This document shows, piece after piece, positions 1-64,000 of a stretch of 64,000 bases of DNA. Origin of the DNA: an uncultured Lentisphaerales bacterium (GTDB lineage Bacteria; Verrucomicrobiota; Lentisphaeria; JABSQK01; UBA12247); contig CALSSJ010000017.1 in assembly GCA_943788985.1 (NCBI GenBank), positions 32,001-96,000 on the forward strand, in the 5' to 3' direction. Within the stretch, counting starts at the first letter, position 1. Each line of letters opens with the position of its first letter. Below the pieces are notes generated by a model, which saw only the letters and a program-made list of their open reading frames with translations, searched no databases and had not been told where the DNA came from. The position numbers were made by a program, and so were the translations under genes.

Positions 1-75
1 CTCTCACAAAGATCTCGCTTCAGCTATTGCCCCGCACGCAGCCAGATCAATCTTGCAGAATTCCTGCGCGGGGAC

Positions 76-3000
76 CTACCGCTTGAGCACCCACTGGGAG
101 CTAGCCCTGCCGTCCACGGGCAGATTAAAGACCATTCTATACGTACCGGACGCAGCATCAAAATCCGTCTGCCAGAAGTCATTGCCCTGCACCGCCTGGT
201 CAAGCCGAACCTCGACACCAGCCGTCACGTCGTAAATGCCGTACCCTTCAGGCGAAGCGAGCCCCTCAAAGCGGATTGGGATGAATCCCAAACCGCCCTT
301 GATGGTGACCGTGACCTGCGATTGCTCGGCGGCGATCACGATGGGCAAATCCTGGAGGAGCGTCCCCCCCTCAACGACAACCTTGGGGCTATTGCCCGTG
401 ACTTCGCGGTAGGTCGTCTTCCAAGAGTTCGGGTTCTCGGCGAGATGCTGGCGATAGCCTTCGTTAAGGCCCGCATAGTGTTCTACGCTCGGAGCAAGAT
501 GGAGCCAGTCCGCGTCGAATGTTACCCGGTCACCGGCTTGGTAGCTCTCAACGTCAGGCGGCGGCACAATCCGCGCATCGATGAGTTGGTTCCCCTCCTT
601 TGTCCCACTACTGCGCACTTCCAGAAAGGGATTGGTAACAGCCTTCCCTCCAAAGGTGGCGCCAAAATCGCGAATAACCATGCTGATATATCCGGAATGC
701 TTTCCTGCGACATAGGGCGAACTGACCCACCACGGCCCGGGCCCGGGCAGCTCAACAGCGGGCAACAGGACTTCATTCGCCGCCGAGGCGCCTTTAACCG
801 TGAACGTGTCGAGCAGCCCTTCCGCGTTCCCGAAGAAGACATGCCCGTCGAGCTTCTGCTTAAGGTCAAGACTGTAGCGTTTGCTCATGAGCGAAGTATT
901 GGCAGTAGGCAGTGGCTTCTGGAAGGCGTAGCTGAGTTGTTGGAAAGTGCGGCCATAGTCGTTTGTGCGGGCGAATTGAATCCGTGCGTCTAACAGCGCA
1001 TCGCGTCCAGAGCCATAGGCGCCGACATAGCGCACGTCCGACAGGCATGGGCCATGCGCCAGGTACGCGGTCTTCATCCCAGCAGCGGCAAGTTTGCGGT
1101 CGCCAAGATCATAGATGCTCAGCCAGTCACCGCCCCAGACCGCGTCGGTCCAAGTCCAAGGAGCGCCATCTTTGCCCTTTTGGGTGAGGGGCGCACGCAC
1201 ATCGCAGATTAGCACATCGGTCAGGCTCATATCCACATCGTAGGTGATCGCCTCCCCACCACAAGCCAGCGCCAACTGGTCCCAGCGCTGGTTGCCGCCG
1301 TAGCCGATCAGACAAAGCTGGGCATGGCTGGCAGATGGCAAGGTTCCGTAGAAGCCGTACGGGATTCGTAGCCGATAGCGGTTTGCCCCGGGCTGCGCCG
1401 GGATCATGGCAAACGCCCGGAGATAGGACCCCATAGCCCGGTGGTGCCAATTTTTGCTCAGTTGTACGTGAATTCCCGTTGGCGTGCCGTCGTCATTGCA
1501 GAGGATCGGGACCAGGCCAGTAATGTTTGCGATTCCGCGCAGATCAAGCAAGAACGGGATCGTCGCGGCCGTCTCGCCGTTGTAGTCGAAGGCAATGCCG
1601 AATTCATCGTAATCGGTAATCTTGACGTAGCCCTCTTCGAACGTCCGCTCTAGCCCTTCGACAGTGGCGACATGGCCGCCGAACTCCGGCTGATAATTGA
1701 TCGGAAAACTTTGGCCACTGACGTACGTCACAGCCCCGGATACCTTATCAACCGCTGGTTCACTGGCCCCCATTGGACAATGCAGTATCAGACTCCGGGC
1801 TTCATTGAGTGCCCAAGCCGCCCCCTCTGCCTTGGTCTCCCAGTTCCCGGCCGCGCCTTTCAGCGCCAGACGAAACGTGGGATTAGCCCAGCCATGAGGA
1901 ATGTCTTCCGCCGACATCACCCCAAAATTCTCTTCGAACCCAAGCCCCTCACGATTCGGAATTTCTCGCGGGTTCTCGTGATGCGCGAGGATCTCCTCTG
2001 CCGACAGGGCACGATTCCAAATCCGGACCTCATCGTATATCCCCTTTAGTGGCGTGGGCATGTGACTCACGCCATCCGGACGGGTTCCAATACGTAGCGC
2101 GCCAGTGCCTTTAACCCGCTTGCGGCCGACCTGCGTCTCGCCCTGCAAAATGCCATTCATGTAGAACCGCATCATGTCCCCATCGTAGGTGCCCACCAGA
2201 TGCTTCCAGGCGCCAGGTGCGTCGCCTTCTCGGCTCTTGTGCCCCGTCACCCGCGCCTGATTATCCCGGCCCTTGCCAATATTCATGACGAAGTTAATCT
2301 CGAACGGTGAGTAAATGAAGCCGAAGCAACCCTCCTCCCATTCATTTTCGTTCTTGCCGATTACCCATTGATGGATCGTTTGATCGGCGAATTGCGTGGG
2401 TTCGTGAAGCCACATCTCCAACGTGAAGGTCTCGCTTTCCATGCCGTCCTGGTGCGGAAAAGTCACGTCCTGATCCATGATCATGTGTGCGGCACCGCTG
2501 ACGCCATGGCCAACGCGACCGTCGGCGAATTCTACGATGGGGGTAACCTTGGCCGTCAGAGTTAGCGAGTCTGGCCAGGCGACCAGCTTGAGTTCCCCGC
2601 TACAGGTCAATAACTCCCCAGCGTCATTTCGCAGCGCCAGCCTTCTCAGGTCAAAGTGCTGGGCAACCTGGCCCGACTCCCACATCCAGGCCTGCTTCAA
2701 ATCGGCAGTCTTAGCGCGATAAGGGACCCCATCGACAGTCACTTCCACGAGCAGCGACGCGGGCTCCAGCTTCGCCAAGCGGCTATCCCGAGCCACTGCG
2801 GCAGACTCGAAATCAACACCGTCAGTAAGAAGGCCAAAACGAGCGTGCTCCAACTTATCCAGATCCACAGTCAGGCCGTAGCCCTGGGCCTCGATAGCCA
2901 GGACCGGCGGCGTCGTGTCACCTTCCAGGCGCTTCCAGCCATTCAGCCAGTAGCCATACGTAAAACCGTCACGATCCATGCCATCCGCTTCCGAGTTTCC

Positions 3001-3078
3001 AGTAGGCCGCAAAGTGGTGCAGCCAGCGATCAGGATGACTAGCGCCAGGCCCGTTAGAATAGGGATTCGTCGTTTCAT
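76..3078 (-). CDS. Large secreted lipoprotein with LamG/concanavalin-A-like domain plus uncharacterised domains
   Basis: 1000-aa ORF; lipobox LIAGC; LamG-like motifs WKHLVGTYDG, FYMNG, GIYDEVRIWNRALS. Confidence 0.8.
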   Translation of the reverse strand: MKRRIPILTGLALVILIAGCTTLRPTGNSEADGMDRDGFTYGYWLNGWKRLEGDTTPPVLAIEAQGYGLTVDLDKLEHARFGLLTDGVDFESAAVARDSRLAKLEPASLLVEVTVDGVPYRAKTADLKQAWMWESGQVAQHFDLRRLALRNDAGELLTCSGELKLVAWPDSLTLTAKVTPIVEFADGRVGHGVSGAAHMIMDQDVTFPHQDGMESETFTLEMWLHEPTQFADQTIHQWVIGKNENEWEEGCFGFIYSPFEINFVMNIGKGRDNQARVTGHKSREGDAPGAWKHLVGTYDGDMMRFYMNGILQGETQVGRKRVKGTGALRIGTRPDGVSHMPTPLKGIYDEVRIWNRALSAEEILAHHENPREIPNREGLGFEENFGVMSAEDIPHGWANPTFRLALKGAAGNWETKAEGAAWALNEARSLILHCPMGASEPAVDKVSGAVTYVSGQSFPINYQPEFGGHVATVEGLERTFEEGYVKITDYDEFGIAFDYNGETAATIPFLLDLRGIANITGLVPILCNDDGTPTGIHVQLSKNWHHRAMGSYLRAFAMIPAQPGANRYRLRIPYGFYGTLPSASHAQLCLIGYGGNQRWDQLALACGGEAITYDVDMSLTDVLICDVRAPLTQKGKDGAPWTWTDAVWGGDWLSIYDLGDRKLAAAGMKTAYLAHGPCLSDVRYVGAYGSGRDALLDARIQFARTNDYGRTFQQLSYAFQKPLPTANTSLMSKRYSLDLKQKLDGHVFFGNAEGLLDTFTVKGASAANEVLLPAVELPGPGPWWVSSPYVAGKHSGYISMVIRDFGATFGGKAVTNPFLEVRSSGTKEGNQLIDARIVPPPDVESYQAGDRVTFDADWLHLAPSVEHYAGLNEGYRQHLAENPNSWKTTYREVTGNSPKVVVEGGTLLQDLPIVIAAEQSQVTVTIKGGLGFIPIRFEGLASPEGYGIYDVTAGVEVRLDQAVQGNDFWQTDFDAASGTYRMVFNLPVDGRASSQWVLKR

Positions 3079-3218
3079 TTACAAAGTTTCTCAAGTGTCG
3101 TCCGGCCGTTAAAAGTGTCCAAATGGGATAAACCGGGATTGCCATCGACTAACTGCTGACCGCACAAATCGCCCAAATAAAACCGCTGCGTCATGCCCCC
3201 TTTGAAAGGCTACTTCGA

Positions 3219-4649
3219 TTATCCTTCAGCCGATCCCAGAACATCCTCCGCGATCTCTGCACAGCCACCAGCCTGTGGCCAGGGATAAGTCCGGAAGCCC
3301 TCTTGGTCGCTCTTGCCCCAACTCGGCAGACTCCGTGCCCAAGCAATCAACTCTGCGGCCAAATCTGCGACGATCTCAGGCTCGTAACGCGAGCAGTCCG
3401 CAGTCTCGCTGGGATCCCGCGAGAGGTCAAAGAGCTCGGACTTACTCCCGCTCGCGTTCATCATTAGCTTCCAATTCCCCTTGCGCATGGCATAGCGCAG
3501 ACTGAACTGAATATGCCGCCCCCAAGAGCCGAAGCGAAACTCCCAAAACAGCGCGCCATCTCTCTGCACCGAGTTTCCTAGAAACGCCTCGCTCATATCC
3601 TGGCCATCCAGCCCTGGCGGCGGCTCAATCCCAGCCATGCTACAGAACGTCGGCAGCAGATCCGTAGCGCTCATGATCGTATCATTATCGACCACATCCT
3701 TCGGAGTCCTTCCCGGCCACCGAGCGATGAACGGCATCCGAACGCCTCCTTCATAAAGACTGGCCTTGATCCCACGAAACGGGCCAGTGCGCCCAGCACC
3801 GCTGTTTGAGGTCCCGGTATCCCAGACCGGCGCCGGGCCATTGTCGCTGGTGAACACGATCACCGTATTGTCTGCCAGTCCCAAGTCATCCAGCCCATCC
3901 AGCAACCGTCCGATCTGGCGGTCCAAATTAGCAATCGCCGAGTAATACACGCACATCGCGCCGGAGTCCTTGTCCGAATCGCCACGAAACGGCGTCAGCT
4001 CCCGAAACTCCTCCATCTGCTCCGGCGATGGATCTAGCACACCATGCGGATCCATAAACCAGACATTCAGCAAGAACGGCTTTGTTGCGTTCCGCCCCTC
4101 GAGAAACTCAAGCGAGCGATTGACGATTGCTTCGGAGGACGTGTGCTGCGCTTGGACTTCGCCCTGATCGGTCCGCCAAAGCGGCTCACCTCGCATCGCG
4201 TTACAGGCCCAATTGTCGAAGCCATAGTCGCCAGCATCGGGTGCATCGGGATTGTTCTTGGCATTCCAAGCACCGCTCATGTGCCACTTACCAAAGTGCG
4301 CCGTCTCATAGCCAGCATCGCTCAACACCGATGCCAGATTGGGCGCTGTTGGCTCCAGCAAATTCTTCTGGCCAATGGCTTGATCCTCTGCTGCTTGGCC
4401 GTGAATCGCAAAATCGATGCCGTGGCGCGCCGGATACTGTCCGGTCATAAAGCCCACCCGCGAAGGCGAACAGACCGGAGAATTCACGTAGAAGTTAGTT
4501 ACCCGAACCCCCTCACTAGCCAGCTTATCCAGCACGGGCGTCTGGATCTTATACCGCCCGAAGCAGGCGGAGTGCCCGAAGCACCCCAAGTCTTCCCAGC
4601 CCTGGTCATCCGTGAGTATAAATACAAAATTCGGTCTTTTCTGCGCCAT
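3219..4649 (-). CDS. Formylglycine-dependent (Cys-type) sulfatase
   Basis: RPNFVFILTDDQG, CSPSR, GKWH, FTSDNG, LYEGGVRMP motifs. Confidence 0.95.
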   Translation of the reverse strand: MAQKRPNFVFILTDDQGWEDLGCFGHSACFGRYKIQTPVLDKLASEGVRVTNFYVNSPVCSPSRVGFMTGQYPARHGIDFAIHGQAAEDQAIGQKNLLEPTAPNLASVLSDAGYETAHFGKWHMSGAWNAKNNPDAPDAGDYGFDNWACNAMRGEPLWRTDQGEVQAQHTSSEAIVNRSLEFLEGRNATKPFLLNVWFMDPHGVLDPSPEQMEEFRELTPFRGDSDKDSGAMCVYYSAIANLDRQIGRLLDGLDDLGLADNTVIVFTSDNGPAPVWDTGTSNSGAGRTGPFRGIKASLYEGGVRMPFIARWPGRTPKDVVDNDTIMSATDLLPTFCSMAGIEPPPGLDGQDMSEAFLGNSVQRDGALFWEFRFGSWGRHIQFSLRYAMRKGNWKLMMNASGSKSELFDLSRDPSETADCSRYEPEIVADLAAELIAWARSLPSWGKSDQEGFRTYPWPQAGGCAEIAEDVLGSAEG

Positions 4650-4699
4650 GGTACAACTCCTTCTGGCAAGCGGGGTGTTAGCATTAGCTCTACACTAAC

Positions 4700-5093
4700 G
4701 CGAACTTCGACCTTTCTCTCGCAAGTTGTACTGAACTCCTAAAAAGGACACCCTTATCGCCCAGGAGTCAACCTCTATCGGAGTCCCACATAGTTTCGGT
4801 GACGTTGGCCACGGTAGCGAGGCTGCCGTCAGAGCAAGTGAGGGTGTCATAGAACTTCGGGGCCTCCACATGGCCATCGCCAAACAGATAGTTTGCCGAT
4901 AGTCCATGCACCCAATATCCGTCGAACTGCAAGTCCTCTAACCGATCCGCGCGATGATGGTCCTGCCAGCTGTTGCCCAGCAGATTGCCAGCGACGGCAG
5001 CAATAGCGCTGCAAGGATTGCAATGATCGTGATGACAACGAAAAGCGCGATGAGCGTAAACTTGTGCCGAGAATGCCGCCGAGCGGTTTTCAT
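4700..5093 (-). pseudogene. Degenerate prepilin-type N-terminal cleavage/methylation domain gene
   Basis: KFTLIALFVVITIIAILAALLLPSL resembles the FTLIELLVVIAIIAIL consensus but has lost Glu+5; frame closes at 4938; left boundary approximate. Confidence 0.6.
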
Positions 5094-5449
5094 GCGATGG
5101 GTCTCCTCACTGACCACCGTCTCCACAGTTCAAGCTGGCCAATACAATCTCCTTTATCCCTGGCTTGGGGAAGGCTGCAATTCAGCAAAGACTAGATGAG
5201 TTTCCCGCATTGATTCAAGCCGTTGCAGCGAATAGGTTGCTGCCCATCTCCCCTGCCAAAATCCCAATATTCGGAAACAGCTGACAGATTATTAAAGCAC
5301 ATGCCTTCTGGCAAGCAGGTCTCACGGTATATGAATCTGCAAATGCGCACCTGCAAAGAACAACCTTGATCGAGTGGGAATCCATAGTAACGTCAACTGC
5401 GAGCAGGCAGCAATAGGTATGCCCCCAACGGCAACGAAGGAGTTTCCGC

Positions 5450-6019
5450 GTGACGATCTCAGAAACACCTAGAATCAGTCGACTGGATTTTACGCGAGCT
5501 GCCAGCGGGGGAACTGTCGCCACTGCCCTCTGCATCATACTTCTCCTTCTACTTACGTCCTGCGCGACTACAGGAGATCGCAATCCGGGACTAGAAGTCA
5601 GCGTCGAACACATTTCCGCCCCCGAGATTCAATTGTTCGCAAGTCGGGCAACGGTCAGAATCAGAATCGACAACGAAACAGCTGAGCCGGTCACACTTTC
5701 CGGTGGCGTCCATCACATTCGCATCAACGAGCGCCGAATCGGCAAAGCAATGGACAACGCAAACACCGTGATCCAGCCGTTTTCCTCAGTCACTCGACAA
5801 CTTCCCCTGACCCTTAGCAATCTTGGTCTGATTCGCAGCACCCGTGCAACGATCGACCACAAAGAGGTCACCTACCGACTCGACAGCCAGCTCTCGATCA
5901 AGTCGTCGTCTGGTTTCAGAAAGTGCTCCCTGCGCCGCGAAGGCGAAGTCTCGCTGGATGAACTGATTCCAGCCCAGTCAACCGCACCCGGCTTAACACC
6001 GGTACTGATCACGCCTTAG
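5450..6019 (+). CDS. LEA_2/WHy-like lipoprotein
   Basis: Hydrophobic stretch ending LTSC; IRIDNET..PVTLSG...I.IN...IGK pattern typical of LEA_2; start uncertain. Confidence 0.7.
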   Translation: MTISETPRISRLDFTRAASGGTVATALCIILLLLLTSCATTGDRNPGLEVSVEHISAPEIQLFASRATVRIRIDNETAEPVTLSGGVHHIRINERRIGKAMDNANTVIQPFSSVTRQLPLTLSNLGLIRSTRATIDHKEVTYRLDSQLSIKSSSGFRKCSLRREGEVSLDELIPAQSTAPGLTPVLITP

Positions 6020-6160
6020 CCACGCTGGGAGCCTTCTTGGTAGGCGCACCCGTCTGCTCACTGGCGGTGGTCGGGGGCGGTATCCGTTTCCGGTGGTCCG
6101 AGTATCCGAAAATCCTCTAATGGGTGGGGCGTTCTGCAGAATCCGCGTAGGTGAGAGCTG

Positions 6161-6176
6161 TGGCATGAATTCTGCA
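6161..6176 (+). promoter_or_regulatory. Sigma-54 (-24/-12) promoter for the rnf/PFOR operon
   Basis: TGGCATGAATTCTGCA = GG-N10-GC, ~90 bp upstream of the rnfB ATG. Confidence 0.65.
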
Positions 6177-6268
6177 TGGGGATGGCATGAGACCATCTAT
6201 TGACATGAAAGGCGCGGCCGACCTGAGCGCCCCGTACGGCCAGTCAAACTGGCAAGTTGCCTGAACTC

Positions 6269-7186
6269 ATGCTGGACCTCGCAACATTCGTTGGCAGCGC
6301 GGTTCTCTTCATGGGAGCACTTGGCGCGGCACTTGCTGCGGTTCTTGCAATTGCCAACAAGAAGCTGCATGTGGCGGACGATCCCCGCATCGAACAGGTC
6401 GATGAGTTGCTACCGCAAACCAACTGCGGCGCCTGTGGCAGCCCCGGTTGCCGCGCATTCGCCGAAGCCTGCGTCGATGGGGAGAAGAATCCCGGCCAGT
6501 GCACAGTCAACAGCAAAGACATGGCGGCTTTCATTGCGGAGATACTGGGCGTGGAACTCGGTCAGCAGGAGCGTCAAGTGGCCCGTCTGGCGTGTGCTGG
6601 AGGCAATCACGTCTCGCGCATGCGTGCCCGTTACAAGGGAGTTGAGAGCTGTCGCGCAGCGGTCGTCACCGGCGGTGGCGGAAAGTCCTGCGCCTGGGGC
6701 TGTTTAGGATTGGGAGATTGCGAGCGATCATGCGACTTCGGTGCCATCTATATGGATGAGCACGGACTGCCGGTCGTGATCGAGGAGAAATGCGTCGCCT
6801 GCAACGACTGCATCCTCGCCTGTCCGCTCCACCTTTTTTCACTGCAACCGGTCAGCCGCAAATTATGGGTCGCCTGCAAGAGCCTGGCGGAAGGTGACGA
6901 TGCCCTCGCCGACTGTGAAGTTGCCTGCACCGGATGCGCACGCTGCGTCGCCGATGCACCGGAAGGGCTGATCAGTATCCGGGAAAACCTGGCCGTCATT
7001 GATTATACGAGAAACCAAATGGCCACACCACTGCCGACGCAGCGTTGCCCAACGGGCGCGATCGTCTGGCAGGAAAAGCAGAAAGTTGTTAAAGGGATGG
7101 CAGCAAAGCGCATCATCCGCAACGATCCCCTGCCCCTTGACGCCGACCAGCTTCAGTCACGCAACCAGCGATCTTACTCCGCATGA
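6269..7186 (+). CDS. rnfB: Rnf electron transport complex subunit B (polyferredoxin type)
   Basis: N-terminal TM; LPQTNCGACGSPGC; CLGLGDCERSC, CVACNDCILACP, CTGCARC Fe-S motifs. Confidence 0.93.
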   Translation: MLDLATFVGSAVLFMGALGAALAAVLAIANKKLHVADDPRIEQVDELLPQTNCGACGSPGCRAFAEACVDGEKNPGQCTVNSKDMAAFIAEILGVELGQQERQVARLACAGGNHVSRMRARYKGVESCRAAVVTGGGGKSCAWGCLGLGDCERSCDFGAIYMDEHGLPVVIEEKCVACNDCILACPLHLFSLQPVSRKLWVACKSLAEGDDALADCEVACTGCARCVADAPEGLISIRENLAVIDYTRNQMATPLPTQRCPTGAIVWQEKQKVVKGMAAKRIIRNDPLPLDADQLQSRNQRSYSA

Positions 7187-7206
7187 GCCCAAAGGAGAGA
7201 GCCCAA

Positions 7207-10200
7207 ATGGCTTCTAAAAACAAGAATCCAAAATACCCAGGAATTCCCGTTGCAATGGACGGAAATTCAGCTGTGATCATGTGTGAACGGGAGTCCAGTG
7301 ATGCGGCTGGTTCGTATCCTATTACCCCCTCAACCCAGATGGGGGAGTATTGGGCAGAAGAAACTGCCAAGGGACACATCAACACTGCGGGGCGGCCTCT
7401 GATCTTTGTCGAGCCCGAAGGTGAGCACGCCGCTGCAGGCGTCACCGCCGGCATGTCGATGAGCGGTCTGCGCGCCTCAAACTTTTCGTCAGGTCAGGGC
7501 ATTGCCTACATGCATGAGTCGCTCTATGCGGCGGTTGGCAAGCGCTTGCCCTACATCCTTAACATCGGTTGTCGCGCCATCACCAAGAGCACGCTCAATG
7601 TGCACGCCGGGCACGACGATTATCATCTAATGGATGACACCGGTTTCATCCAGACAATGGCCAAGAACGCGCAGGAAGCAGCGGACCTCAACCTGATCAC
7701 CCGCAAGATCGCCGAGCTGTCATTGACGCCCGGCGCGGTCGGCCAGGACGGCTTCCTGACCACACACCTCATCGAGACGCTCAAGGTTCCGGAGCGCGAG
7801 CTAATCGCGGAGTTCCTCGGGTTGGCGGAAGACATTATCGACACCCCAACGCCCGGCCAGGAACTCCTCTATGGCAAGACCCGGCGCCGCGTGCCCAAAC
7901 TCTGGGATGTCGATAATCCCGTGCTGTCCGGTCCGGTGCAGAACCAGGACGCCTATATGCAATCCGTGGCTGGCCAGCGCCCATACTTCTTCGACCATGT
8001 CCGCGAAATCACCGACCAATGCATGGCCGAATACGCCGCACTGACCGGACGCAGCTACACTCGCGTCGCCACCTACAATTGTGACGATGCCGAATACATC
8101 GTGCTCGGCCAAGGCAGCTTGAACGGAACAGCCGAGGCCGTTGCCGACTACCTGCGTGAATCGCGTGGGCTCAAGGTCGGTGTTGTCAACATGACCATGT
8201 TTCGCCCCTTCCCAAGCGACCTTATTGGCAAGATTCTCAAGGGCCGCAAGGGCGTGGTTGTGCTCGAGCGGACCGACCAGCCGCTTGCCAGCGATCTGCC
8301 TCTGATCCGCGAAATCCGCGCCACTCTGACAAAGTGCTTGGAGAACGGCTTCGAAAAGTGCGCCCTCCCCTATCCAGATCTCGCAACCTACAACACTGTC
8401 CAGGACATGCCGCCGCTGTATTCAGGCTGCTTCGGGCTCGGGAGCCGCGACCTTCAGCCGGAAGGCGTTGTCGGTGCCATCGAGAACATGCTTGACGGCG
8501 GCGCCAAGAAAAAGTTCTTCTACTTGTCGATCGACTTCATTCGCAGTAAGCCATCGACTCCGAAGGCCAATATCTACCAGCAGGAGATTAAGGATCGCTA
8601 CCCGACCGTGAAGGCGCTTGCGGTCAAGGGAAGTGAGAATCCGAACCTGCTGCCCCAAGGCGCGATCACAGTGCGCATGCACTCCGTCGGGGGCTGGGGG
8701 GCCATCACCACAGGGAAGAACCTTGCGATCACGCTCTATGAGCTACTTGGCTACGACATCAAGGCGAATCCTAAATATGGGTCTGAAAAGAAGGGCCAGC
8801 CAACCACTTATTACCTCTCGGCCGCACCCGAACCCATTCGCATCAATTGCGAGTATTACTTTGTCGATGCGGTGCTCTCCCCGGATCCGAACGTTTTCAG
8901 TCACTCGAATCCTGTCTTTGGCTTGAAACAGGGCGGTACGTTCATCATCCAGAGCGACCGCGAAACCGCGGAAGCCGTCTGGGAATCAATCCCTGAAAAG
9001 GGCCGAAAATACATTATTGCCAACGAGATCCGCGTCTTTTTCCTCGACGCGTTCAAGATCGCCCGGGAAGAAGCAACCGATCCCGAACTGCAGTTCCGCA
9101 TGCAGGGCATCGCCTTCCAGGGCGCATTCTTTGCAGGTTCCACACTCATGAAGACGTCAGGTCTCACCGAAGCATCCCTGTTCGAGGCCATTCATCAACA
9201 GATCGAGAAGAAGTTCGGCTCCAAGGGCGCACGCGTCGTCGAGGACAACATTCGCGTCGTGCGTCGTGGCTTCGACGAAGTCACCGAGATCGTGGACAAG
9301 CCCGACGTAGCTGCGGCCCAAACCGGCATCCGCAAGGAAACCAACCTGCCGATGATGCTCAAACGCATCCCCGCCAGCGACGATCCCAAGACGGATATCC
9401 ATCGCTACTGGGAACAAACCGGAAGCTTGTACGCCAGCGGAAAACCCAACGACAACCTTGCGGACCCGTTCAACGCGCTTGCCTTGATCCCGGCCAGTAC
9501 CGGCGTCTTCCGCGACATGACGGTAATTCGCTTCAGTCACCCCGTCTGGGATCCCGAAAAATGCACGGCTTGCAGTGAATGCTTCACCGTCTGCCCGGAC
9601 AGTGCAATTCCGGGATTGGTCAACAGCGTCAGCGATGTCTTCCAGGCAACCATCAAGCGTATTAAAAAACAAGGCCACGACGTCAAACTACTCCCCAAGG
9701 CACTACGCACTGTCGAAAACAAGATGCGGGACAACATCGGCGACTGGGACACGAACTCAATTGACACGGGTCCATTGCTTGACAGTGCCATCAGGCAGAC
9801 GATTGCCGAAGCCAACGGCGAGGCCAAGGCGCTCGAAGAAGAGTTTGGCTGGTTCCGCGATGCAATGGCCGACTTCAAGTTCACCCTGACCAAGCCCTAC
9901 TGGGCACAACGCGAAAAGTCCCAGCCCGGCAGCGGTGGGCTCTTCGCCATCACCGTCAACCCGTACACCTGTAAGGGCTGTATGCTGTGTGTAGATGTCT
10001 GTGACGACGACGCGCTGACGGTTGTCCAGCAAACTGAGGAAACAACAAAGACACTCAAGAAGGACTGGGACTTCTGGCTCGATCTGCCGAATACCTCACG
10101 CGACTTCATTCGCATCGACGATATCGACGAAAAAGTCGGCGCGCTCGAAACCATGCTGCTCGATAAATCAATCTACAGCTCGATGGTCTGCGGCGACGGT

Positions 10201-12111
10201 GCCTGCACGGGGTGCGGTGAAAAGAGCGTCCTTCACCTCTTCACCAGCACCATCACAGCGCTGATGCAGCCACGTGTGAAGAAGCAGGTGGCGCGAATCG
10301 ATGAACTCATCGCAGCGCTCGAAGGCCGCATCCGTGCCAAGCTGGCTGAATCGGTTGACATCTCAGACCTGCCTGCCGTTGAGGGCGCGATCGCGGAAAG
10401 CAAGGGCCATGACCTGAAGCTCTCGACACTCGCCGAAAAGCTAGATGAGGGCAAGGCCGGCACCCCGATCGACCAGGAATGGCTGCAATGGGTCACCAGG
10501 CTTCTTGCCCAACTGCGCGACCTCAAGTGGCGCTATACCGAAGGCCAGACCAAGAAAGGTCGAGCCGCTCTCGGATTTTTGAACTCTACCGGCTGCAGTT
10601 CGGTCTACGGGTCTAGTTGGCCGTACAATCCCTATCCATTCCCCTGGTCCAACCACCTCTTCCAAGACGCGCCTTCGGTTTCAATGGGCGTCTTCGAAGG
10701 GCACATGCGCGCCATGTCAGACGGCTTTAAGGCCATCCGCATGGCAGAGGCGGAACTGAGCGGCAATGCAAACTTCAAAACGCTCGCAGCCTCCCTCCAG
10801 TATTTCTCATGGCGTGAGTTTAGCGACGACGAGTTCCTGATGTCACCCCCGGTTGTCGCTGTGGGTGGTGACGGGGCCATGTACGACATCGGCTTCCAGA
10901 ACCTCTCGCGAATGCTGATGGCCGGACGCCCGATCAAAGCGCTCGTGCTCGACACCCAGGTCTACTCCAACACCGGTGGCCAGGCGTGCACATCCGGCTT
11001 CACTGGCCAGGTGTCCGACATGGCCCCGTACGGGAAGGCCTGGAAGGGAAAGATGGAAATCCGCAAGGAAATGAGCCTCATCGCCGCGGCACATCGTACC
11101 GCCTTCGTCCTGCAAAGCAGTATCGCCAACCATACACACATGATCGAAGGCTTCATCGACGGGCTCAACTCCCGCCGCCCCGCCATCTTCAATCTCTACA
11201 CAACCTGCCAGCCGGAACACGGAGTGCCGGACGACTCCGCCGCACAGCGCAGTAAAATGGCCCTCGAATCACGCGCTTACCCGATGCTGCGTTTCGATCC
11301 GGATGCTGGCGCAACCTGGGAAGACTGTTTCGATCTCGACGGCAACCCGGACATCGACAACGATTGGCCAACCTACAAGCTCGATTATCTCGACGAGGAA
11401 GGCAACCAGCAGCAAATGGACCTTCCGCTGACATTCGCCGACTTCGCCGTTCAGGAAGGCCGCTTCCGGAAGCACTTCCGCGTCGCCAAGCCAGACACTT
11501 GGAATGACAACATGGTGCCACTGGCCGAGCTTCTCCAACTGGATCCTGATGATCGCGAGGACCAAGTCCCCTACATCTGGGCCGTCGACAAGAAAAACCA
11601 CCTCATCCGCGTCATCGTCGCCGACGAGATCGTTCGCTCGACCGAAGAGCGGCTTGGTTTCTGGCACTTGCTCAAGGGCATCGCCGGACTCAGCGATAAG
11701 GTCGATCCCGAAGAAATCGCGGCACAGGTCCGCAGTGAAACCGCGCAAAAGCTCGCCTCAGGACTCATGTCCATGCTCCAAGGCGACGGGACCTTTACGG
11801 CTTCTCCCCCAGTCGATCCAGCGGCAGCACTGGCGGCCACGCCTTCCGGCAACGGCGCACGTTTTGAATCGGCTTGGATCGACCAGACCGAATGCACCAC
11901 CTGCGACGAATGCACTGCCATCAACCCGAAAATATTCGAATACGACGATGCCAAAAAGGCGTTCGTCAAAGATCCGCGTGGCGGTCCGTTCAAGGATATC
12001 GTCCGCGCCGCGGAGAAGTGCACGGGACGCTGCATTCACCCTGGAACACCTGCCGACCCTAACGAAAAGGGCCTAGAAAAGCTCATCAAACGAGCCGAAA
12101 AGTTCCAATAA
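7207..12111 (+). CDS. por: Pyruvate:ferredoxin (2-oxoacid:acceptor) oxidoreductase, single-chain, with extra C-terminal ferredoxin domain
   Basis: YPITPS, EGEH, FSSGQG, YGSEKKG, CTACSEC..CP, CKGCMLC..C, GACTGCGE, GGDG (TPP site), YSNTGGQ; AAGGAG RBS before ATG 7207. Confidence 0.93.
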   Translation: MASKNKNPKYPGIPVAMDGNSAVIMCERESSDAAGSYPITPSTQMGEYWAEETAKGHINTAGRPLIFVEPEGEHAAAGVTAGMSMSGLRASNFSSGQGIAYMHESLYAAVGKRLPYILNIGCRAITKSTLNVHAGHDDYHLMDDTGFIQTMAKNAQEAADLNLITRKIAELSLTPGAVGQDGFLTTHLIETLKVPERELIAEFLGLAEDIIDTPTPGQELLYGKTRRRVPKLWDVDNPVLSGPVQNQDAYMQSVAGQRPYFFDHVREITDQCMAEYAALTGRSYTRVATYNCDDAEYIVLGQGSLNGTAEAVADYLRESRGLKVGVVNMTMFRPFPSDLIGKILKGRKGVVVLERTDQPLASDLPLIREIRATLTKCLENGFEKCALPYPDLATYNTVQDMPPLYSGCFGLGSRDLQPEGVVGAIENMLDGGAKKKFFYLSIDFIRSKPSTPKANIYQQEIKDRYPTVKALAVKGSENPNLLPQGAITVRMHSVGGWGAITTGKNLAITLYELLGYDIKANPKYGSEKKGQPTTYYLSAAPEPIRINCEYYFVDAVLSPDPNVFSHSNPVFGLKQGGTFIIQSDRETAEAVWESIPEKGRKYIIANEIRVFFLDAFKIAREEATDPELQFRMQGIAFQGAFFAGSTLMKTSGLTEASLFEAIHQQIEKKFGSKGARVVEDNIRVVRRGFDEVTEIVDKPDVAAAQTGIRKETNLPMMLKRIPASDDPKTDIHRYWEQTGSLYASGKPNDNLADPFNALALIPASTGVFRDMTVIRFSHPVWDPEKCTACSECFTVCPDSAIPGLVNSVSDVFQATIKRIKKQGHDVKLLPKALRTVENKMRDNIGDWDTNSIDTGPLLDSAIRQTIAEANGEAKALEEEFGWFRDAMADFKFTLTKPYWAQREKSQPGSGGLFAITVNPYTCKGCMLCVDVCDDDALTVVQQTEETTKTLKKDWDFWLDLPNTSRDFIRIDDIDEKVGALETMLLDKSIYSSMVCGDGACTGCGEKSVLHLFTSTITALMQPRVKKQVARIDELIAALEGRIRAKLAESVDISDLPAVEGAIAESKGHDLKLSTLAEKLDEGKAGTPIDQEWLQWVTRLLAQLRDLKWRYTEGQTKKGRAALGFLNSTGCSSVYGSSWPYNPYPFPWSNHLFQDAPSVSMGVFEGHMRAMSDGFKAIRMAEAELSGNANFKTLAASLQYFSWREFSDDEFLMSPPVVAVGGDGAMYDIGFQNLSRMLMAGRPIKALVLDTQVYSNTGGQACTSGFTGQVSDMAPYGKAWKGKMEIRKEMSLIAAAHRTAFVLQSSIANHTHMIEGFIDGLNSRRPAIFNLYTTCQPEHGVPDDSAAQRSKMALESRAYPMLRFDPDAGATWEDCFDLDGNPDIDNDWPTYKLDYLDEEGNQQQMDLPLTFADFAVQEGRFRKHFRVAKPDTWNDNMVPLAELLQLDPDDREDQVPYIWAVDKKNHLIRVIVADEIVRSTEERLGFWHLLKGIAGLSDKVDPEEIAAQVRSETAQKLASGLMSMLQGDGTFTASPPVDPAAALAATPSGNGARFESAWIDQTECTTCDECTAINPKIFEYDDAKKAFVKDPRGGPFKDIVRAAEKCTGRCIHPGTPADPNEKGLEKLIKRAEKFQ

Positions 12112-13479
12112 ATGGTCTACAGAATGTTTGACTGGCTCAACTTGGCGCTCTGGTCGCGAAAGACCTTTCCTCATGGCATCCACCCGGAAGACAACAAGGG
12201 GTACACTGCGGACAAACCAATTCGCCCCCTGCCCTTTCCACCAGAGCTGATCCTCCCGCTCGCACAGCACACGGGCAAACCCTCTGTGCCGCTGGTACAC
12301 GTCGGGCAGGAAGTGGTCCGTGGAGAACCGATTGCGCGAGCGGACGGCTTTGTTTCGGTGCCGCTACACGCCCCCGCAACAGGCACCATCCGTGCCATCG
12401 AGCTTCGTGCCACAAGCAAAGGCCCGAAGACCCCTTCCATCATCCTGGACGTGTATCCCGGAGACAGTCAGGAAATCTGCTACACAGCCGAGCGGGACGT
12501 CGAGGCGATGTCGCCAGCGGAAATCATTCAGGCGGTGCAGGATAGTGGGCTCGTTGGCCTCGGTGGTGCGGCGTTTCCGACCCATGTGAAGCTCTCGCCA
12601 CCAAAAGAGCACACCGTTCATACCGTGCTGCTCAACGGTTGCGAGTGCGAGCCCTTCCTCACAACGGACCACCGAGTCATGCTCGAACAGGCTCCGGATC
12701 TGGTCAGGGGAACCCAAATTCTGATGAAGGCCCTTGGCGCAAAACAGGGAATCATCGCAGTGGAAGACAACAAACTCGACGCCGCCGCAGCAATTGAAGC
12801 TGCTCTGCCTGCCGACAACTCGGTCAGCGTGCGGGTGGTCCGCACAAAATATCCGCAAGGCGCGGAAAAGATGCTGGCTAAGGCTGTGCTGAACATCGAA
12901 ATTCCCTCGGGCGGCTATCCGTCTTCCGTGGGCCTGGGCATCTTCAATGTCTCCTCGACCGCCCAGCTGGGCAGAGCCCTGCCCCGAACGCAAGGCATCA
13001 TCGAGCGGGTTGTCACCGTTACCGGCCCGGGCATCGACAAGCCCGGAAACTATCTCGTCCCCGTTGGCACGCCGGTGCGCTTCATCCTTGAGAAACTTGG
13101 GTTTCGGGGCGCGGAGCAAACGCTGATCATGGGTGGCCCGATGATGGGCAACACAGTCGCGTCACTCGATGTGCCGATCACGAAAGGCTGCGGCGGTTTT
13201 CTGGTCCTCACGGAAAAGGAACTCAGCACACAAACCTTCGAGAGCGCCTACCCCTGCATCAATTGCGGCCACTGTGTGGAAGCATGTCCCATGATCCTCA
13301 ATCCTTGCGAAATGGGCAAACTCGCGAGCAAGGCGCGCTATGAGGAAATGGCGAGCAAGTACTATCTGAACGACTGCTTTGAATGTGGCTGCTGCAGCTA
13401 TGTCTGCCCGGCTGGCATTCCACTGGTTCAACATTTCCGCATTGCCAAGGCAACCAACAGAGAACAAGCCCCAAAATAG
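12112..13479 (+). CDS. rnfC: Rnf complex subunit C
   Basis: GLVGLGGAAFPTHVK, NGCECEP, KYPQGAEK, GGPMMG, CINCGHCVEACP, CFECGCCSYVCP. Confidence 0.95.
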   Translation: MVYRMFDWLNLALWSRKTFPHGIHPEDNKGYTADKPIRPLPFPPELILPLAQHTGKPSVPLVHVGQEVVRGEPIARADGFVSVPLHAPATGTIRAIELRATSKGPKTPSIILDVYPGDSQEICYTAERDVEAMSPAEIIQAVQDSGLVGLGGAAFPTHVKLSPPKEHTVHTVLLNGCECEPFLTTDHRVMLEQAPDLVRGTQILMKALGAKQGIIAVEDNKLDAAAAIEAALPADNSVSVRVVRTKYPQGAEKMLAKAVLNIEIPSGGYPSSVGLGIFNVSSTAQLGRALPRTQGIIERVVTVTGPGIDKPGNYLVPVGTPVRFILEKLGFRGAEQTLIMGGPMMGNTVASLDVPITKGCGGFLVLTEKELSTQTFESAYPCINCGHCVEACPMILNPCEMGKLASKARYEEMASKYYLNDCFECGCCSYVCPAGIPLVQHFRIAKATNREQAPK

Positions 13480-13513
13480 GGCAACACCCACAGATGAACA
13501 CGGCTCTTTCACG

Positions 13514-14581
13514 ATGACCAACTCCGGAACCCAATCGTCGCCACAGGTGCTGTTGCGCACCTCGCCGCATTTGCGCGATACGCAGCCGGTGGACGTGATT
13601 ATGCGCAATGTGGTGTACGCATTGCTGCCCGTCTGCGCCTTTTCGGTGTGGCAGTTCGGCATCAGCGTCCTCGGGCTTATCATCACCTGCACCGCAAGCT
13701 GTGTGCTCACCGAGCACGTCATCCGCAAGCTGCAGCACAAGCCCACCACGATCACGGACTGGAGCGCGACCATTACCGGCGTCTTACTCGCCCTGACCTT
13801 GCCGCCTGGCTTCCCGTTGTGGATGGCCGTCGTCGCATCTATTTTCGGCATCGCAGTCGGCAAGATGTTCTTTGGCGGTCTCGGCTTTAACGTCATGAAT
13901 CCCGCGCTCATCGGCCGAGCCTTCGCCCAAGCCGCCTTCACAGTCCCCATGACAACTTGGGTGCCCAACAGTGCCCCCAGCCGCTTCACGGAATTCATTC
14001 CGTCCACGCTCACACTGCCCTTCCTGCGCCCCAACTCAATCTCAGAGTGGCTGGCTCAAAATGCGGTCGATGGCTTTTCCGGTGCCACCCCACTGGCCGT
14101 GATGAAGTTTGAGCATGTCCCGGCGGATTCGATCGAACTGCTGCTGGGAACCACCGCCGGTTCAAGCGGCGAAACCGGCGCACTGCTCATCCTGCTATGT
14201 GGCTGCTATCTCATTTTCCGTAACATGATGAACTGGCGAATCACAGCGAGCATCCTGCTCACCGCCGCCCTGTTTTCCGGCATCTGCCACGCCATCAATC
14301 CGGAAATCTACCCCGACCCTCTCTTCACAGTCTGCTCAGGCGGGCTGATGCTTGGTGCCGTCTTCATGGCCACGGACATGGTCGGCTCACCAGTGACACC
14401 CGTTGGCATCTGGATCTACGGCATTCTCATTGGCCTGCTCACGGTGATCATCCGCTTCTGGGGCGGACTGAGCGAGGGCGTCATGTATGCTATTCTCTTA
14501 GGAAACGCTTTCTCCCCGTTGATTAGCTCGGTCACCCAACCCAAGCGCTACGGTGCTCCGCAAAAGGAGGCCGCGAAATGA
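13514..14581 (+). CDS. rnfD: Rnf complex subunit D
   Basis: SPH N-terminus, FGGLGFNVMNPALIGR, FMN-attachment SGATPL, FMATD, EGVMYAILLGN. Confidence 0.95.
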   Translation: MTNSGTQSSPQVLLRTSPHLRDTQPVDVIMRNVVYALLPVCAFSVWQFGISVLGLIITCTASCVLTEHVIRKLQHKPTTITDWSATITGVLLALTLPPGFPLWMAVVASIFGIAVGKMFFGGLGFNVMNPALIGRAFAQAAFTVPMTTWVPNSAPSRFTEFIPSTLTLPFLRPNSISEWLAQNAVDGFSGATPLAVMKFEHVPADSIELLLGTTAGSSGETGALLILLCGCYLIFRNMMNWRITASILLTAALFSGICHAINPEIYPDPLFTVCSGGLMLGAVFMATDMVGSPVTPVGIWIYGILIGLLTVIIRFWGGLSEGVMYAILLGNAFSPLISSVTQPKRYGAPQKEAAK

Positions 14582-15252
14582 CTGAGACTGCCCCAGTCCC
14601 AACCGCCTCCCCGAGCAGTCTTCGCTTGATTGCGACGCTTGCCGGCATAGCCATCATGTCAGGCCTGCTTGTCGCCCTGGCAGCTGAATTCACCAGAGAA
14701 CCGATCCTGAAAAACCGGAGGGAAGCGCTCGAAAAGGCCGTCTTCACCGTGCTACCCGAGGCCACAGCACGCAAGAACTTCTTGCTGAATGAATCTGGCC
14801 TCGCCCCGCTCGGCGATGATGCCATCTCAGAAGCCAACTGCTATGCCGGTTACAATGAATCCGGCGAGCTGGTTGGCGTCGCCATCGAGGCCTCCGCGCG
14901 CGGCTACCAGGACGTCGTAAAAATCCTTTATGGCTACAACCCACACACAAACTGCATCCTTGGCTTCACCGTTCTCCAAAGCTCGGAGACACCAGGCCTG
15001 GGCGATCGGGTTGAAACCGATCCTGATTTTCTGGCCAACTTCGCTTGCCTGGAGGCAACCCTAAACGAAGCTGGCACGGATCTCAAGAACCAAATCGTCA
15101 CAGTCAAAAACGGAACCAAGAAACATCCCTGGCAGATCGATGCCATCTCAGGTGCCACCGTGACATCCACCGCCATCGGCACCGCCCTGCAAAAAAGCAC
15201 AACCAAACTGCTGCCACTCATTCACAAAGTTGAACCGGAGTTTGCGCAATGA
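14578..15252 (+). CDS. rnfG: Rnf complex subunit G (FMN-binding)
   Basis: N-terminal TM, GYQD, ETPGLG, DAISGATVTS. Confidence 0.92.
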   Translation: MTETAPVPTASPSSLRLIATLAGIAIMSGLLVALAAEFTREPILKNRREALEKAVFTVLPEATARKNFLLNESGLAPLGDDAISEANCYAGYNESGELVGVAIEASARGYQDVVKILYGYNPHTNCILGFTVLQSSETPGLGDRVETDPDFLANFACLEATLNEAGTDLKNQIVTVKNGTKKHPWQIDAISGATVTSTAIGTALQKSTTKLLPLIHKVEPEFAQ

Positions 15253-15902
15253 AAGATCCACGGATTCCGGATCCACTCAGTTGGAGCGTATTCACGCAAG
15301 GCATCTGGCGCGACAATCCGGTATTTGTCATGTTGCTCGGCCTTTGTCCCTTACTTGCCGTCACCAACACCGCAATGAACGCTCTGGCTATGGGCCTGGC
15401 GACAACCTTCGTCCTAGTCTGCTCTGGCACCCTCGTTTCTCTGCTGCAGCGTGTCATCCCCAAGCAAGTGCGAATCGCCGCCTACATCATCATTATCGCC
15501 ACCTTCGTCACCATCGTCGACTACGCGATTCAGGCCATCAGCCTCGACCTCCATAAGGCCCTTGGCGCGTTCATTCAGCTCATCGTAGTCAACTGCGTCA
15601 TCCTTGGCCGTGCCGAAGCCTATGCCTCGAAGAATCCCGTGGTCAATGCCATCGTCAACGCTTTCGGCATGGGGGTGGGCTTTACCCTCGCCTTGCTCAG
15701 CTTGGGAATCGTCCGGGAAATCATCGGGAGCGGCTCACTCTTTGGCATCGATCTATTCGGAGCGCAGTTCCAGCCCTGGGCCGTGTTCGTGCTCCCGCCC
15801 GGTGGCTTCTTTGTCCTGGCCTTCTGGCTGTTCGTCTTCTCCCTGATGCGCAAGCGCAAAGAAACCCGCGCCAAACAAGAGGAGGTGGCCCGTGCAGCCT
15901 GA
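15249..15902 (+). CDS. rnfE: Rnf complex subunit E
   Basis: NPVFVMLLGLCPLLAVT, LIVVNCVILGRAE, LPPGGF. Confidence 0.95.
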   Translation: MKDPRIPDPLSWSVFTQGIWRDNPVFVMLLGLCPLLAVTNTAMNALAMGLATTFVLVCSGTLVSLLQRVIPKQVRIAAYIIIIATFVTIVDYAIQAISLDLHKALGAFIQLIVVNCVILGRAEAYASKNPVVNAIVNAFGMGVGFTLALLSLGIVREIIGSGSLFGIDLFGAQFQPWAVFVLPPGGFFVLAFWLFVFSLMRKRKETRAKQEEVARAA

Positions 15903-16473
15903 TTCACTCACGTTCATTTTCCTGAACGCTTTCGTCATCAACAACTTCGTGCTCGCGATGTTCCTCGGGCTCTGTCCCTTCCTTGGGGTCTCCGGGAAGA
16001 TCAAGACAGCCGCAAACATGGGACTGGCTGTCGTCTTTGTGATGCTCGTCAGCTCCAGCTCTGCCTATGGCATCAACCTACTCCTCGCGAAGTTCAACCT
16101 CGAGTTTCTGCGCTTGATCTGCTACATCGCTGTCATTGCCTCCGCGGTGCAGCTCGTAGAAATGGCGATCAAAAAATTCAGCCCGGCGCTGTTTCGGGCA
16201 CTCGGCATCTTTCTACCGCTGATCACGACCAACTGCGCGATTCTTGGCCTAGCCCTGTTCCAAACCAATCGCGAGTACAACTTTCCCCAGAGCCTGGCAT
16301 TCAGCGTTGGTGCTGGTGCGGGCTTTACCCTGGCGCTTGTGCTGATGGCCGGGCTACGTGAGAAGCTTGAACTGGCCGACGTTCCCGATGTCGTCACCAG
16401 CGCCGCCCTTGCGCTCACGCTCGGCGGCCTGCTCTCGCTCGCCTTTATGGGCTTTGCCGGTCTAGGAGGCTAA
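15892..16473 (+). CDS. rnfA: Rnf complex subunit A
   Basis: NNFVLAMFLGLCPFLGVS, LGIFLPLITTNCAILG, SLAFMGF. Confidence 0.95.
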   Translation: MQPDSLTFIFLNAFVINNFVLAMFLGLCPFLGVSGKIKTAANMGLAVVFVMLVSSSSAYGINLLLAKFNLEFLRLICYIAVIASAVQLVEMAIKKFSPALFRALGIFLPLITTNCAILGLALFQTNREYNFPQSLAFSVGAGAGFTLALVLMAGLREKLELADVPDVVTSAALALTLGGLLSLAFMGFAGLGG

Positions 16474-16474
16474 A

Positions 16475-16720
16475 ATGACCTACGCCATCTCCATTCTGAT
16501 TGTCTTCGCCATGCTTGCCGGGTGGGTGCTCGTCCAGCACTTGGGGCGTCGCTTTGCCGCGCGACATCCCGAATTTGGCCCGCCGCGCGAGGAAGGTTCC
16601 GGTTGCTGCATGGGGCGCGGCAAGGAAGAACGCCAAGGGCCACAATGTGCCGCGTGTCCCAAACAGCTTTCAGCAAAAGGTCAAACACCAATCGCATCCA
16701 ATGGAGAGGTATCCAGATGA
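16475..16720 (+). CDS. Small membrane-anchored Cys-rich protein (81 aa)
   Basis: GGAGG RBS; starts 1 nt after rnfA stop; ATGA overlap with next gene; N-terminal TM then GCC and CAAC. Confidence 0.7.
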   Translation: MTYAISILIVFAMLAGWVLVQHLGRRFAARHPEFGPPREEGSGCCMGRGKEERQGPQCAACPKQLSAKGQTPIASNGEVSR

Positions 16721-17578
16721 ATCTCAGTGAATACAACACCGACCGTATTTTCACCGCCGATGTCGTAAGCTCCGAACGCATCACCGATGAGGCAACAGCC
16801 GAAGTCCGTCACATTGTGCTGCGCATTGTCGACCCTGCCTTCCAGTTTATCGAGGGGCAGAGCATCGCCGTACTCGTCCCCGGTCCCCACCCCTTTGGCA
16901 ACGACTGCCATATCCGGCTCTATTCCATCGCCAGCCCACGAGACGGCGAGGCCGGAAATTTTGCCCAATTCTCTCTCTGCGTGCGCCGTTGCAGCTACAT
17001 CGACGACGTCAGCGGCGAACGCTACCCGGGCATCGCCTCCAACTTTCTGTGTGACCGCCAGCCCGGTGACCAGATCGAGGTTTCCGGTCCCTACGGACGC
17101 CAGTTCCATCCACCACGCGACACCACCAAGAATGTCCTCATGATTGGCGTCGGCACCGGCATCGCCCCCTTCCGGGCGTTCATGAAGTTCCTCTACCGCG
17201 AACAAACAAAGTGGCAGGGAAAAGTGCGCTTGTTCTACGGCGGCAAGAGCGGCATGGACATGCTCTACATGAACGACAAGAACAGCGACATCGCCAACTA
17301 CTACGACAAAGAAACCTTCCAAGCCTTCGAGGCTCTCAGCCCTCGCCCGCACTTCGACGAGCCCGCCCAAATCGAGCGAACCATCAAGGAGAACGCCGGT
17401 GAGGTCTGGTCACTCATCGAGGATCCCAACACCTACGTGTACCTCTCCGGTCTGTCGAAACTCGAAGCCAAGCTCGACAAAATCCTAGCCGAGCTCGCCG
17501 GCTCGGAAGAAGCCTGGAAAACCCATAAGCTTTCCCTGCTCAATGACGGTCGCTGGGGCCACGCTCTTCTACGAATAG
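16717..17578 (+). CDS. Ferredoxin-NADP+ reductase family protein (apparent +1 frameshift near 3' end)
   Basis: RLYSIAS, GIASNFLCD, SGPYG, MIGVGTGIAPFR; removing one G from GGGG 17555-17558 gives ...GRWATLFYE* ending at 17578. Confidence 0.88.
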
Positions 17579-17890
17579 AAAAGTTCAGGAAACCTTGGAC
17601 CGTGGCCGGTTCCGGCTATCCGCCATTGCTCGTAGCACGTGCCGGGTTTGTAGTGAGCCTCGTAGCGAAGTGAAGTCGCGTTTCTTTCGGGCGCTCACCG
17701 GAACGCCACTACGCTTCGCCGCAACCCGAAAAGGGTGCCTGATTTTTGCGCATCGCTGGGGGAATGGCCCCTGACAGGTCGAGAGCGAGAAACAAGAGGA
17801 TTGGGAGGGTGCCAGGAGGTTGGACCTGTTGATTGTTCGCCGCGCTTGGATAACACCTCAGAATGCGTTTTACATCATCCAGCGAGACTC

Positions 17891-18186
17891 GTGCGCTTTC
17901 TGGGTTGTTAATGCAGAACACCTTTGACCGTATCAAGGGGCAAATGCCCGGTTCCGAGGACCAAGCCATCATTCGAGAGATGTATCGTCGCTGGGAAGAG
18001 CAGGACCGTGACGCCCGCGCCAGCGGCAACCGCTGGCTGGATTTCATCGTGCCGCCAGCGGTGGTCGCCATGGCTAGGCTTTCCTTGCGCATGTCGACGA
18101 GGCCCAAGCTGCCAGCGGCCGCAATACTTGTTGCCTGGGTACAAGATAGCGAGGAAAAGAAGGAATCGCTGGCACCAGCGCAGTGA
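17891..18186 (+). CDS. Hypothetical protein
   Basis: ~98-aa ORF from ATG 17891, no recognisable motif. Confidence 0.35.
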
Positions 18187-18392
18187 GCTTTGGTTGGAAA
18201 TGCGGATCAACGACATCTATTCCACTCGCGCGCCACGCGCCAAAACGACCTCGCGGCCTCACTATATTGCTCAGGCAACACTTCATCTGCGTGAGGGTAT
18301 TGCAGAGAGTCGCGCAGCGGCTACCCGTAAACCGGCCCCTGACCTCTCGGGGGCTGAAATGATGATCCCGCAAGTTTTGCGAGGGAGATGCG

Positions 18393-19217
18393 ATGCACGT
18401 TGTCGTTGTTGGGTATGAAGAAAACGAGCAAGCGATCCGCGCCGTGCGCGATGAAGTGTTTGTCAAGGAACAGGGCGTGCCGCCAGAACTGGAGCACGAT
18501 GCGAGAGACAAGCACTGCCTGCACATCGTCGCATTCCTGGACAAGCAAGCCGTGGGCACTGCTCGACTTGACACCGACGGGCGTATGGGCCGGATGGCAG
18601 TGTTGGCCGCACACCGAAGGCTCGGTATCGGTAGTCTATTGGTAGACACCGTGCACGATACCGCGAGGAAAGAGGGCCACGAAAGCGTCTGGTGTCATGC
18701 GCAGGCACACGCCATTCCCTTTTACGAGCGCTTCGGGTACGAGGCAACCGGTGAAGAGTTTATCGAGGCTGATATTCCTCATCGCAAGATGTCTGCCTTT
18801 CTGGCGGGGAATACCCTGGGAACGGACTGGGGCGAAGTAGCAACCTTCAGCAATGAGATCGATGCGCGGCTTGCAGCCACCGCTCTCGAAAACAAAGGAC
18901 TATCAGTGTCCGTGATGGGTGACCACACGGTCTCCGCTGCACCGTTTCTGGTCAATGTCGGCTGTCACATACGGCTCTCGGTGCCTGCTGAGCAACACCA
19001 CGAGGCCGAGGCTGTTCTCGCTGGTCTGAGGAAAAACCAGGCAGAACACGAAGCATATCGAGCCCAAAACTGCCCACACTGTCAGGAAGCAACAGGCACG
19101 AATGTGAAACGGCCGCTTTGGCTTCGCCTCCTGATCTTTTTCACGTTTGGGATGCTCTGCCTGCTCTACTCATGGCCTCTCTACCGCTGCACTCAGTGCG
19201 GGCACACCTGGCGCTGA
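18393..19217 (+). CDS. GNAT acetyltransferase (ElaA/YjcF-like) fused to a DUF2007-like domain and a Zn-ribbon/TM tail
   Basis: VRDEVFVKEQGVP, GRMAVL..HRRLGIG, HAQ...FYE..G..F.EADIPH; then CPHC..TM..CTQC. Confidence 0.8.
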   Translation: MHVVVVGYEENEQAIRAVRDEVFVKEQGVPPELEHDARDKHCLHIVAFLDKQAVGTARLDTDGRMGRMAVLAAHRRLGIGSLLVDTVHDTARKEGHESVWCHAQAHAIPFYERFGYEATGEEFIEADIPHRKMSAFLAGNTLGTDWGEVATFSNEIDARLAATALENKGLSVSVMGDHTVSAAPFLVNVGCHIRLSVPAEQHHEAEAVLAGLRKNQAEHEAYRAQNCPHCQEATGTNVKRPLWLRLLIFFTFGMLCLLYSWPLYRCTQCGHTWR

Positions 19218-19323
19218 CCTGCTGAGATCACAAGAACCAAGTCCCAAACTTTCTGCCCCATACCCTCAAATGCCGGGGCTCATCATGAATCCCGCACCGA
19301 TCCGCTCCAAGTGGGCCGGAGCA

Positions 19324-19925
19324 ATGACCGACCGTGAACGGCTCAACCGCAAAATGAACCACCAGAGCGTCGACCGCTGCTTCAATATGGAGTTCGGATA
19401 CTGGGACGAGAACTTCAGCCGATGGGCGATGTTTCGCGATCACGCGTTCCGTAACAACCACAAGGCAGACCGATTACTCAATTTCGCTCTCCTCGGCAAC
19501 GTCGGTGGCCCAGTTGTTCATGCACACGCCGTTCACCGACGAGGTTATTGAAGCAAACGAACAGGTCCAAATCATTCGCAACGGCGATAGCATGCCCGCC
19601 GAGGTCCCCAGAAGCAGGCAGTCGACGATCCCACATTTCCTCAAATCCTCAATCAACGCGCCTGAAGACTGAAAGCGTGTCAAGGCGGAGCCCTTTGACC
19701 CGGCACATCCAGACCGGCAAGTTGATCTGACGACACTGCAGCTGGCACATCCAAGCACTCGTGACGACCCGCTCGGAGTCACCTGTGACTGCATGATCGG
19801 TAAGGTCCCCGACATGCTCACACTCGAGGGGCTTTGCTACCTGTTCTACGACTACCCAGATATGGTCGAAGACCTAGTCTAACCTGTTGCCAACTGGTCG
19901 AACAGGTCCTCGACCAGGTGCTGAT
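19324..19925 (+). pseudogene. Decayed uroporphyrinogen decarboxylase-like (MtaA/CmuA-like) gene
   Basis: MTDRERLNR...VDRCFNMEFGYWDENF and later EGLCYLFYDYPDMVEDLV; frameshifts and in-frame stops; truncated. Confidence 0.6.
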
Positions 19926-20063
19926 TCACAACGGCTTCGTGCTTACCTGGATCCTGTCAGGTTCCATATCCGTATCGAGTTGGTCTTTACTTGGTTTCTG
20001 CCCCGACTAACTCTGAGTCTGTTTCACGGCATCGGAGTCGAATATCTGATCCTGCGACCGTTA

Positions 20064-21425
20064 TTAGCGAATCAGAACCACTGTTCCTTTTCTGACTACA
20101 GTTAATAGCAGTTCGCTGGTACCGGCGTCGAAGGTCAGGGTGCCAGTCATGCCAGTTGCTCCTGCGGTGATGTTCACGGTGGGGTCGAAGGTGCCGTCGC
20201 CACCCGAGGTGCTGCCAAAATCAGCCAAGGTGACGGTGTGGCCGTTCGCGAGATCGTAGGCTGAAATGTCGACATCAATGGTTGAATTTTCCCAGGTGGA
20301 GGTGCCCCCGAAGCGCAGTTCGTTTGGCGTCAGCGTGGTAAAGCCCGTTGCGCTTAAGGTGTAGTTGAAGGTGTTTGCGCCTTTGTGCTCCCACCGTCCC
20401 ACTGTGTTGATTGCGCCGTCTGCATAGTCGATGGTGGCGTTGTTCAGATCGAAAAAATTTGTCGAAATCGATGTGGTTAAGGCCGATCCAGCGGCGACGT
20501 TGATGGTCGCACCGTTGCAGCGCAGGACATTGCTGGATTCAAGCGTTGAGTTTCCAGTGATATTGAGGGTGAGGTTGCTCGGAAGATTACCACTAGTATT
20601 CCATTCAACGGTATCACCATTTGAGATGGCTACGGTGTCGCCAATGGCTGGCAAGCCATCTGGATCCCAGTTGGCTGCAGATGACCAGAGGCCGTCCCCT
20701 GCACCACCATCCCAGGTTACGGGCATGATGTGAAGCTGAATCGAGTCCGTTGCGTCATCCCACGTCAGGTGGGAGCCTGTGTACGCACCGGTATTAAGCA
20801 CAATCAGTGTTGCGCCTTGGAAAGTCGCATTGGTCATCGAGGTAAAATCGCTGCTGAAGTCCACGAGGGTGATTGTGCCAGCGCCGCCGGTGTAGGCCGC
20901 CATGTCGACGGTATAGGTGGCATCGGACATCAGGGCACCGCCCCCCCGTCGGAAGCTGTTCGGATTGAGCGTGGTGAAACCTGTCGCGCTCAGATTGAAG
21001 GTAAAGGTATTTGTACCTTTCTGTTCCCAGGTTGCCATGGTGGCGATGGCTCCATCCTCGAAGGTAAGGTCGCCGTTGTTCAGGTCCCAAAATGCGCCGA
21101 TCAGCGACGTCCCCGCCCCAACGTTAATGTTGGCGTTAAGCAACCGAATCACGGCCCCATCTGTACTGAGGGATGAGCTTCCACTGAGGTTGATGGTGAC
21201 GCCACTCGGTAGGTTGTTGGCATGCGAGACTGTGTCTCCGTTGGTGACATTGAGCGTATCGCTAGCCACCGGCGCCTGGTCCGGGTTCCAGTTGTTTGCG
21301 GTGCCCAGCAGTCCATCGCCGCCGCCGCCATCCCAAACCAAAGTTGCGGAGTACGCAGATGCTGCGACGAGATAAAGAGCACCTGCAAGTGCCGTCAGTG
21401 CTCGGTTCATATGTCTAGTCTTCAT
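20064..21425 (-). CDS. Secreted beta-rich protein with two ~207-aa tandem repeats and C-terminal GTVVLIR motif
   Basis: Signal peptide (..ASAYSA); repeats start WDGGGGDGL..ANNWNPD and WDGGAGDGL..ANWDPD; Thr/Asn/Gly-rich. Confidence 0.85.
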   Translation of the reverse strand: MKTRHMNRALTALAGALYLVAASAYSATLVWDGGGGDGLLGTANNWNPDQAPVASDTLNVTNGDTVSHANNLPSGVTINLSGSSSLSTDGAVIRLLNANINVGAGTSLIGAFWDLNNGDLTFEDGAIATMATWEQKGTNTFTFNLSATGFTTLNPNSFRRGGGALMSDATYTVDMAAYTGGAGTITLVDFSSDFTSMTNATFQGATLIVLNTGAYTGSHLTWDDATDSIQLHIMPVTWDGGAGDGLWSSAANWDPDGLPAIGDTVAISNGDTVEWNTSGNLPSNLTLNITGNSTLESSNVLRCNGATINVAAGSALTTSISTNFFDLNNATIDYADGAINTVGRWEHKGANTFNYTLSATGFTTLTPNELRFGGTSTWENSTIDVDISAYDLANGHTVTLADFGSTSGGDGTFDPTVNITAGATGMTGTLTFDAGTSELLLTVVRKGTVVLIR

Positions 21426-21631
21426 GGTGTCCCGCCTGTGTTCGTGAGAAATTCTTGTCAGGGCCGATGATTGTGGCATTCTGTATAACCCCATAAAGTA
21501 GATGACCAATCACGACTAGTCAATAAGCGTAGATGTGATTTTATCGACTTGTTCCAAGGCCGACCTTGCCGTAAATTCCAGGCCGACCAACAAAGAAGAG
21601 ATCAATCACCAAGCCAGGGACGAAATCTATA

Positions 21632-23368
21632 ATGCTCAATGACCTCAAAAAGCCTGCCTGCCAATCCGCGATTCGATCTCTGGACGGCAGTTCGCATGAA
21701 GTCCTGCTTCGACGTTCCTGGGCTGGGGATGTTTGTACGTTGGCGCTGCGCAACGAGTCAGCCGTGGGCGTGCGCGTAAAAGAAGTAGCCGTGTTCTGCA
21801 GCGAGCTCCCACTTGCCTCCACGACTCCCGCGTATGGCGAGGGCTACAACATGCTCAGCCAGTACGCTGGTCCAGTGGCAGACTTGCGCTGTCTCACGCC
21901 ACACAGCGACGGGGGCCACTATAAACTTCCACAGCAGCCAGACCGCCAGACCGTCTACAACCTGCTCCTGCTGATGCCACCAGACACGGACGCGGCCCTG
22001 ATCGGCTTTGCCAGCTGTAAACGCTTTGCAGGCGAGATTCGCCTCAGCGAGCAGAGCCTAGAGCTCGTTCTGGATCTCGAGGGCCAAGAGATTGCCGCAG
22101 GTGCCGAACTGGAGTTGGAGGCCGTATTCGCCGCAACAGGCGAGCGCGAAGCATTACTGGCGGCTTTTGGTGATGAGATTTCCCGCCGACAGCCACCGCT
22201 GCCGTGGCCCGAGGTCCCCACCGGCTGGTGTTCCTGGTATTGCTATGGCCCGGATGTCACAGAACAGGATGTCTTTGACAATCTCGAGACGATTCGCCAG
22301 CGATTCCCAGAGCTGAAGTACATTCAGTTAGATGATGGCTACCAGGCCCACATGGGCGATTGGCTGGATCAGCACCCAAACTTCCCGCGCCCCATTCGCG
22401 ACCTCTGCCATCGCATCAAGGACGCAGGGTTTGAGCCCGCAATCTGGGTCGCGCCCTTTATTGCCGATGCGGACTCCGCATTACTGCGTGACCATCCGGA
22501 CTGGTTTGTCCAAGATGAAGCCGGGCACCCGCTGCCGTCCAATCGCGACTCATTCGGCGGTTGGCGTTTTGCCCCTTGGTACATGCTGGATGGTACCCAT
22601 CCGGAAGCGCAGGAGTACTTACGTCACGTCTTCCGCACCATGCGCCAGGAGTGGCAATGCACCTACTTCAAGCTCGATGCAAATATGTGGGGAGCCTTAC
22701 CGTCTGGCCGCCGCTATGACCCAAAAGCAACGCGAGTGGATGCCTATCGCGCTGGCATGCAGGCCGTCTTGGAGGGAGCCGGCCCCGACAGCTTTATTCT
22801 TGGCTGTAATGCGCCCATGTGGCCATCGATCGGCGTGGTCCACGGCATGCGCACCACCGGTGACATTCACCGTAGCTGGAACGCATTCACCGGCCTAGCC
22901 GAGCAGGGCTTCTACCGAAACTGGCAGAACCATCGCCTCTGGATCAACGATCCGGACTGCCTGGTCATGGCGAACCTGATCAATGAAGTCGTCGGCCCAG
23001 ATGGCCAGCCGTCCACGAACTCAACCGACATCAGCGAAGACGAGTTTTCCTTTCATGCCGCCTATATTCTAGCCAGCGGCGGCATGGTTCTGGCAAGTGA
23101 TCGGATGATGGAACTGAACGAGGCCCATGCCGCACGCCTGGCCAAGCTTGTCCCCCCAACCGGCAAGGCGGCTCGGTTTGACGATCATCGCTTTGAATTG
23201 GGCCGTATCCCCCATGCAGACGGCGAAATCGTCTGCCTGTTCAACTGGGGTGATGAGGCCCGCGTCGCCGAGCTGCCAGCAGCCAGCTGCACGGATTTCT
23301 GGACTGGTGAGGCAGTGTCTGGTACGCTGACGCTCCCACCGCGCGGTGCCCGTGTGGTTCGCAGCTAG
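21632..23368 (+). CDS. Alpha-galactosidase, glycoside hydrolase family 36
   Basis: PTGWCSWY, IQLDDGYQ, IWVAPF, YFKLD, ILGCNAP, RTTGD, WINDPDC. Confidence 0.9.
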   Translation: MLNDLKKPACQSAIRSLDGSSHEVLLRRSWAGDVCTLALRNESAVGVRVKEVAVFCSELPLASTTPAYGEGYNMLSQYAGPVADLRCLTPHSDGGHYKLPQQPDRQTVYNLLLLMPPDTDAALIGFASCKRFAGEIRLSEQSLELVLDLEGQEIAAGAELELEAVFAATGEREALLAAFGDEISRRQPPLPWPEVPTGWCSWYCYGPDVTEQDVFDNLETIRQRFPELKYIQLDDGYQAHMGDWLDQHPNFPRPIRDLCHRIKDAGFEPAIWVAPFIADADSALLRDHPDWFVQDEAGHPLPSNRDSFGGWRFAPWYMLDGTHPEAQEYLRHVFRTMRQEWQCTYFKLDANMWGALPSGRRYDPKATRVDAYRAGMQAVLEGAGPDSFILGCNAPMWPSIGVVHGMRTTGDIHRSWNAFTGLAEQGFYRNWQNHRLWINDPDCLVMANLINEVVGPDGQPSTNSTDISEDEFSFHAAYILASGGMVLASDRMMELNEAHAARLAKLVPPTGKAARFDDHRFELGRIPHADGEIVCLFNWGDEARVAELPAASCTDFWTGEAVSGTLTLPPRGARVVRS

Positions 23369-24845
23369 TTGCTGGGGGCGCGGGAAGACCGCAATCCAAT
23401 TTCGGTGCATCAATCTGGTTGTAGTCAGGATGCATTACTATTGGGGCGATTGCTGGCTTCGCAATCCCATGTGGAATGCCATTCTTCGTCCTCGAAGCTA
23501 TATTCTAGGCAACTGATGCCTCGCCTACATCGCCCCTGCAGATGATGTATTGATCAGGACAAGACGTAGTACAGCCCATACAGAGGCCCCACGCAGACGG
23601 CCGCCCCGCCCCTCACGTAATTCAAGGGCGGGACTACGCAGATCAATTGGTGCCGCCTCCTTCAAGTCTCGGCACTTGGTGGTAAAGGTTCATCTTCTTG
23701 GAGATGTGGAGTGAGGTAAAAATTTCTAGACTGTGGCTCTAAAAGAGTTCACCGTGCTGAGTTCCTCAGCGCAACAACAAAGGTTCCGGATACAACTGAT
23801 CATACCATATGTTCTAACGAGATCAAGGGCCGACCAAGGCCAGTCCTGCCGTCGTCTGCAGACCAAAGGTCTCACCACCATCGGGCGGGCGGAACCAGTG
23901 GCGTACAGGCGCGAAGTGGCGGTGCGCCATGGGCGCTCGCCCGCCCCTTGTGCTCTCCGCAACGCTAAGGCAGCATCGCCCCCAGACCTCCGATTATCTT
24001 GAGCTGCACATAATCGAAGGTCTAGTCTTCCTTTTCCTCGTCTCACTTCGGGCAGTCAGGGCCTACACGCGTACTCGCGCAACGGTTCCAGGACGAGGAT
24101 GAAGGACGGGGACGATTCAGGCCTCCAGGGAAAACCCAAGACCATTGACGGCGCGCAGTCCAATCTCTGTGGTCTCCTTGGCAAGCACGTAGCGAACGTC
24201 TGCACCGGCGCCGCTGACCAGTTAGAGGACAAACAAGTACTCACCCCCGCTGGTTGAGATCCTGCACGACTACCTTCTTACCGTTGAAGACGATCGCAAG
24301 CTTGCGCAGGTGCTCGGGCGCCACATCGCCCACCCGGCTGACGAAGTGGTGAACGAACTCATGGCCAACTATCCATTGCCGGAACGTCCCAGTCCCCTGC
24401 CCTCCCGACACCAGCTTCCGGTCCGGCCGTCCTGTGTGGCGTTCTCCCATACTTTCACCCTATTTCGTTGAATACACCTCCCCATCCGCTATTCTCCAGG
24501 CATTGGGAAAAAGCAATTTCCTATTTTTTTTATTTTATTATTTTTCACGGCGTCACTCGCTCTGCGACCGAGAACAGCTTTCACCGCTGATGCCCGAGTG
24601 TTTCTTGCGAACCTCGCAGCCCAATAGCCCGGTGTCCAGTCCAGTCCGCTTCCGCCAGGCAAGAGAGAAAGGGGGGGGGGCTGCTTCGTTATCGGTGGCA
24701 CCTCTGTCTAATACATGGCCATCCGCACGCTGGAAGTCTCGGCTCAGTCGAGGGGCTAAAAGACACGAGTTCTAGGAGGCGCGGGATTGAACGCTCCAAT
24801 CAGTAATCCAAGTCGTCAAATGCAACCTATTTCGTCGCCGGATCA

Positions 24846-25244
24846 CTATCGCAGGATCTGGAAGAACGACAAGCTCGCCGCCTTCTTGTCGAAGGTGAGC
24901 CCACCCTCACAGCCATTGGCATCGGCCGCATGGGCAATCAGGATGTCCGCAAAGTCAGCTTTTGATTTTCTCCCATCGGTGAGCAGGGCTTGGACGACCT
25001 CATCCCTCTCAAAGGTAAAGACGGGCATTCTCTTCATGTCGTCGATCGAACCCAATATCTCAGATCTTGTTTTCCCGTAGGCGCTCTCAAGAACCCAGAT
25101 GACCTCGAGCAACACGAGTAGAGGGACATACAAGGTCTCGCGATCGGACTCCGCACGCTTGAGACGCACATACACTGCCTCGGCCTGGGCTGCATCATCG
25201 CGCACCAAGAATCGCACGATCACGTTCGTGTCAAGGGCGATCAC
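24846..25244 (-). CDS. vapC: PIN-domain toxin (VapC family)
   Basis: MIALDTNVIVRFL, E..WVL, DFADILI, TFDKKA. Confidence 0.92.
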   Translation of the reverse strand: MIALDTNVIVRFLVRDDAAQAEAVYVRLKRAESDRETLYVPLLVLLEVIWVLESAYGKTRSEILGSIDDMKRMPVFTFERDEVVQALLTDGRKSKADFADILIAHAADANGCEGGLTFDKKAASLSFFQILR

Positions 25245-25489
25245 GTATTCCGGATCCCCTCACGTGCCGCGATCGCGGCGTCCATCTCTTCGACTGTTAA
25301 GGCTGGCTGGTGGGGGCTGTGCAGTTTGCCGAAAACTTCATCAACTGACTTTGTGATCGGTCTTACCAGAGCTTCGCTTGCCCCGTGAAGCACAAACTCG
25401 ACTCGGTCCCCTGAATGCAGATGCAGAGAGTCACGCACGGTTTTGGGTATCGTGATCTGTCCCTTCGACGTTAACGTTGCAGTAGGCAT
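25241..25489 (-). CDS. vapB: AbrB/MazE/SpoVT-family antitoxin
   Basis: ATLTSKGQITIPK.VRD.L...GDRVEF; 4-nt overlap with toxin; GGAG RBS. Confidence 0.92.
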   Translation of the reverse strand: MPTATLTSKGQITIPKTVRDSLHLHSGDRVEFVLHGASEALVRPITKSVDEVFGKLHSPHQPALTVEEMDAAIAAREGIRNT

Positions 25490-25613
25490 GACCTTCTCCT
25501 TTCATTCTCACTTACTCCTTACAACATAGTAAGATTCTCGCATCAAGGCAACTCGTTCTTCACATCACGTCATTCCATTGTTTGGCCGTGAGTCAGTTTC
25601 CCAGTTTGAAACA

Positions 25614-25740
25614 TCAAGACGATGGCCACTGCGTATTCCATTGCTTGCCACAGTCTGCACTTGCCGTGCCGCCCCCGCCATGAACCAGAACAACACCCGG
25701 CCAACCCGCTGCTGCAGCCTGACCTTCCGCCACGCCGCAG
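25614..25740 (-). pseudogene. Fragment of an alpha/beta-hydrolase (acetylxylan esterase-like)
   Basis: PGVVLVHGGGGTA motif; no intact gene around it. Confidence 0.5.
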
Positions 25741-25743
25741 ACA

Positions 25744-25900
25744 TTGGGGACCTTCTCCGCGGTCGAAAACTTCTTTACCCAGCGATTGCTGGATGAGCTT
25801 GGCGTGCCATGCGGGATCATCAATTCGAGCTGGGGCAGCAGTTTGATCGAGACATGGATCAGTCGGGAGCGCCTGCTTCGTAACCCGATCACCCGCAAGG
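25744..25900 (+). pseudogene. Fragment of sialate O-acetylesterase (SASA family)
   Basis: FSAV..FF..RL..ELGVPCGII.SSWGSS.IETWIS; cut off at the transposase flank. Confidence 0.6.
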
Positions 25901-25904
25901 GGAG

Positions 25905-25929
25905 ATTAGGGACAGAAATTAGGGACAGA
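25905..25929 (+). repeat. Tandem 12-bp direct repeat ATTAGGGACAGA upstream of the transposase
   Basis: Copies at 25905-25916 and 25918-25929; TAGGGAC recurs at 26962-26968. Confidence 0.7.
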
Positions 25930-26016
25930 CCTTTTATCGACAAACGGACTGGATCTCGCCACGAATCCTGAGATAGTGAGAAATGAGCAAGGTCGCTAAG
26001 AAGAGGAATAAGGACG

Positions 26017-26964
26017 ATGAGGACTGCACGAATTAGATATCAGGGTGCGGGAGCATTCTACCACTGCATGAATCGCTGCGCAGGCTATGCGACAGATCGG
26101 CCTTGGGAGCCAAAGGAGCAGGAGTATTTCGTCAAGCTGCTACACCGGTTGAGCAAGTTCTATACGGTTGAAGTGATCAGCTATTGCGTAATGAGCAATC
26201 ATTATCATGTCGTCCTACGAGATCCGGGAGACCTTCCAACCGTGGAGGAGACGGTTCGCCGCTACAACAGCTACTACAAGGGGAAGCGGCAGATCGATGG
26301 CACAGTCGGAGACATTGAGCAAATTAGAGCTCGGCTCAGCGACTTCAGCCGGCTTCTGAAGGATCTGCAGCAGTTGTTTACAGGCTGGTACAACCGAAGT
26401 CGCCCCAAGCCACGGCGTGGGCGTCTATGGGGAGATCGGTTCAAAAGCGTACTGCTCGATGGGGAATCTGCCCTGTGGAGTTGCATAAAATATGTGGAAC
26501 TGAACCCGGTCCGCGCCGGGATCACTGATGACCCGGCCGACTACCGCTTCTCGAGTTGGGGGGCCTGGAGTGGTTCTGGCAAGCACCCGTTTGGGCGGGA
26601 ATTCTTTAACCATGTGAAGCGATCTCTGGGAAACCGGGCCAAAGGTTGGGCGATTGCGGAGGTCGCAGCAGAGCTTCGTGCTGACATGGCTAGGACCATA
26701 GAAGCGGAGCGTAATGACGCGACCAGCGAGTCGGTCAAAACGGCCTATGCTGAGGCGAAAAGAAGGCCTTCGCTTCAACTCGTGGCGACACGACGTATGC
26801 GCTACTGGACGGATGGCGCGGTGATCGGCTCCAAGCTGTTTGTGCAAAAGGTGGCGATCGACTTATACGGCGAGGAGAAAGCGAAGCGACGGCGATATGG
26901 CCGGGGAGAGCTACCGGAGGGGGGGGCGCTGTTTAGTCTGCGCTGTCTGCGACAGCAGACATAG
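26017..26964 (+). mobile_element. HUH (Y1) tyrosine transposase, REP-associated (RAYT)/IS200-like
   Basis: FYHCMNR, YCVMSNHYHVVL (HUH), LWGDRFKSVL, YVELNPVRAG, P.DYRFSS. Confidence 0.9.
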
Positions 26965-27034
26965 GGACGCCGACTCCCCTTGCCGTGATGGTCGGATACG
27001 TCGCTGCGCGCCTACGTTTATGGCTCCCAAGAAA

Positions 27035-27910
27035 TTACTTCATGCCTGCGTCTTTCGGTATCGAGAGGTCCACTGTGTTGGCCGGTAGATGCTTTACGCC
27101 AGTGACATCGGTGTAGCGCATCTGCTCACCGATTTTTCCGTCTTCCATTCTGAAGGTGCGATGACCACTTGCCAGCAGTACGCCGTCCACATCTTTTAGA
27201 TTGTCCAGGCTTAGGAACTTTATGGGTCCTGGCCCATTTGGAGCGACCAGCTTGCTCGTCACGCTGTAGTAGGTCCCCTTAGTGAGCTTCGTCTGGGGAT
27301 CGATGAGTAGCACATAGAAATCGTCTGGAGAATCTCCTGCGTCCTTGTTGTAGGTCACTCTCACCTGTGTGTATGCCTTGCCTTCAAATTCCATCGTCTC
27401 CGCAAGCTTCTCGAAGCTAGCGTTGGGATCATTGAAGACGAAAGGGATACCGATGAAGTAGAATGGGGTCAGCGCCCAAAATCGAGGTGGCGGCTTAAAG
27501 GCAGCGTCAGCAGGGAGAATCCACGCCTGGCCGTCGTTCATGCCAAATCGGACCTCTTTCCCTGGGACCTCATGTACCACGGCAAGAGTTTTGGGGTCTA
27601 CGGTCTGCACCGAATCGACGATAGCCTTCGGGCCCTTATCCGACATATGGTAGGTCCAGCGGAACTGAAGCTGGCCACTGTGATACCACTTGTCCGTGCC
27701 GCCATGCGCAGCCATAGACTGCATCACTAGCTCGCGCGCTTCATCTGTCTCACTCTGTCCAGAGCCAGCCTTTCCCCTGTGGCTACATGAAGCCAAGGCG
27801 AAACAACACATGATCGCCATAATCATGGCGGCACTTCTTCTGCTACAGAATCTCATTTTGGGTGCTATTGCTGAGCTTGATTCAGTGGTTTGGCACTGCT
27901 TTTTGTACAT
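27035..27910 (-). CDS. Hypothetical lipoprotein (DUF6503-like)
   Basis: Lipobox LASC; AHGG..KW, PFYF.GIPF, VTY...GDSPDD.Y; true start probably downstream of 27910. Confidence 0.65.
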   Translation of the reverse strand: MYKKQCQTTESSSAIAPKMRFCSRRSAAMIMAIMCCFALASCSHRGKAGSGQSETDEARELVMQSMAAHGGTDKWYHSGQLQFRWTYHMSDKGPKAIVDSVQTVDPKTLAVVHEVPGKEVRFGMNDGQAWILPADAAFKPPPRFWALTPFYFIGIPFVFNDPNASFEKLAETMEFEGKAYTQVRVTYNKDAGDSPDDFYVLLIDPQTKLTKGTYYSVTSKLVAPNGPGPIKFLSLDNLKDVDGVLLASGHRTFRMEDGKIGEQMRYTDVTGVKHLPANTVDLSIPKDAGMK

Positions 27911-27943
27911 GTATATTTTCCGTAATTTGCCCAGCAGGTTTGG

Positions 27944-28627
27944 CTATTCGGGAGCGTAGCGAGTCGGGTCGGGGACGGCGGCGTCTTCGAAGCCCTTGCT
28001 GCGGAGTACGCAGCTGTCGCAGGCACCGCAGGCGAAGCCGGCGATTGGGTCGTAGCAGCTGTGGGTGGCTCCGTAGTCAACGCCTAGCTCAATACCGCGC
28101 TGGATAATCTGCGCCTTGGTGAGCTGCAGCAGCGGGGCGTGGATCCGGAGGCGCTGGCCTTCGACTGCTGCCTTGGTGGCCAGATTGGCCATGGTCTCAA
28201 AGGCTTCCAAAAATTCGGGGCGACAATCCGGATAGCCGCTGTAGTCGAGCGCGTTTATGCCGATGTAGATGTCCTGCGCTGCAACGGACTCGGCAACAGC
28301 CAAGGCGTAGGAGAGGAACAAGGTGTTGCGCGCGGGCACGTAGGTGGTGGGAATCTCGTCGCCGATCGCGTCGACGGTGCCGGGCTTCGGGACCTCGCCA
28401 TCGCCCACCAATGCGGACCCCGCAAAGACGTCGCGCGGGATCTCGATGACGATGTGCTTGGCCAGACCTGCGGACTTCGCAATCTCGCAGGCGCAGGTCA
28501 GCTCGCAGGTGTGGCGTTGCCCGTAGGCGAAAGTGAGTCCGACTACGTCAAAGCCATCATGGCGAGCAAGTGCCAGGCAGGTCGTAGAATCCAGCCCTCC
28601 GGAGATGAGCACGACTGCCTTGGGCAT
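27944..28627 (-). CDS. queC: 7-cyano-7-deazaguanine synthase
   Basis: SGGLDS, YGQRH, TYVPARN, DYSGYPDCR, SCY..CGACDSC. Confidence 0.96.
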   Translation of the reverse strand: MPKAVVLISGGLDSTTCLALARHDGFDVVGLTFAYGQRHTCELTCACEIAKSAGLAKHIVIEIPRDVFAGSALVGDGEVPKPGTVDAIGDEIPTTYVPARNTLFLSYALAVAESVAAQDIYIGINALDYSGYPDCRPEFLEAFETMANLATKAAVEGQRLRIHAPLLQLTKAQIIQRGIELGVDYGATHSCYDPIAGFACGACDSCVLRSKGFEDAAVPDPTRYAPE

Positions 28628-29436
28628 CAGCGCAGGCCCATGAAGTGATGCATTTGCGGGATGATGCGAACATCGCTGAGCCGCTCGCGGACCAACTCCC
28701 GCCAACGCTGGAGGTCTGCCATCTCGGGTACATCCTTCGCGCCGCTAATCGCGGTCATAGGCTGCAACACGAACGGGATGTCGGGTGCGAACTCCGCAAC
28801 CAGATTGCGAGCTTCGCAGATGTCGGCATCGGTGGTCGTGTTGTTGACCACGACCTTGATGGTGAGCGAGGCTGTTCCCTCAAGCGCCTTGGCGAGGAAG
28901 TCGCGATGCAGGCGCCAGCGCGGACGTTGGCCGGCGCTACTGGGCAGCTTGAGGTCCATGGCAATGATGTCTATCCACGGCTGAACGACGGCGAGTGCGC
29001 CGACTAAATCACCGGAGGTCTCGAGATAGATGCGCTGCCCGCCCTCGCGAATGAGCGGTAAGAGTCGCGTCAGAAACTGAGCCTGGATCAACGGCTCACC
29101 ACCGGTGATGGCCACTGCGTCATGGGGCCCGTGCTCGACTTCGGCTTTCTGAATCAGGGTATAGAGTTGCTCGGCGCTACAGGGGTTCTCGATCCGCTCG
29201 TCTGCCTCGAGAAAGCGAAACGACGGCGGCCGGAACTTGGGTGGCTGTAGGCCGGTGACGGTTTCTGGCGTGTCGCAAAAGCGGCACTGCAGGTGACAGC
29301 CATACAACCGGACAAAGAGATGGGCCTTGCCAAGCTCCGTGCCTTCGCCCTGGATCGAGCTGAAGATTTCGCTGACGTGGACCGAGGCCTGTTTCGCGGC
29401 CTTGGCGCTCTCAACAAGTGGTGCAGTGGCAGGCAT
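28627..29436 (-). CDS. queE: 7-carboxy-7-deazaguanine synthase (radical SAM)
   Basis: EIFSSIQGEG, FVRLYGCHLQCRFCDT, TGGEPL, ETSG, PQMH. Confidence 0.93.
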   Translation of the reverse strand: MPATAPLVESAKAAKQASVHVSEIFSSIQGEGTELGKAHLFVRLYGCHLQCRFCDTPETVTGLQPPKFRPPSFRFLEADERIENPCSAEQLYTLIQKAEVEHGPHDAVAITGGEPLIQAQFLTRLLPLIREGGQRIYLETSGDLVGALAVVQPWIDIIAMDLKLPSSAGQRPRWRLHRDFLAKALEGTASLTIKVVVNNTTTDADICEARNLVAEFAPDIPFVLQPMTAISGAKDVPEMADLQRWRELVRERLSDVRIIPQMHHFMGLR

Positions 29437-30524
29437 TAGGCTGTAGCCTTCTTGCCGAGGATAATTCGTGCAGCAATCGTCTCAAGCATGACGCGCCGCG
29501 GGAGTGAGGAGGAGACTGCCAAGCGGTCGGCTCGGGCCAGCAGGGAAATTGCTGTGGTGATCTCGCTGCCCTTGTACTTGCGCGCTGCCTCGCAGACCAT
29601 GCGTAGCTTGAAGTCGGTCATCGCCAGAGCGGGACTGTGGCGAAAGCGTTGGCGTTGCTCCGCGGTCAACGCCTCAAGTCGGACACTGGAGCTATTCAGC
29701 TCATGGGCGAGGACTTTGACGGCGAGCATCTCACGAAAGTATTTGCAGACCATCCGCAGTTGGCCGATGACGGCGCTCTCGGGATCCTTGGTATGCCCGA
29801 GCACCTGCGCCATAGACTGGTAGGCCAGGTTGAGGTCGCGCTTGCCAAAGCCATCGGTAAGCGCGTAGAAGACGGCATCGCGATTTCCCACACAAACGTC
29901 GCGAATCTGGGCCAAGGATGGCTGATTGCCTGCGTAGCAAAAGATCTTCTCGCATTCATTGGGGATGCGCGCGGTATCCACACCGATCACCTCAGTGAGG
30001 TACTCGACGGCACCACGGGGAAGTGTGATCGCGCGCTCGGCAGCTGCAGAGCGCAGCAGTTCGGCGACACCATTGCGCCAGTTTCGGTTATTGAGCTCTG
30101 GCTTGGTCAGAAACTCCGGTTTTGCGATCTTCGCCAGGGTCTTGTAGACGCGGCGATTCTTCTGCAGACCAGCGCCGCTGATCACCAGGTGAATCTCTTC
30201 GGGCAGTCCGCTGGTGATTGCTTCCAGCAACTCGCCAACAGCGAGCGCGATGGGCGCTTTGTTGCGGATGTCGGTCTGCGTCCCTTCGTTAGCAAAGGGA
30301 AAATCTCGGAGCCAGACGGTCTTTTCGCCCCCGAACATGGACGGCGTCAGGATGCCGCCGATGGCCTCCCGGATTGCGTCAAGGAGCGTGGTTTCGTCGG
30401 ACTCACGATGCGTCTCTAGCGAGAACTCATCTGGCTGCGGGCCGGTGAGTTTATCGACCACGGCGCGTGCGCGCTCCGCAATGCGCGGTTCGTCATTGCC
30501 GGATATAAGAAGAACTTGGCCCAT
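29436..30524 (-). CDS. holA: DNA polymerase III delta subunit
   Basis: LLISGNDE start, TPSMFGG.K.V, IG.D...I.NE.EK...Y pattern; ~360 aa. Confidence 0.8.
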   Translation of the reverse strand: MGQVLLISGNDEPRIAERARAVVDKLTGPQPDEFSLETHRESDETTLLDAIREAIGGILTPSMFGGEKTVWLRDFPFANEGTQTDIRNKAPIALAVGELLEAITSGLPEEIHLVISGAGLQKNRRVYKTLAKIAKPEFLTKPELNNRNWRNGVAELLRSAAAERAITLPRGAVEYLTEVIGVDTARIPNECEKIFCYAGNQPSLAQIRDVCVGNRDAVFYALTDGFGKRDLNLAYQSMAQVLGHTKDPESAVIGQLRMVCKYFREMLAVKVLAHELNSSSVRLEALTAEQRQRFRHSPALAMTDFKLRMVCEAARKYKGSEITTAISLLARADRLAVSSSLPRRVMLETIAARIILGKKATA

Positions 30525-30534
30525 GTGAGTGGGC

Positions 30535-31533
30535 TCAGGCGCCGCGCCACTGCTCGGCAACTGCGGCGAGTTCCGGATGCTCCATATACCAATTGCAGAA
30601 CTCCGGAATCCCCTTGGAGATCGGTGTCGTGGGCTTGAAGCCCAGCTTCTTGCCTGCCAGCTCGACATCTGCAAACGAAGCAGGTACATCGCCTGGCTGC
30701 ATTGGCAGCAGGTTCAGCTCGGCTTCCTTGCCTACAGCGGTCTCGATCAGGCCAATCATGTCCATCAGCAGTTCGCTGCGGTGGTTGCCGAGATTGAAGA
30801 CCTCGTATGGGTTCAGGCCATCCTGGAACAGCGATCCGCAGACACCAGCGATGATGTCGGCAACATAGGTAAAATCACGCTTCATCTTGCCGTGGTTGAA
30901 TACCGGAATCGGGCGACCGCGCAGAATCTTCTCGGTAAAAATCCACAGGGCCATATCGGGGCGTCCCCAGCGGCCATAGACGGTAAAGAAGCGCAGGCCG
31001 ACGGTCTGCAGGCCGTAGAGATGCGTGTAGCAGTGGGCCATCAACTCGTTCGCCTTCTTGGTCGCGGCGTAGAGGCTCACGGGCGAGTCCACCGAGTCAG
31101 ACTCGGAAAAAGGCAGCTTGGTATTGCCGCCGTAGACGCTGGAGCTAGACGCGTAGACGAGACGCTCGGTGTCGTTATGGCGGCAACATTCCAGGATGTT
31201 TAGAAAGCCTTCAAGATTGGCCTTTTGATAGACAAAGGGCTTCTCGATGCTGTAACGCACACCAGCCTGCGCTGCGAGATTGCAGACATGGGACGGCTTG
31301 TGTTCTGCGAAGACCGCAGAAAGCGTCTCATAGTCGCAGAGGTTCGCTTCAACGGGGACAAAGGCGTCTCCGTGCCGGCCCAGGCGCGAAAGCCGAGCGC
31401 GTTTGATCGCGACAGGATAATAGTCGCAGACAATGTCGACGCCGATGACACGGTGGCCTTCGGCGATCAACTGCTCAGCGAGGTGGTAGCCAATAAATCC
31501 GGCGGTACCGGTGACCAGAATAGTCTTGTTCAT
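30535..31533 (-). CDS. NAD-dependent epimerase (UDP-glucuronate 4-epimerase family)
   Basis: GTAGFIG, LAAQAGVRYS, ASSSSVYG, YAATKKANE, LRFFTVYG.WGRPDMA, QPGDV. Confidence 0.93.
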   Translation of the reverse strand: MNKTILVTGTAGFIGYHLAEQLIAEGHRVIGVDIVCDYYPVAIKRARLSRLGRHGDAFVPVEANLCDYETLSAVFAEHKPSHVCNLAAQAGVRYSIEKPFVYQKANLEGFLNILECCRHNDTERLVYASSSSVYGGNTKLPFSESDSVDSPVSLYAATKKANELMAHCYTHLYGLQTVGLRFFTVYGRWGRPDMALWIFTEKILRGRPIPVFNHGKMKRDFTYVADIIAGVCGSLFQDGLNPYEVFNLGNHRSELLMDMIGLIETAVGKEAELNLLPMQPGDVPASFADVELAGKKLGFKPTTPISKGIPEFCNWYMEHPELAAVAEQWRGA

Positions 31534-31562
31534 GGGGGGCTCCAACGAGGAATGGCCTGAAA

Positions 31563-32888
31563 TCAGGCGCGTACAAGGTTTTGAATGGATTCGGAGCAAG
31601 CTCCGCGCGCGTCAACCATCACGCCGACGTACTGCGCAAGCTCGTCATGGTCGACGTTATCATGGGCGGTGGCGATGATTGCCACATCGTAGTTGGCGGT
31701 CTTGATCTCTTCAAGCGTCTTGCTGCAAATTCCAGCGAAATGACCGTGCTCGCGGGTTGAGGCCACTTCGGGGCAGAAGGGATCGTAGTAGTCGATCAGG
31801 CCACCGCGGGACTCAAGCTCATTCCACAGCGTGAAGGTCGGGCTCTCGCGCACGTCGTCCACGTTCTTCTTGTAGGCCAAGCCGATCAACAACACTTTCG
31901 CCCCTTTTAGAGCCTTGCCTTGATCGTTCAGCCCTTCCATCGTGCGCTGGACCACGTACTGCGGCATGGAGGTATTGATCTCACCGGCCAACTCGATGAA
32001 CTTAGTGGAAATGCCAAACTCTTTGGCCTTCCAGGTCAGATAAAACGGATCGATCGGAATGCAGTGACCGCCTAAGCCGGGACCGGGGTAGAAGGGCATG
32101 TAACCGAATGGTTTGGTCGACGCCGCCCGGATCACTTCCCAGATGTTAATGTCCATCTCATGGAAAACTACCTTTAACTCGTTAACCAAGGCGATGTTTA
32201 CGCAGCGGAAGATGTTCTCCATCAGCTTGGTCGCCTCTGCCGCCCGACAGGAAGACACGGGGATGGTCTCGCAGATGATCGTATCGTAGAGCGCGCGCGC
32301 TGCTTCGAGTGCGTCAGGCGTTAGACCGCCGACTACCTTAGGAATTGTAGAGGTCTTAAACTTTGCGTTATTTGGGTCTTCCCGTTCTGGCGAGTAGGCC
32401 ACGAGGAAGTCCTTGGTAGCGCAAAGCCCAGAGATGTCTTCCAGCGTCGGTGCCAGGATCTCGTCCGTGGTGCCGGGATAGGTGGTAGACTCGAGCGTGA
32501 TGAGCTGCCCCTTGCGCAGGTGTGGGCCGATCGCTTCGGCCGTTTTCACCACGTAGGAAAGATCCGGGTCGCGATATTCGGTCAACGGTGTCGGCACACA
32601 GATGAGTACGGCATCGCAATCGGCAACCTTGGAAAAATCTGATGTGGCAAACACCTTGGGTTGATTCGCGATGTGCTCGCGGACCTCATCCCCGTCAATA
32701 TGCCGGATATAGGACTCCCCGGCGGTTAGCGCATCAATCTTGCGCTGGTCGATATCTAGTCCAATCACTGGAAATCCGGCTCGCGAAAATTCTAGGACAA
32801 TCGGTAGTCCCACATAGCCAAGGCCAACCACGCCAATCGTGGCTTCGCGATTCTCGATTTTGCGTATCAGCTCGTTCTTCATAGTCAT
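31563..32888 (-). CDS. UDP-N-acetylhexosamine (nucleotide-sugar) dehydrogenase, WecC/WbpA family
   Basis: GLGYVG, CVPTP, LESTTYPGTT, SPEREDP, PGPGLGGHCIPIDP, AYKKNVDDVRESP. Confidence 0.94.
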   Translation of the reverse strand: MTMKNELIRKIENREATIGVVGLGYVGLPIVLEFSRAGFPVIGLDIDQRKIDALTAGESYIRHIDGDEVREHIANQPKVFATSDFSKVADCDAVLICVPTPLTEYRDPDLSYVVKTAEAIGPHLRKGQLITLESTTYPGTTDEILAPTLEDISGLCATKDFLVAYSPEREDPNNAKFKTSTIPKVVGGLTPDALEAARALYDTIICETIPVSSCRAAEATKLMENIFRCVNIALVNELKVVFHEMDINIWEVIRAASTKPFGYMPFYPGPGLGGHCIPIDPFYLTWKAKEFGISTKFIELAGEINTSMPQYVVQRTMEGLNDQGKALKGAKVLLIGLAYKKNVDDVRESPTFTLWNELESRGGLIDYYDPFCPEVASTREHGHFAGICSKTLEEIKTANYDVAIIATAHDNVDHDELAQYVGVMVDARGACSESIQNLVRA

Positions 32889-33116
32889 CCGTCACGTGAT
32901 ATGATCCAAAGTGGAGATAATACAGATACTTCAACGAGCGACAATGTCGACGGTAACTGAGCGCTCTCGCAGAAATCTTCCGCTTCCCGCCGTCAACGCG
33001 GATCGGTCGGCCGTTCAGAAGCAGCGTTAGATTCCGGCGAGCGACCGTTATCTAAAGGGTGGGTTTGGGCTGCCCGTGATCGCAAATCCTATCGGTCCAG
33101 CTATGGAATTGGCTCT

Positions 33117-33325
33117 GCCCACAGTACCACCTCGGCACAGGCCATCTGCACGACCGATCTGCTGGCCACTTGGGCCGAGACTACCGGCCAAGCTCTGCCG
33201 GACAGCGCTGGCGAGGACAGCGTCAGCTTTCGGCCCGCGCTCCGCGAGGTTCCGATCCCTAATCTCAAGAACCGCCTGATCGTGCATCACTCCGACCGCG
33301 GCGCATTTGCCGTACGCAGAGGCCA
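33117..33325 (+). pseudogene. Internal fragment of a sulfatase gene
   Basis: Manual translation: QAICTTDLLATWAETTGQALPDSAGEDSVSFRPAL...IVHHSDRGAFAVRRG, typical sulfatase C-terminal part; no start or active site. Confidence 0.65.
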
Positions 33326-33613
33326 TAGAGCCAGCGGGCAGCATGAGGGTAGGCCGTTCGGGCGTCATCTGGTCATGGCGTCGTCGGGAGTCATGGCGTC
33401 ATCCAGTCACCAAGTCCTATTCATCACGCCCAAGGCGTGAGCCTGGCGCAAAGGGGCACCCCCAACGACGATGTGCTTGGGGGCCCCTCTCCGTAGGGCG
33501 CAACTCAGCTGTGAGGCGAGATCCCCAAAAAGCACGGCGCTGGGTTGAAAAGTACCCATTCGCAGACGACCTTTCCAGCCACGCTTTCTCCCCCCACCTA
33601 GCCTGAATCGTTC

Positions 33614-34810
33614 ATGGAATTCTTAGCCAATGCCTGGAAAGTCTGCTGTGAGCTGGCCCCATGGCTATTCGTCGGGCTGGGCGCAGCTGGCTTGCTGCAT
33701 CGATTCGTGCCCGCAGACCTGCCCCAACGAGCACTCGGGAAGCCAGGCTTGGGCAGCATTCTGCGCGCGGTGCTGGTGGGTGTCCCGCTTCCGCTCTGCT
33801 CATGCGCGGTCATCCCGGCTGCCGGAGCTCTGCGTAAGAAAGGCGCTTCCAGAGGTGCCTCGCTCGCGTTCTTGATCAGCACGCCCCAGACCGGTGTGGA
33901 TTCGATCGCCGTGACAGCATCCATGTTAAGCTGGCCGTTTGCCTTATTCAAAGTCGTGGTTGCCCTGGTCACCGGCGTGGTCGGGGGCGTGCTGACTGAC
34001 GGCCTGCATGGCGACGGCGCAGAGACTGAAGGAGAAGCCAAAGCTCGTGCCGCAGTTGCAGACGAGCCCGTCCTCTCCTTCGTCGATTCGTTGTTGTACA
34101 CGATCTGGCGCTGGCTGGCAATCGGCATCTTCGTCGCGGCAGCGATCAGCACCTGGCTACCACCGGACCTGTTCGGCTCTTGGGGCCTGACTGGACCGGC
34201 TGCGATGTTCGCAGCGCTGGCCATTTCCGTGCCGCTTTATGTCTGCGCCACGAGCTCGGTACCAATCGCGGCAGCGCTGGTCGCCTCCGGCTTGCCCGTG
34301 GGAGCCGCCATCGTCTTTCTCATGGCTGGCCCGGCGACCAACGTGGCCACGATCGGCGCCGTCTACCGCTTGCTGGGCGGACGAGCCTTGGGCGTCTATC
34401 TCACCACCGTGTGCGGCTTCAGCATGTTGGCTGGCTGGCTGTTCGACGGCTTGTTCGAGCCTGCTGGCGGCCTCACGCCAGACGCCCATCACCATACCAG
34501 CGCACTTGCGATGTTCGCAGCGGCGCTTCTCTTGGCCTTGTTCGCCCGCTATCTCGTGCGCGACCTGCGGTATGCATTTGCTCCGACACTAACAGGCGGG
34601 CTGTCCATCGTTGTCGACGGCATCACCTGCAAAGGCTGCGTCGCCAAAATTCAGCGGACTCTCGCCGCAGCGCCGGGGGTCGACACCGTGCAGGTCAGCA
34701 TCGAGACTGATACCGTGACTGTCACTGGCTCAGATCCGGATGCACCACGCATCTGCTCGTTGCTGGCCGACGCCGGGTTTCCCCCACGCGAGGCTGCCCG
34801 CCCGGCTTGA
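33614..34810 (+). CDS. Permease (SO_0444/ArsP-like metal efflux family) with C-terminal HMA domain
   Basis: GVPLPLCSC, FLISTPQTGVDS, PLYVCATSSVP, FLMAGPATN; GITCKGC metal-binding loop. Confidence 0.88.
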   Translation: MEFLANAWKVCCELAPWLFVGLGAAGLLHRFVPADLPQRALGKPGLGSILRAVLVGVPLPLCSCAVIPAAGALRKKGASRGASLAFLISTPQTGVDSIAVTASMLSWPFALFKVVVALVTGVVGGVLTDGLHGDGAETEGEAKARAAVADEPVLSFVDSLLYTIWRWLAIGIFVAAAISTWLPPDLFGSWGLTGPAAMFAALAISVPLYVCATSSVPIAAALVASGLPVGAAIVFLMAGPATNVATIGAVYRLLGGRALGVYLTTVCGFSMLAGWLFDGLFEPAGGLTPDAHHHTSALAMFAAALLLALFARYLVRDLRYAFAPTLTGGLSIVVDGITCKGCVAKIQRTLAAAPGVDTVQVSIETDTVTVTGSDPDAPRICSLLADAGFPPREAARPA

Positions 34811-34861
34811 CGTGGTGCGCCCAACCCGCAAAGTGTAGGCAACAGCACCGCAACCCATCGG

Positions 34862-37595
34862 ATGCACATGGACCTCTCCCGCTTTTACACCAGCACCTAT
34901 GGCTACAACGAGCCAGATAAGCCTCGCTCTGCAGACCTACTGGCCGAGTCGCTTACTGTCTGTCGAGCCGCCTGGCCTAAGGACAGTCGCTATCGCATAG
35001 ACGAGGCCATCGCCGCCGGCGGTATGGGCGCCATCCTCAAGGCCTGGGACCACGATGCCCAGCGCTACGTGGCCATGAAAGTGATGCTCCGCGATGATCT
35101 CGAGAGCTCTGCCTCCCAAGCATTTCTGCACGAGGCCCACATCGTGGCCTCGCTCGAGCACCCAAACATCGTCCCCGTACACGAAGTCGGCGCTACCGCC
35201 TTTGGCGATCCCTATTTCACCATGAAATGGGTCCAGGGTGACAGCCTGGCAGACATCCTCCTGAAGCAGCAACGCGGCGATGCGACATATCTGGCCGACT
35301 ATCCGATCGCATCCTTGCTCGATATCCTGATCAAAATCGCCGACGCCATCGACTTCGCGCATTCCCGTGGTGTTTGGCACCTGGACTTGAAGCCGCATAA
35401 CATCTTGATTGGTCAGTTTGGCGAAGCCATCGTGCTCGATTGGGGCCTGGCCAAGTTGTCTGACGAGTTGGGTCCCGACCTCCCCCTGCTGGAGGCAGCC
35501 CCTCTTCCGGCCACTGCAACCTTGCTCCTCTCCCAAGGCATCGTTCGCGGCACCCCTGGCTTCATGGCCCCTGAGCAGGCGAGCGCTGACGTGGCTCAGA
35601 TCGATCATCGCTCGGACATCTTCGCTCTCGGCTCCATTCTTTACACCATGGTCACGCACAAGCATCTCATCGCCGGGGGATTCGTCCCAGGAGATGATCC
35701 AGTACACCATCAACGGCCAATTCGTACCGCCTGGCCGGCGCGTACGGCGAGACATCCCCAAGAGCCTCGAAGCCATCGTGATGAAGTGCGTCGCCCTGGA
35801 CCCGGTAGCCCGCTACGAATCAGTCGGCCAGATGATTGACGACCTCCAGGCCTATACCCACGGCCAGGTGACCAGCGCTGAAGCGGCGAACCCGCTGACC
35901 CACATGCGGCTGTTCGCTCAGCGGTTTCGCACCGAGATTCGCCTGATCTCGTTCAGCGCCCTCATCATCCTGGGCTTGGCCGTAGTCTTCGGCGTATCTT
36001 GGTACTCTGAGCACCTCAGCGCCGAGCAACTCGCGACTGGCGCACGCTCCCAAGACCGAGCCCTGGCAAACGCCGTAAACGACGCCCTCGCCCAGCGCCA
36101 ACGCTCCCGCCTGCTGCAACAGGAGCGAAACCAGGCGCAGACCGATGCGCAGTTCGCACGCTATCTCTTGGAGCTTTCGAGCGCAGCCACCGCCCTCCGC
36201 GCCTCACGCCTCGACCAAGTAGACAGGCACCTGCGCGCCTGCCCCAAGGCCCACCGCCACTGGGAGTGGCACTACTTACAGGCCCAGACTCCAGGCGTTG
36301 CAAAGTCCGCAAAGTTTGATCCACCATTTCGGAAGCTGCGGGTCGGGGAGCGGCTGCTAGTTGGCGCCGCCGAGCGCACCATTCGCGCGATCGACGCCGA
36401 GAGCTTAGAGACCACGGCCTCCATGACAGAACCCGCCGCAATTAACGATCACTGCCTGACCGGCCATGACCGCTATGTCGTCACCGCCTCTGAAGATGGA
36501 AACGTCAGAATTTGGGACCTGGAAACGCGCAAGCAGTCGCGGCTGTTGGTGGGGCATCGAGCGCCAGTCACAGCAGTCGCTGCAGACTCCCGCCTGATTG
36601 CCTCCGGCGATGCGGCCGGAACCTTGATTCTATGGAATGCCCGCAGCGGTCGAATCGTCACTCGGCGCTCCATGCATGATCGGCCGATCGCCAATCTACG
36701 GCTGCTGGCAGATCAAGTCGTGTCCGCAGATGAGGCCGGAGAAGTGGCGGTTCTGCCACTGCGCCAAGGCCAAGTGACCCGGTTCCCCGCAGCCCTCGCT
36801 ATCTCCGACAAGCGCACGGCACGTGACGCAGACGTCATTCTCCAAGCTGGCAGCAAGCTGGTGGCCCTGGGATCGGGAGCGCCGCGCCGCACGCCTACTC
36901 GTGCCGAAGAGTTCGGGGTTTGCCACGCTGGACGACGGCCGCTACCTGGTCGCAACAGGGCAAACACTCGGCATCCAAGAACAGGACAGCTTCGTGACCC
37001 TTCGTCGTACCAGCTCACCTGTAGTTGACGTGGCCTGGGCAGACGCGATTCTGGTGGCTTCTGCCGACGGACTGCTCACTAAATTGCAACATCCTCGCGT
37101 CCCTTCCGCCACGTCGACCATCCCCCTGCCCGCCTCCATCAGCCAAATCACCGTGACCGAATCCGGTCTCATTCTCGATGATGGCACCGAGGCCTGGATG
37201 CTGACGGCCCCAGACCTCGAGCTGGCACCGACGGCGCTACCCGTTCCCCAGTCGGACTGGACCTTTCAGATGGGCTCGGATCAGACCATTCGTTGTGCCC
37301 CGAGCGGAGCCATTACACTGACAAACGGCGACAGGCAGCTCGCGGCCGATACCCACGCCCAGCCGCTTGTCGGGGCAGTGCTCACTCCCGATAGCCGTCG
37401 CCTGATTACTGCGGACTCCGCAGGGCCCACGTACGCATCTGGACGCAGGCACTGGTTCCACTCCTTGAGTTCCAGCCTAAGACCGCGCTGACTGCGGCCA
37501 GTTATTGGCCAGCGGCACATGCCATAGTCCTCGCTGGCAGCGAGGGCGACCAGCCCACGCTCTGGATCATCCAACCACAGTCGCTCAGCTATTGA
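34862..37595 (+). CDS. Ser/Thr protein kinase - TM - WD40 repeat protein (three apparent frameshifts)
   Basis: GGMG, VAMK, LEHPNIVPVH, HLDLKPHN, DWGLA, GTPGFMAPEQ; WEW.YL; TASEDGNVRIWD; frame changes near 35675, 36870 and 37425. Confidence 0.82.
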
Positions 37596-37680
37596 TCACC
37601 GGGGGCAGCAAACTCACTTCGCCAAGCGCTCGCCGTTTTGTACTGTATGCGGATTAAGTCAAACTCGAGGAGGATTCAGC

Positions 37681-38455
37681 ATGGCGGATGAGCGCGTAGC
37701 ATTGGTCACAGGTGGCAGCCGGGGTATCGGCTTTGGCATAGCCCAATCGTTGGCCGCCGAGGGCTTTCAGCTGGTGATTTGTGGAGTTCGCAACGAGGAC
37801 GCCGTGCAACAGCCACTCGCCGCCCTGCGCGAGCAGACCGAAGTCGCCTATTTCTCCGCAGATGTAAGCATCGCTGCTGACCGACAGCGGTTACGGGATG
37901 GAATTCAGGCCAAGTTTGGTGCCCTGCATGTGCTGGTGAACAACGCTGGCGTGGCGCCCAAAGTGCGCGCCGACATTCTTGATGCCAGCGAAGACAGCTA
38001 CGACTGGGTCATGGACGTCAATCTCAAAGGGCCATACTTCCTGACCCAACTGATGGCAAACTGGATGATCGCGCAGCGCAAGGCAGCTGCGGACTTCGCA
38101 GGCTGCATCGTCAACGTCTCCTCCATTTCCTCCACCGTGGCCTCGCCAAGTCGTGGCGAGTACTGCCTGTCCAAGGCGGGCATGTCCATGGCCACACTGC
38201 TCTGGGCCACCCGCTTGGGTGAGTACGACATCCCCGTGTACGAAGTGCGCCCGGGCATCACCGAGACCGATATGACCGCGGGCGTGAAAGAGAAATATGA
38301 CACGCTCATCGCGGACGGACTTCTTCTCCAGCAACGATGGGGCCCAGCCAGCGGACACCGGTAAAGTGGTCGCGATGATGGCCCGCGGTGATGTTGGCTA
38401 TTCAACTGGACAGGTGATCACCGTTGATGGTGGCCTCCTCGTCCCCCGCCTGTAA
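37681..38455 (+). CDS. Short-chain dehydrogenase (3-ketoacyl-ACP reductase-like), one apparent frameshift
   Basis: [17 protein letters not shown]; removing one C near 38343 restores RWGQPADTGK...[12 protein letters not shown]. Confidence 0.88.
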
Positions 38456-38477
38456 ATCCAATCCTGAGCAGATCGCA

Positions 38478-40146
38478 ATGAAGTATGCCTCCATGCCCTC
38501 TGTGGCCCTTCCCGACCGCACATGGCCAGATCGCCCCATTACCACAGCTCCAGTCTGGTGCGCGGTTGATCTACGCGACGGCAACCAGGCTTTGCCCAAC
38601 CCCATGACTCCCACGCAGAAGCGCGAGTATTTTCAGCTTCTCTGCGCCATGGGCTTCAAGCAGATCGAAGTCGGCTTTCCCGCTGCATCACAGGATGATT
38701 TTCAGTTCTGTCGTGACTTGATCGAGCAGAACATGATCCCGGATGATGTCGTAATTTCAGTACTGACACAGGCACGGCCGGCGTTGATTAGCCGAACCAT
38801 GGAAGCGTTGGTGGGCGTCAAGAAAGGCATCGTGCACTTCTACATTGCCACCAGCCACCTGCACACGAAGTTCGTCTTCAATCAGACACTGGACCAAGTA
38901 CGCGAGACTGCGGTGCGCTCCACCGCGCAGATTCGTGCCGCCGGGCGAGCGATGGACAGCCAGATTGGCTTGGAATTCTCCCCCGAGGAATTCACCGATA
39001 CTGACCGCGACTTCGCGATCGAGATCTGCGACGCAGTCACCGAGGTCTGGGGCCCTGACGAAGGCGAAACCGTGGTTTTGAACCTGCCCGCGACAGTCGA
39101 GCGGCGCTTGCCCAACGAATACGCAGACTTGATCGAGCGGTTCTGCCGCTTGCGCAAGTACCCGGACCACACCTCAATCTCCCTGCACGTGCACAATGAC
39201 ATGGGCTGTGGCGTTGCCGCAACCATGCTGGGGCTGAAAGCTGGTGCCCATCGGGTCGAGGGCACCTTGTTCGGACACGGCGAGCGCACTGGCAACGTCG
39301 ACTTGGTCACGATCGTCCTGAACCTCGAGTACATGGGCGTAGACACCGGCATTGATATCAGCCAAGTCAGCGAGATTGCAGAACGCGTCGCGAGCCTCAC
39401 CGACATGCCCTTGCATGCCCGCCATCCGTATGCCGGTGAGTTGGTCTTCACCGCCTTCTCCGGCTCCCATCAGGATGCGATCCACAAAGGCCTGACCAAA
39501 CGCGATGCGCTCAGTGATCACTTCGATGGCTGGAAAGTTCCTTACTTGCACGTGGACCCCGCAGCCATGGGCCGCAAGTTTGAGAAATACATCCGCATCA
39601 ACAGCCAATCTGGCAAAGGCGGAATCGCCCACGTGCTAGAAGTGGACTATAGCATCACCTTGCCGCGCTGGCTGCAGGTGGACTTGGCTGGCCACGTCCA
39701 GAAGTTTGCCGACGAAACCAGCCGTGAGCTGACCAGCGCCGAGGTCTGGGATGTTTTTCAGCAGTCATACGTTAATCGTGAGGGGCGCCTGCAACTGGCC
39801 AATTACTGGCCGCGGCCCCGACGACGCTGACCCCAAGCAGATCAACGGCGAGGCACATGTGACCTTCGATGGCGTTGCCCATACCTTGCGCGAGACCGGC
39901 AATGGCCCGATCTCCGCGTTTGTGCACGCCCTCCGTCAGCTCCCCGGCCTGCCTACATTCAAGCTGGACGAGTACGAAGAAGAGACGCTGGGCGCATCGG
40001 CAGATGCCAAGGCCGCCTGCTTTATTCGGGTGATATGTGAAGACTCCGGGAAGACCGCCGTCGGGGTGGGAGTCGGGGTCGACAGCAACATCGACCAAGC
40101 AGCCGTCCGCGGAGTCGTCAGCGCCTTGAACGCGTTGCTAGCATAG
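38478..40146 (+). CDS. leuA: 2-isopropylmalate synthase (one apparent frameshift near 39816)
   Basis: VDLRDGNQAL, IEVGFP, FSPE.F, NLPATVE, SLHVHND, GERTGNVDL, AFSGSHQDAI, IRINSQSGKGG; GNGPISAF in the next frame. Confidence 0.93.
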
Positions 40147-40190
40147 CCCTGACCTTGGAAAACCGCGATCAGCAATAGGAGACGAACGCC

Positions 40191-40652
40191 ATGGGCTTTG
40201 ACGCACAGATTGAAGCATTGAACCTAACCCTGCCACCCGCGTCTACCCCAGCCGGGGCCTATAAGCTCGCGGTACGCAGCGGCAACCAACTGTATGTATC
40301 CGGCCACGGCCCCACGCAGCTGAATGGTGCCTGGCTGACCGGACGCGTCGTCGATGACCTGGATCTGAAGGAAGCCTACGCCGCCGCCCGCCAGACCGGG
40401 TTGGCCATGCTGGCCACGTTGCGCGCCGAACTCGGCTCGCTTGATGCGATCGAGTATCTGGTGAAAGCCACCGGCTTCGTCAATTGCCCTTCGGACTTCA
40501 CTCAGCAGCCGCAGGTCATGAATGGCTTCAGCGAACTGATGGGTGAGGTCTTTGGTCCTGAAGCTGGCTTTGCCGCACGGAGCGCCGTCGGTGTCGGCTC
40601 ACTGCCGGGGGGGATCCCGGTCGAGGTCGAGGCGATCTTTCAACTGCGGTGA
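40191..40652 (+). CDS. RidA/YjgF family protein
   Basis: LYVSGHGP, V.NGFSEL..EVFG, ARSAVG..SLP...PVEVE. Confidence 0.9.
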   Translation: MGFDAQIEALNLTLPPASTPAGAYKLAVRSGNQLYVSGHGPTQLNGAWLTGRVVDDLDLKEAYAAARQTGLAMLATLRAELGSLDAIEYLVKATGFVNCPSDFTQQPQVMNGFSELMGEVFGPEAGFAARSAVGVGSLPGGIPVEVEAIFQLR

Positions 40653-41734
40653 GCTGGCCGCTTGTTTATGTTCTAATTGGGGTCGGCGCGGCCATTGTGG
40701 CGGCGGCAACTACCCCGCTCTGCCGCCGCCTCGCCAAGACATTCGGCGTCATGGACCGCCCTGCTGGCGAGTCCCATAAGGCACATGGCGCAGCCACCCC
40801 GCTGTTGGGCGGAATGGCCATGCTCAGTGCCTGGTTGATCGTTATTTTGGGGGGAGTCACCGTGCTCTTCCTGGGACCTGATCTGCTCCCGGAGCACATC
40901 GCCGGCATCATCCCTGGGGCGCGGTCTGTCCTTGGCCTGCTCGGCGTGGTAGCTGGCGGTGCCGCGGCCATTACGATCATGGGCCTCATCGATGACCGAA
41001 TCGCTATGGGCCCGGGCAAGAAGCTGTTCTTGCAGATCCTGATCTGCGGACTCACCGCGCTCTACCCCAAGATCCGGATCACCTTGTTTTGGGACCAGCC
41101 GCTGCTCACCTGGTGCATCACCGTGTTCTGGCTGGTTTTCGTCGTCAACGCCTTCAATTTCCTTGACAATATGGACGGCCTCGCCGCCGGCATCGCCCTG
41201 ATCGGAAGCGTGCTGTTTACCATAGTAGCTGCCATTCAGGATCAGAACTTTGTCGCCACCCTCGGCGCTGCCACCAGCGGCGTATCCCTGGGCTTCCTGT
41301 TCTTCAATAAGAGCCCCGCCTCCATCTTCATGGGGGACTCTGGCAGTCACTTTCTGGGCTATGTGCTGGGCGTCATGGCCACACTCACGCTCTTTTACAA
41401 CGAACAGGCCCCGACCACGGCTCCCGTGCTCATTCCGATCTTCATCCTCGCCCTGCCCATCTTCGACACCTTCGCCGTCGTCGTGATTCGCCTGCGCAAT
41501 GGCAAGCCCATCTACCATGGCGATCATAACCATATTTCGCATCGTTTTCACCACATGGGCCTGTCGCGCAAAACCGCCGTCCAGCTCGTCCATCTCTTGG
41601 CAATCGCGATCGGTCTTGGTGCCCTCCCCTTGCTCTGGCTCGATACGCGCGGCGTAATCCTAGTCTTGCTGCAGGCAGCCGCCATGCTCATGCTCATCAC
41701 ACTGCTACATGCTCGACTAAGAAAGGAAAAGTAA
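40649..41734 (+). CDS. Undecaprenyl-phosphate GlcNAc-1-phosphate transferase (WecA/TagO, MraY family)
   Basis: TPLLGG, GLIDD, NAFNFLDNMDGLA, IFMGDSGS, PIFDT, D.NHISH; multiple TM helices. Confidence 0.92.
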   Translation: MSWPLVYVLIGVGAAIVAAATTPLCRRLAKTFGVMDRPAGESHKAHGAATPLLGGMAMLSAWLIVILGGVTVLFLGPDLLPEHIAGIIPGARSVLGLLGVVAGGAAAITIMGLIDDRIAMGPGKKLFLQILICGLTALYPKIRITLFWDQPLLTWCITVFWLVFVVNAFNFLDNMDGLAAGIALIGSVLFTIVAAIQDQNFVATLGAATSGVSLGFLFFNKSPASIFMGDSGSHFLGYVLGVMATLTLFYNEQAPTTAPVLIPIFILALPIFDTFAVVVIRLRNGKPIYHGDHNHISHRFHHMGLSRKTAVQLVHLLAIAIGLGALPLLWLDTRGVILVLLQAAAMLMLITLLHARLRKEK

Positions 41735-43164
41735 TGAAGCATCTCACTTGCCTCACAATCGCGGTCGCGCTCATCGGCTGCCGCACCCCGGAGCCCACAC
41801 AGGAAGCCGAGGTTTCCCTGCCCTCCACGCTCATGGAGCAGATCCGCGACACGGATTGGCAGCCGTTTAGCGATGCCGACTACAATACCGACTCCGCCAG
41901 CAAAGTGCTGCGCGGTGAAATGCCCACCGTGCTGGCCTACGATATCGCCGCGGATGGCTACGGTGGCCTGGGCGTACGGCTCTACGGCGCGGACTTTCGC
42001 GAAGGGACGGATCTGGTATTTCGCGTGCGGGTTTCCGGCGGTCAACTGCAGGCGCTCGAACTGCTCAGCGTGTCCGGCACCGCACAGCGCGTCAAGCTCA
42101 AGCCCTACCTACGCCTGCAGGACGACGACTCGTATACCGCCACCCTGCCGCTTGAGGCCTTCTACACGCTCGATGATGCCGATCGCTCAGAGGTCTCACG
42201 CCTCGGCTTTGTTGTCACCGGGAAAGGCACGCTCACCGTGCAAAGCATCGAGCTCACCCGGGCTGGTGCCCTAGTTGCCGAGACCAATGATTCGGATACC
42301 GCAAGCGGCGATGGCAATGCCAAGGTCGAGGCCATGCCTTCGCGGGGCGTCCCCTCCGGACACGCCATTTTCATGCATGATCTCACGGTCGACGGCGTCG
42401 CCCGCATCCGCCGTCACAACCACGAAGCAGGCGCCGGGATGAAAATTCGCTACGCCTTCGTACACGCGGGAACCATCGGCAAGACCTTGGATGTAGAGAT
42501 GAGCAAGGTGCAGACGGCCCTGCACCAGTTGGGCGACCTCTGGGTATTTCCCATGCTTACGGGCCGCGCCGAGGACTTACCCGAGGACGAAACCGAACTG
42601 CGCGCACTGGCAGACTCAGCCTCGCTTATCGGACGGTATCCGCAATTTGCCGGTCTGCATGTGGACATTTCCCCCACCACCGAGCGCGTGCGTACCTTTC
42701 TCAACGAGATAAACGTAAGGCTGAACAAGCCATTTTCCGCCACCATCTCCGTTCACGCCCCGCCCAAATTTGTCGCCACGTCTGATATGCCGGTGCTGCG
42801 CGGTTTCGAGCTCGCAGATGATCCTGATGCCTATCGCGTCGAGCTGAAACAGCGCGCGATGGCGTTCTCACGCGCGGCCACTGAAGCCAAGCGGCGGCTG
42901 TTCATCGGGCTGCCCCTGTCGGCAACGCCAGTAGAGTTCGAGACCCGCCGCTCCCAGCAAGGCGACCACCCCAGCGGCTTCACCATGGGCCACTACCTCT
43001 CAGGCGCAATTGAAGCGGCAAATGACATTTCCTCGAGCCCGTCGTTCGGCGGCCTGGCTGGCTGGTCGCTCCGAGAAACTCCCGCCCAAGACAGCGAAGC
43101 CAGCTATCACCCCTACGAGATTCGTGACCGCCAGTGGATCGCGCTCTGGCGCTTCGGCCAATGA
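41734..43164 (+). CDS. Hypothetical lipoprotein (putative beta-sandwich plus TIM-barrel-like domain)
   Basis: Lipobox LIGC; TAATG coupling to upstream gene; FAGLHVDISP. Confidence 0.7.
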   Translation: MKHLTCLTIAVALIGCRTPEPTQEAEVSLPSTLMEQIRDTDWQPFSDADYNTDSASKVLRGEMPTVLAYDIAADGYGGLGVRLYGADFREGTDLVFRVRVSGGQLQALELLSVSGTAQRVKLKPYLRLQDDDSYTATLPLEAFYTLDDADRSEVSRLGFVVTGKGTLTVQSIELTRAGALVAETNDSDTASGDGNAKVEAMPSRGVPSGHAIFMHDLTVDGVARIRRHNHEAGAGMKIRYAFVHAGTIGKTLDVEMSKVQTALHQLGDLWVFPMLTGRAEDLPEDETELRALADSASLIGRYPQFAGLHVDISPTTERVRTFLNEINVRLNKPFSATISVHAPPKFVATSDMPVLRGFELADDPDAYRVELKQRAMAFSRAATEAKRRLFIGLPLSATPVEFETRRSQQGDHPSGFTMGHYLSGAIEAANDISSSPSFGGLAGWSLRETPAQDSEASYHPYEIRDRQWIALWRFGQ

Positions 43165-43529
43165 CCACCCGCGGGCCCATGTTGGCCGCCCTGCTGCTGA
43201 TCCCCGGCTGTATGGCCCCCAGTCCGCGCTTCGCCGCCGCGCAACAGCCTGGGGCAGCCCAGCCGCGCTCCGAGACTGTGACCGCTCGCGCAAACCGCAT
43301 CGTCTTGCTACTCGCCTTGCGTAGTCCGCTCAACGCCGGAGACTCTATTCTCATCCAAGACGAGACCGGCAAGCTGGCCGAGTTATTGACCGCGAAGATC
43401 GGCCGAGAACCATCGCTTTCACTTGCCGGCGCGAACTCCGCAACCCATCGCCTCCAGCTCACCCAGAACGCAGCCACATTAGTCAAACTCGCCAGCGGCC
43501 AGACCATCTGGGACGACCCGGGCCCCTGA
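43161..43529 (+). CDS. Hypothetical small lipoprotein
   Basis: ATGA overlap; LLLIPGC lipobox-like. Confidence 0.55.
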   Translation: MTTRGPMLAALLLIPGCMAPSPRFAAAQQPGAAQPRSETVTARANRIVLLLALRSPLNAGDSILIQDETGKLAELLTAKIGREPSLSLAGANSATHRLQLTQNAATLVKLASGQTIWDDPGP

Positions 43530-43603
43530 CCTACGACAATGCGGCTTGTCCTTCCGAACGCGACCGGCACATTTGCCATGCAGATGAACCACGAGGATTA
43601 AAC

Positions 43604-44620
43604 ATGTATTTTGGGCGAGTACTGATTTTTCTGGCAGTGCTGGGAATGAGCCTGCCGACCGAAGCACGGCAGCGGATCAAAGTCAGCCCGGTGAAGGTCA
43701 CAGACCTCTACGGCCACACGATCCTGTATCAAGACCTGCTCGACGGCGAAAACCCCATCCTGCTGGTATTTTTAGACGCCGAGTCGCTCCTGTCCCATCA
43801 GCAGGTAGAGATTGTACGCGCGTCAGCCGAGTTGTTACAGGCAAGATATGGGCTGCATACCGTGCTGCTCTCGAACGGAAACTCCCCAGAGACCCGCGAT
43901 CTGGCCATGCGGAAGAAGTGGAATTTCCCCACCTTCTGCATCTCCGACAGCCGGCTCAAGGCCATGTACGACGTCTTCGAGTACCCTACCATGGTGCTAT
44001 TGAATCACCGGCGTCAGATGATCTGGCGGTACTCTGGTCTCAATGGCGACCGCAAGCCGCTCTGGGAGCGCTGCGCCCGGCAGTTGCGCGAGTTCGACCC
44101 CCAGCTGTACCCGGCAGGTCGCGCCTTCTCCCGCAAAGTGGACTTCCTCACCCTCTATGGCATCGTCGGCCGCACCTCAGACCAGGCAATCCGCGTCCTA
44201 GGAACCCCGCGCCACGTCGATCGCTTCACCTCACTCGGCCGCGCTGAAGCGGTCTACTACTACGGCGGTGATGAGCGCAAAGAAACCTTGCGCAATGGTC
44301 TCTCCGTACGGATTCAGGATGGGAAAATTAGCACCATTCAGTACCGCCCCGGCTACACCGGCGTGTTGTTCGGTGCCGTTCGGATGGGCGCCAGCCTCGA
44401 GGCCGTAGAGCAAGTGCTGGGCGAGCCGCGCATGCTCGTGCAGGACGGATCATTCGGCGACCGCGAAGTGGCTCAGCCCATGTATGTCTATCGCGAGTGG
44501 GGCATCACCACGGAATACGCCGCGCAAGGCCACCGGCCGCTGATGCAGCTCACGATCTCTGGCCCAATGCTCGATTTCGGCGCCGTGCGTGCCGCACTCA
44601 AGAGTGCCAACAAGCACTGA
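43604..44620 (+). CDS. Exported protein with a redoxin/thioredoxin-like N-terminal domain lacking CxxC
   Basis: Signal peptide; DLYG..., PILLVF, YDVFEYPTMVLLN pattern; GAGG RBS. Confidence 0.65.
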   Translation: MYFGRVLIFLAVLGMSLPTEARQRIKVSPVKVTDLYGHTILYQDLLDGENPILLVFLDAESLLSHQQVEIVRASAELLQARYGLHTVLLSNGNSPETRDLAMRKKWNFPTFCISDSRLKAMYDVFEYPTMVLLNHRRQMIWRYSGLNGDRKPLWERCARQLREFDPQLYPAGRAFSRKVDFLTLYGIVGRTSDQAIRVLGTPRHVDRFTSLGRAEAVYYYGGDERKETLRNGLSVRIQDGKISTIQYRPGYTGVLFGAVRMGASLEAVEQVLGEPRMLVQDGSFGDREVAQPMYVYREWGITTEYAAQGHRPLMQLTISGPMLDFGAVRAALKSANKH

Positions 44621-44629
44621 CCGCGCGCC

Positions 44630-45360
44630 ATGAGAGTCGGCTACTGGCACGCCCTTAAAGATAGCGGCATTCAGTGCGACCTCATGCGTGCCTACAAGCT
44701 CAAAGACAGCCAGCGAGGCATGTGTTTTGTGCGTCGGCGCGAAGCTGGCTCCATGGCCCCCAACAAACTACGGTCGCTCCAGTTGATTCGGTATCGCCCC
44801 GATCAAAAAGAATCTGCTCAACCACTTCTATCCCGGCTCGCCCGACCTCTCTGTCGACATTGCTGGCTGCAATCTCGCCTGCAAGTTCTGCCAGAACTGG
44901 TGCATCTCCACTTCCCGCAAGATGGACACAGTTGCGGACTCCGCCCACCCCGGAAGCGATTGCGAACTCCGCAATCCGCAACGGTTTCCGCAGCGTCGCC
45001 TACACCAACAATGATCCCGTCATCTTCCTCGAGTATACTGCGGACATCGCGCGTGCTTGCCGGAACCATGGGGTTGCCAATGTCGCAGTCACCGCCGGCT
45101 ACATCGAGCCTGCCGCCTAGGACGCATTTTTCAGCGGCATGGGCGTCGCAAACATAGGTTTTAAGGCATTTACTGACGACTTCTACCACAAGATCTGCGC
45201 AGAGCACCTGCAGCCCGTCCTCGACATGCTGCGCTACATTCGCCACGAGACCGGTGTCTGGCTCGAACTCACTACGCTGCTGGTTGCCGCAGCCAACGAC
45301 AGTGCAGATGAGTTGACCGCCATGTGCGACTGGACCGTGCGCGAACTGGGAACTGACCGA
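44630..45360 (+). pseudogene. AmmeMemoRadiSam-type radical SAM enzyme, disrupted and truncated
   Basis: GMCFVR, AGCNLACKFCQNWCIS, SVAYTNNDP, VTAGYI, WLELTTLL; several frameshifts and in-frame TAG 45118-45120. Confidence 0.8.
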
Positions 45361-45397
45361 CATCGGGGTCCCATCGGCGAAATTCGGCCGAGAAAAC

Positions 45398-45474
45398 TGG
45401 TGGGCGATGACGGACTCGAACCGCCGACCTATTGGGTGTAAACCAACCGCTCTAACCAACTGAGCTAATCGCCC
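45398..45474 (-). tRNA. tRNA-Val (anticodon TAC)
   Basis: GGGCGATTAGCTCAGTTGGTTAGAGCG-GTTGG-TTTACAC-CCAAT-AGGTC-GGCGGTTCGAGTCCGTC-ATCGCCC-ACCA; encoded CCA. Confidence 0.96.
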
Positions 45475-45615
45475 CACGCAGTGAAGTGGGTACTGATATC
45501 GCCGTTCCCCCGCGCGGTCAATCAGGCATGGTAGATTTTCCTAATCAGCGCATCTTCGTCATCGACGCGGAACGCAGCAGTTTGGCAAGATTCGGAGTGC
45601 AGATACAAGAGGTCA

Positions 45616-46847
45616 TTGATCGTGGTTGTCACACTTGAATTAATTCGTCAGGCCCAAGAAACGCTGACTGGGCAGATCGTGCGCACCCCGCTCCCGCACT
45701 CCCGGACGCTGTCCACCAGTAGCGGTACACAGGTCTGGATCAAGTTTGAGAATCTGCAGTTTACCGCCAGCTTCAAAGAGCGCAGCGCACGAAACCGCCT
45801 GAGCCCGCTAAGCGCTGATGAACGCCGCCGCGGCGTAATTGCGATGTCCGCAGGTAACCATGCCCAAGGCGTGGTTTGTCAAGGAAAGTAACTCGAGGTC
45901 CCGACCACCATCGGGATGCCACACGGCACGCCGTTTACCAGGGTCGAGCACACGCGTCAGCACGGTGTCGAGGTCATCCTTGAGGGCGCGACTCTAATTG
46001 CGGCTGCCGAGCGCGCTCGGGCAATCTGCCACGTGCAGAAGCTCACCTTTATCCCTCTCTACGACGACGATGCGATTATGGCTGGCCAAGGCACGATTGG
46101 GCCTGGAGGTGCTTGAGGACGGCGGGCACTTTGATACTGTCTTGGTCCCGGTGGGTGGCGGCGGGCTGATTGGCGGGATTGCGGTCGCAGTGAAAAGCCT
46201 GGCACCAGCCACACGCATTGTTGGCGTCGAAGCTGCGCGCTACCCGGGCATGACGAACGCGCTTCGCGGGGCCGAGCCAGCTCCTGCAGCGACCGGGACC
46301 CATTACCATTGCCGAAGGCATCGCGGTCAAAGAGCCCGGCGTCCGCAATCTCCAAATTGCGCGCGATCTGATCGACGACATGGTGCTGGTGGACGAAGAG
46401 CACTTGGAGCGAGCCATCACATTATTGGCGGACGTCGAGAAGACTGTCGCCGAAGGTGCTGGCGCCGCAGCGCTCGCAGCCTTACTCGCGCATCCGCAGA
46501 GGTTCGCCGGCCAGCGGGTTGCATTGGTGCTCTCTGGCGGTAACATCGACACCCGCCTATTTGCCAACGTCCTGACCCGTTCGCTTGTACGTGAACAACG
46601 CCTGACTCGGATCCGCATCGTCGGCGACGACCGTCCCGGCATCCTCGCCCAGGTCGCCCGCGTCCTAGGCGACAACGACGCGAATATCATCGAAGTCCGG
46701 CATGACCGCATGTCCCTTGACATCCCAGCCAAAGGCTCAGAATTTGATATTCTGATCGAAACCCGCGACAGTCAGCACACCAACCAAGTGAACGCGGCCC
46801 TCGGCGTTGCCGGCTTTCTGCGGCGCCCGGTGCCCGGTGATGCATAG
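45616..46847 (+). pseudogene. ilvA: Threonine ammonia-lyase with ACT domain, disrupted
   Basis: [54 protein letters not shown]; stop at 45889-45891 and frameshifts near 46100 and 46300. Confidence 0.8.
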
Positions 46848-47193
46848 GTCGAGGTGGACGATCCTTGCCACTCTGTGAGCGACTTCCCGTGCCAAGGGAC
46901 TTTTTGAGGAATGTCGATAGAAACGGCTGGTTTTCTTGTGGTAGTGTACCTACCATAATCATCGCAACGGGCTTTCTTGTGGTGTAAGACAATCAGGCTG
47001 CGGCGTCCGCACATAACGAAGAGATAGCGACGATGAAAACATGCCCCGGCTGGCCTGCCAACTACACGCTCGGCCCAGTTAGACACGAACTTCGTCATGA
47101 CGATTGTGCCAAGGAGCTTGAAGTGCACTACAACATGGCGTCTTGCGCTCAACGGCAAGCCAGTAAGCCAAAAGAGGAGCTGTTCACTACTGG

Positions 47194-48345
47194 ATGAACA
47201 ACAAAGATTTAGCCCCATATAGTTTGATTGATCTCTTCTGCGGCTGCGGCGGTATGACTTCCGGCTTTATTCAGACCGGTATGTTCCGATCAGTCTGGGC
47301 CAATGACTTCAACAGCGACGCGATTCGTTCCTATCGAGCCAACTTCGACCCGAATGGTGAGCACACTACCCCTGGGGACATCATTCAAGTCCTAGAAGCA
47401 CAACGGGACAGTCTGCCGAAGGCCGACGTAGTAATCGGAGGCCCCCCTTGTCAAGGTTTCTCTTTGCTGAACAAGCAACGGCAGGGCGACAAGAGACGAA
47501 CACTCTGGTACCAGTTCCTGCAGGTTGCGCAGCAAGCTGACGCGCGCGTGATTGTGATGGAGAATGTTCAACAGTTACTAACTTCGCCGGAATTCGAGCA
47601 AGTTCGCGAGACGCTGGTCGAGATGGGATTTAACAGTATCGTCGCCAACGTCGTTAACACCGCAAACTACGGCGTAGCTCAGCAACGTCGGCGAGCGATC
47701 ATCATGGCGTCTCGGGACGGTTGGATTTCGATGCCAGCCAGAACACACCATGACCTCGGTGGGAGAGACGAGCAACGGTTATTTACCGAGCTGGAGCCGT
47801 GGCGAGACGTCCGTTCTGCAATCGGCGATCTTCCAGCTCCCGAAGGGACGGAGATTCGTGAAGTGCCAGCTCCGCTGGATCTTCATTTCGGCCGCAACCC
47901 GACTGCGATCAGCCGTGAGCGATATCGAGCCGTTCCACCTGGCGGGAACCGTTTCGACCTGCTGACGAACCGCCCTGACCTGACGCCCGACTGCTGGAAA
48001 CGCAAGAAATCCGGTGGAACCGATCTATTTGGCCGACTTTGGTGGGACCGCCCTTCGGTAACAATCCGGACGGAATTTTTCAAACCTGAGAAAGGGCGAT
48101 ACCTTCATCCGGAAGCGCATCGGCCGATTACTCACAGAGAGGCATCGCGGATCCAAAGTTTCCCTGACGATTTTATCTTCTGCGGCTCCAAGATCGAGAT
48201 AGCTCGTCAGATTGGCAACGCAGTTCCGCCCCTACTGGCCAGAGCCATTGCCGAATCCGTGGTTCACGCACTCGATGGTTCAACCACAGAATTGACGATG
48301 ATGGAGTGTGAAGCAATGTACAGAACTGAGCCTACATATGCGTGA
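47194..48345 (+). CDS. DNA (cytosine-5) methyltransferase
   Basis: DLFCGCGG (I), GGPPCQGFS (IV), ENV (VI), Q.RRR (VIII), RIQSFPD (IX), QIGNAVPP (X). Confidence 0.95.
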   Translation: MNNKDLAPYSLIDLFCGCGGMTSGFIQTGMFRSVWANDFNSDAIRSYRANFDPNGEHTTPGDIIQVLEAQRDSLPKADVVIGGPPCQGFSLLNKQRQGDKRRTLWYQFLQVAQQADARVIVMENVQQLLTSPEFEQVRETLVEMGFNSIVANVVNTANYGVAQQRRRAIIMASRDGWISMPARTHHDLGGRDEQRLFTELEPWRDVRSAIGDLPAPEGTEIREVPAPLDLHFGRNPTAISRERYRAVPPGGNRFDLLTNRPDLTPDCWKRKKSGGTDLFGRLWWDRPSVTIRTEFFKPEKGRYLHPEAHRPITHREASRIQSFPDDFIFCGSKIEIARQIGNAVPPLLARAIAESVVHALDGSTTELTMMECEAMYRTEPTYA

Positions 48346-49275
48346 GATTAGTGCTGTTCAGGCGAGAGATAAGCTGGTTGTACTCCTTGAGGCTTTCGAC
48401 GCGCGCCCGGGCCGGGACTTGCGCTGTCGCGTGTTGGATTTGGTGCCAATCGTCGATTACGTAGGCGAGCTAGGAAAGGTCCTACTGCCAGCAGAGCTAG
48501 GCCGCGCTGGCAAGAAGCGCCTCCTTTACTATTTTCAGCAATACCCCCGCATGATTCTGGACCGCAAGGAGCTGCGGATTGTGGCTGGCATCGACGATTG
48601 GGCCCGACGAGTTCGCGAACTCCGCAAGGAGGAGGGCTGGCACGTAGCAGTGGTGAGGCCATCAAGGAGATGTTGAGCGACGCCGAGTTTGAAGCAGGCG
48701 ATGATCTCCCGACTATCGCGGAACTGCAGGCAATGAATCGAGATTCGTACATTTTGCTAAGCGAAGAACAGGATCGCGATGCCGCGCACCGTTGGCACTT
48801 GGCGAACAGCATCCGCAAGGAACGTGGAGGGGCCAAGAGCAAAATTTTGCGTTTCTTGCAGGAGAACCTCGGTACGCCAGTGTCGACCGAAGAGCTCCGC
48901 TATGTCGCTGGCGGCAAGTCAGAGTGGGGGCGCCGAACGCGCGAACTTCGCACCGAAGACGGCTGGCAAGTCGCAACGAAGGCAAATGGGCGACCAGATT
49001 TACAGATCGGCCTTTACGTCCTGCAAAGCTTGCAACAGCTGCCAGTTCACGATCGCAAGATTCAGGAGTCAGTTCGCCGTGAGGCGATGATGCGGGACCA
49101 GCACACTTGCCAGGAATGCGGCTGGAATCATCGGCTGCAGAACCCGTCAGACACGAGGCATTTGGAACTTCATCACGAGGAGCATCACGTCGACGGAGGC
49201 GAGAATGTACTAGAGAACCTGACAACGCTCTGCAACATCTGCCACGACGTTTGCCATTCGCGCAAGGGCAAGTAG
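48338..49275 (+). CDS. HNH endonuclease, putative cognate restriction enzyme (apparent frameshift near 48650)
   Basis: Overlaps MTase stop; repeated W.RR.RELR.E.GW; C-terminal RD..CQEC..LELHH..H..GG.N..ENL.TLCNICH. Confidence 0.8.
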
Positions 49276-49390
49276 CGATTGTCTTGGGGCAAGAGTTCCA
49301 GTGAGCGCCCTTGCGCATTCTTGGGTCCCACACCCGACGACGCGCTGCCGCCAGCGATAAGACAGAGGCATGTCAAGAGGTACGCATTTA

Positions 49391-50625
49391 ATGGAAGAGG
49401 CCAAACAGCCGTGCCCTAAGCGCAGGTTTCGAGCGCGCTTGTTTGCCGGGGTTGGTTTGCTCTTGCTAGCCGTCTATAGCTTGCTCTGGGGAGCGGCAAG
49501 CCTTTGGCTACACGGCGTCCAACGACAGATCGCCAGCACCGGGCTCGCCTTGACGGCTGCCGATGTCATCCCTGTGCCACCGCCGGACGAGGAGAACCCT
49601 GCCGTCACGCTGGAAAAGGCGTACGCCTTGTTGCGCCCCTCGCCTGACGATGGCCTGCTCGGCGAAATCTTGGAACTCGCCAAGAACCAGCGGGAAGGCA
49701 AGGGGACGCCGGAGGACTGGACAACTTTATGCGGGCACTTGGAACAACCGCGCGTGAAGCAGGCCATCGCTCTGATGCTTACTGCTGGCTCTTTTGACGC
49801 ACACGTGCCAAAGCTCGACTATGTGGGGCCCAATACCCAATTGCCTCACCTGGCACGAATTCGGGCCTATTGCTTCTTGCTTTCGGCGGAGGCCCTTCGG
49901 TTGGCCAAGGCAGAACCAATGCGAGCAAGCCTGGGATACTGTTTCCGCTGCACTTTGCGTTGCGAAGGGCCTGGATTTCGAGCCATTTGCGATCAGCCAG
50001 CTTGTCCGCCTAGCCTGCATTAACATCGTCTGCGATCAGCTGGATGCCATCGCCGCTTACGGCGTGCCCCAAGAAGGCCTGGAAGACATTCATTTCCTGC
50101 TCGCTCCAGATGCGACTCCATTCCGTGACGCAATCGATGGAGAACGAGTCTTAATAGTGCGCTGGGTCTATCAAAATATCCCGTCGCGATACGGCGACGG
50201 ATCGCTTCCCAACCGGGCAGCTCATTTTCTTGGCAACCCCATACTACCGACTCAGCCAGGCTCAGGCTGAACGTTATGCCTCCCGCTTCACATCACCGCA
50301 ACGCAGTACTTGGCCCAAAGAACCGAGTCGGCTATGGCCCAAGCCAATTCCCATCCTCAACCATGGAAAGTTCTGGGATCGCGTCTATTACCAGAACAGA
50401 CGGACGACTCTCACACGAGCCGGTTTGTATGCGCTTTTCTATTTCCAAGAGAGCGGTAAGTGGCCTACCCTGAACGAGTTGGAAGCAGATTTCCCAGCGT
50501 GTGCACATTTTGACTTTACCTACGAGCCTGGATTTGGGCTGTGGCTTGAAGGCGAGCCCCGACCAGATCCTCAGTATGATCCTGCGACCAGACAAAGCAT
50601 CCGCTTTCTATTTGCACGGCCCTGA
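49391..50625 (+). CDS. Hypothetical membrane-anchored protein, split by two apparent frameshifts
   Basis: Three overlapping ORFs (49370-50023, 49794-50270, 50230-50625) read as one protein; N-terminal TM; P.PPDEENPA, LPHL, ISQLVR. Confidence 0.55.
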
Positions 50626-50885
50626 TGCCGGCTGCCCTTTTTAAAATGGCATCATTGCAGAGCAGGCACTATTTCAGCGCCTATCCCCTATTCCGCCTGA
50701 CTCTCTGTCAGCGACTTGCGGCGCAGCTGGTCTTGCTGCTCATGCGCCGCCCTGTCGGCTTCTTGGCGGGAGCGTTCTTCTTGCTCGCGCCGCATCGCGT
50801 TCTTCAGCTGACGCGATAAGACGACGGATTCTGTACGGAGAGACGTCTTGGGGCGCCGGGTGGAGGTGATGCATGGCGAAATAGC

Positions 50886-50901
50886 TGGCACGCAACCTGC
50901 T
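50886..50901 (+). promoter_or_regulatory. Sigma-54 (-24/-12) promoter
   Basis: TGGCACGCAACCTGCT = GG-N10-GC, ~30 bp before ATG 50934, which has a GAGGAG RBS. Confidence 0.7.
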
Positions 50902-50933
50902 CAGGGTGAGTCACTTGTAATGAGGAGAGACAC

Positions 50934-52058
50934 ATGAATATCGACATTGACTTTAATCAAGCGCCGTTGCTACTAATCTGGGGAAGTAACCCGCGCCTGT
51001 GAGCTAGCCTGCCAGCACTGTCGCGCCTCGGCGATCAACTGCCGAGATAGCATGGAGCTGACGCTGGAAGAGGGAAAAACCTTGCTGGACCAAACTGCAG
51101 CGATGGGCACATCACTGGTGGTGTTCACGGGGGGGGGGATCCGCTTCAACGCGATGACCTTGAAGATCTAATCCGCTATGGAAAGAAGATCGGCCTGCGG
51201 ATCGCGACGATCCCCGCCACGACCGACCGTGTCACGCCAGAGCGCGTGCAAAGCCTGAAAGACGCCGGTCTTGACCAGATGGCGATCAGCATCGATGCCA
51301 GCAACGCCGCAGACCATGATTCGTTTCGTCGCGTCCCGGGGTCGTTCGACATTGCCATGAAGGCGGCGAAATACGCCCGAGATATCGATCTTCCGCTGCA
51401 GGTCAACACCGTATTCTGCAAGTGGAATGCTGACCAGTTTGCGGACCTCGCAACGATGGTTCAGGATCTGGGGGTGGCGTTCTGGGAGGTGTTCTTTCTG
51501 GTGCCGACTGGCCGTGGTGAAAGCTTGGAAGGCTGCACGCTCGATCCAGTACCGTGAGCTGTTCGACCAATTACACGAGCTGTCAGAGCGCGTTGATTTT
51601 ATCGTCAAAGTCACGGAGGCTCCGCAATATCGCAGGTACGTGCAATGGAAGAGTGAGCAAGGCCAGGGCAATGCCGAGGCCGATACCGTGCAGAAACAAG
51701 TACCAGGGCTGCGGGTGTCACGCGCAGGCCTTAACTCCGATCAAGGATTCGGCTTCGTGGACTACTTGGGCAATACCTATCCCAGCGGCCTTCTTAACTT
51801 GGTGGCGGGCGAGGTAGGCGCCCGGACTATTGTCGACATCTATCGTGACTCGTCATTGTTCCGGCTGCTGCGCATCCTACGCAGTTGATGGGTGCGTGCC
51901 ACTGGTGCGAGTACAACGAGCTGTGCGGCGGCTCCCGCGCCCGAGCACGGGCGCTGACCAGCGACTACATGGCCGCCGAGCCGCATTGTGTGCTCGGCGA
52001 GGAAGTCATGAACCGGCACTTGCGCGACCTGGCAGAGAAGGAGAAAGCTATGAGCTGA
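50934..52058 (+). pseudogene. Radical SAM/SPASM protein (NirJ/AhbD-like), about 4 frameshifts
   Basis: Reconstructed IWEVTRACELACQHCRA, FTGGDP, HDSFR.VPGSF, QVNT, FFLVPTGRG, TEAPQYRR, C..CEYNELCGGSRARA. Confidence 0.75.
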
Positions 52059-52152
52059 AACGAGCCCCTCGCTCCTAGTGACGGCAGTCATCCTTGGCGG
52101 ATCGGAGTATTGTACAACGCTGTGATCTGCCCACTCTTACGACTTGACTGCC

Positions 52153-52965
52153 ATGACGGAAAAAGCTGCACAGCTCGAGCAACTGCTCAAAGACTACGGG
52201 AGCATCGCAATCGCCTTCTCAGGCGGGGTAGATAGCACGTACCTGGCTGCGGTCGCACAGCGTGTATTGCCGGGGAAGGTGCTGCTACTGAACGCGCGCT
52301 CACCGTCCTTCCCCGCTGAAGAGGCAGAGTTTGTTGCGGAGTTCGCAAAAACTTGGGACTTGCCACTGCGGGTGGTGGAGACGCAGGAACTGGCGATCAA
52401 GCAGTATGGCGAAAACTTGCCGTCGCGCTGCTTTTTCTGCCGCACGGAGATGTACAGCCAGCTGAAGCCAATCGCCGAAGAGACGGGGATGGCGGTGCTG
52501 GCTGACGGCGCGAATATGGATGACCGCAGTGATTTTCGCCCAGGCGCGAAGGCCGCAAAAAAGTGGGGAATTCGTCACCCGCTGCAAGATGTAGAGCTGA
52601 CCAAGGACGAGATCCGAGCGTTATCGCGGGAGTTGAACCTGCCGACTTGGGATAAGCCAGCATTTGCCTGCCTAGCATCGCGCATTCCTTATGGCGAAAA
52701 AATCACAAAGTCGAAGTTGGACCGCGTCGAACGTGCGGAGATCGCACTGCGAGCACGGGGATTTCGGGTATATCGGGTACGAAGCCACGAGGACTTGGCG
52801 CGGATCGAACTGGGCCAGGACGAGCTTGGTCGTGCCTTCGGAATGCGTGAGGAGTTGGTGACGGCGATGCGGGATGTCGGCTACGCGTATGTCACGCTGG
52901 ACCTGCAGGGCTATCGATCGGGATCGATGAACGAAGTGCTGGACCTGCCCAAAGTAGAGGTTTGA
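52153..52965 (+). CDS. larE: ATP-dependent sulfur transferase LarE
   Basis: AFSGGVDS PP-loop, RCFFC, DD..DFRPG, WDKPAFACLASRIPYG, RVRSH..LARIE, TLDL.GYRSGSMN. Confidence 0.92.
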   Translation: MTEKAAQLEQLLKDYGSIAIAFSGGVDSTYLAAVAQRVLPGKVLLLNARSPSFPAEEAEFVAEFAKTWDLPLRVVETQELAIKQYGENLPSRCFFCRTEMYSQLKPIAEETGMAVLADGANMDDRSDFRPGAKAAKKWGIRHPLQDVELTKDEIRALSRELNLPTWDKPAFACLASRIPYGEKITKSKLDRVERAEIALRARGFRVYRVRSHEDLARIELGQDELGRAFGMREELVTAMRDVGYAYVTLDLQGYRSGSMNEVLDLPKVEV

Positions 52966-53477
52966 GTGCGGGCATGATCGAGGTCACGCTCATTCTGGAT
53001 CGGTTGCGGAGTGCGCACAACGTGGGCAATATTTTCCGGCTGGCCGAGCTGTGCCAAGTTCGGGAGGTCATTACCTGCGGGTATACCGCTGCTCCCCCAC
53101 ACCCCAAGCTTGCGAAGACCGCACGCGGCTGCGAAACACTGGTGAGTACCCGCCGTTGTGAGACCGCGGCGCAGGCTGTGAGTGAGGTGCAGGCCGCTGG
53201 TGTGACGGTTCTGGCAGTCGAGACCGGGCCTGGCTCTCAGCTGATTTGGGAAGCGCCGCTGACGGCACCTTGTGCCTTTGTCCTGGGGAACGAGGCGCTG
53301 GGGGTCAGCGCCGAAGTGCTCGCCTGTTGTGACGGTGTCGTGAGACTGCCAGTGTTCGGGTTTAAGAACTCCCTGAACGTCGGCAACTGTGCGGCGGTCA
53401 TCCTTTACGAGTGCATTCGCCGGTGGTCTCCGGTAGAGCCGCCACGCAACGACCAGGATCAAGAGCGAGAAGCATGA
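52962..53477 (+). CDS. TrmH/SpoU family RNA methyltransferase
   Basis: RSAHNVGNIFR, VLGNEALG, G.KNSLNV. Confidence 0.9.
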   Translation: MSAGMIEVTLILDRLRSAHNVGNIFRLAELCQVREVITCGYTAAPPHPKLAKTARGCETLVSTRRCETAAQAVSEVQAAGVTVLAVETGPGSQLIWEAPLTAPCAFVLGNEALGVSAEVLACCDGVVRLPVFGFKNSLNVGNCAAVILYECIRRWSPVEPPRNDQDQEREA

Positions 53478-54497
53478 ACGAAGAGCCAGTCGCGCAAGAT
53501 AAATTGCAGCCAATCAGGCGCAAGGCCACGCTCGCTACCCTCGCCATCCTAGCAGTAATGGCGATCGCTGCAGTGCTGTCTGGGCACGACGTATTCGACA
53601 CGCTTGCGCATCTGGCACAGGTGATCTTTATCGGGGCACCGATCGTACTGGTGCTTTTCGCAGCCCGCGTCCCAAGCACAAACCGCAAACAAGATCGGCT
53701 GGTGCTCACTGCGCTCGGAACGGCGGTAGTCTGCGGTGGCATCGGCTACTACGCGACGCAGGTCGAGCCGTTCTGGCTGGAAGTCACGCACACCACTCTC
53801 TCCAGCTCGAAGGTATCAAAGCCGGTGCGAATCGCCATCGTGGCCGACATTCAGACGGATCACATCGGCCCGTACGAAGCGCGCGTGTTTCAGGCAGTGG
53901 TAGAAGAAAAGCCGGACCTCATTCTGTTTGCGGGCGATAATCTCCAAGCCCCGCCAGAGAAGCGCGAGCTGCTGCTTGAGACGTTGAATCAGGCACTTCG
54001 CACGGCAAATTTCGAAACAACTCTGGGGATGGTAGCGGTCCGCGGAAATACGGACTACGCCTCCAGCTGGGAGCAGGCGTACGACGGGCTGGGCGTGCAC
54101 TGCCTGACCAATCAAGACGTCCAACTTTCTGAAGAAATTGAAGTGATGGGCCTTGGGCTACGCGAGTCCATCTTTGAGCCGCCAGCCATGCCGGAGACCA
54201 AACATTTTAGGATTATGGTCGGGCATTCGCCAGACTTCGCGCTGGCCAATCCAGATGCAGATCTGATGATCGCCGGTCACACCCATGGCGGGCAGGTCCG
54301 GCTGCCTGGATTTGGTGCCATCGTCTCGTTTTGCCGGGTGCCGCGCGATTGGCTGGCGGGCCTGCACGATGTGAACGGCAAGTGGGCTCTACGTCTCACG
54401 AGGTATCGGCATGGAGCGCGGCCATGCGCCCCGATTGCGCTTTTTCTGCCGCCCGGAACTAGCGATCATTACGCTAGAGCCAGAGCAGCCGTACTGA
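53474..54497 (+). CDS. Membrane-bound metallophosphoesterase (one apparent frameshift near 54385)
   Basis: ADIQ, FAGD, RGNTD, HSPD, GHTHGGQ; removing one G restores LYVSRGIG...RFFCRPE. Confidence 0.85.
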
Positions 54498-54529
54498 CAT
54501 CAGATTTCCGAGACAGCCGGGGGCCCGCA

Positions 54530-56288
54530 TCATGCGACCCGCGATTCCATGCTCTGGTGGCGCAGAAGTTCGGCGTACTCGCCACCGTCCCGGATGGCCA
54601 ACTCATCATGCGTGCCCTTCTCCACGATGCGACCATCGCGAAAAACCAGAATGATATCTGCATCACGGATGGTGCTGAGTCGGTGGGCAATGACGACGGT
54701 GGTCACTTGGCCCGTGAGTACCTCGATAGCCCCTTGGACAAGGCGCTCTGAAACAGAGTCCAAGGCGCTGGTGGCCTCGTCCAACACGAGAATGGATGGT
54801 TCTCGCAAAATGGCGCGCGCCAGAGCAATGCGCTGGCGCTGACCGCCGGAAAGCAGGACACCGCCTTCGCCGCACTGAGAGTCATAGCCGTCCTTTAGCT
54901 CCAGGATGAAATCGTGGGCATGGGCACGGCGCGCCGCTTCAACCACCTTGGCCTGTGGGACATCGCCATAGGCATGCACAATATTCTCTAGGATCGTCCC
55001 ACTGAACAGGATTGGGTCTTGATTCACTACCGCAATCTGGCGCCGCACACTCCTCATGTTCAATTCGTTCACGGGGAAGCCATCGATCGAGATGACGCCG
55101 TCATTTGTCCGGTAGAGACCGAGCATCAGATTCACGAACGTGCTCTTGCCAGCGCCCGACTGCCCAACCAAGGCAACCGTGGTGCCAGCGGGGATCTTCA
55201 GGTCAAGGTCCATCACCGCGCACTTGCCTTCGTCATAAGCAAACGAGACATGATCAAAGCCGATCTCTCCGCGAACCGTGTCAAGGCAGCGCTTGCCTTG
55301 ATTGTATTCTACGTCCGGAGACTCAAGCACTTCGCGGATGGAGCTGGTGGCTTCGGCGAACGCCGTGAGCGTGGGAAAGACGTTTACGATCTGGACGAAG
55401 TTGTTTCGAATCATGCCGACGTAAGTCACGAACAACATCATCTCGCCGATGGTCAGCGCGCCATCAATCACTTTTGCGGCGGCAAAGCCGAGGACAAGAA
55501 TGTGAAAGCCGATATTGGTGGATTTCACCAGTGCGCTGAACAGCCCTACCTGGGCCTCGGCTTCGGTGGATTTCTCGACAACTTCAGCGCTGATGTTGTC
55601 GACCCTTCCGACGCTCGAAGCCTTCGTGGCCGTGGAGGCGGGCTAGTAGCGATGTCTGCAAGAAGGTGGATACCGAGGAACTGAGGTCTTCTCGAGCCAG
55701 ACGCTCGAAGTGGCGGCTCCGTCGCACGCTGCCCTTGAAGATCTTAACGAAGAACAACAAGACCGGGAAAATAACAAGAAACATCAACAGGACACGAGCA
55801 TTCACGAAGCAAAGCACGCCGACTAGGACACCAAGCATGACGATGGCATTGAAGACGTTGTTCACGAAAACGTTCGCGAACTGCTCCGTGCGGTCGACAT
55901 CCACCATGATTTTGGAGTAGTAGCGCCCGCTGTCTTTGGAGTAGAAATAGGTCAGAGACAGCGTTTGTAGACGGCTTACAATCTTATTTCTCAGGTCACG
56001 CGAGACCTCTTTAATCACCCGCACAAAGATCGCTCGTTGCGCAGTGGCAAAGAGCACATTCAAGGCTAAAAGGACCGCCATAATGCCAATCACGGCCAAA
56101 ATCCCCCGCTTGTCTTGGGCCGGGATGTAGTGGTCGACCACCACCTTCACCAAAACGGGCATGGCCAGCTGCGGCAACATCGTGTAGATCTGAAACGCCA
56201 GCGACCAGACAGTGGGCCTGACGTGCCCGCCAAAAAAGCTGCAATAGAAGCATACCGCTTCGCCAAAGCTGGCTTTTTCCTTTGCCAC
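54530..56288 (-). CDS. ABC exporter, fused permease/ATP-binding (one apparent frameshift near 55604)
   Basis: TM domain; GQSGAGKST, LSGGQRQR, VLDEATSALD, IAHRLST. Confidence 0.9.
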
Positions 56289-56291
56289 CGG

Positions 56292-57488
56292 CTACCTCTT
56301 ACCCACTAAAAGCATGATGGCGGATTGCTGGCCGACCTGGATCTCGCAGAGCGCACCGCTCCCAACCCGAAGTACATCATGCCCCTCAGTGATGACGATC
56401 GAAACGTCATAAAAGATCTCGGTACCATCGTACACCCCGTGGGTGGCGACAAAGTGAACCTTGCCGCGGTAAATCTCGTGGCGCAAATAGTTGTACAGGT
56501 CTGATTTGATCAGTGCGGACTGGCCTAGCTTGATCTCGCTGAAGCGTGATTCTGGGACTCGGCATTTGATCAGCTTCGGCTCGTTTCCTGACAGGGTGAT
56601 TAGATCTGTGCCGATCTCGACACGCTGGCTGGTAGAGGCTTGAATGCCCACGACGCGACCGCTGAACGGCGCACGAATCGTCAGTCGTTGCTGGCTAACT
56701 TTGAGCGCGCTCAGCTCAAGTCTCGCTTGCACCAGTTGGTGCTTCAGGCTCCGCTGCTGCCGAGCCACCTGCGCCTCCACCTCGGCGATGTTGGCTGCTG
56801 TGTCATGGTGCTGATAAACCAGATCCCTCAGCTGATCCCGAAGCCTCTGGGCAACGGTCTCCGCAGCCAGTTCCGCACGCCGCAGGTTTAGCCGAGCGGC
56901 CTCGAGCTTGCTGCCAGAGATCACTCCCTCCTCTTCAAGCGACTCGACACGCACCAGCTCTTGGTGCCGGTGTTCCACCTCCAGGCTCGCCTGGGCCAAC
57001 GCAGAGCTAGCCGGCATTAGGCCATCAGGCAGCGTGCCTGTGGCTGTTGTTTCCGCCAGCACCTCAGTGATGTCAGCCGTTGGCAGTAGTGACCTCAGCT
57101 GATCCTTCTGGTAGGCGTTCTCCGCGCGGAACTGCGCAAGAGCGAGCCTCGGTGCAGCCTGCTCGTCTGACAACGCTGCAAGTTTTTCCTGGTAGTGTCT
57201 GAGTTCCTGCTCAAGGCTAGAGATTTGAGCTGCGAGCCCCTGAAGATCGGCCAGGATAATCAAGGGCTGGTCGTGTTCTACGTCCCCCCCGTCTTCGACC
57301 AGAATTTCGCGAACCATCACATCCTTCATGGGCGAGCCAACCGTCACTTGGTCAGCTGACTCCACCACCCCGCGCACAATGACTCGCTCCTCTACTTGGA
57401 AGAGAAGCAGAAAGCCAACTCCCACCGGTACGAGGACAACAGCCATAATTTTGGCGAAGAGATATGACGACGGGGACTGATCACTCAC
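56292..57488 (-). CDS. HlyD-family membrane fusion/periplasmic adaptor protein
   Basis: N-terminal TM, ILVEDG..V, long coiled coil, IRAPFSGRV; start at GTG 57488 uncertain. Confidence 0.85.
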   Translation of the reverse strand: MSDQSPSSYLFAKIMAVVLVPVGVGFLLLFQVEERVIVRGVVESADQVTVGSPMKDVMVREILVEDGGDVEHDQPLIILADLQGLAAQISSLEQELRHYQEKLAALSDEQAAPRLALAQFRAENAYQKDQLRSLLPTADITEVLAETTATGTLPDGLMPASSALAQASLEVEHRHQELVRVESLEEEGVISGSKLEAARLNLRRAELAAETVAQRLRDQLRDLVYQHHDTAANIAEVEAQVARQQRSLKHQLVQARLELSALKVSQQRLTIRAPFSGRVVGIQASTSQRVEIGTDLITLSGNEPKLIKCRVPESRFSEIKLGQSALIKSDLYNYLRHEIYRGKVHFVATHGVYDGTEIFYDVSIVITEGHDVLRVGSGALCEIQVGQQSAIMLLVGKR

Positions 57489-57829
57489 AAGAACGGCAAA
57501 ACCGGTGCAACTGCACGGGGCAGTTTTGCCAAAGGACCTTCTACAAATACGTTGTTGGCGGCGACTGGGCAGATTTGCAAGGGATCCCGAGAGTCCGTGA
57601 ATCTGCCGCCAGAAACGGGCGATAGCTCTGTTTATTATCACCTCAGCAGGATGAATGCAAGCGGTGGGCGCTAAAACCGATGCATTAGAAGATCGCTTCC
57701 GCTGACAAAAGACCGACGATAGGTTTCCTAGCCTGTGGCTTGGTCGAGACAAGATCGAAAAAAAATAAAAAATGTGTGACACACTGCGGTTGAGGGCAGC
57801 TTTTATCCGGGCTCTCCGGACGAGCTGCG

Positions 57830-58307
57830 ATCAGCGGTCAATACGATCCTGCAGATCGACGGCCCCACCCTGGTGGCGTTTCCTCACGAGAACGCCCTGA
57901 ATGGCCAGGATTGCTACAAGACCATATCCACGGATTATGGTGAATACTGGAGTGATCCTATCCGCTTCCCCATACCGGTCTGTCACCGGCCTGTCGCGGA
58001 ACTCCTGCAGGATGGCCGTATCCTGATCACCTATCGGTACCTGCAGGGCGACGGAGGAACCGAATAGCTGGGGATCCGGGCGCAAAACTTTATGGCGGCC
58101 CTGACCAATGATGCCTCAGCGTTGGCCTATGACCGGAAGATGGCCGCCACCCGCATCCTAGCGATTGACTACGACCGTTCTCCGGTCGCCGATCTCGGAT
58201 ATTCCGGCTGGGTTCAGTTCGATGACGGCGAAATCTACATCGTCTACGATGCTCCCAAGGGGCAGATCCGAGGGTGTTCTCTACAGCCCACCGAGTTCGT
58301 CCTATAA
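57830..58307 (+). pseudogene. 3' remnant of a sialidase/BNR-repeat family gene
   Basis: STDYGEYWS Asp-box, L.DGRILITYR, DLGYSGWVQFDDGEIYIVY; in-frame stop at 58065-58067; no 5' part. Confidence 0.65.
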
Positions 58308-59071
58308 CCTATGACTGTATGGTAGTTTCACGTCCATCATGCGAATTAACAGGGAGCGGAATCTCTTTCAATCTCGCTGGCGCGCGTGCAGCCGCCGGTC
58401 GGGATAGGCAGAATAGGGGTAGGGACGACGCATTGGGTTGCTTCAGACCGTGCGTGTCAGGAAAGCCAGATGTTTAGCGGTGCTGCGGGTTGTAAAAGCT
58501 CACTGAAACCCGTGTTGACGGTCACCCCTAAAGACATTGTCAGGCGAATACGGGTATTCTCGCCACACCGCCTCAGGTTGGGTATTCCACAAGCACCGAT
58601 CTCGAGTGACTGAAGCGAAGTCGTGACCTTGCCATGAGTTTGCGATATCGCGGAAATGAATGTGGCACGTTTCAGCCCCAGGTAAAACGCCGTGCCAGTG
58701 ACTCAACGGTATCGATATCGCGAAATCAAGACCTGGATTTCGGAAGAGGCCGGGTCTGAAGCGTCACGCCGCGGCGCCCTATTTCGCAGATGACGCCAAG
58801 CGCAAGCAGCGGGAGACCGCCGATAAAGAGCATCGTTTTCACCCTCGAAATGGCCTCCGTGTCGACTCACTGTCCATGCTAGGAGCGTCGCCCGACTTCA
58901 ACATCATGGCCAAGGGATGGCCATGGCCGCCAAGAGTAACAGAAAGCCAACCGGCTGGCAAGCGACAATAGTTCGTCATCAGGATAGATTCGGGTGCTTG
59001 GTCCCTTACTTGTCTCCGTTCGGGTTCGTTCAGGTTCGTTGTAAAGAATTGTGCGTCGTGTAGCTTTCGCT

Positions 59072-60085
59072 ATGCAGACCAAATCACAGCCTCCGCAACC
59101 CGCGCTAGCGCTCATCGCTTTTGTGCTCCTCACAGGATCAGCCCTGTTCGGTGTTCTGGCTCTGGCCATGCGGTACTTGCCGTATGAGGTGACGATGGCG
59201 TTCAAGATGCCGGAGAGTGGCGGCAGCGATCGCGGTGGGGGACGCTCGAAGCTGGATCGGCTGTTTCGCACGCGAGGCGGCGTGCACGCGCTTCGAGACA
59301 CCATGCCCAAGAGTGCGCTGGACGCCGTCAAAAGCCAGCAAAGTGCGCGAGAGCGCGGAGCTGGCGAGGGCCTTCCACTTACGGTCTCGTCAAAGCAGCA
59401 GGCGCTATTTCGGCAAGCGCACATGGCGCACCAGTTGCTGGTGCGTAATTTTGGCGAGCCGCTGCACAAGGCATCTGCGGACTTGGCACGGGTCCCAGTC
59501 AAGGCCGATGCCAAGTTTATGCCCTATGAGACGGGGCGCTTCTCGAATGATTTGCTGTGGATGAATCTGGCGCATGAACAGAGCCCGCCGGTGATTGAGG
59601 AATTGCACGTCAAGAGCCGCTGGTTGGTGGGACAGGACGAAGCATTTTTCGAAGATCTGTTTCATGCGGGCCTGGGGACTCTGAACGGGGGGGATGCGAA
59701 GTCCGCAATCGACTTTCTGCATCTGGCGCAGCAGGCCTGGCCGGTGACGGACCGCTCCTATGGGTCTGTCCATCTGGCGCTGGTTTCGGCCTACGCCGTG
59801 GATAATCAACTGGATCCTGTGGTGACGGGTATGGAAGACTTCAAGGAGGTCTATCCTGACTGGATGTACATCGAGCTTTTCGCTAAGGATCTGGAGGAGT
59901 TTCATGACGTCTACGGGGACATCGGGGCGCTTTATGTGCTGCGTGCCCGACTGTCGCAGCTGGTGCATGATGACCGAACGGCGTCTGAGTTGTATGAGAA
60001 GGCGTTTCGCGCCGGGCTGACGGGCGACAGTGTCCAAGAAGTCAGAGAGTGGCAGGCCGCGGCAAAATCGAGTAGCCCAAAATGA
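59072..60085 (+). CDS. Hypothetical membrane-anchored protein with TPR-like C-terminus
   Basis: N-terminal TM; helical A..LYEKA pattern; ATGA overlap with next gene. Confidence 0.65.
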   Translation: MQTKSQPPQPALALIAFVLLTGSALFGVLALAMRYLPYEVTMAFKMPESGGSDRGGGRSKLDRLFRTRGGVHALRDTMPKSALDAVKSQQSARERGAGEGLPLTVSSKQQALFRQAHMAHQLLVRNFGEPLHKASADLARVPVKADAKFMPYETGRFSNDLLWMNLAHEQSPPVIEELHVKSRWLVGQDEAFFEDLFHAGLGTLNGGDAKSAIDFLHLAQQAWPVTDRSYGSVHLALVSAYAVDNQLDPVVTGMEDFKEVYPDWMYIELFAKDLEEFHDVYGDIGALYVLRARLSQLVHDDRTASELYEKAFRAGLTGDSVQEVREWQAAAKSSSPK

Positions 60086-60777
60086 CTTTTCTCCTCGCTT
60101 CCGGCTGGACCACCCTCCTCTACTTTGGTTTCTTTGTGCGCTCCAAATACCGGACGGTCAAACCGCCGTATGAGCGTTTTGTGCTCTTCGCAATGGCTGG
60201 CATGCTGTCGACGATTCCTGCGGCCTATTTTAACGCACGGGTGTTGAATGATACCGCGCTGAACTTCTTCGAGACCCCAGACATCAGAATGGGAGTACTG
60301 GGGGTATTTCTGGCGCCGGGACTTGGGGAAGAGTTTTGGAAGATGGCGGCTGGTTTGCTCGTGGTTAGCTGCCTAAATCGGCGGAGTCGCCCGGTGCAGC
60401 CCGCGGAGTGCGTGCTGGGCTTTGCCGTGGTTGGGATGGCGTTCGCGGTAATCGAGAACATCTGGAGCTATGGGGACGGGGGGGCTGCCTATCTGCTGCT
60501 GCGCGGTTTGATCGCCGTGCCGCTGCACACGTCTATGTGCATGCTGCATGGCGTGGGGGTGCTGCTGTACTGGAAAAGGCGCCGCGCCTGGCCGCTCTAT
60601 GTGTTTTATCTCACAACGGCGCTGCTGCACGGCCTCTGGGATGTGGCGAGTATCTACGGCAGCAGTGTGCGCGAGATCTGGCTGCCGCTGAGCGTGATCG
60701 CGGTCTACACGCTGGCGATCAGCGTGTGGTGCGCTGTGCCGGAGCGCCAAGCGCAACCGCAAGGGCTTTCCGCGTAG
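60082..60777 (+). CDS. PrsW-family glutamic-type intramembrane protease
   Basis: EEFWK, FAVIEN, AVPLH, LHGLWD. Confidence 0.85.
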   Translation: MTFLLASGWTTLLYFGFFVRSKYRTVKPPYERFVLFAMAGMLSTIPAAYFNARVLNDTALNFFETPDIRMGVLGVFLAPGLGEEFWKMAAGLLVVSCLNRRSRPVQPAECVLGFAVVGMAFAVIENIWSYGDGGAAYLLLRGLIAVPLHTSMCMLHGVGVLLYWKRRRAWPLYVFYLTTALLHGLWDVASIYGSSVREIWLPLSVIAVYTLAISVWCAVPERQAQPQGLSA

Positions 60778-61762
60778 CACGATCGCAGGCTAGGTCCTCG
60801 AGTTCGTCAACGGGCACCCAGCGATGCGGCTTAGCGACGGCTGCGAACTCCGCAAAACCTTGAAGAACGGAAAGTGTCAGCCGAAAGTGGGTGTAGACAT
60901 GGACGACTGCCTGAAGCTCTTCGCTGCGTTGCAGGGCGATTCCAAGGGCGGCAAGCGCCTCGCTCAAGCTGGTTTGATCTGCTGCGGTAGGCAGCTCCCA
61001 GAGTCCGCCCAGAAAACCATCGGTGGGCCGCTGGTGCATCAATACGCCTTGGTCTGTCGCTAGACACACCGCAACCTTCTCGCGCTCCGGAGACGGTGGC
61101 CGCTTTGGCAGATTCGGCAATTGCTCGACGGTGCCTTCTTCGAAAGCAACACACCAGGTCCGACAGGGGCAGGACAGGCACGCGGGCGAGCGCGGGGTAC
61201 AGACGAGCGCCCCGATCTCCATGATCGCCTGATTAAAGGCGTTGGCGCAGTTTTCTTGGATGGCTGGCAAGAGTTGCTGACGCAGTGCGCGTTTTGCCTT
61301 CGGCCGAGTGAGGTCTTCGGCGAGTCCTAAGAGCCGTGAGCTGACGCGAATGACGTTTCCGTCGATGACTGGTTCAGGCTCGCCAAAACAGATGCTGGCG
61401 ATGGCCGCAGATGTGTAATCGCCGATTCCTTTGAGTTTACGGAGTTCGCAAGCGCTCCGAGGGAACTCGCCCAAGTCGCTGACTTGGCGGGCGGCGGCGT
61501 GGAGATTACGCGCGCGAGAGTAGTAGCCCAGCCCTTCCCAGGCCTTGAGCACATCATCGAGCGGTGCCTCAGCCAGGGCCTGCAGCGTTGGGAAGCGGGC
61601 CATGAAGCGCTCGTAGTAGGGAATAGCGGCCACGACGCGGGTCTGCTGCAGCATGATCTCGCTCACCCATACTCGGTAGGGATCGCGCGTCTGCCGCCAT
61701 GGCAAGTCTCTGCCTTCGCGCCGATACCAATCCACCAGGGCGGCTGCCCATTCTGTTGCCAT
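60719..61762 (-). CDS. mutY: A/G-specific adenine glycosylase
   Basis: RDLPWR, VWVSEIMLQQT, WEGLGYYSRARNL, GIGDYT, DGNVIRV, C..C..C..C Fe-S motif, GLWELP. Confidence 0.96.
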   Translation of the reverse strand: MATEWAAALVDWYRREGRDLPWRQTRDPYRVWVSEIMLQQTRVVAAIPYYERFMARFPTLQALAEAPLDDVLKAWEGLGYYSRARNLHAAARQVSDLGEFPRSACELRKLKGIGDYTSAAIASICFGEPEPVIDGNVIRVSSRLLGLAEDLTRPKAKRALRQQLLPAIQENCANAFNQAIMEIGALVCTPRSPACLSCPCRTWCVAFEEGTVEQLPNLPKRPPSPEREKVAVCLATDQGVLMHQRPTDGFLGGLWELPTAADQTSLSEALAALGIALQRSEELQAVVHVYTHFRLTLSVLQGFAEFAAVAKPHRWVPVDELEDLACDRATRKALAVALGAPAQRTTR

Positions 61763-61833
61763 TTTTGTACTTCCCGACTGTGCTCTGACAATTTCGTGAC
61801 AACTGGAGGGCCTTTCCGAGGCAAGCTTCATCT

Positions 61834-61849
61834 TGGCATCGTTTCTGCA
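61834..61849 (+). promoter_or_regulatory. Sigma-54 (-24/-12) promoter
   Basis: TGGCATCGTTTCTGCA = GG-N10-GC, ~50 bp before ATG 61899. Confidence 0.6.
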
Positions 61850-61898
61850 TAGGTCCAATTGGACGAGGTCGATTTACCTAAATGAACCGAGATTGACC

Positions 61899-63170
61899 AT
61901 GGTTGGAAGACGAATGATTATTATTGCCCGGGCAGATCCGATTATCTGCAGGCACGCGGCAGAAGCGCGCAACTTGGCGGAGGCAGCGCTGCAGGGCGGA
62001 TTCGAGCAGGTGCGGATTGTGACCTGGCCACTGGCTACGATTCTGGAAAGCACCCTGCCCTGCAAGCAACTATCGCGCATTTCTCCGTACTCGGAAGGGA
62101 TCGTGGTGGACCGGCCCGAGGCCTTGGCTGGCAGCCAAGTGCTGGACGGCCGCCTGCTGCAAGCGATGACCGGGCACGTGAGCGAGATGCTGATGGATGG
62201 CGTACCGACCACTATCGTGTCGCTTTATCTGGTGCCACATGCCCAGGTGGCGGTAGATGCGGTGCAGTCGGTGCGGCGCTCGGGCGTGCAGCCTGATGTG
62301 CACACAATCGCGGAAGCAGTCGGATCTGATGTCACCGGCATCGTCCGCTGTGCGCTGGCAAGCGGGCATTTCGGGGCAGCACAACAAGTGCTGGGGACAT
62401 TCCTGGCCAATGATTGTCCGGTGGCGGTCTCTGAGTATACGCGCTCGATCATTATCGACCACGCGACGGAGGTCGATCATGCGCTGGGTACGCACTATGC
62501 CCCGCAGATGGGCGCCCGCCTGCGCGTGAGCTACCCCGCGATTGATACGGCTTCGTTTATCAACGCGGAAAGCAACCGGGATTTGATCAGCCAGACGCTG
62601 GCTCGCTACCGATTGTTGGAGGGCAAGTTCATCCTGTTTCTATCGCGGGTATTGGAGGCCAAGGGAGTCGCCGACCTGATCGAGGGCTATCGCCGCAGTA
62701 AACTGTATGGCATGGTCCCGTTGGTGATCGCCGGGACAGGGGACTTTCTGGAACAGGCACAGGCACTGGCCACCGGCGACGAGCAGACGATCATGTTTCT
62801 GGGTGCGGTGGATGAGCAGGAGAAGCGGGCGTTGATGCACGGCTGCGGGGCGTTTGCGCTTCCCACTAAATCTCTGCCTGACTGTACGGCGACATTCGCC
62901 GTAGCGATCGCCGAGAAGATGCTCTCCGGCGGCAGCGGCCCGGTGATCACGACGCGCGTGGGTGGCGCCTGCGAGGCCACGGGCGATCACTGTCTTTATG
63001 TGAGCCCGGGAAGACCAGACGAGATCGCGGCGAGTCTAGAGCGGGCGCTCCTCCTGATGTCGCTGGATGCAAGACGTGAATTGAGTGAGAGCGCCCGCAG
63101 CTATGCGATGCAGTTCGATTGTGCCCGGGTGCTAAATAATCTGCTGGGGACTCTGCTGCGAGCAGCCTGA
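61899..63170 (+). CDS. Glycosyltransferase family 4 (GT-B), atypical
   Basis: VAVSEY, YPAID, LFLSR...KGV.DLI, LVIAGTG, FLGAV, PVITTRVGG. Confidence 0.82.
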   Translation: MVGRRMIIIARADPIICRHAAEARNLAEAALQGGFEQVRIVTWPLATILESTLPCKQLSRISPYSEGIVVDRPEALAGSQVLDGRLLQAMTGHVSEMLMDGVPTTIVSLYLVPHAQVAVDAVQSVRRSGVQPDVHTIAEAVGSDVTGIVRCALASGHFGAAQQVLGTFLANDCPVAVSEYTRSIIIDHATEVDHALGTHYAPQMGARLRVSYPAIDTASFINAESNRDLISQTLARYRLLEGKFILFLSRVLEAKGVADLIEGYRRSKLYGMVPLVIAGTGDFLEQAQALATGDEQTIMFLGAVDEQEKRALMHGCGAFALPTKSLPDCTATFAVAIAEKMLSGGSGPVITTRVGGACEATGDHCLYVSPGRPDEIAASLERALLLMSLDARRELSESARSYAMQFDCARVLNNLLGTLLRAA

Positions 63171-63196
63171 AGCACGGTCAAGCTCAAGGACTCAGG

Positions 63197-64000
63197 CTAT
63201 TCGGCGTTTTCCTGCCGCCAGACCCGAATCTCACGGAGGAAGGCGGGTAGCACGGTGCGGGAATTCTTGGCCCCGATGCCTTTGACGGCCATGCCTTCTT
63301 CTTTGGTCACCGGCGCTAGGTTTGCCAGCGCCTGCAGGGTGCCGTTGTTGAGGATTTTGAAGGCGGGCACGCCACGCTTGGCGGCCATCTCGTCTCGCAC
63401 CGTCCGCAGGCGCTCGTAGAGATCTGCGTGGTCTCCGGAGGTCGCTGGCGCTGGTGCGGACTCCGCAGGGGCGGATTCGACAACGCTGCTCGGAAAAACC
63501 ATCGGCACTCGCTTGCTGCGGGCCATGACCTCGCGGCCAAGCGGGGTGATGATCACCAGCGGATACTTGCTTTCGCCGTTGCGCTTGACGCAGCCTGAGC
63601 GCATGAGCACATCGAGAAGCTGGAGCACCTCGGCGCTGGAGCAGTCTACGGCCCCGTAGCCGGACAAGTGATGCAGGCCAGCATCGTATATCTCGCGACT
63701 CTGGGAGCCGGTCACGAACTGGGCAACACGGTTGCGCCCAAAGCGGCCACGCAGGGCCTCAACCCCGGTGAGGACGCGCACGATCAATTCTTCCTCGGCG
63801 GTAGTCGGCAGGCGGCTGCTGGCAGTAGTTTCGCCGCTGCAAAGGTCACAGGTTCGACAGCGCCATTCGCCGGGTTCCTGGCCAAAGTAGGAAATGAGGT
63901 AGCGTTGGCGGCAATCGTGGGTATGCGGATAGCGACAGACGATGTCGAGGCGATCGGTCTCGAGCTGGGCGCGGCGTTTCTCGTCTTCGAACGAGACGGC
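63197..64000 (-). CDS. recQ: RecQ helicase C-terminal part (Zn-binding, RQC, HRDC); 5' end outside window
   Basis: CRQRYLISYFGQ..CRTCDLC; GRFG..V..F.TGS; LYERLR..R...A...GVPAF.I..N.TL; VKGIG. Confidence 0.9.
   Translation of the reverse strand, partial: AVSFEDEKRRAQLETDRLDIVCRYPHTHDCRQRYLISYFGQEPGEWRCRTCDLCSGETTASSRLPTTAEEELIVRVLTGVEALRGRFGRNRVAQFVTGSQSREIYDAGLHHLSGYGAVDCSSAEVLQLLDVLMRSGCVKRNGESKYPLVIITPLGREVMARSKRVPMVFPSSVVESAPAESAPAPATSGDHADLYERLRTVRDEMAAKRGVPAFKILNNGTLQALANLAPVTKEEGMAVKGIGAKNSRTVLPAFLREIRVWRQENAE

What the first reader, a model, noticed from the sequence alone, without database searches (positions are those of the whole stretch)
6161..17578. Rnf operon with a PFOR gene inserted between rnfB and rnfC and an FNR appended: a candidate pyruvate-to-ion-gradient/NADPH module
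Seen: rnfB-por-rnfC-D-G-E-A-orf81-fnr, all co-oriented with overlaps or gaps of about 35 nt or less, after a GG-N10-GC promoter. Established: PFOR reduces ferredoxin; Rnf oxidises it at RnfB to reduce NAD+ while pumping Na+/H+; FNR links ferredoxin to NADP(H); the textbook orders rnfABCDGE and rnfCDGEAB contain no PFOR. Inference: one regulated unit, possibly a physical PFOR-Rnf complex, coupling 2-oxoacid oxidation to energy conservation and NADPH supply, or running in reverse for carboxylation. Similar clusters may exist in other genomes; I cannot confirm novelty.
Basis: partly seen in the sequence, partly recalled or inferred. Interest (0 to 1): 0.75.

Follow-up and report, generated by a model that had tools for sequence, protein, structure and literature searches.

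The report
Rnf operon with built-in PFOR
A marine bacterium packs into one tight operon the Rnf membrane ion pump, an oversized pyruvate-oxidising enzyme that carries its own ferredoxin on a flexible leash, a tiny cysteine-rich membrane peptide and an NADP reductase; the module is widespread, untested, and probably ties pyruvate/acetyl-CoA chemistry directly to NAD(P)H and membrane energy.

Summary
Nine co-oriented genes, rnfB-por-rnfC-D-G-E-A-orf81-fnr (6269-17578), have junctions of -4, 0, +34, -4, -4, -11, +1 and -4 nt.

The "PFOR" is 1642 aa, about 470 aa longer than solved PFORs. It keeps the TPP and Fe-S motifs and adds two insertions, a C-terminal extension, an Ala/Gly/Pro-rich linker and a ferredoxin domain.

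The layout is conserved. Among the best 80 of at least 595 related genome loci, rnfB lies directly upstream in 63 of 71 assessable loci, rnfCDGEA downstream in 47 of 49, and fnr in 35 of 44. PFOR and Rnf trees share the same odd placements. Most carriers respire oxygen: 42 of 48 have a COX1-family oxidase.

One 2014 genome paper mentions the arrangement in a sentence. I found no biochemistry. This scan met the module before on other DNA.

The sigma-54-like site is not conserved. The assembled fnr has one extra G near its end.

Verdict: an untested variant of known systems, most likely a hard-wired, reversible pyruvate:NAD(P)+ and ion-gradient module.

Novelty: the arrangement was already mentioned in one sentence for the Solemya velum symbiont (PMC4287430).

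The parts
6162..6177 (+). sigma-54-like -24/-12 motif TGGCAT-N5-CTGCA (weak candidate promoter)
   Evidence: Read directly. It matches 9 of 11 consensus positions. It is not conserved: 1 of 66 orthologous upstream regions reach 9 of 11, against 4 of 330 control windows. An rpoN homologue exists in the genome but is split over three frames on a short contig.
6269..7186 (+). rnfB: long, polyferredoxin-type RnfB (305 aa) with an N-terminal membrane helix, a PF04060 Fe-S domain and several 4Fe-4S motifs
   Evidence: Best solved relatives are C. tetanomorphum RnfB 7zc6_B (E 1.2e-46) and A. woodii RnfB 9eri_B (E 8e-46). Nineteen Cys are invariant in 64 sequences (A3).
7183..12111 (+). por: 1642-aa long-form PFOR-like 2-oxoacid:ferredoxin oxidoreductase with a fused ferredoxin
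   Evidence: TIGR02176 scores 402.4 bits, below its cut-off of 911.35. The TPP motif GGDG...DTQVYSNTGGQ aligns to 6cin and 1b0p. It is the only PFOR homologue found in the 83.6%-complete genome.
9637..9927 (+). PFOR insertion 1 (aa 819-915), between the two cluster motifs of the ferredoxin-like domain V
   Evidence: It is a gap against 6cin. It has no Pfam match at E up to 1. It is present in all 65 aligned sequences at 93-102 aa, with mean column identity 0.56.
10246..10578 (+). PFOR insertion 2 (aa 1022-1132), just after the CxxC at the start of domain VI
   Evidence: No Pfam match. Length 106-111 aa in 65 sequences, mean column identity 0.61.
11341..11766 (+). PFOR C-terminal extension (aa 1387-1528), a family-specific domain
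   Evidence: No Pfam match. Mean column identity 0.70. A phmmer search of 1.84 billion representatives found 1089 proteins at E up to 0.001 and 578 at E up to 1e-10. Among the listed hits are proteins of about 1640 aa and others of about 850 aa and 1350-1420 aa.
11776..11874 (+). Ala/Gly/Pro-rich flexible linker (aa 1532-1564)
   Evidence: Length is 29-55 aa (median 37) across 65 sequences. A, G and P together make 55% of residues. Mean column identity is 0.40, against 0.70 for the whole alignment.
11875..12108 (+). tethered single-cluster ferredoxin domain (aa 1565-1642)
   Evidence: Matches Pfam Fer4_13 and D. africanus ferredoxin I 1dax (E 9.8e-07). Cys1571, Cys1574, Cys1577 and Cys1613 are invariant in 65 of 65 sequences.
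12112..13479 (+). rnfC (455 aa), the NAD(H)-side subunit
   Evidence: TIGR01945 scores 486.9 bits. Best solved relative is 7zc6_C, E 2.8e-106.
13514..14581 (+). rnfD (355 aa)
   Evidence: The ATG start at 13514 was read. The SGAT flavinylation motif (GFSGATPLA) was seen.
14578..15252 (+). rnfG (224 aa)
   Evidence: The SGAT motif (DAISGATVTS) was seen.
15249..15902 (+). rnfE (217 aa)
   Evidence: TIGR01948 scores 237.5 bits.
15892..16473 (+). rnfA (193 aa)
   Evidence: TIGR01943 scores 229.8 bits.
16475..16720 (+). orf81: single-pass membrane peptide with the conserved motif RHPE-x-GP and four Cys; no curated family
   Evidence: A peptide with this motif lies right after rnfA in 32 of 48 assessable loci, and 6 of those 32 lack fnr. 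There are no Pfam or NCBIfam hits, even at E 10. A PF04400 (NqrM) search of the genome does not hit it.
16717..17578 (+). fnr: plant-type ferredoxin-NAD(P)+ reductase. As assembled the frame runs to 17673 because of one extra G in the run 17554-17558.
   Evidence: 8hfq_m E 2.4e-43; 1sm4 E 4.6e-42. All 35 orthologues checked end ...RW/KW/RY-x-x-x-x-Y plus 0-1 residue. One RNA-library contig (X18) lacks one base at 17555. With it removed the frame reads GRWATLFYE-stop at 17578.

Best explanation
This is a self-contained redox module. A catalytically intact, oversized PFOR-type enzyme converts a 2-oxoacid, most likely pyruvate, plus CoA into acyl-CoA plus CO2.

Proposed electron path:
- Electrons pass through the enzyme's three internal 4Fe-4S clusters to its own ferredoxin domain.
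- That domain hangs on a 29-55-residue Ala/Gly/Pro-rich tether.
- The tethered ferredoxin delivers electrons to the polyferredoxin subunit RnfB of the co-encoded Rnf complex.
- Rnf reduces NAD+ at RnfC while pumping Na+ or H+.
- Where fnr is present, the ferredoxin also feeds the FNR, which reduces NADP+.

No soluble ferredoxin pool is needed. The net effect is a 'pyruvate dehydrogenase' that also conserves the energy between about -500 mV and -320 mV as an ion gradient. All steps are reversible in principle.

In this host I judge the oxidative direction, used under oxygen limitation, somewhat more likely. The host is a marine polysaccharide degrader with an AceE-type PDH E1 gene, an nqrF gene (Na+-NQR) and a haem-copper oxidase.

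Shown here: the gene content, the intact cofactor motifs, the fused ferredoxin and linker, conserved synteny, and co-inheritance of por and rnf.

Inferred: docking of the ferredoxin domain on RnfB and FNR, the substrate, the pumped ion, the direction, and any role of the small 4-Cys peptide (perhaps Fe-S assembly or an accessory subunit).
For: (1) Operon anatomy with 4-nt ATGA-type overlaps or zero gaps at 7 of 8 junctions.

(2) The PFOR keeps its catalytic equipment. GGDG...DTQVYSNTGGQ aligns with the TPP site of 6cin and 1b0p. The cluster cysteines and this motif are invariant in 65 sequences.

(3) The fused ferredoxin resembles D. africanus ferredoxin I. Its four Cys are invariant in 65 of 65 sequences, and the linker is variable, A/G/P-rich and poorly conserved.

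(4) Synteny in the best 80 of at least 595 related loci:
- rnfB is directly upstream in 63 of 71 loci; one further locus, L038, scored as a miss only because rnfB overlaps por.
- rnfC lies within 600 nt downstream in 54 of 59.
- rnfCDGEA is complete in 47 of 49.
- fnr is present in 35 of 44.
- In the 3 loci without an adjacent rnfB, an orthologous rnfB (62-64% identity) lies on another contig; all 8 genomes searched had a match.

(5) The PFOR tree and the RnfC+D+E+A tree share the same anomalies. Spirochaetes nest inside Kiritimatiellota. Woeseiaceae and Lysobacterales sit with the Bacteroidota/Calditrichota group. The window pairs with L020.

(6) One locus (L071) carries a second, classical rnfABCDGE next door at 28-44% identity, so the PFOR-linked Rnf is a distinct paralogue.

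(7) Rnf looks functional. All six subunits are present, RnfD and RnfG carry SGAT motifs, and ApbE is in the genome.

(8) Host context:
- This is the only Rnf and the only PFOR homologue found in the genome.
- AceE, COX1 and nqrF are present.
- No PFL, [FeFe] hydrogenase or nifH was found in this 83.6%-complete genome.
- Of 48 carrier genomes, 42 have a COX1-family oxidase and 30 have AceE.

(9) Contigs from RNA libraries of two studies match the cluster at 99% or more and bridge rnfB/por, rnfC/rnfD, rnfE/rnfA and rnfA/orf81/fnr. This is weak evidence; see the Against line.
Against: - No experiment exists for any member of this module.
- Neither a fold nor a complex prediction could be run, so docking of the ferredoxin domain on RnfB is pure inference.
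- The PFOR scores far below the NCBIfam equivalog cut-off (402 against 911), so pyruvate specificity is unproven.
- The RNA-library contigs cover the flanking genes and the intergenic leader at the same low depth (about 2-8), so DNA carry-over is not excluded. Contigs also cannot show a single transcript.
- fnr is missing from 9 of 44 loci. As assembled in this window it has lost the conserved C-terminal Tyr.
- The host already has a PDH E1, so the module is not needed for aerobic pyruvate oxidation. PFORs are usually oxygen-sensitive, yet 42 of 48 hosts carry haem-copper oxidases. That sits as well with a reductive or anaplerotic role as with an oxidative one.
- The candidate sigma-54 promoter is not conserved.
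Confidence: 0.6

Rival explanations
1. The parts are the same but the working direction is reversed. Rnf uses NADH plus the ion gradient, and FNR uses NADPH, to reduce the tethered ferredoxin. The ferredoxin then drives the PFOR as a pyruvate synthase (acetyl-CoA + CO2 to pyruvate). This would serve acetate or storage-polymer assimilation, or anaplerosis, in oxygen-respiring bacteria.
For: - Most carriers are oxygen respirers that already have PDH (42 of 48 with COX1, 30 of 48 with AceE; own genome).
- Many carriers are sulfur-oxidising Gammaproteobacteria by record title.
- Rnf is known to run in reverse to supply nitrogenase (passage in PMC12174285).
- PFOR was proposed as a heterotrophic carboxylase during PHA mobilisation in the Kentron symbionts (passages in PMC6593406).
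- Earlier scan notes report ppsA next to the module in other genomes (e1-958397, e1-5168873). I did not check this here.
Against: - This host is a sulfatase- and glycosidase-rich heterotroph. Such an organism generates pyruvate from sugars.
- No PEP synthase lies next to the operon here.
- Anaerobe-labelled carriers without a COX1-family oxidase also have the module: 3 Spirochaetaceae, 1 Kiritimatiellae, 1 PVC-group and 1 Hydrogenedentota genome. There the oxidative direction is the textbook one.
- Nothing in the sequence fixes a direction.
Confidence: 0.3
2. The genes are only co-regulated and there is no dedicated wiring. PFOR, Rnf and FNR share an operon because all use ferredoxin. Electrons travel through a soluble ferredoxin pool. 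The C-terminal ferredoxin domain is merely an extra internal cluster of the PFOR.
For:
- In 3 of 71 loci rnfB lies elsewhere in the genome, and in 4 Bacteroidota loci it follows fnr. Strict adjacency of rnfB and por is therefore dispensable.
Against: - In every locus with enough flank the long PFOR sits next to rnf genes.
- A 29-55-residue flexible tether plus a complete ferredoxin fold is what a shuttle looks like, not a fixed relay.
- por and rnf share their gene-tree anomalies.
- The PFOR-linked Rnf is a separate paralogue where two Rnf operons coexist (L071).
Confidence: 0.12
3. The enzyme is not a pyruvate enzyme. It acts on another 2-oxoacid (2-oxoglutarate, branched-chain or aromatic 2-oxoacids, or oxalate-like substrates), and the module couples that substrate to Rnf.
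For: - The score lies below the equivalog cut-off for pyruvate:ferredoxin oxidoreductase (402.4 against 911.35).
- Identity to solved PFORs is only about 30%, and two family-specific insertions are present.
- NCBI names relatives only as '2-oxoacid:acceptor oxidoreductase family protein'.
Against: - The best family and the best solved matches are all pyruvate enzymes (TIGR02176, 6cin, 1b0p, PorA).
- It is the only PFOR-family gene found in the genome.
- The YPITPS and DTxVYSNTGGQ stretches align with pyruvate enzymes. That these stretches are substrate-relevant is recalled, not tested here.
Confidence: 0.15

Closest known systems
rnf2 operon (rnfB2-PFOR-rnfC2DGEA) of the Solemya velum gill symbiont (Dmytrenko et al. 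2014, PMC4287430; passages read)
   Same: A PFOR gene lies between rnfB and rnfC of an rnfBCDGEA-order operon. The authors made the same inference, that pyruvate may feed that Rnf.
   Different: In the passages I read it is a single sentence. They do not mention the enzyme's size, its insertions, a fused ferredoxin, the small Cys peptide, an FNR, or how widely the layout occurs. I could not fetch that genome, so I did not verify that its PFOR belongs to the long-form family.
Clostridial/acetogen-type Rnf complex (C. tetanomorphum 7ZC6, A. woodii 9ERI)
   Same: All six subunits are present. RnfB is the long polyferredoxin type (E 1.2e-46 and 8e-46). RnfC matches at E 2.8e-106. RnfD and RnfG carry SGAT flavinylation motifs.
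   Different: Those operons have the order rnfCDGEAB and take electrons from soluble ferredoxin. They contain no oxidoreductase, Cys peptide or FNR. Here the hosts are mostly oxygen respirers.
Single-chain homodimeric PFOR (Moorella thermoacetica 6CIN, 1171 aa; Desulfovibrio africanus 1B0P, 1231 aa; NifJ/TIGR02176)
   Same: The domain order I-II-III-IV-V-VI, the TPP motif and the Cys ligands for three 4Fe-4S clusters are shared.
   Different: It is 1642 aa. It has an insertion of about 80 extra residues in domain V, an insertion of about 100 extra residues at the start of domain VI, a C-terminal extension of about 140 aa, a flexible linker and a ferredoxin domain. It scores below the equivalog cut-off. 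A 2026 review of PFOR diversity describes no such form in its section on subunit and domain composition (PMC13768988, section read whole).
Pyruvate:NADP+ oxidoreductase of Euglena and Cryptosporidium (PFOR fused to an NADPH-cytochrome P450 reductase-like domain); recalled, not looked up here
   Same: The idea is the same: a PFOR hard-wired to a pyridine-nucleotide reductase, so that no free ferredoxin is needed.
   Different: There the fusion partner is a flavoprotein and no ion pump is involved. Here the fused part is a ferredoxin, and the reductases (Rnf, FNR) are separate operon products.
KorAB / 'dead PFOR' / Rnf operons noted earlier in this scan (e1-1152470, e1-358599, e1-2074748, e1-3825355)
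   Same: Giant PFOR-like genes lie between rnfB and rnfC, and one paralogue has a tethered ferredoxin. The C-terminal extension of this window's PFOR also occurs in proteins of about 850 and 1350-1420 aa.
   Different: Those notes describe paralogues that have lost their catalytic ligands and travel with KorAB. This PFOR keeps the TPP and cluster motifs, and no korAB lies beside it.
NqrM (PF04400), maturation factor of Na+-NQR, as a comparison for orf81
   Same: Both are small single-pass membrane proteins with a Cys cluster, encoded at the end of an operon for an Rnf/Nqr-type pump. NqrM's role is taken from a passage in PMC12174285.
   Different: orf81 does not match PF04400, even at E 10, and a PF04400 search of the genome does not hit it. 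Its conserved motif (RHPE-x-GP...C-x(1-4)-C-x-C-x(3-6)-C) defines a family of its own.

Membership tests
Rnf complex (RnfABCDGE) | All six subunits are encoded | tested here: met
   RnfC (TIGR01945, 486.9 bits), RnfD (295.1), RnfE (237.5) and RnfA (229.8) pass their cut-offs. RnfB passes TIGR01944 (99.3 against 68.7). RnfG scores 95.7, just under its cut-off of 102, but has the FMN_bind domain.
Rnf complex (RnfABCDGE) | Covalent-FMN attachment motif (SGAT) in RnfD and RnfG, and a flavin transferase ApbE in the genome | tested here: met
   GFSGATPLA in RnfD and DAISGATVTS in RnfG. The motif itself is recalled from the literature. ApbE is found at two places in the genome.
Rnf complex (RnfABCDGE) | RnfB with a membrane anchor, a PF04060 Fe-S domain and ferredoxin-like domains; RnfC with a NuoF-like FMN domain and 2x[4Fe-4S] | tested here: met
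Rnf complex (RnfABCDGE) | Ferredoxin:NAD+ oxidoreductase activity coupled to Na+/H+ translocation | not testable with these tools
   Needs biochemistry.
Single-chain PFOR (NifJ/Por, TIGR02176) | Domain order I-II-III-IV-V-VI in one chain | tested here: met
   Pfam POR_N 40-276, PFOR_II 303-384, POR 503-698, Fer4 about 786-810 and TPP_enzyme_C 1223-1335. The protein aligns to 6cin over residues 24-818, 916-1021 and 1217-1386.
Single-chain PFOR (NifJ/Por, TIGR02176) | TPP/Mg-binding motif GDG...N(T)GGQ and Cys ligands of three 4Fe-4S clusters | tested here: met
   The motif aligns with 6cin and 1b0p. The following are invariant in 65 sequences: Cys794, 797, 800, 804, 930, 933, 936, 940, 1008, 1011, 1138, 1342 and the GGDG/DT..YSNTGGQ columns. 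Which Cys binds which cluster is inferred from recalled structures.
Single-chain PFOR (NifJ/Por, TIGR02176) | Score above the curated equivalog cut-off | tested here: not met
   402.4 bits against a cut-off of 911.35. I therefore file it as a distinct long-form subfamily, not as a NifJ equivalog.
Single-chain PFOR (NifJ/Por, TIGR02176) | Pyruvate as substrate | not testable with these tools
   Only similarity ranking is available.
Plant-type ferredoxin-NADP+ reductase | FAD-binding RLYSIAS-type motif and NAD(P)-binding GTGIAPF motif | tested here: met
   IRLYSIASP and GVGTGIAPFRAF were read and align to 8hfq_m. The motif names are recalled. NADP versus NAD preference was not determined.
Plant-type ferredoxin-NADP+ reductase | Conserved C-terminal aromatic residue (Tyr) | tested here: inconclusive
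   All 35 orthologues checked end in Y or Y plus one residue. The window as assembled reads GRWGHALL... and runs on to 17673. An RNA-library contig lacks one base at 17555, which would give GRWATLFYE-stop. This is either an assembly error or a real frameshift.
NqrM (PF04400), for orf81 | Match to the family profile | tested here: not met
   No Pfam hit at E up to 10. A PF04400 search of the whole genome gives only E 0.45 or worse, at other places. The protein atlas gives only unnamed clusters (best score 0.88) and a sub-threshold 'FeoB-associated Cys-rich' look-alike.

The most novel reading that the evidence does not exclude
PFOR and Rnf form a stable membrane-bound supercomplex in which a swinging-arm ferredoxin, built like the lipoyl arm of PDH, shuttles electrons between the PFOR, RnfB and FNR. 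This would be an ion-pumping 'respiratory pyruvate dehydrogenase'. Run backwards, it would be an ion-gradient-driven pyruvate synthase operating in oxygen-respiring bacteria across about ten phyla. That would be an unrecognised energy-conserving or CO2-assimilating step of central metabolism in aerobes, with the small 4-Cys peptide as a new Rnf accessory subunit or assembly factor.
Probability: 0.3. Interest if true: 0.85.

Novelty: new variant of a known kind. Interest (0 to 1): 0.62.

Why it matters
Rnf and PFOR are pillars of anaerobic bioenergetics and are assumed to communicate through a diffusible ferredoxin pool. Here a conserved operon suggests a hard-wired version, with the ferredoxin fused to the PFOR and the PFOR gene placed inside the pump's operon.

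- It occurs mostly in bacteria that respire oxygen and also own a normal pyruvate dehydrogenase.
- If the wiring is real, these cells can harvest, or invest, the roughly 180 mV between ferredoxin and NADH at the pyruvate/acetyl-CoA node. That changes energy and carbon budgets for marine polysaccharide degraders and sulfur oxidisers.
- It would give structural biology a natural donor-Rnf complex.
- It offers synthetic biology a compact, ferredoxin-independent pyruvate:NAD(P)+ or pyruvate-synthase module.
- Cultured carriers exist, so the question is directly testable: Shewanella atlantica, S. canadensis, Thiothrix fructosivorans, Persicobacter psychrovividus, Pelagicoccus mobilis and strain DG1235.

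Tried and rejected
Each retry came after the stated twenty calls. No fold or fold search was done, so the shapes of the two insertions and of the extension are unknown.
- orf81 as NqrM: not supported.
- A riboswitch or other RNA family in the leader 5900-6400: none at E up to 1.
- A terminator after fnr: the consensus scan found no plus-strand site there. Folding 17570-17760 gave z = -0.56, which is unremarkable.
- Sigma-54 promoter: the motif is present but not conserved.
- RNA evidence: the contigs cannot show strand, level or a single transcript, and the flanks are covered equally. I treat expression as not shown. The uncovered bins in single runs carry no meaning.
- Conserved neighbours beyond the module: I scanned 47 of 150 flanking ORFs from 21 of the 80 loci and found none recurrent. 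The exceptions are ApbE directly upstream of rnfB in L021, L023 and L027, and transposases beside L049 and L070.
- Shared flanks between the window and its nearest relatives: none.
- Plasmid carriage: only 2 records match the C-terminal part. One is a 1.07-Mb replicon of Persicobacter psychrovividus with por-rnfCDGEA-fnr-rnfB.
- Host taxonomy from holA: only 4 relatives at E up to 1e-20, so no firm name.
- Biegel et al. 2011 could not be read.

Full report
**1. What is in the window**

ORF listing and profile scans confirm nine co-oriented genes on the plus strand. After refining the starts they are:

| Gene | Coordinates |
|---|---|
| rnfB | 6269-7186 |
| por | 7183-12111 |
| rnfC | 12112-13479 |
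| rnfD | 13514-14581 |
| rnfG | 14578-15252 |
| rnfE | 15249-15902 |
| rnfA | 15892-16473 |
| orf81 | 16475-16720 |
| fnr | from 16717 |

The junctions are -4, 0, +34, -4, -4, -11, +1 and -4 nt, the pattern of a translationally coupled operon. GC content across the cluster (0.57-0.59) is not different from the rest of the window (0.545-0.626).

Upstream lies TGGCATGAATTCTGCA (6162-6177), a 9-of-11 match to the sigma-54 -24/-12 consensus. The genome has an rpoN homologue. However, a match that good occurs upstream of rnfB in only 1 of 66 orthologous loci, against 4 of 330 control windows. I rate the promoter claim as weak. No Rfam family matches the leader.

**2. The 'PFOR' is the unusual part**

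It is 1642 aa. It scores 402 bits on TIGR02176, whose cut-off is 911. Against Moorella PFOR (6cin, 1171 aa) it aligns over residues 24-818, 916-1021, 1133-1170 and 1217-1386. This leaves:

- an insertion within domain V (aa 819-915);
- an insertion just after the first CxxC of domain VI (aa 1022-1132);
- about 250 extra C-terminal residues.

None of the three extra stretches matches Pfam at E up to 1. The last 78 residues match Fer4_13 and Desulfovibrio africanus ferredoxin I (1dax, E 9.8e-07).

I aligned the window with 64 of the 67 loci whose match covers at least 95% of residues 700-1642 (A1). Three loci were left out because their match ends ran past the others. In this alignment the TPP motif, twelve cluster cysteines and the four ferredoxin cysteines are invariant.

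The TPP site aligns residue for residue with 6cin and 1b0p. This is therefore a live enzyme, unlike the 'dead PFOR' paralogues that earlier notes of this scan describe in KorAB-Rnf operons.

Between the extension and the ferredoxin domain lies a linker. It is 29-55 residues long (median 37), 55% Ala+Gly+Pro, and has a mean column identity of 0.40 against 0.70 overall. That is a flexible tether. The resemblance to the Ala/Pro-rich lipoyl-arm linkers of PDH E2 is recalled, not tested.

The C-terminal extension alone finds 1089 representative proteins at E up to 0.001 and 578 at E up to 1e-10. Among the 150 listed hits are proteins of about 1640 aa and also of about 850 and 1350-1420 aa. The extension thus marks a wider superfamily.

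**3. The other parts**

*Rnf.*
- RnfB is the long polyferredoxin type of anaerobes (7zc6_B E 1.2e-46, 9eri_B E 8e-46). Only its first 100 residues match the short Azotobacter RnfB.
- RnfC matches 7zc6_C at E 2.8e-106.
- RnfD and RnfG carry SGAT motifs, and ApbE is present elsewhere in the genome.

*orf81.*
- It is a single-pass membrane peptide with a conserved W..VQ...R.FA.RHPE.GP.REEG segment followed by four Cys.
- It matches no Pfam or NCBIfam model, does not match NqrM, and has only unnamed look-alike clusters in the protein atlas.
- A peptide with this motif follows rnfA in 32 of 48 assessable loci.
- Six of those 32 have no fnr, among them both Shewanella loci. An earlier scan note said the peptide 'always sits between rnfA and a ferredoxin-NADP reductase gene'. 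These six loci tie it to Rnf rather than to FNR.

*FNR.*
- It is plant-type (8hfq_m E 2.4e-43, 1sm4 E 4.6e-42).
- All 35 orthologues checked end ...RW-x-x-x-x-Y plus 0-1 residue (L044, whose fnr lies upstream, was left out).
- The window instead reads GRWGHALL... and runs on to 17673.
- One RNA-library contig (X18) lacks one base at 17555, inside a G run.
- The genome's rpoN is also split over three frames on one small contig, so an assembly indel is the likelier cause.

**4. Conservation**

A word-based search found 3992 related proteins among 8000 candidates scored. All 120 listed are 1464-1679 aa long and 64-100% identical. Those with names are called '2-oxoacid:acceptor oxidoreductase family protein' or 'pyruvate-ferredoxin/flavodoxin oxidoreductase'. 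The labels cover Verrucomicrobia, Kiritimatiellota, Spirochaetes, Chromatiaceae, Beggiatoa, SAR324, Acidobacteria and Latescibacteria.

I examined the best 80 (59-84% identity) by tblastn with the window's nine proteins:

| Feature | Loci with it / assessable |
|---|---|
| rnfB directly upstream | 63 / 71 (L038 is a further case that overlaps por) |
| rnfC within 600 nt downstream | 54 / 59 |
| complete rnfCDGEA | 47 / 49 |
| fnr downstream | 35 / 44 |

- Of the 5 loci without rnfC within 600 nt, 4 have it further downstream or split. One, L091, is fragmentary.
- Four Bacteroidota loci place rnfB after fnr.
- Three loci (L019, L037, L039) have no rnfB within 10 kb, but their genomes hold an orthologous rnfB (62-64% identity) on another contig. 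All 8 genomes searched had a match.
- L071 has a classical rnfABCDGE directly upstream at only 28-44% identity, so the PFOR-linked Rnf is a distinct paralogue.
- The flanks are otherwise unrelated from locus to locus.
- A cultured Persicobacter carries por-rnfCDGEA-fnr-rnfB on a 1.07-Mb replicon.

**5. Inheritance**

FastTree trees were built for the PFOR C-terminal part (65 rows) and for concatenated RnfC+D+E+A. The Rnf tree has 49 rows: the window plus the 48 of 64 loci that have all four pieces. Phylum labels cluster in both trees, and both show the same exceptions with starred support:

- Spirochaetaceae nest inside Kiritimatiellota.
- Woeseiaceae and Lysobacterales group with the Bacteroidota/Calditrichota/Acidobacteria set.
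- A 'Halobacteria' bin falls inside Gammaproteobacteria, which is probably a mis-binned contig.

One row, L056, differs between the trees. The window pairs with an Opitutales-labelled bin, L020, in both trees (PFOR 84%, Rnf 85% identity).

The host's own kin do not carry the module:
- None of 40 relatives of the same order or class has the long form. They have only canonical PFORs of about 1190 aa at about 30% identity.
- The C-terminal 256 aa are found in 9 of 401 genomes of the phylum, the host's own genome included.

The window's LeuA is 63% identical to Lentisphaeria- and Victivallales-labelled proteins. It is only 49-50% identical to LeuA in 5 of the 8 genomes searched, all five Verrucomicrobia/Opitutales-labelled and carrying the most similar clusters. 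The other 3 of the 8, L020's genome among them, gave no match. This suggests, but on one marker does not prove, lateral acquisition of the whole operon.

**6. Host physiology**

The genome is 83.6% complete.

- Found: one PFOR homologue and one Rnf, AceE-type PDH E1, a COX1-family oxidase and nqrF.
- Not found: PFL, [FeFe] hydrogenase and nifH.
- Neighbouring genes are sulfatases, glycosidases and lectin-domain proteins.

I also searched the genomes of the 48 loci used in the Rnf tree, out of the 80 loci. Of these, 42 have a COX1-family gene. The 6 without are three Spirochaetaceae, one Kiritimatiellae, one PVC-group and one Hydrogenedentota genome. Thirty of the 48 have AceE. The module therefore lives mainly in oxygen respirers that also own a PDH.

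**7. Expression**

Four metatranscriptome runs from two studies hold contigs at least 99% identical to the cluster. These contigs bridge:
- rnfB/por (X17 6830-7291, X18 6953-7368);
- rnfC/rnfD (X18 13135-13707);
- rnfE/rnfA (X18 15237-16182);
- rnfA/orf81/fnr (X17 16259-16700, X18 16375-16823).

The flanking genes are covered at the same low depth, and contigs cannot show a transcript. Expression is therefore compatible with the data but not shown.

**8. Mechanism**

The best reading is a hard-wired electron path: PFOR clusters, then the tethered ferredoxin, then RnfB, then Rnf with ion pumping, then NAD+. A side branch runs to FNR and NADP+. The path is reversible.

The operon structure, the fused carrier, the strict PFOR-Rnf linkage and the co-inheritance support the wiring. 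Binding, substrate, ion and direction are inferred. I give the module reading 0.6. Within it I lean to the oxidative direction under oxygen limitation for this sugar-degrading host. The reverse, pyruvate-synthase mode is the main rival at 0.3.

**9. What is in print**

Six full-text searches found one explicit mention, in Dmytrenko et al. [quoted passage not shown]

- A 2025 RNF/NQR review mentions pyruvate only in a fermentation pathway and a reference (passages).
- A 2026 PFOR-diversity review lists one-, two-, four- and five-subunit forms and domains I-VII, but no 1640-aa form or fused ferredoxin (section 3 read whole; term search).
- Papers on Kentron and Endoriftia note PFOR and Rnf side by side without this operon (passages).
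- Biegel et al. 2011 was not held. That rnfBCDGEA is a known order comes second-hand from PMC3534657.
- I read no supplements.

This scan has met the same module on other DNA several times, with the same reading. My work agrees with those notes and adds to them.

**10. Verdict**

This is a real, conserved and biochemically untested variant of known systems. It is not categorically new, since both machines are known and the adjacency has been noted. It has features (fused swinging ferredoxin, family-specific insertions, 4-Cys peptide, aerobic hosts) that a specialist would find worth an experiment.

Noticed in passing
window 17554-17558 (G run in fnr): The assembled fnr has one G more than an RNA-library contig (X18). 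This shifts the frame for the last 8 codons and extends the ORF to 17673. All 35 orthologues checked end ...RW....Y plus 0-1 residue. It is probably an assembly indel, but a real frameshift is possible.
   Followed up: yes
G000:C48:507-1921 (own genome, outside the window): The rpoN (sigma-54) homologue is split over three reading frames within 1.4 kb of a short contig. This hints at indel errors in the assembly, or at a decayed gene.
   Followed up: no
G000:C45:9966-10475 (own genome): A second nqrF-like stretch (202 bits) carries 3 in-frame stop codons. It looks like a fragment or pseudogene beside the intact nqrF on C10.
   Followed up: no
L071:3217-8151: A Chromatiaceae bin has a classical rnfABCDGE operon immediately upstream of the rnfB-por-rnfCDGEA-fnr module, so two Rnf paralogues lie in tandem.
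   Followed up: partly
L067:5002-8982: A Lysobacterales bin has a four-gene split 2-oxoacid oxidoreductase (POR_N/PFOR_II, TPP_C, POR gamma) plus a pyridine-nucleotide-disulphide oxidoreductase-like gene directly upstream of rnfB.
   Followed up: no
L021:8004-9059, L023:8026-9033, L027:8010-9026: An ApbE flavin-transferase gene sits directly upstream of rnfB and is co-oriented with it. Two of the three loci carry Puniceicoccaceae or Oceanipulchritudo labels; the third is 'Verrucomicrobiae bacterium DG1235'. In these loci the maturation enzyme has joined the module.
   Followed up: partly
L062 (contig labelled uncultured Halobacteria archaeon): Its PFOR and Rnf genes nest inside Gammaproteobacteria in both trees, next to L058 or L055. 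The contig is probably mis-binned rather than an archaeal carrier.
   Followed up: partly
window 29436-30689 (holA): The DNA polymerase III delta subunit has only 4 relatives at E up to 1e-20 among 5.8 billion clustered proteins (best 67% and 49% identity). The host lineage is very sparsely sampled.
   Followed up: partly
window 16475-16720 against orthologues: The window's orf81 has the Cys spacing CC-x13-C-x2-C. Most orthologues have C-x(1-4)-C-x-C-x(3-6)-C. The tail may have diverged or may hold another indel.
   Followed up: no
proteins P0190-P0276: The PFOR C-terminal extension also occurs at about residues 540-700 of many proteins of about 850 aa. This is a shorter architecture that I did not examine. 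It may be the tethered-ferredoxin paralogue of the KorAB-Rnf operons.
   Followed up: no
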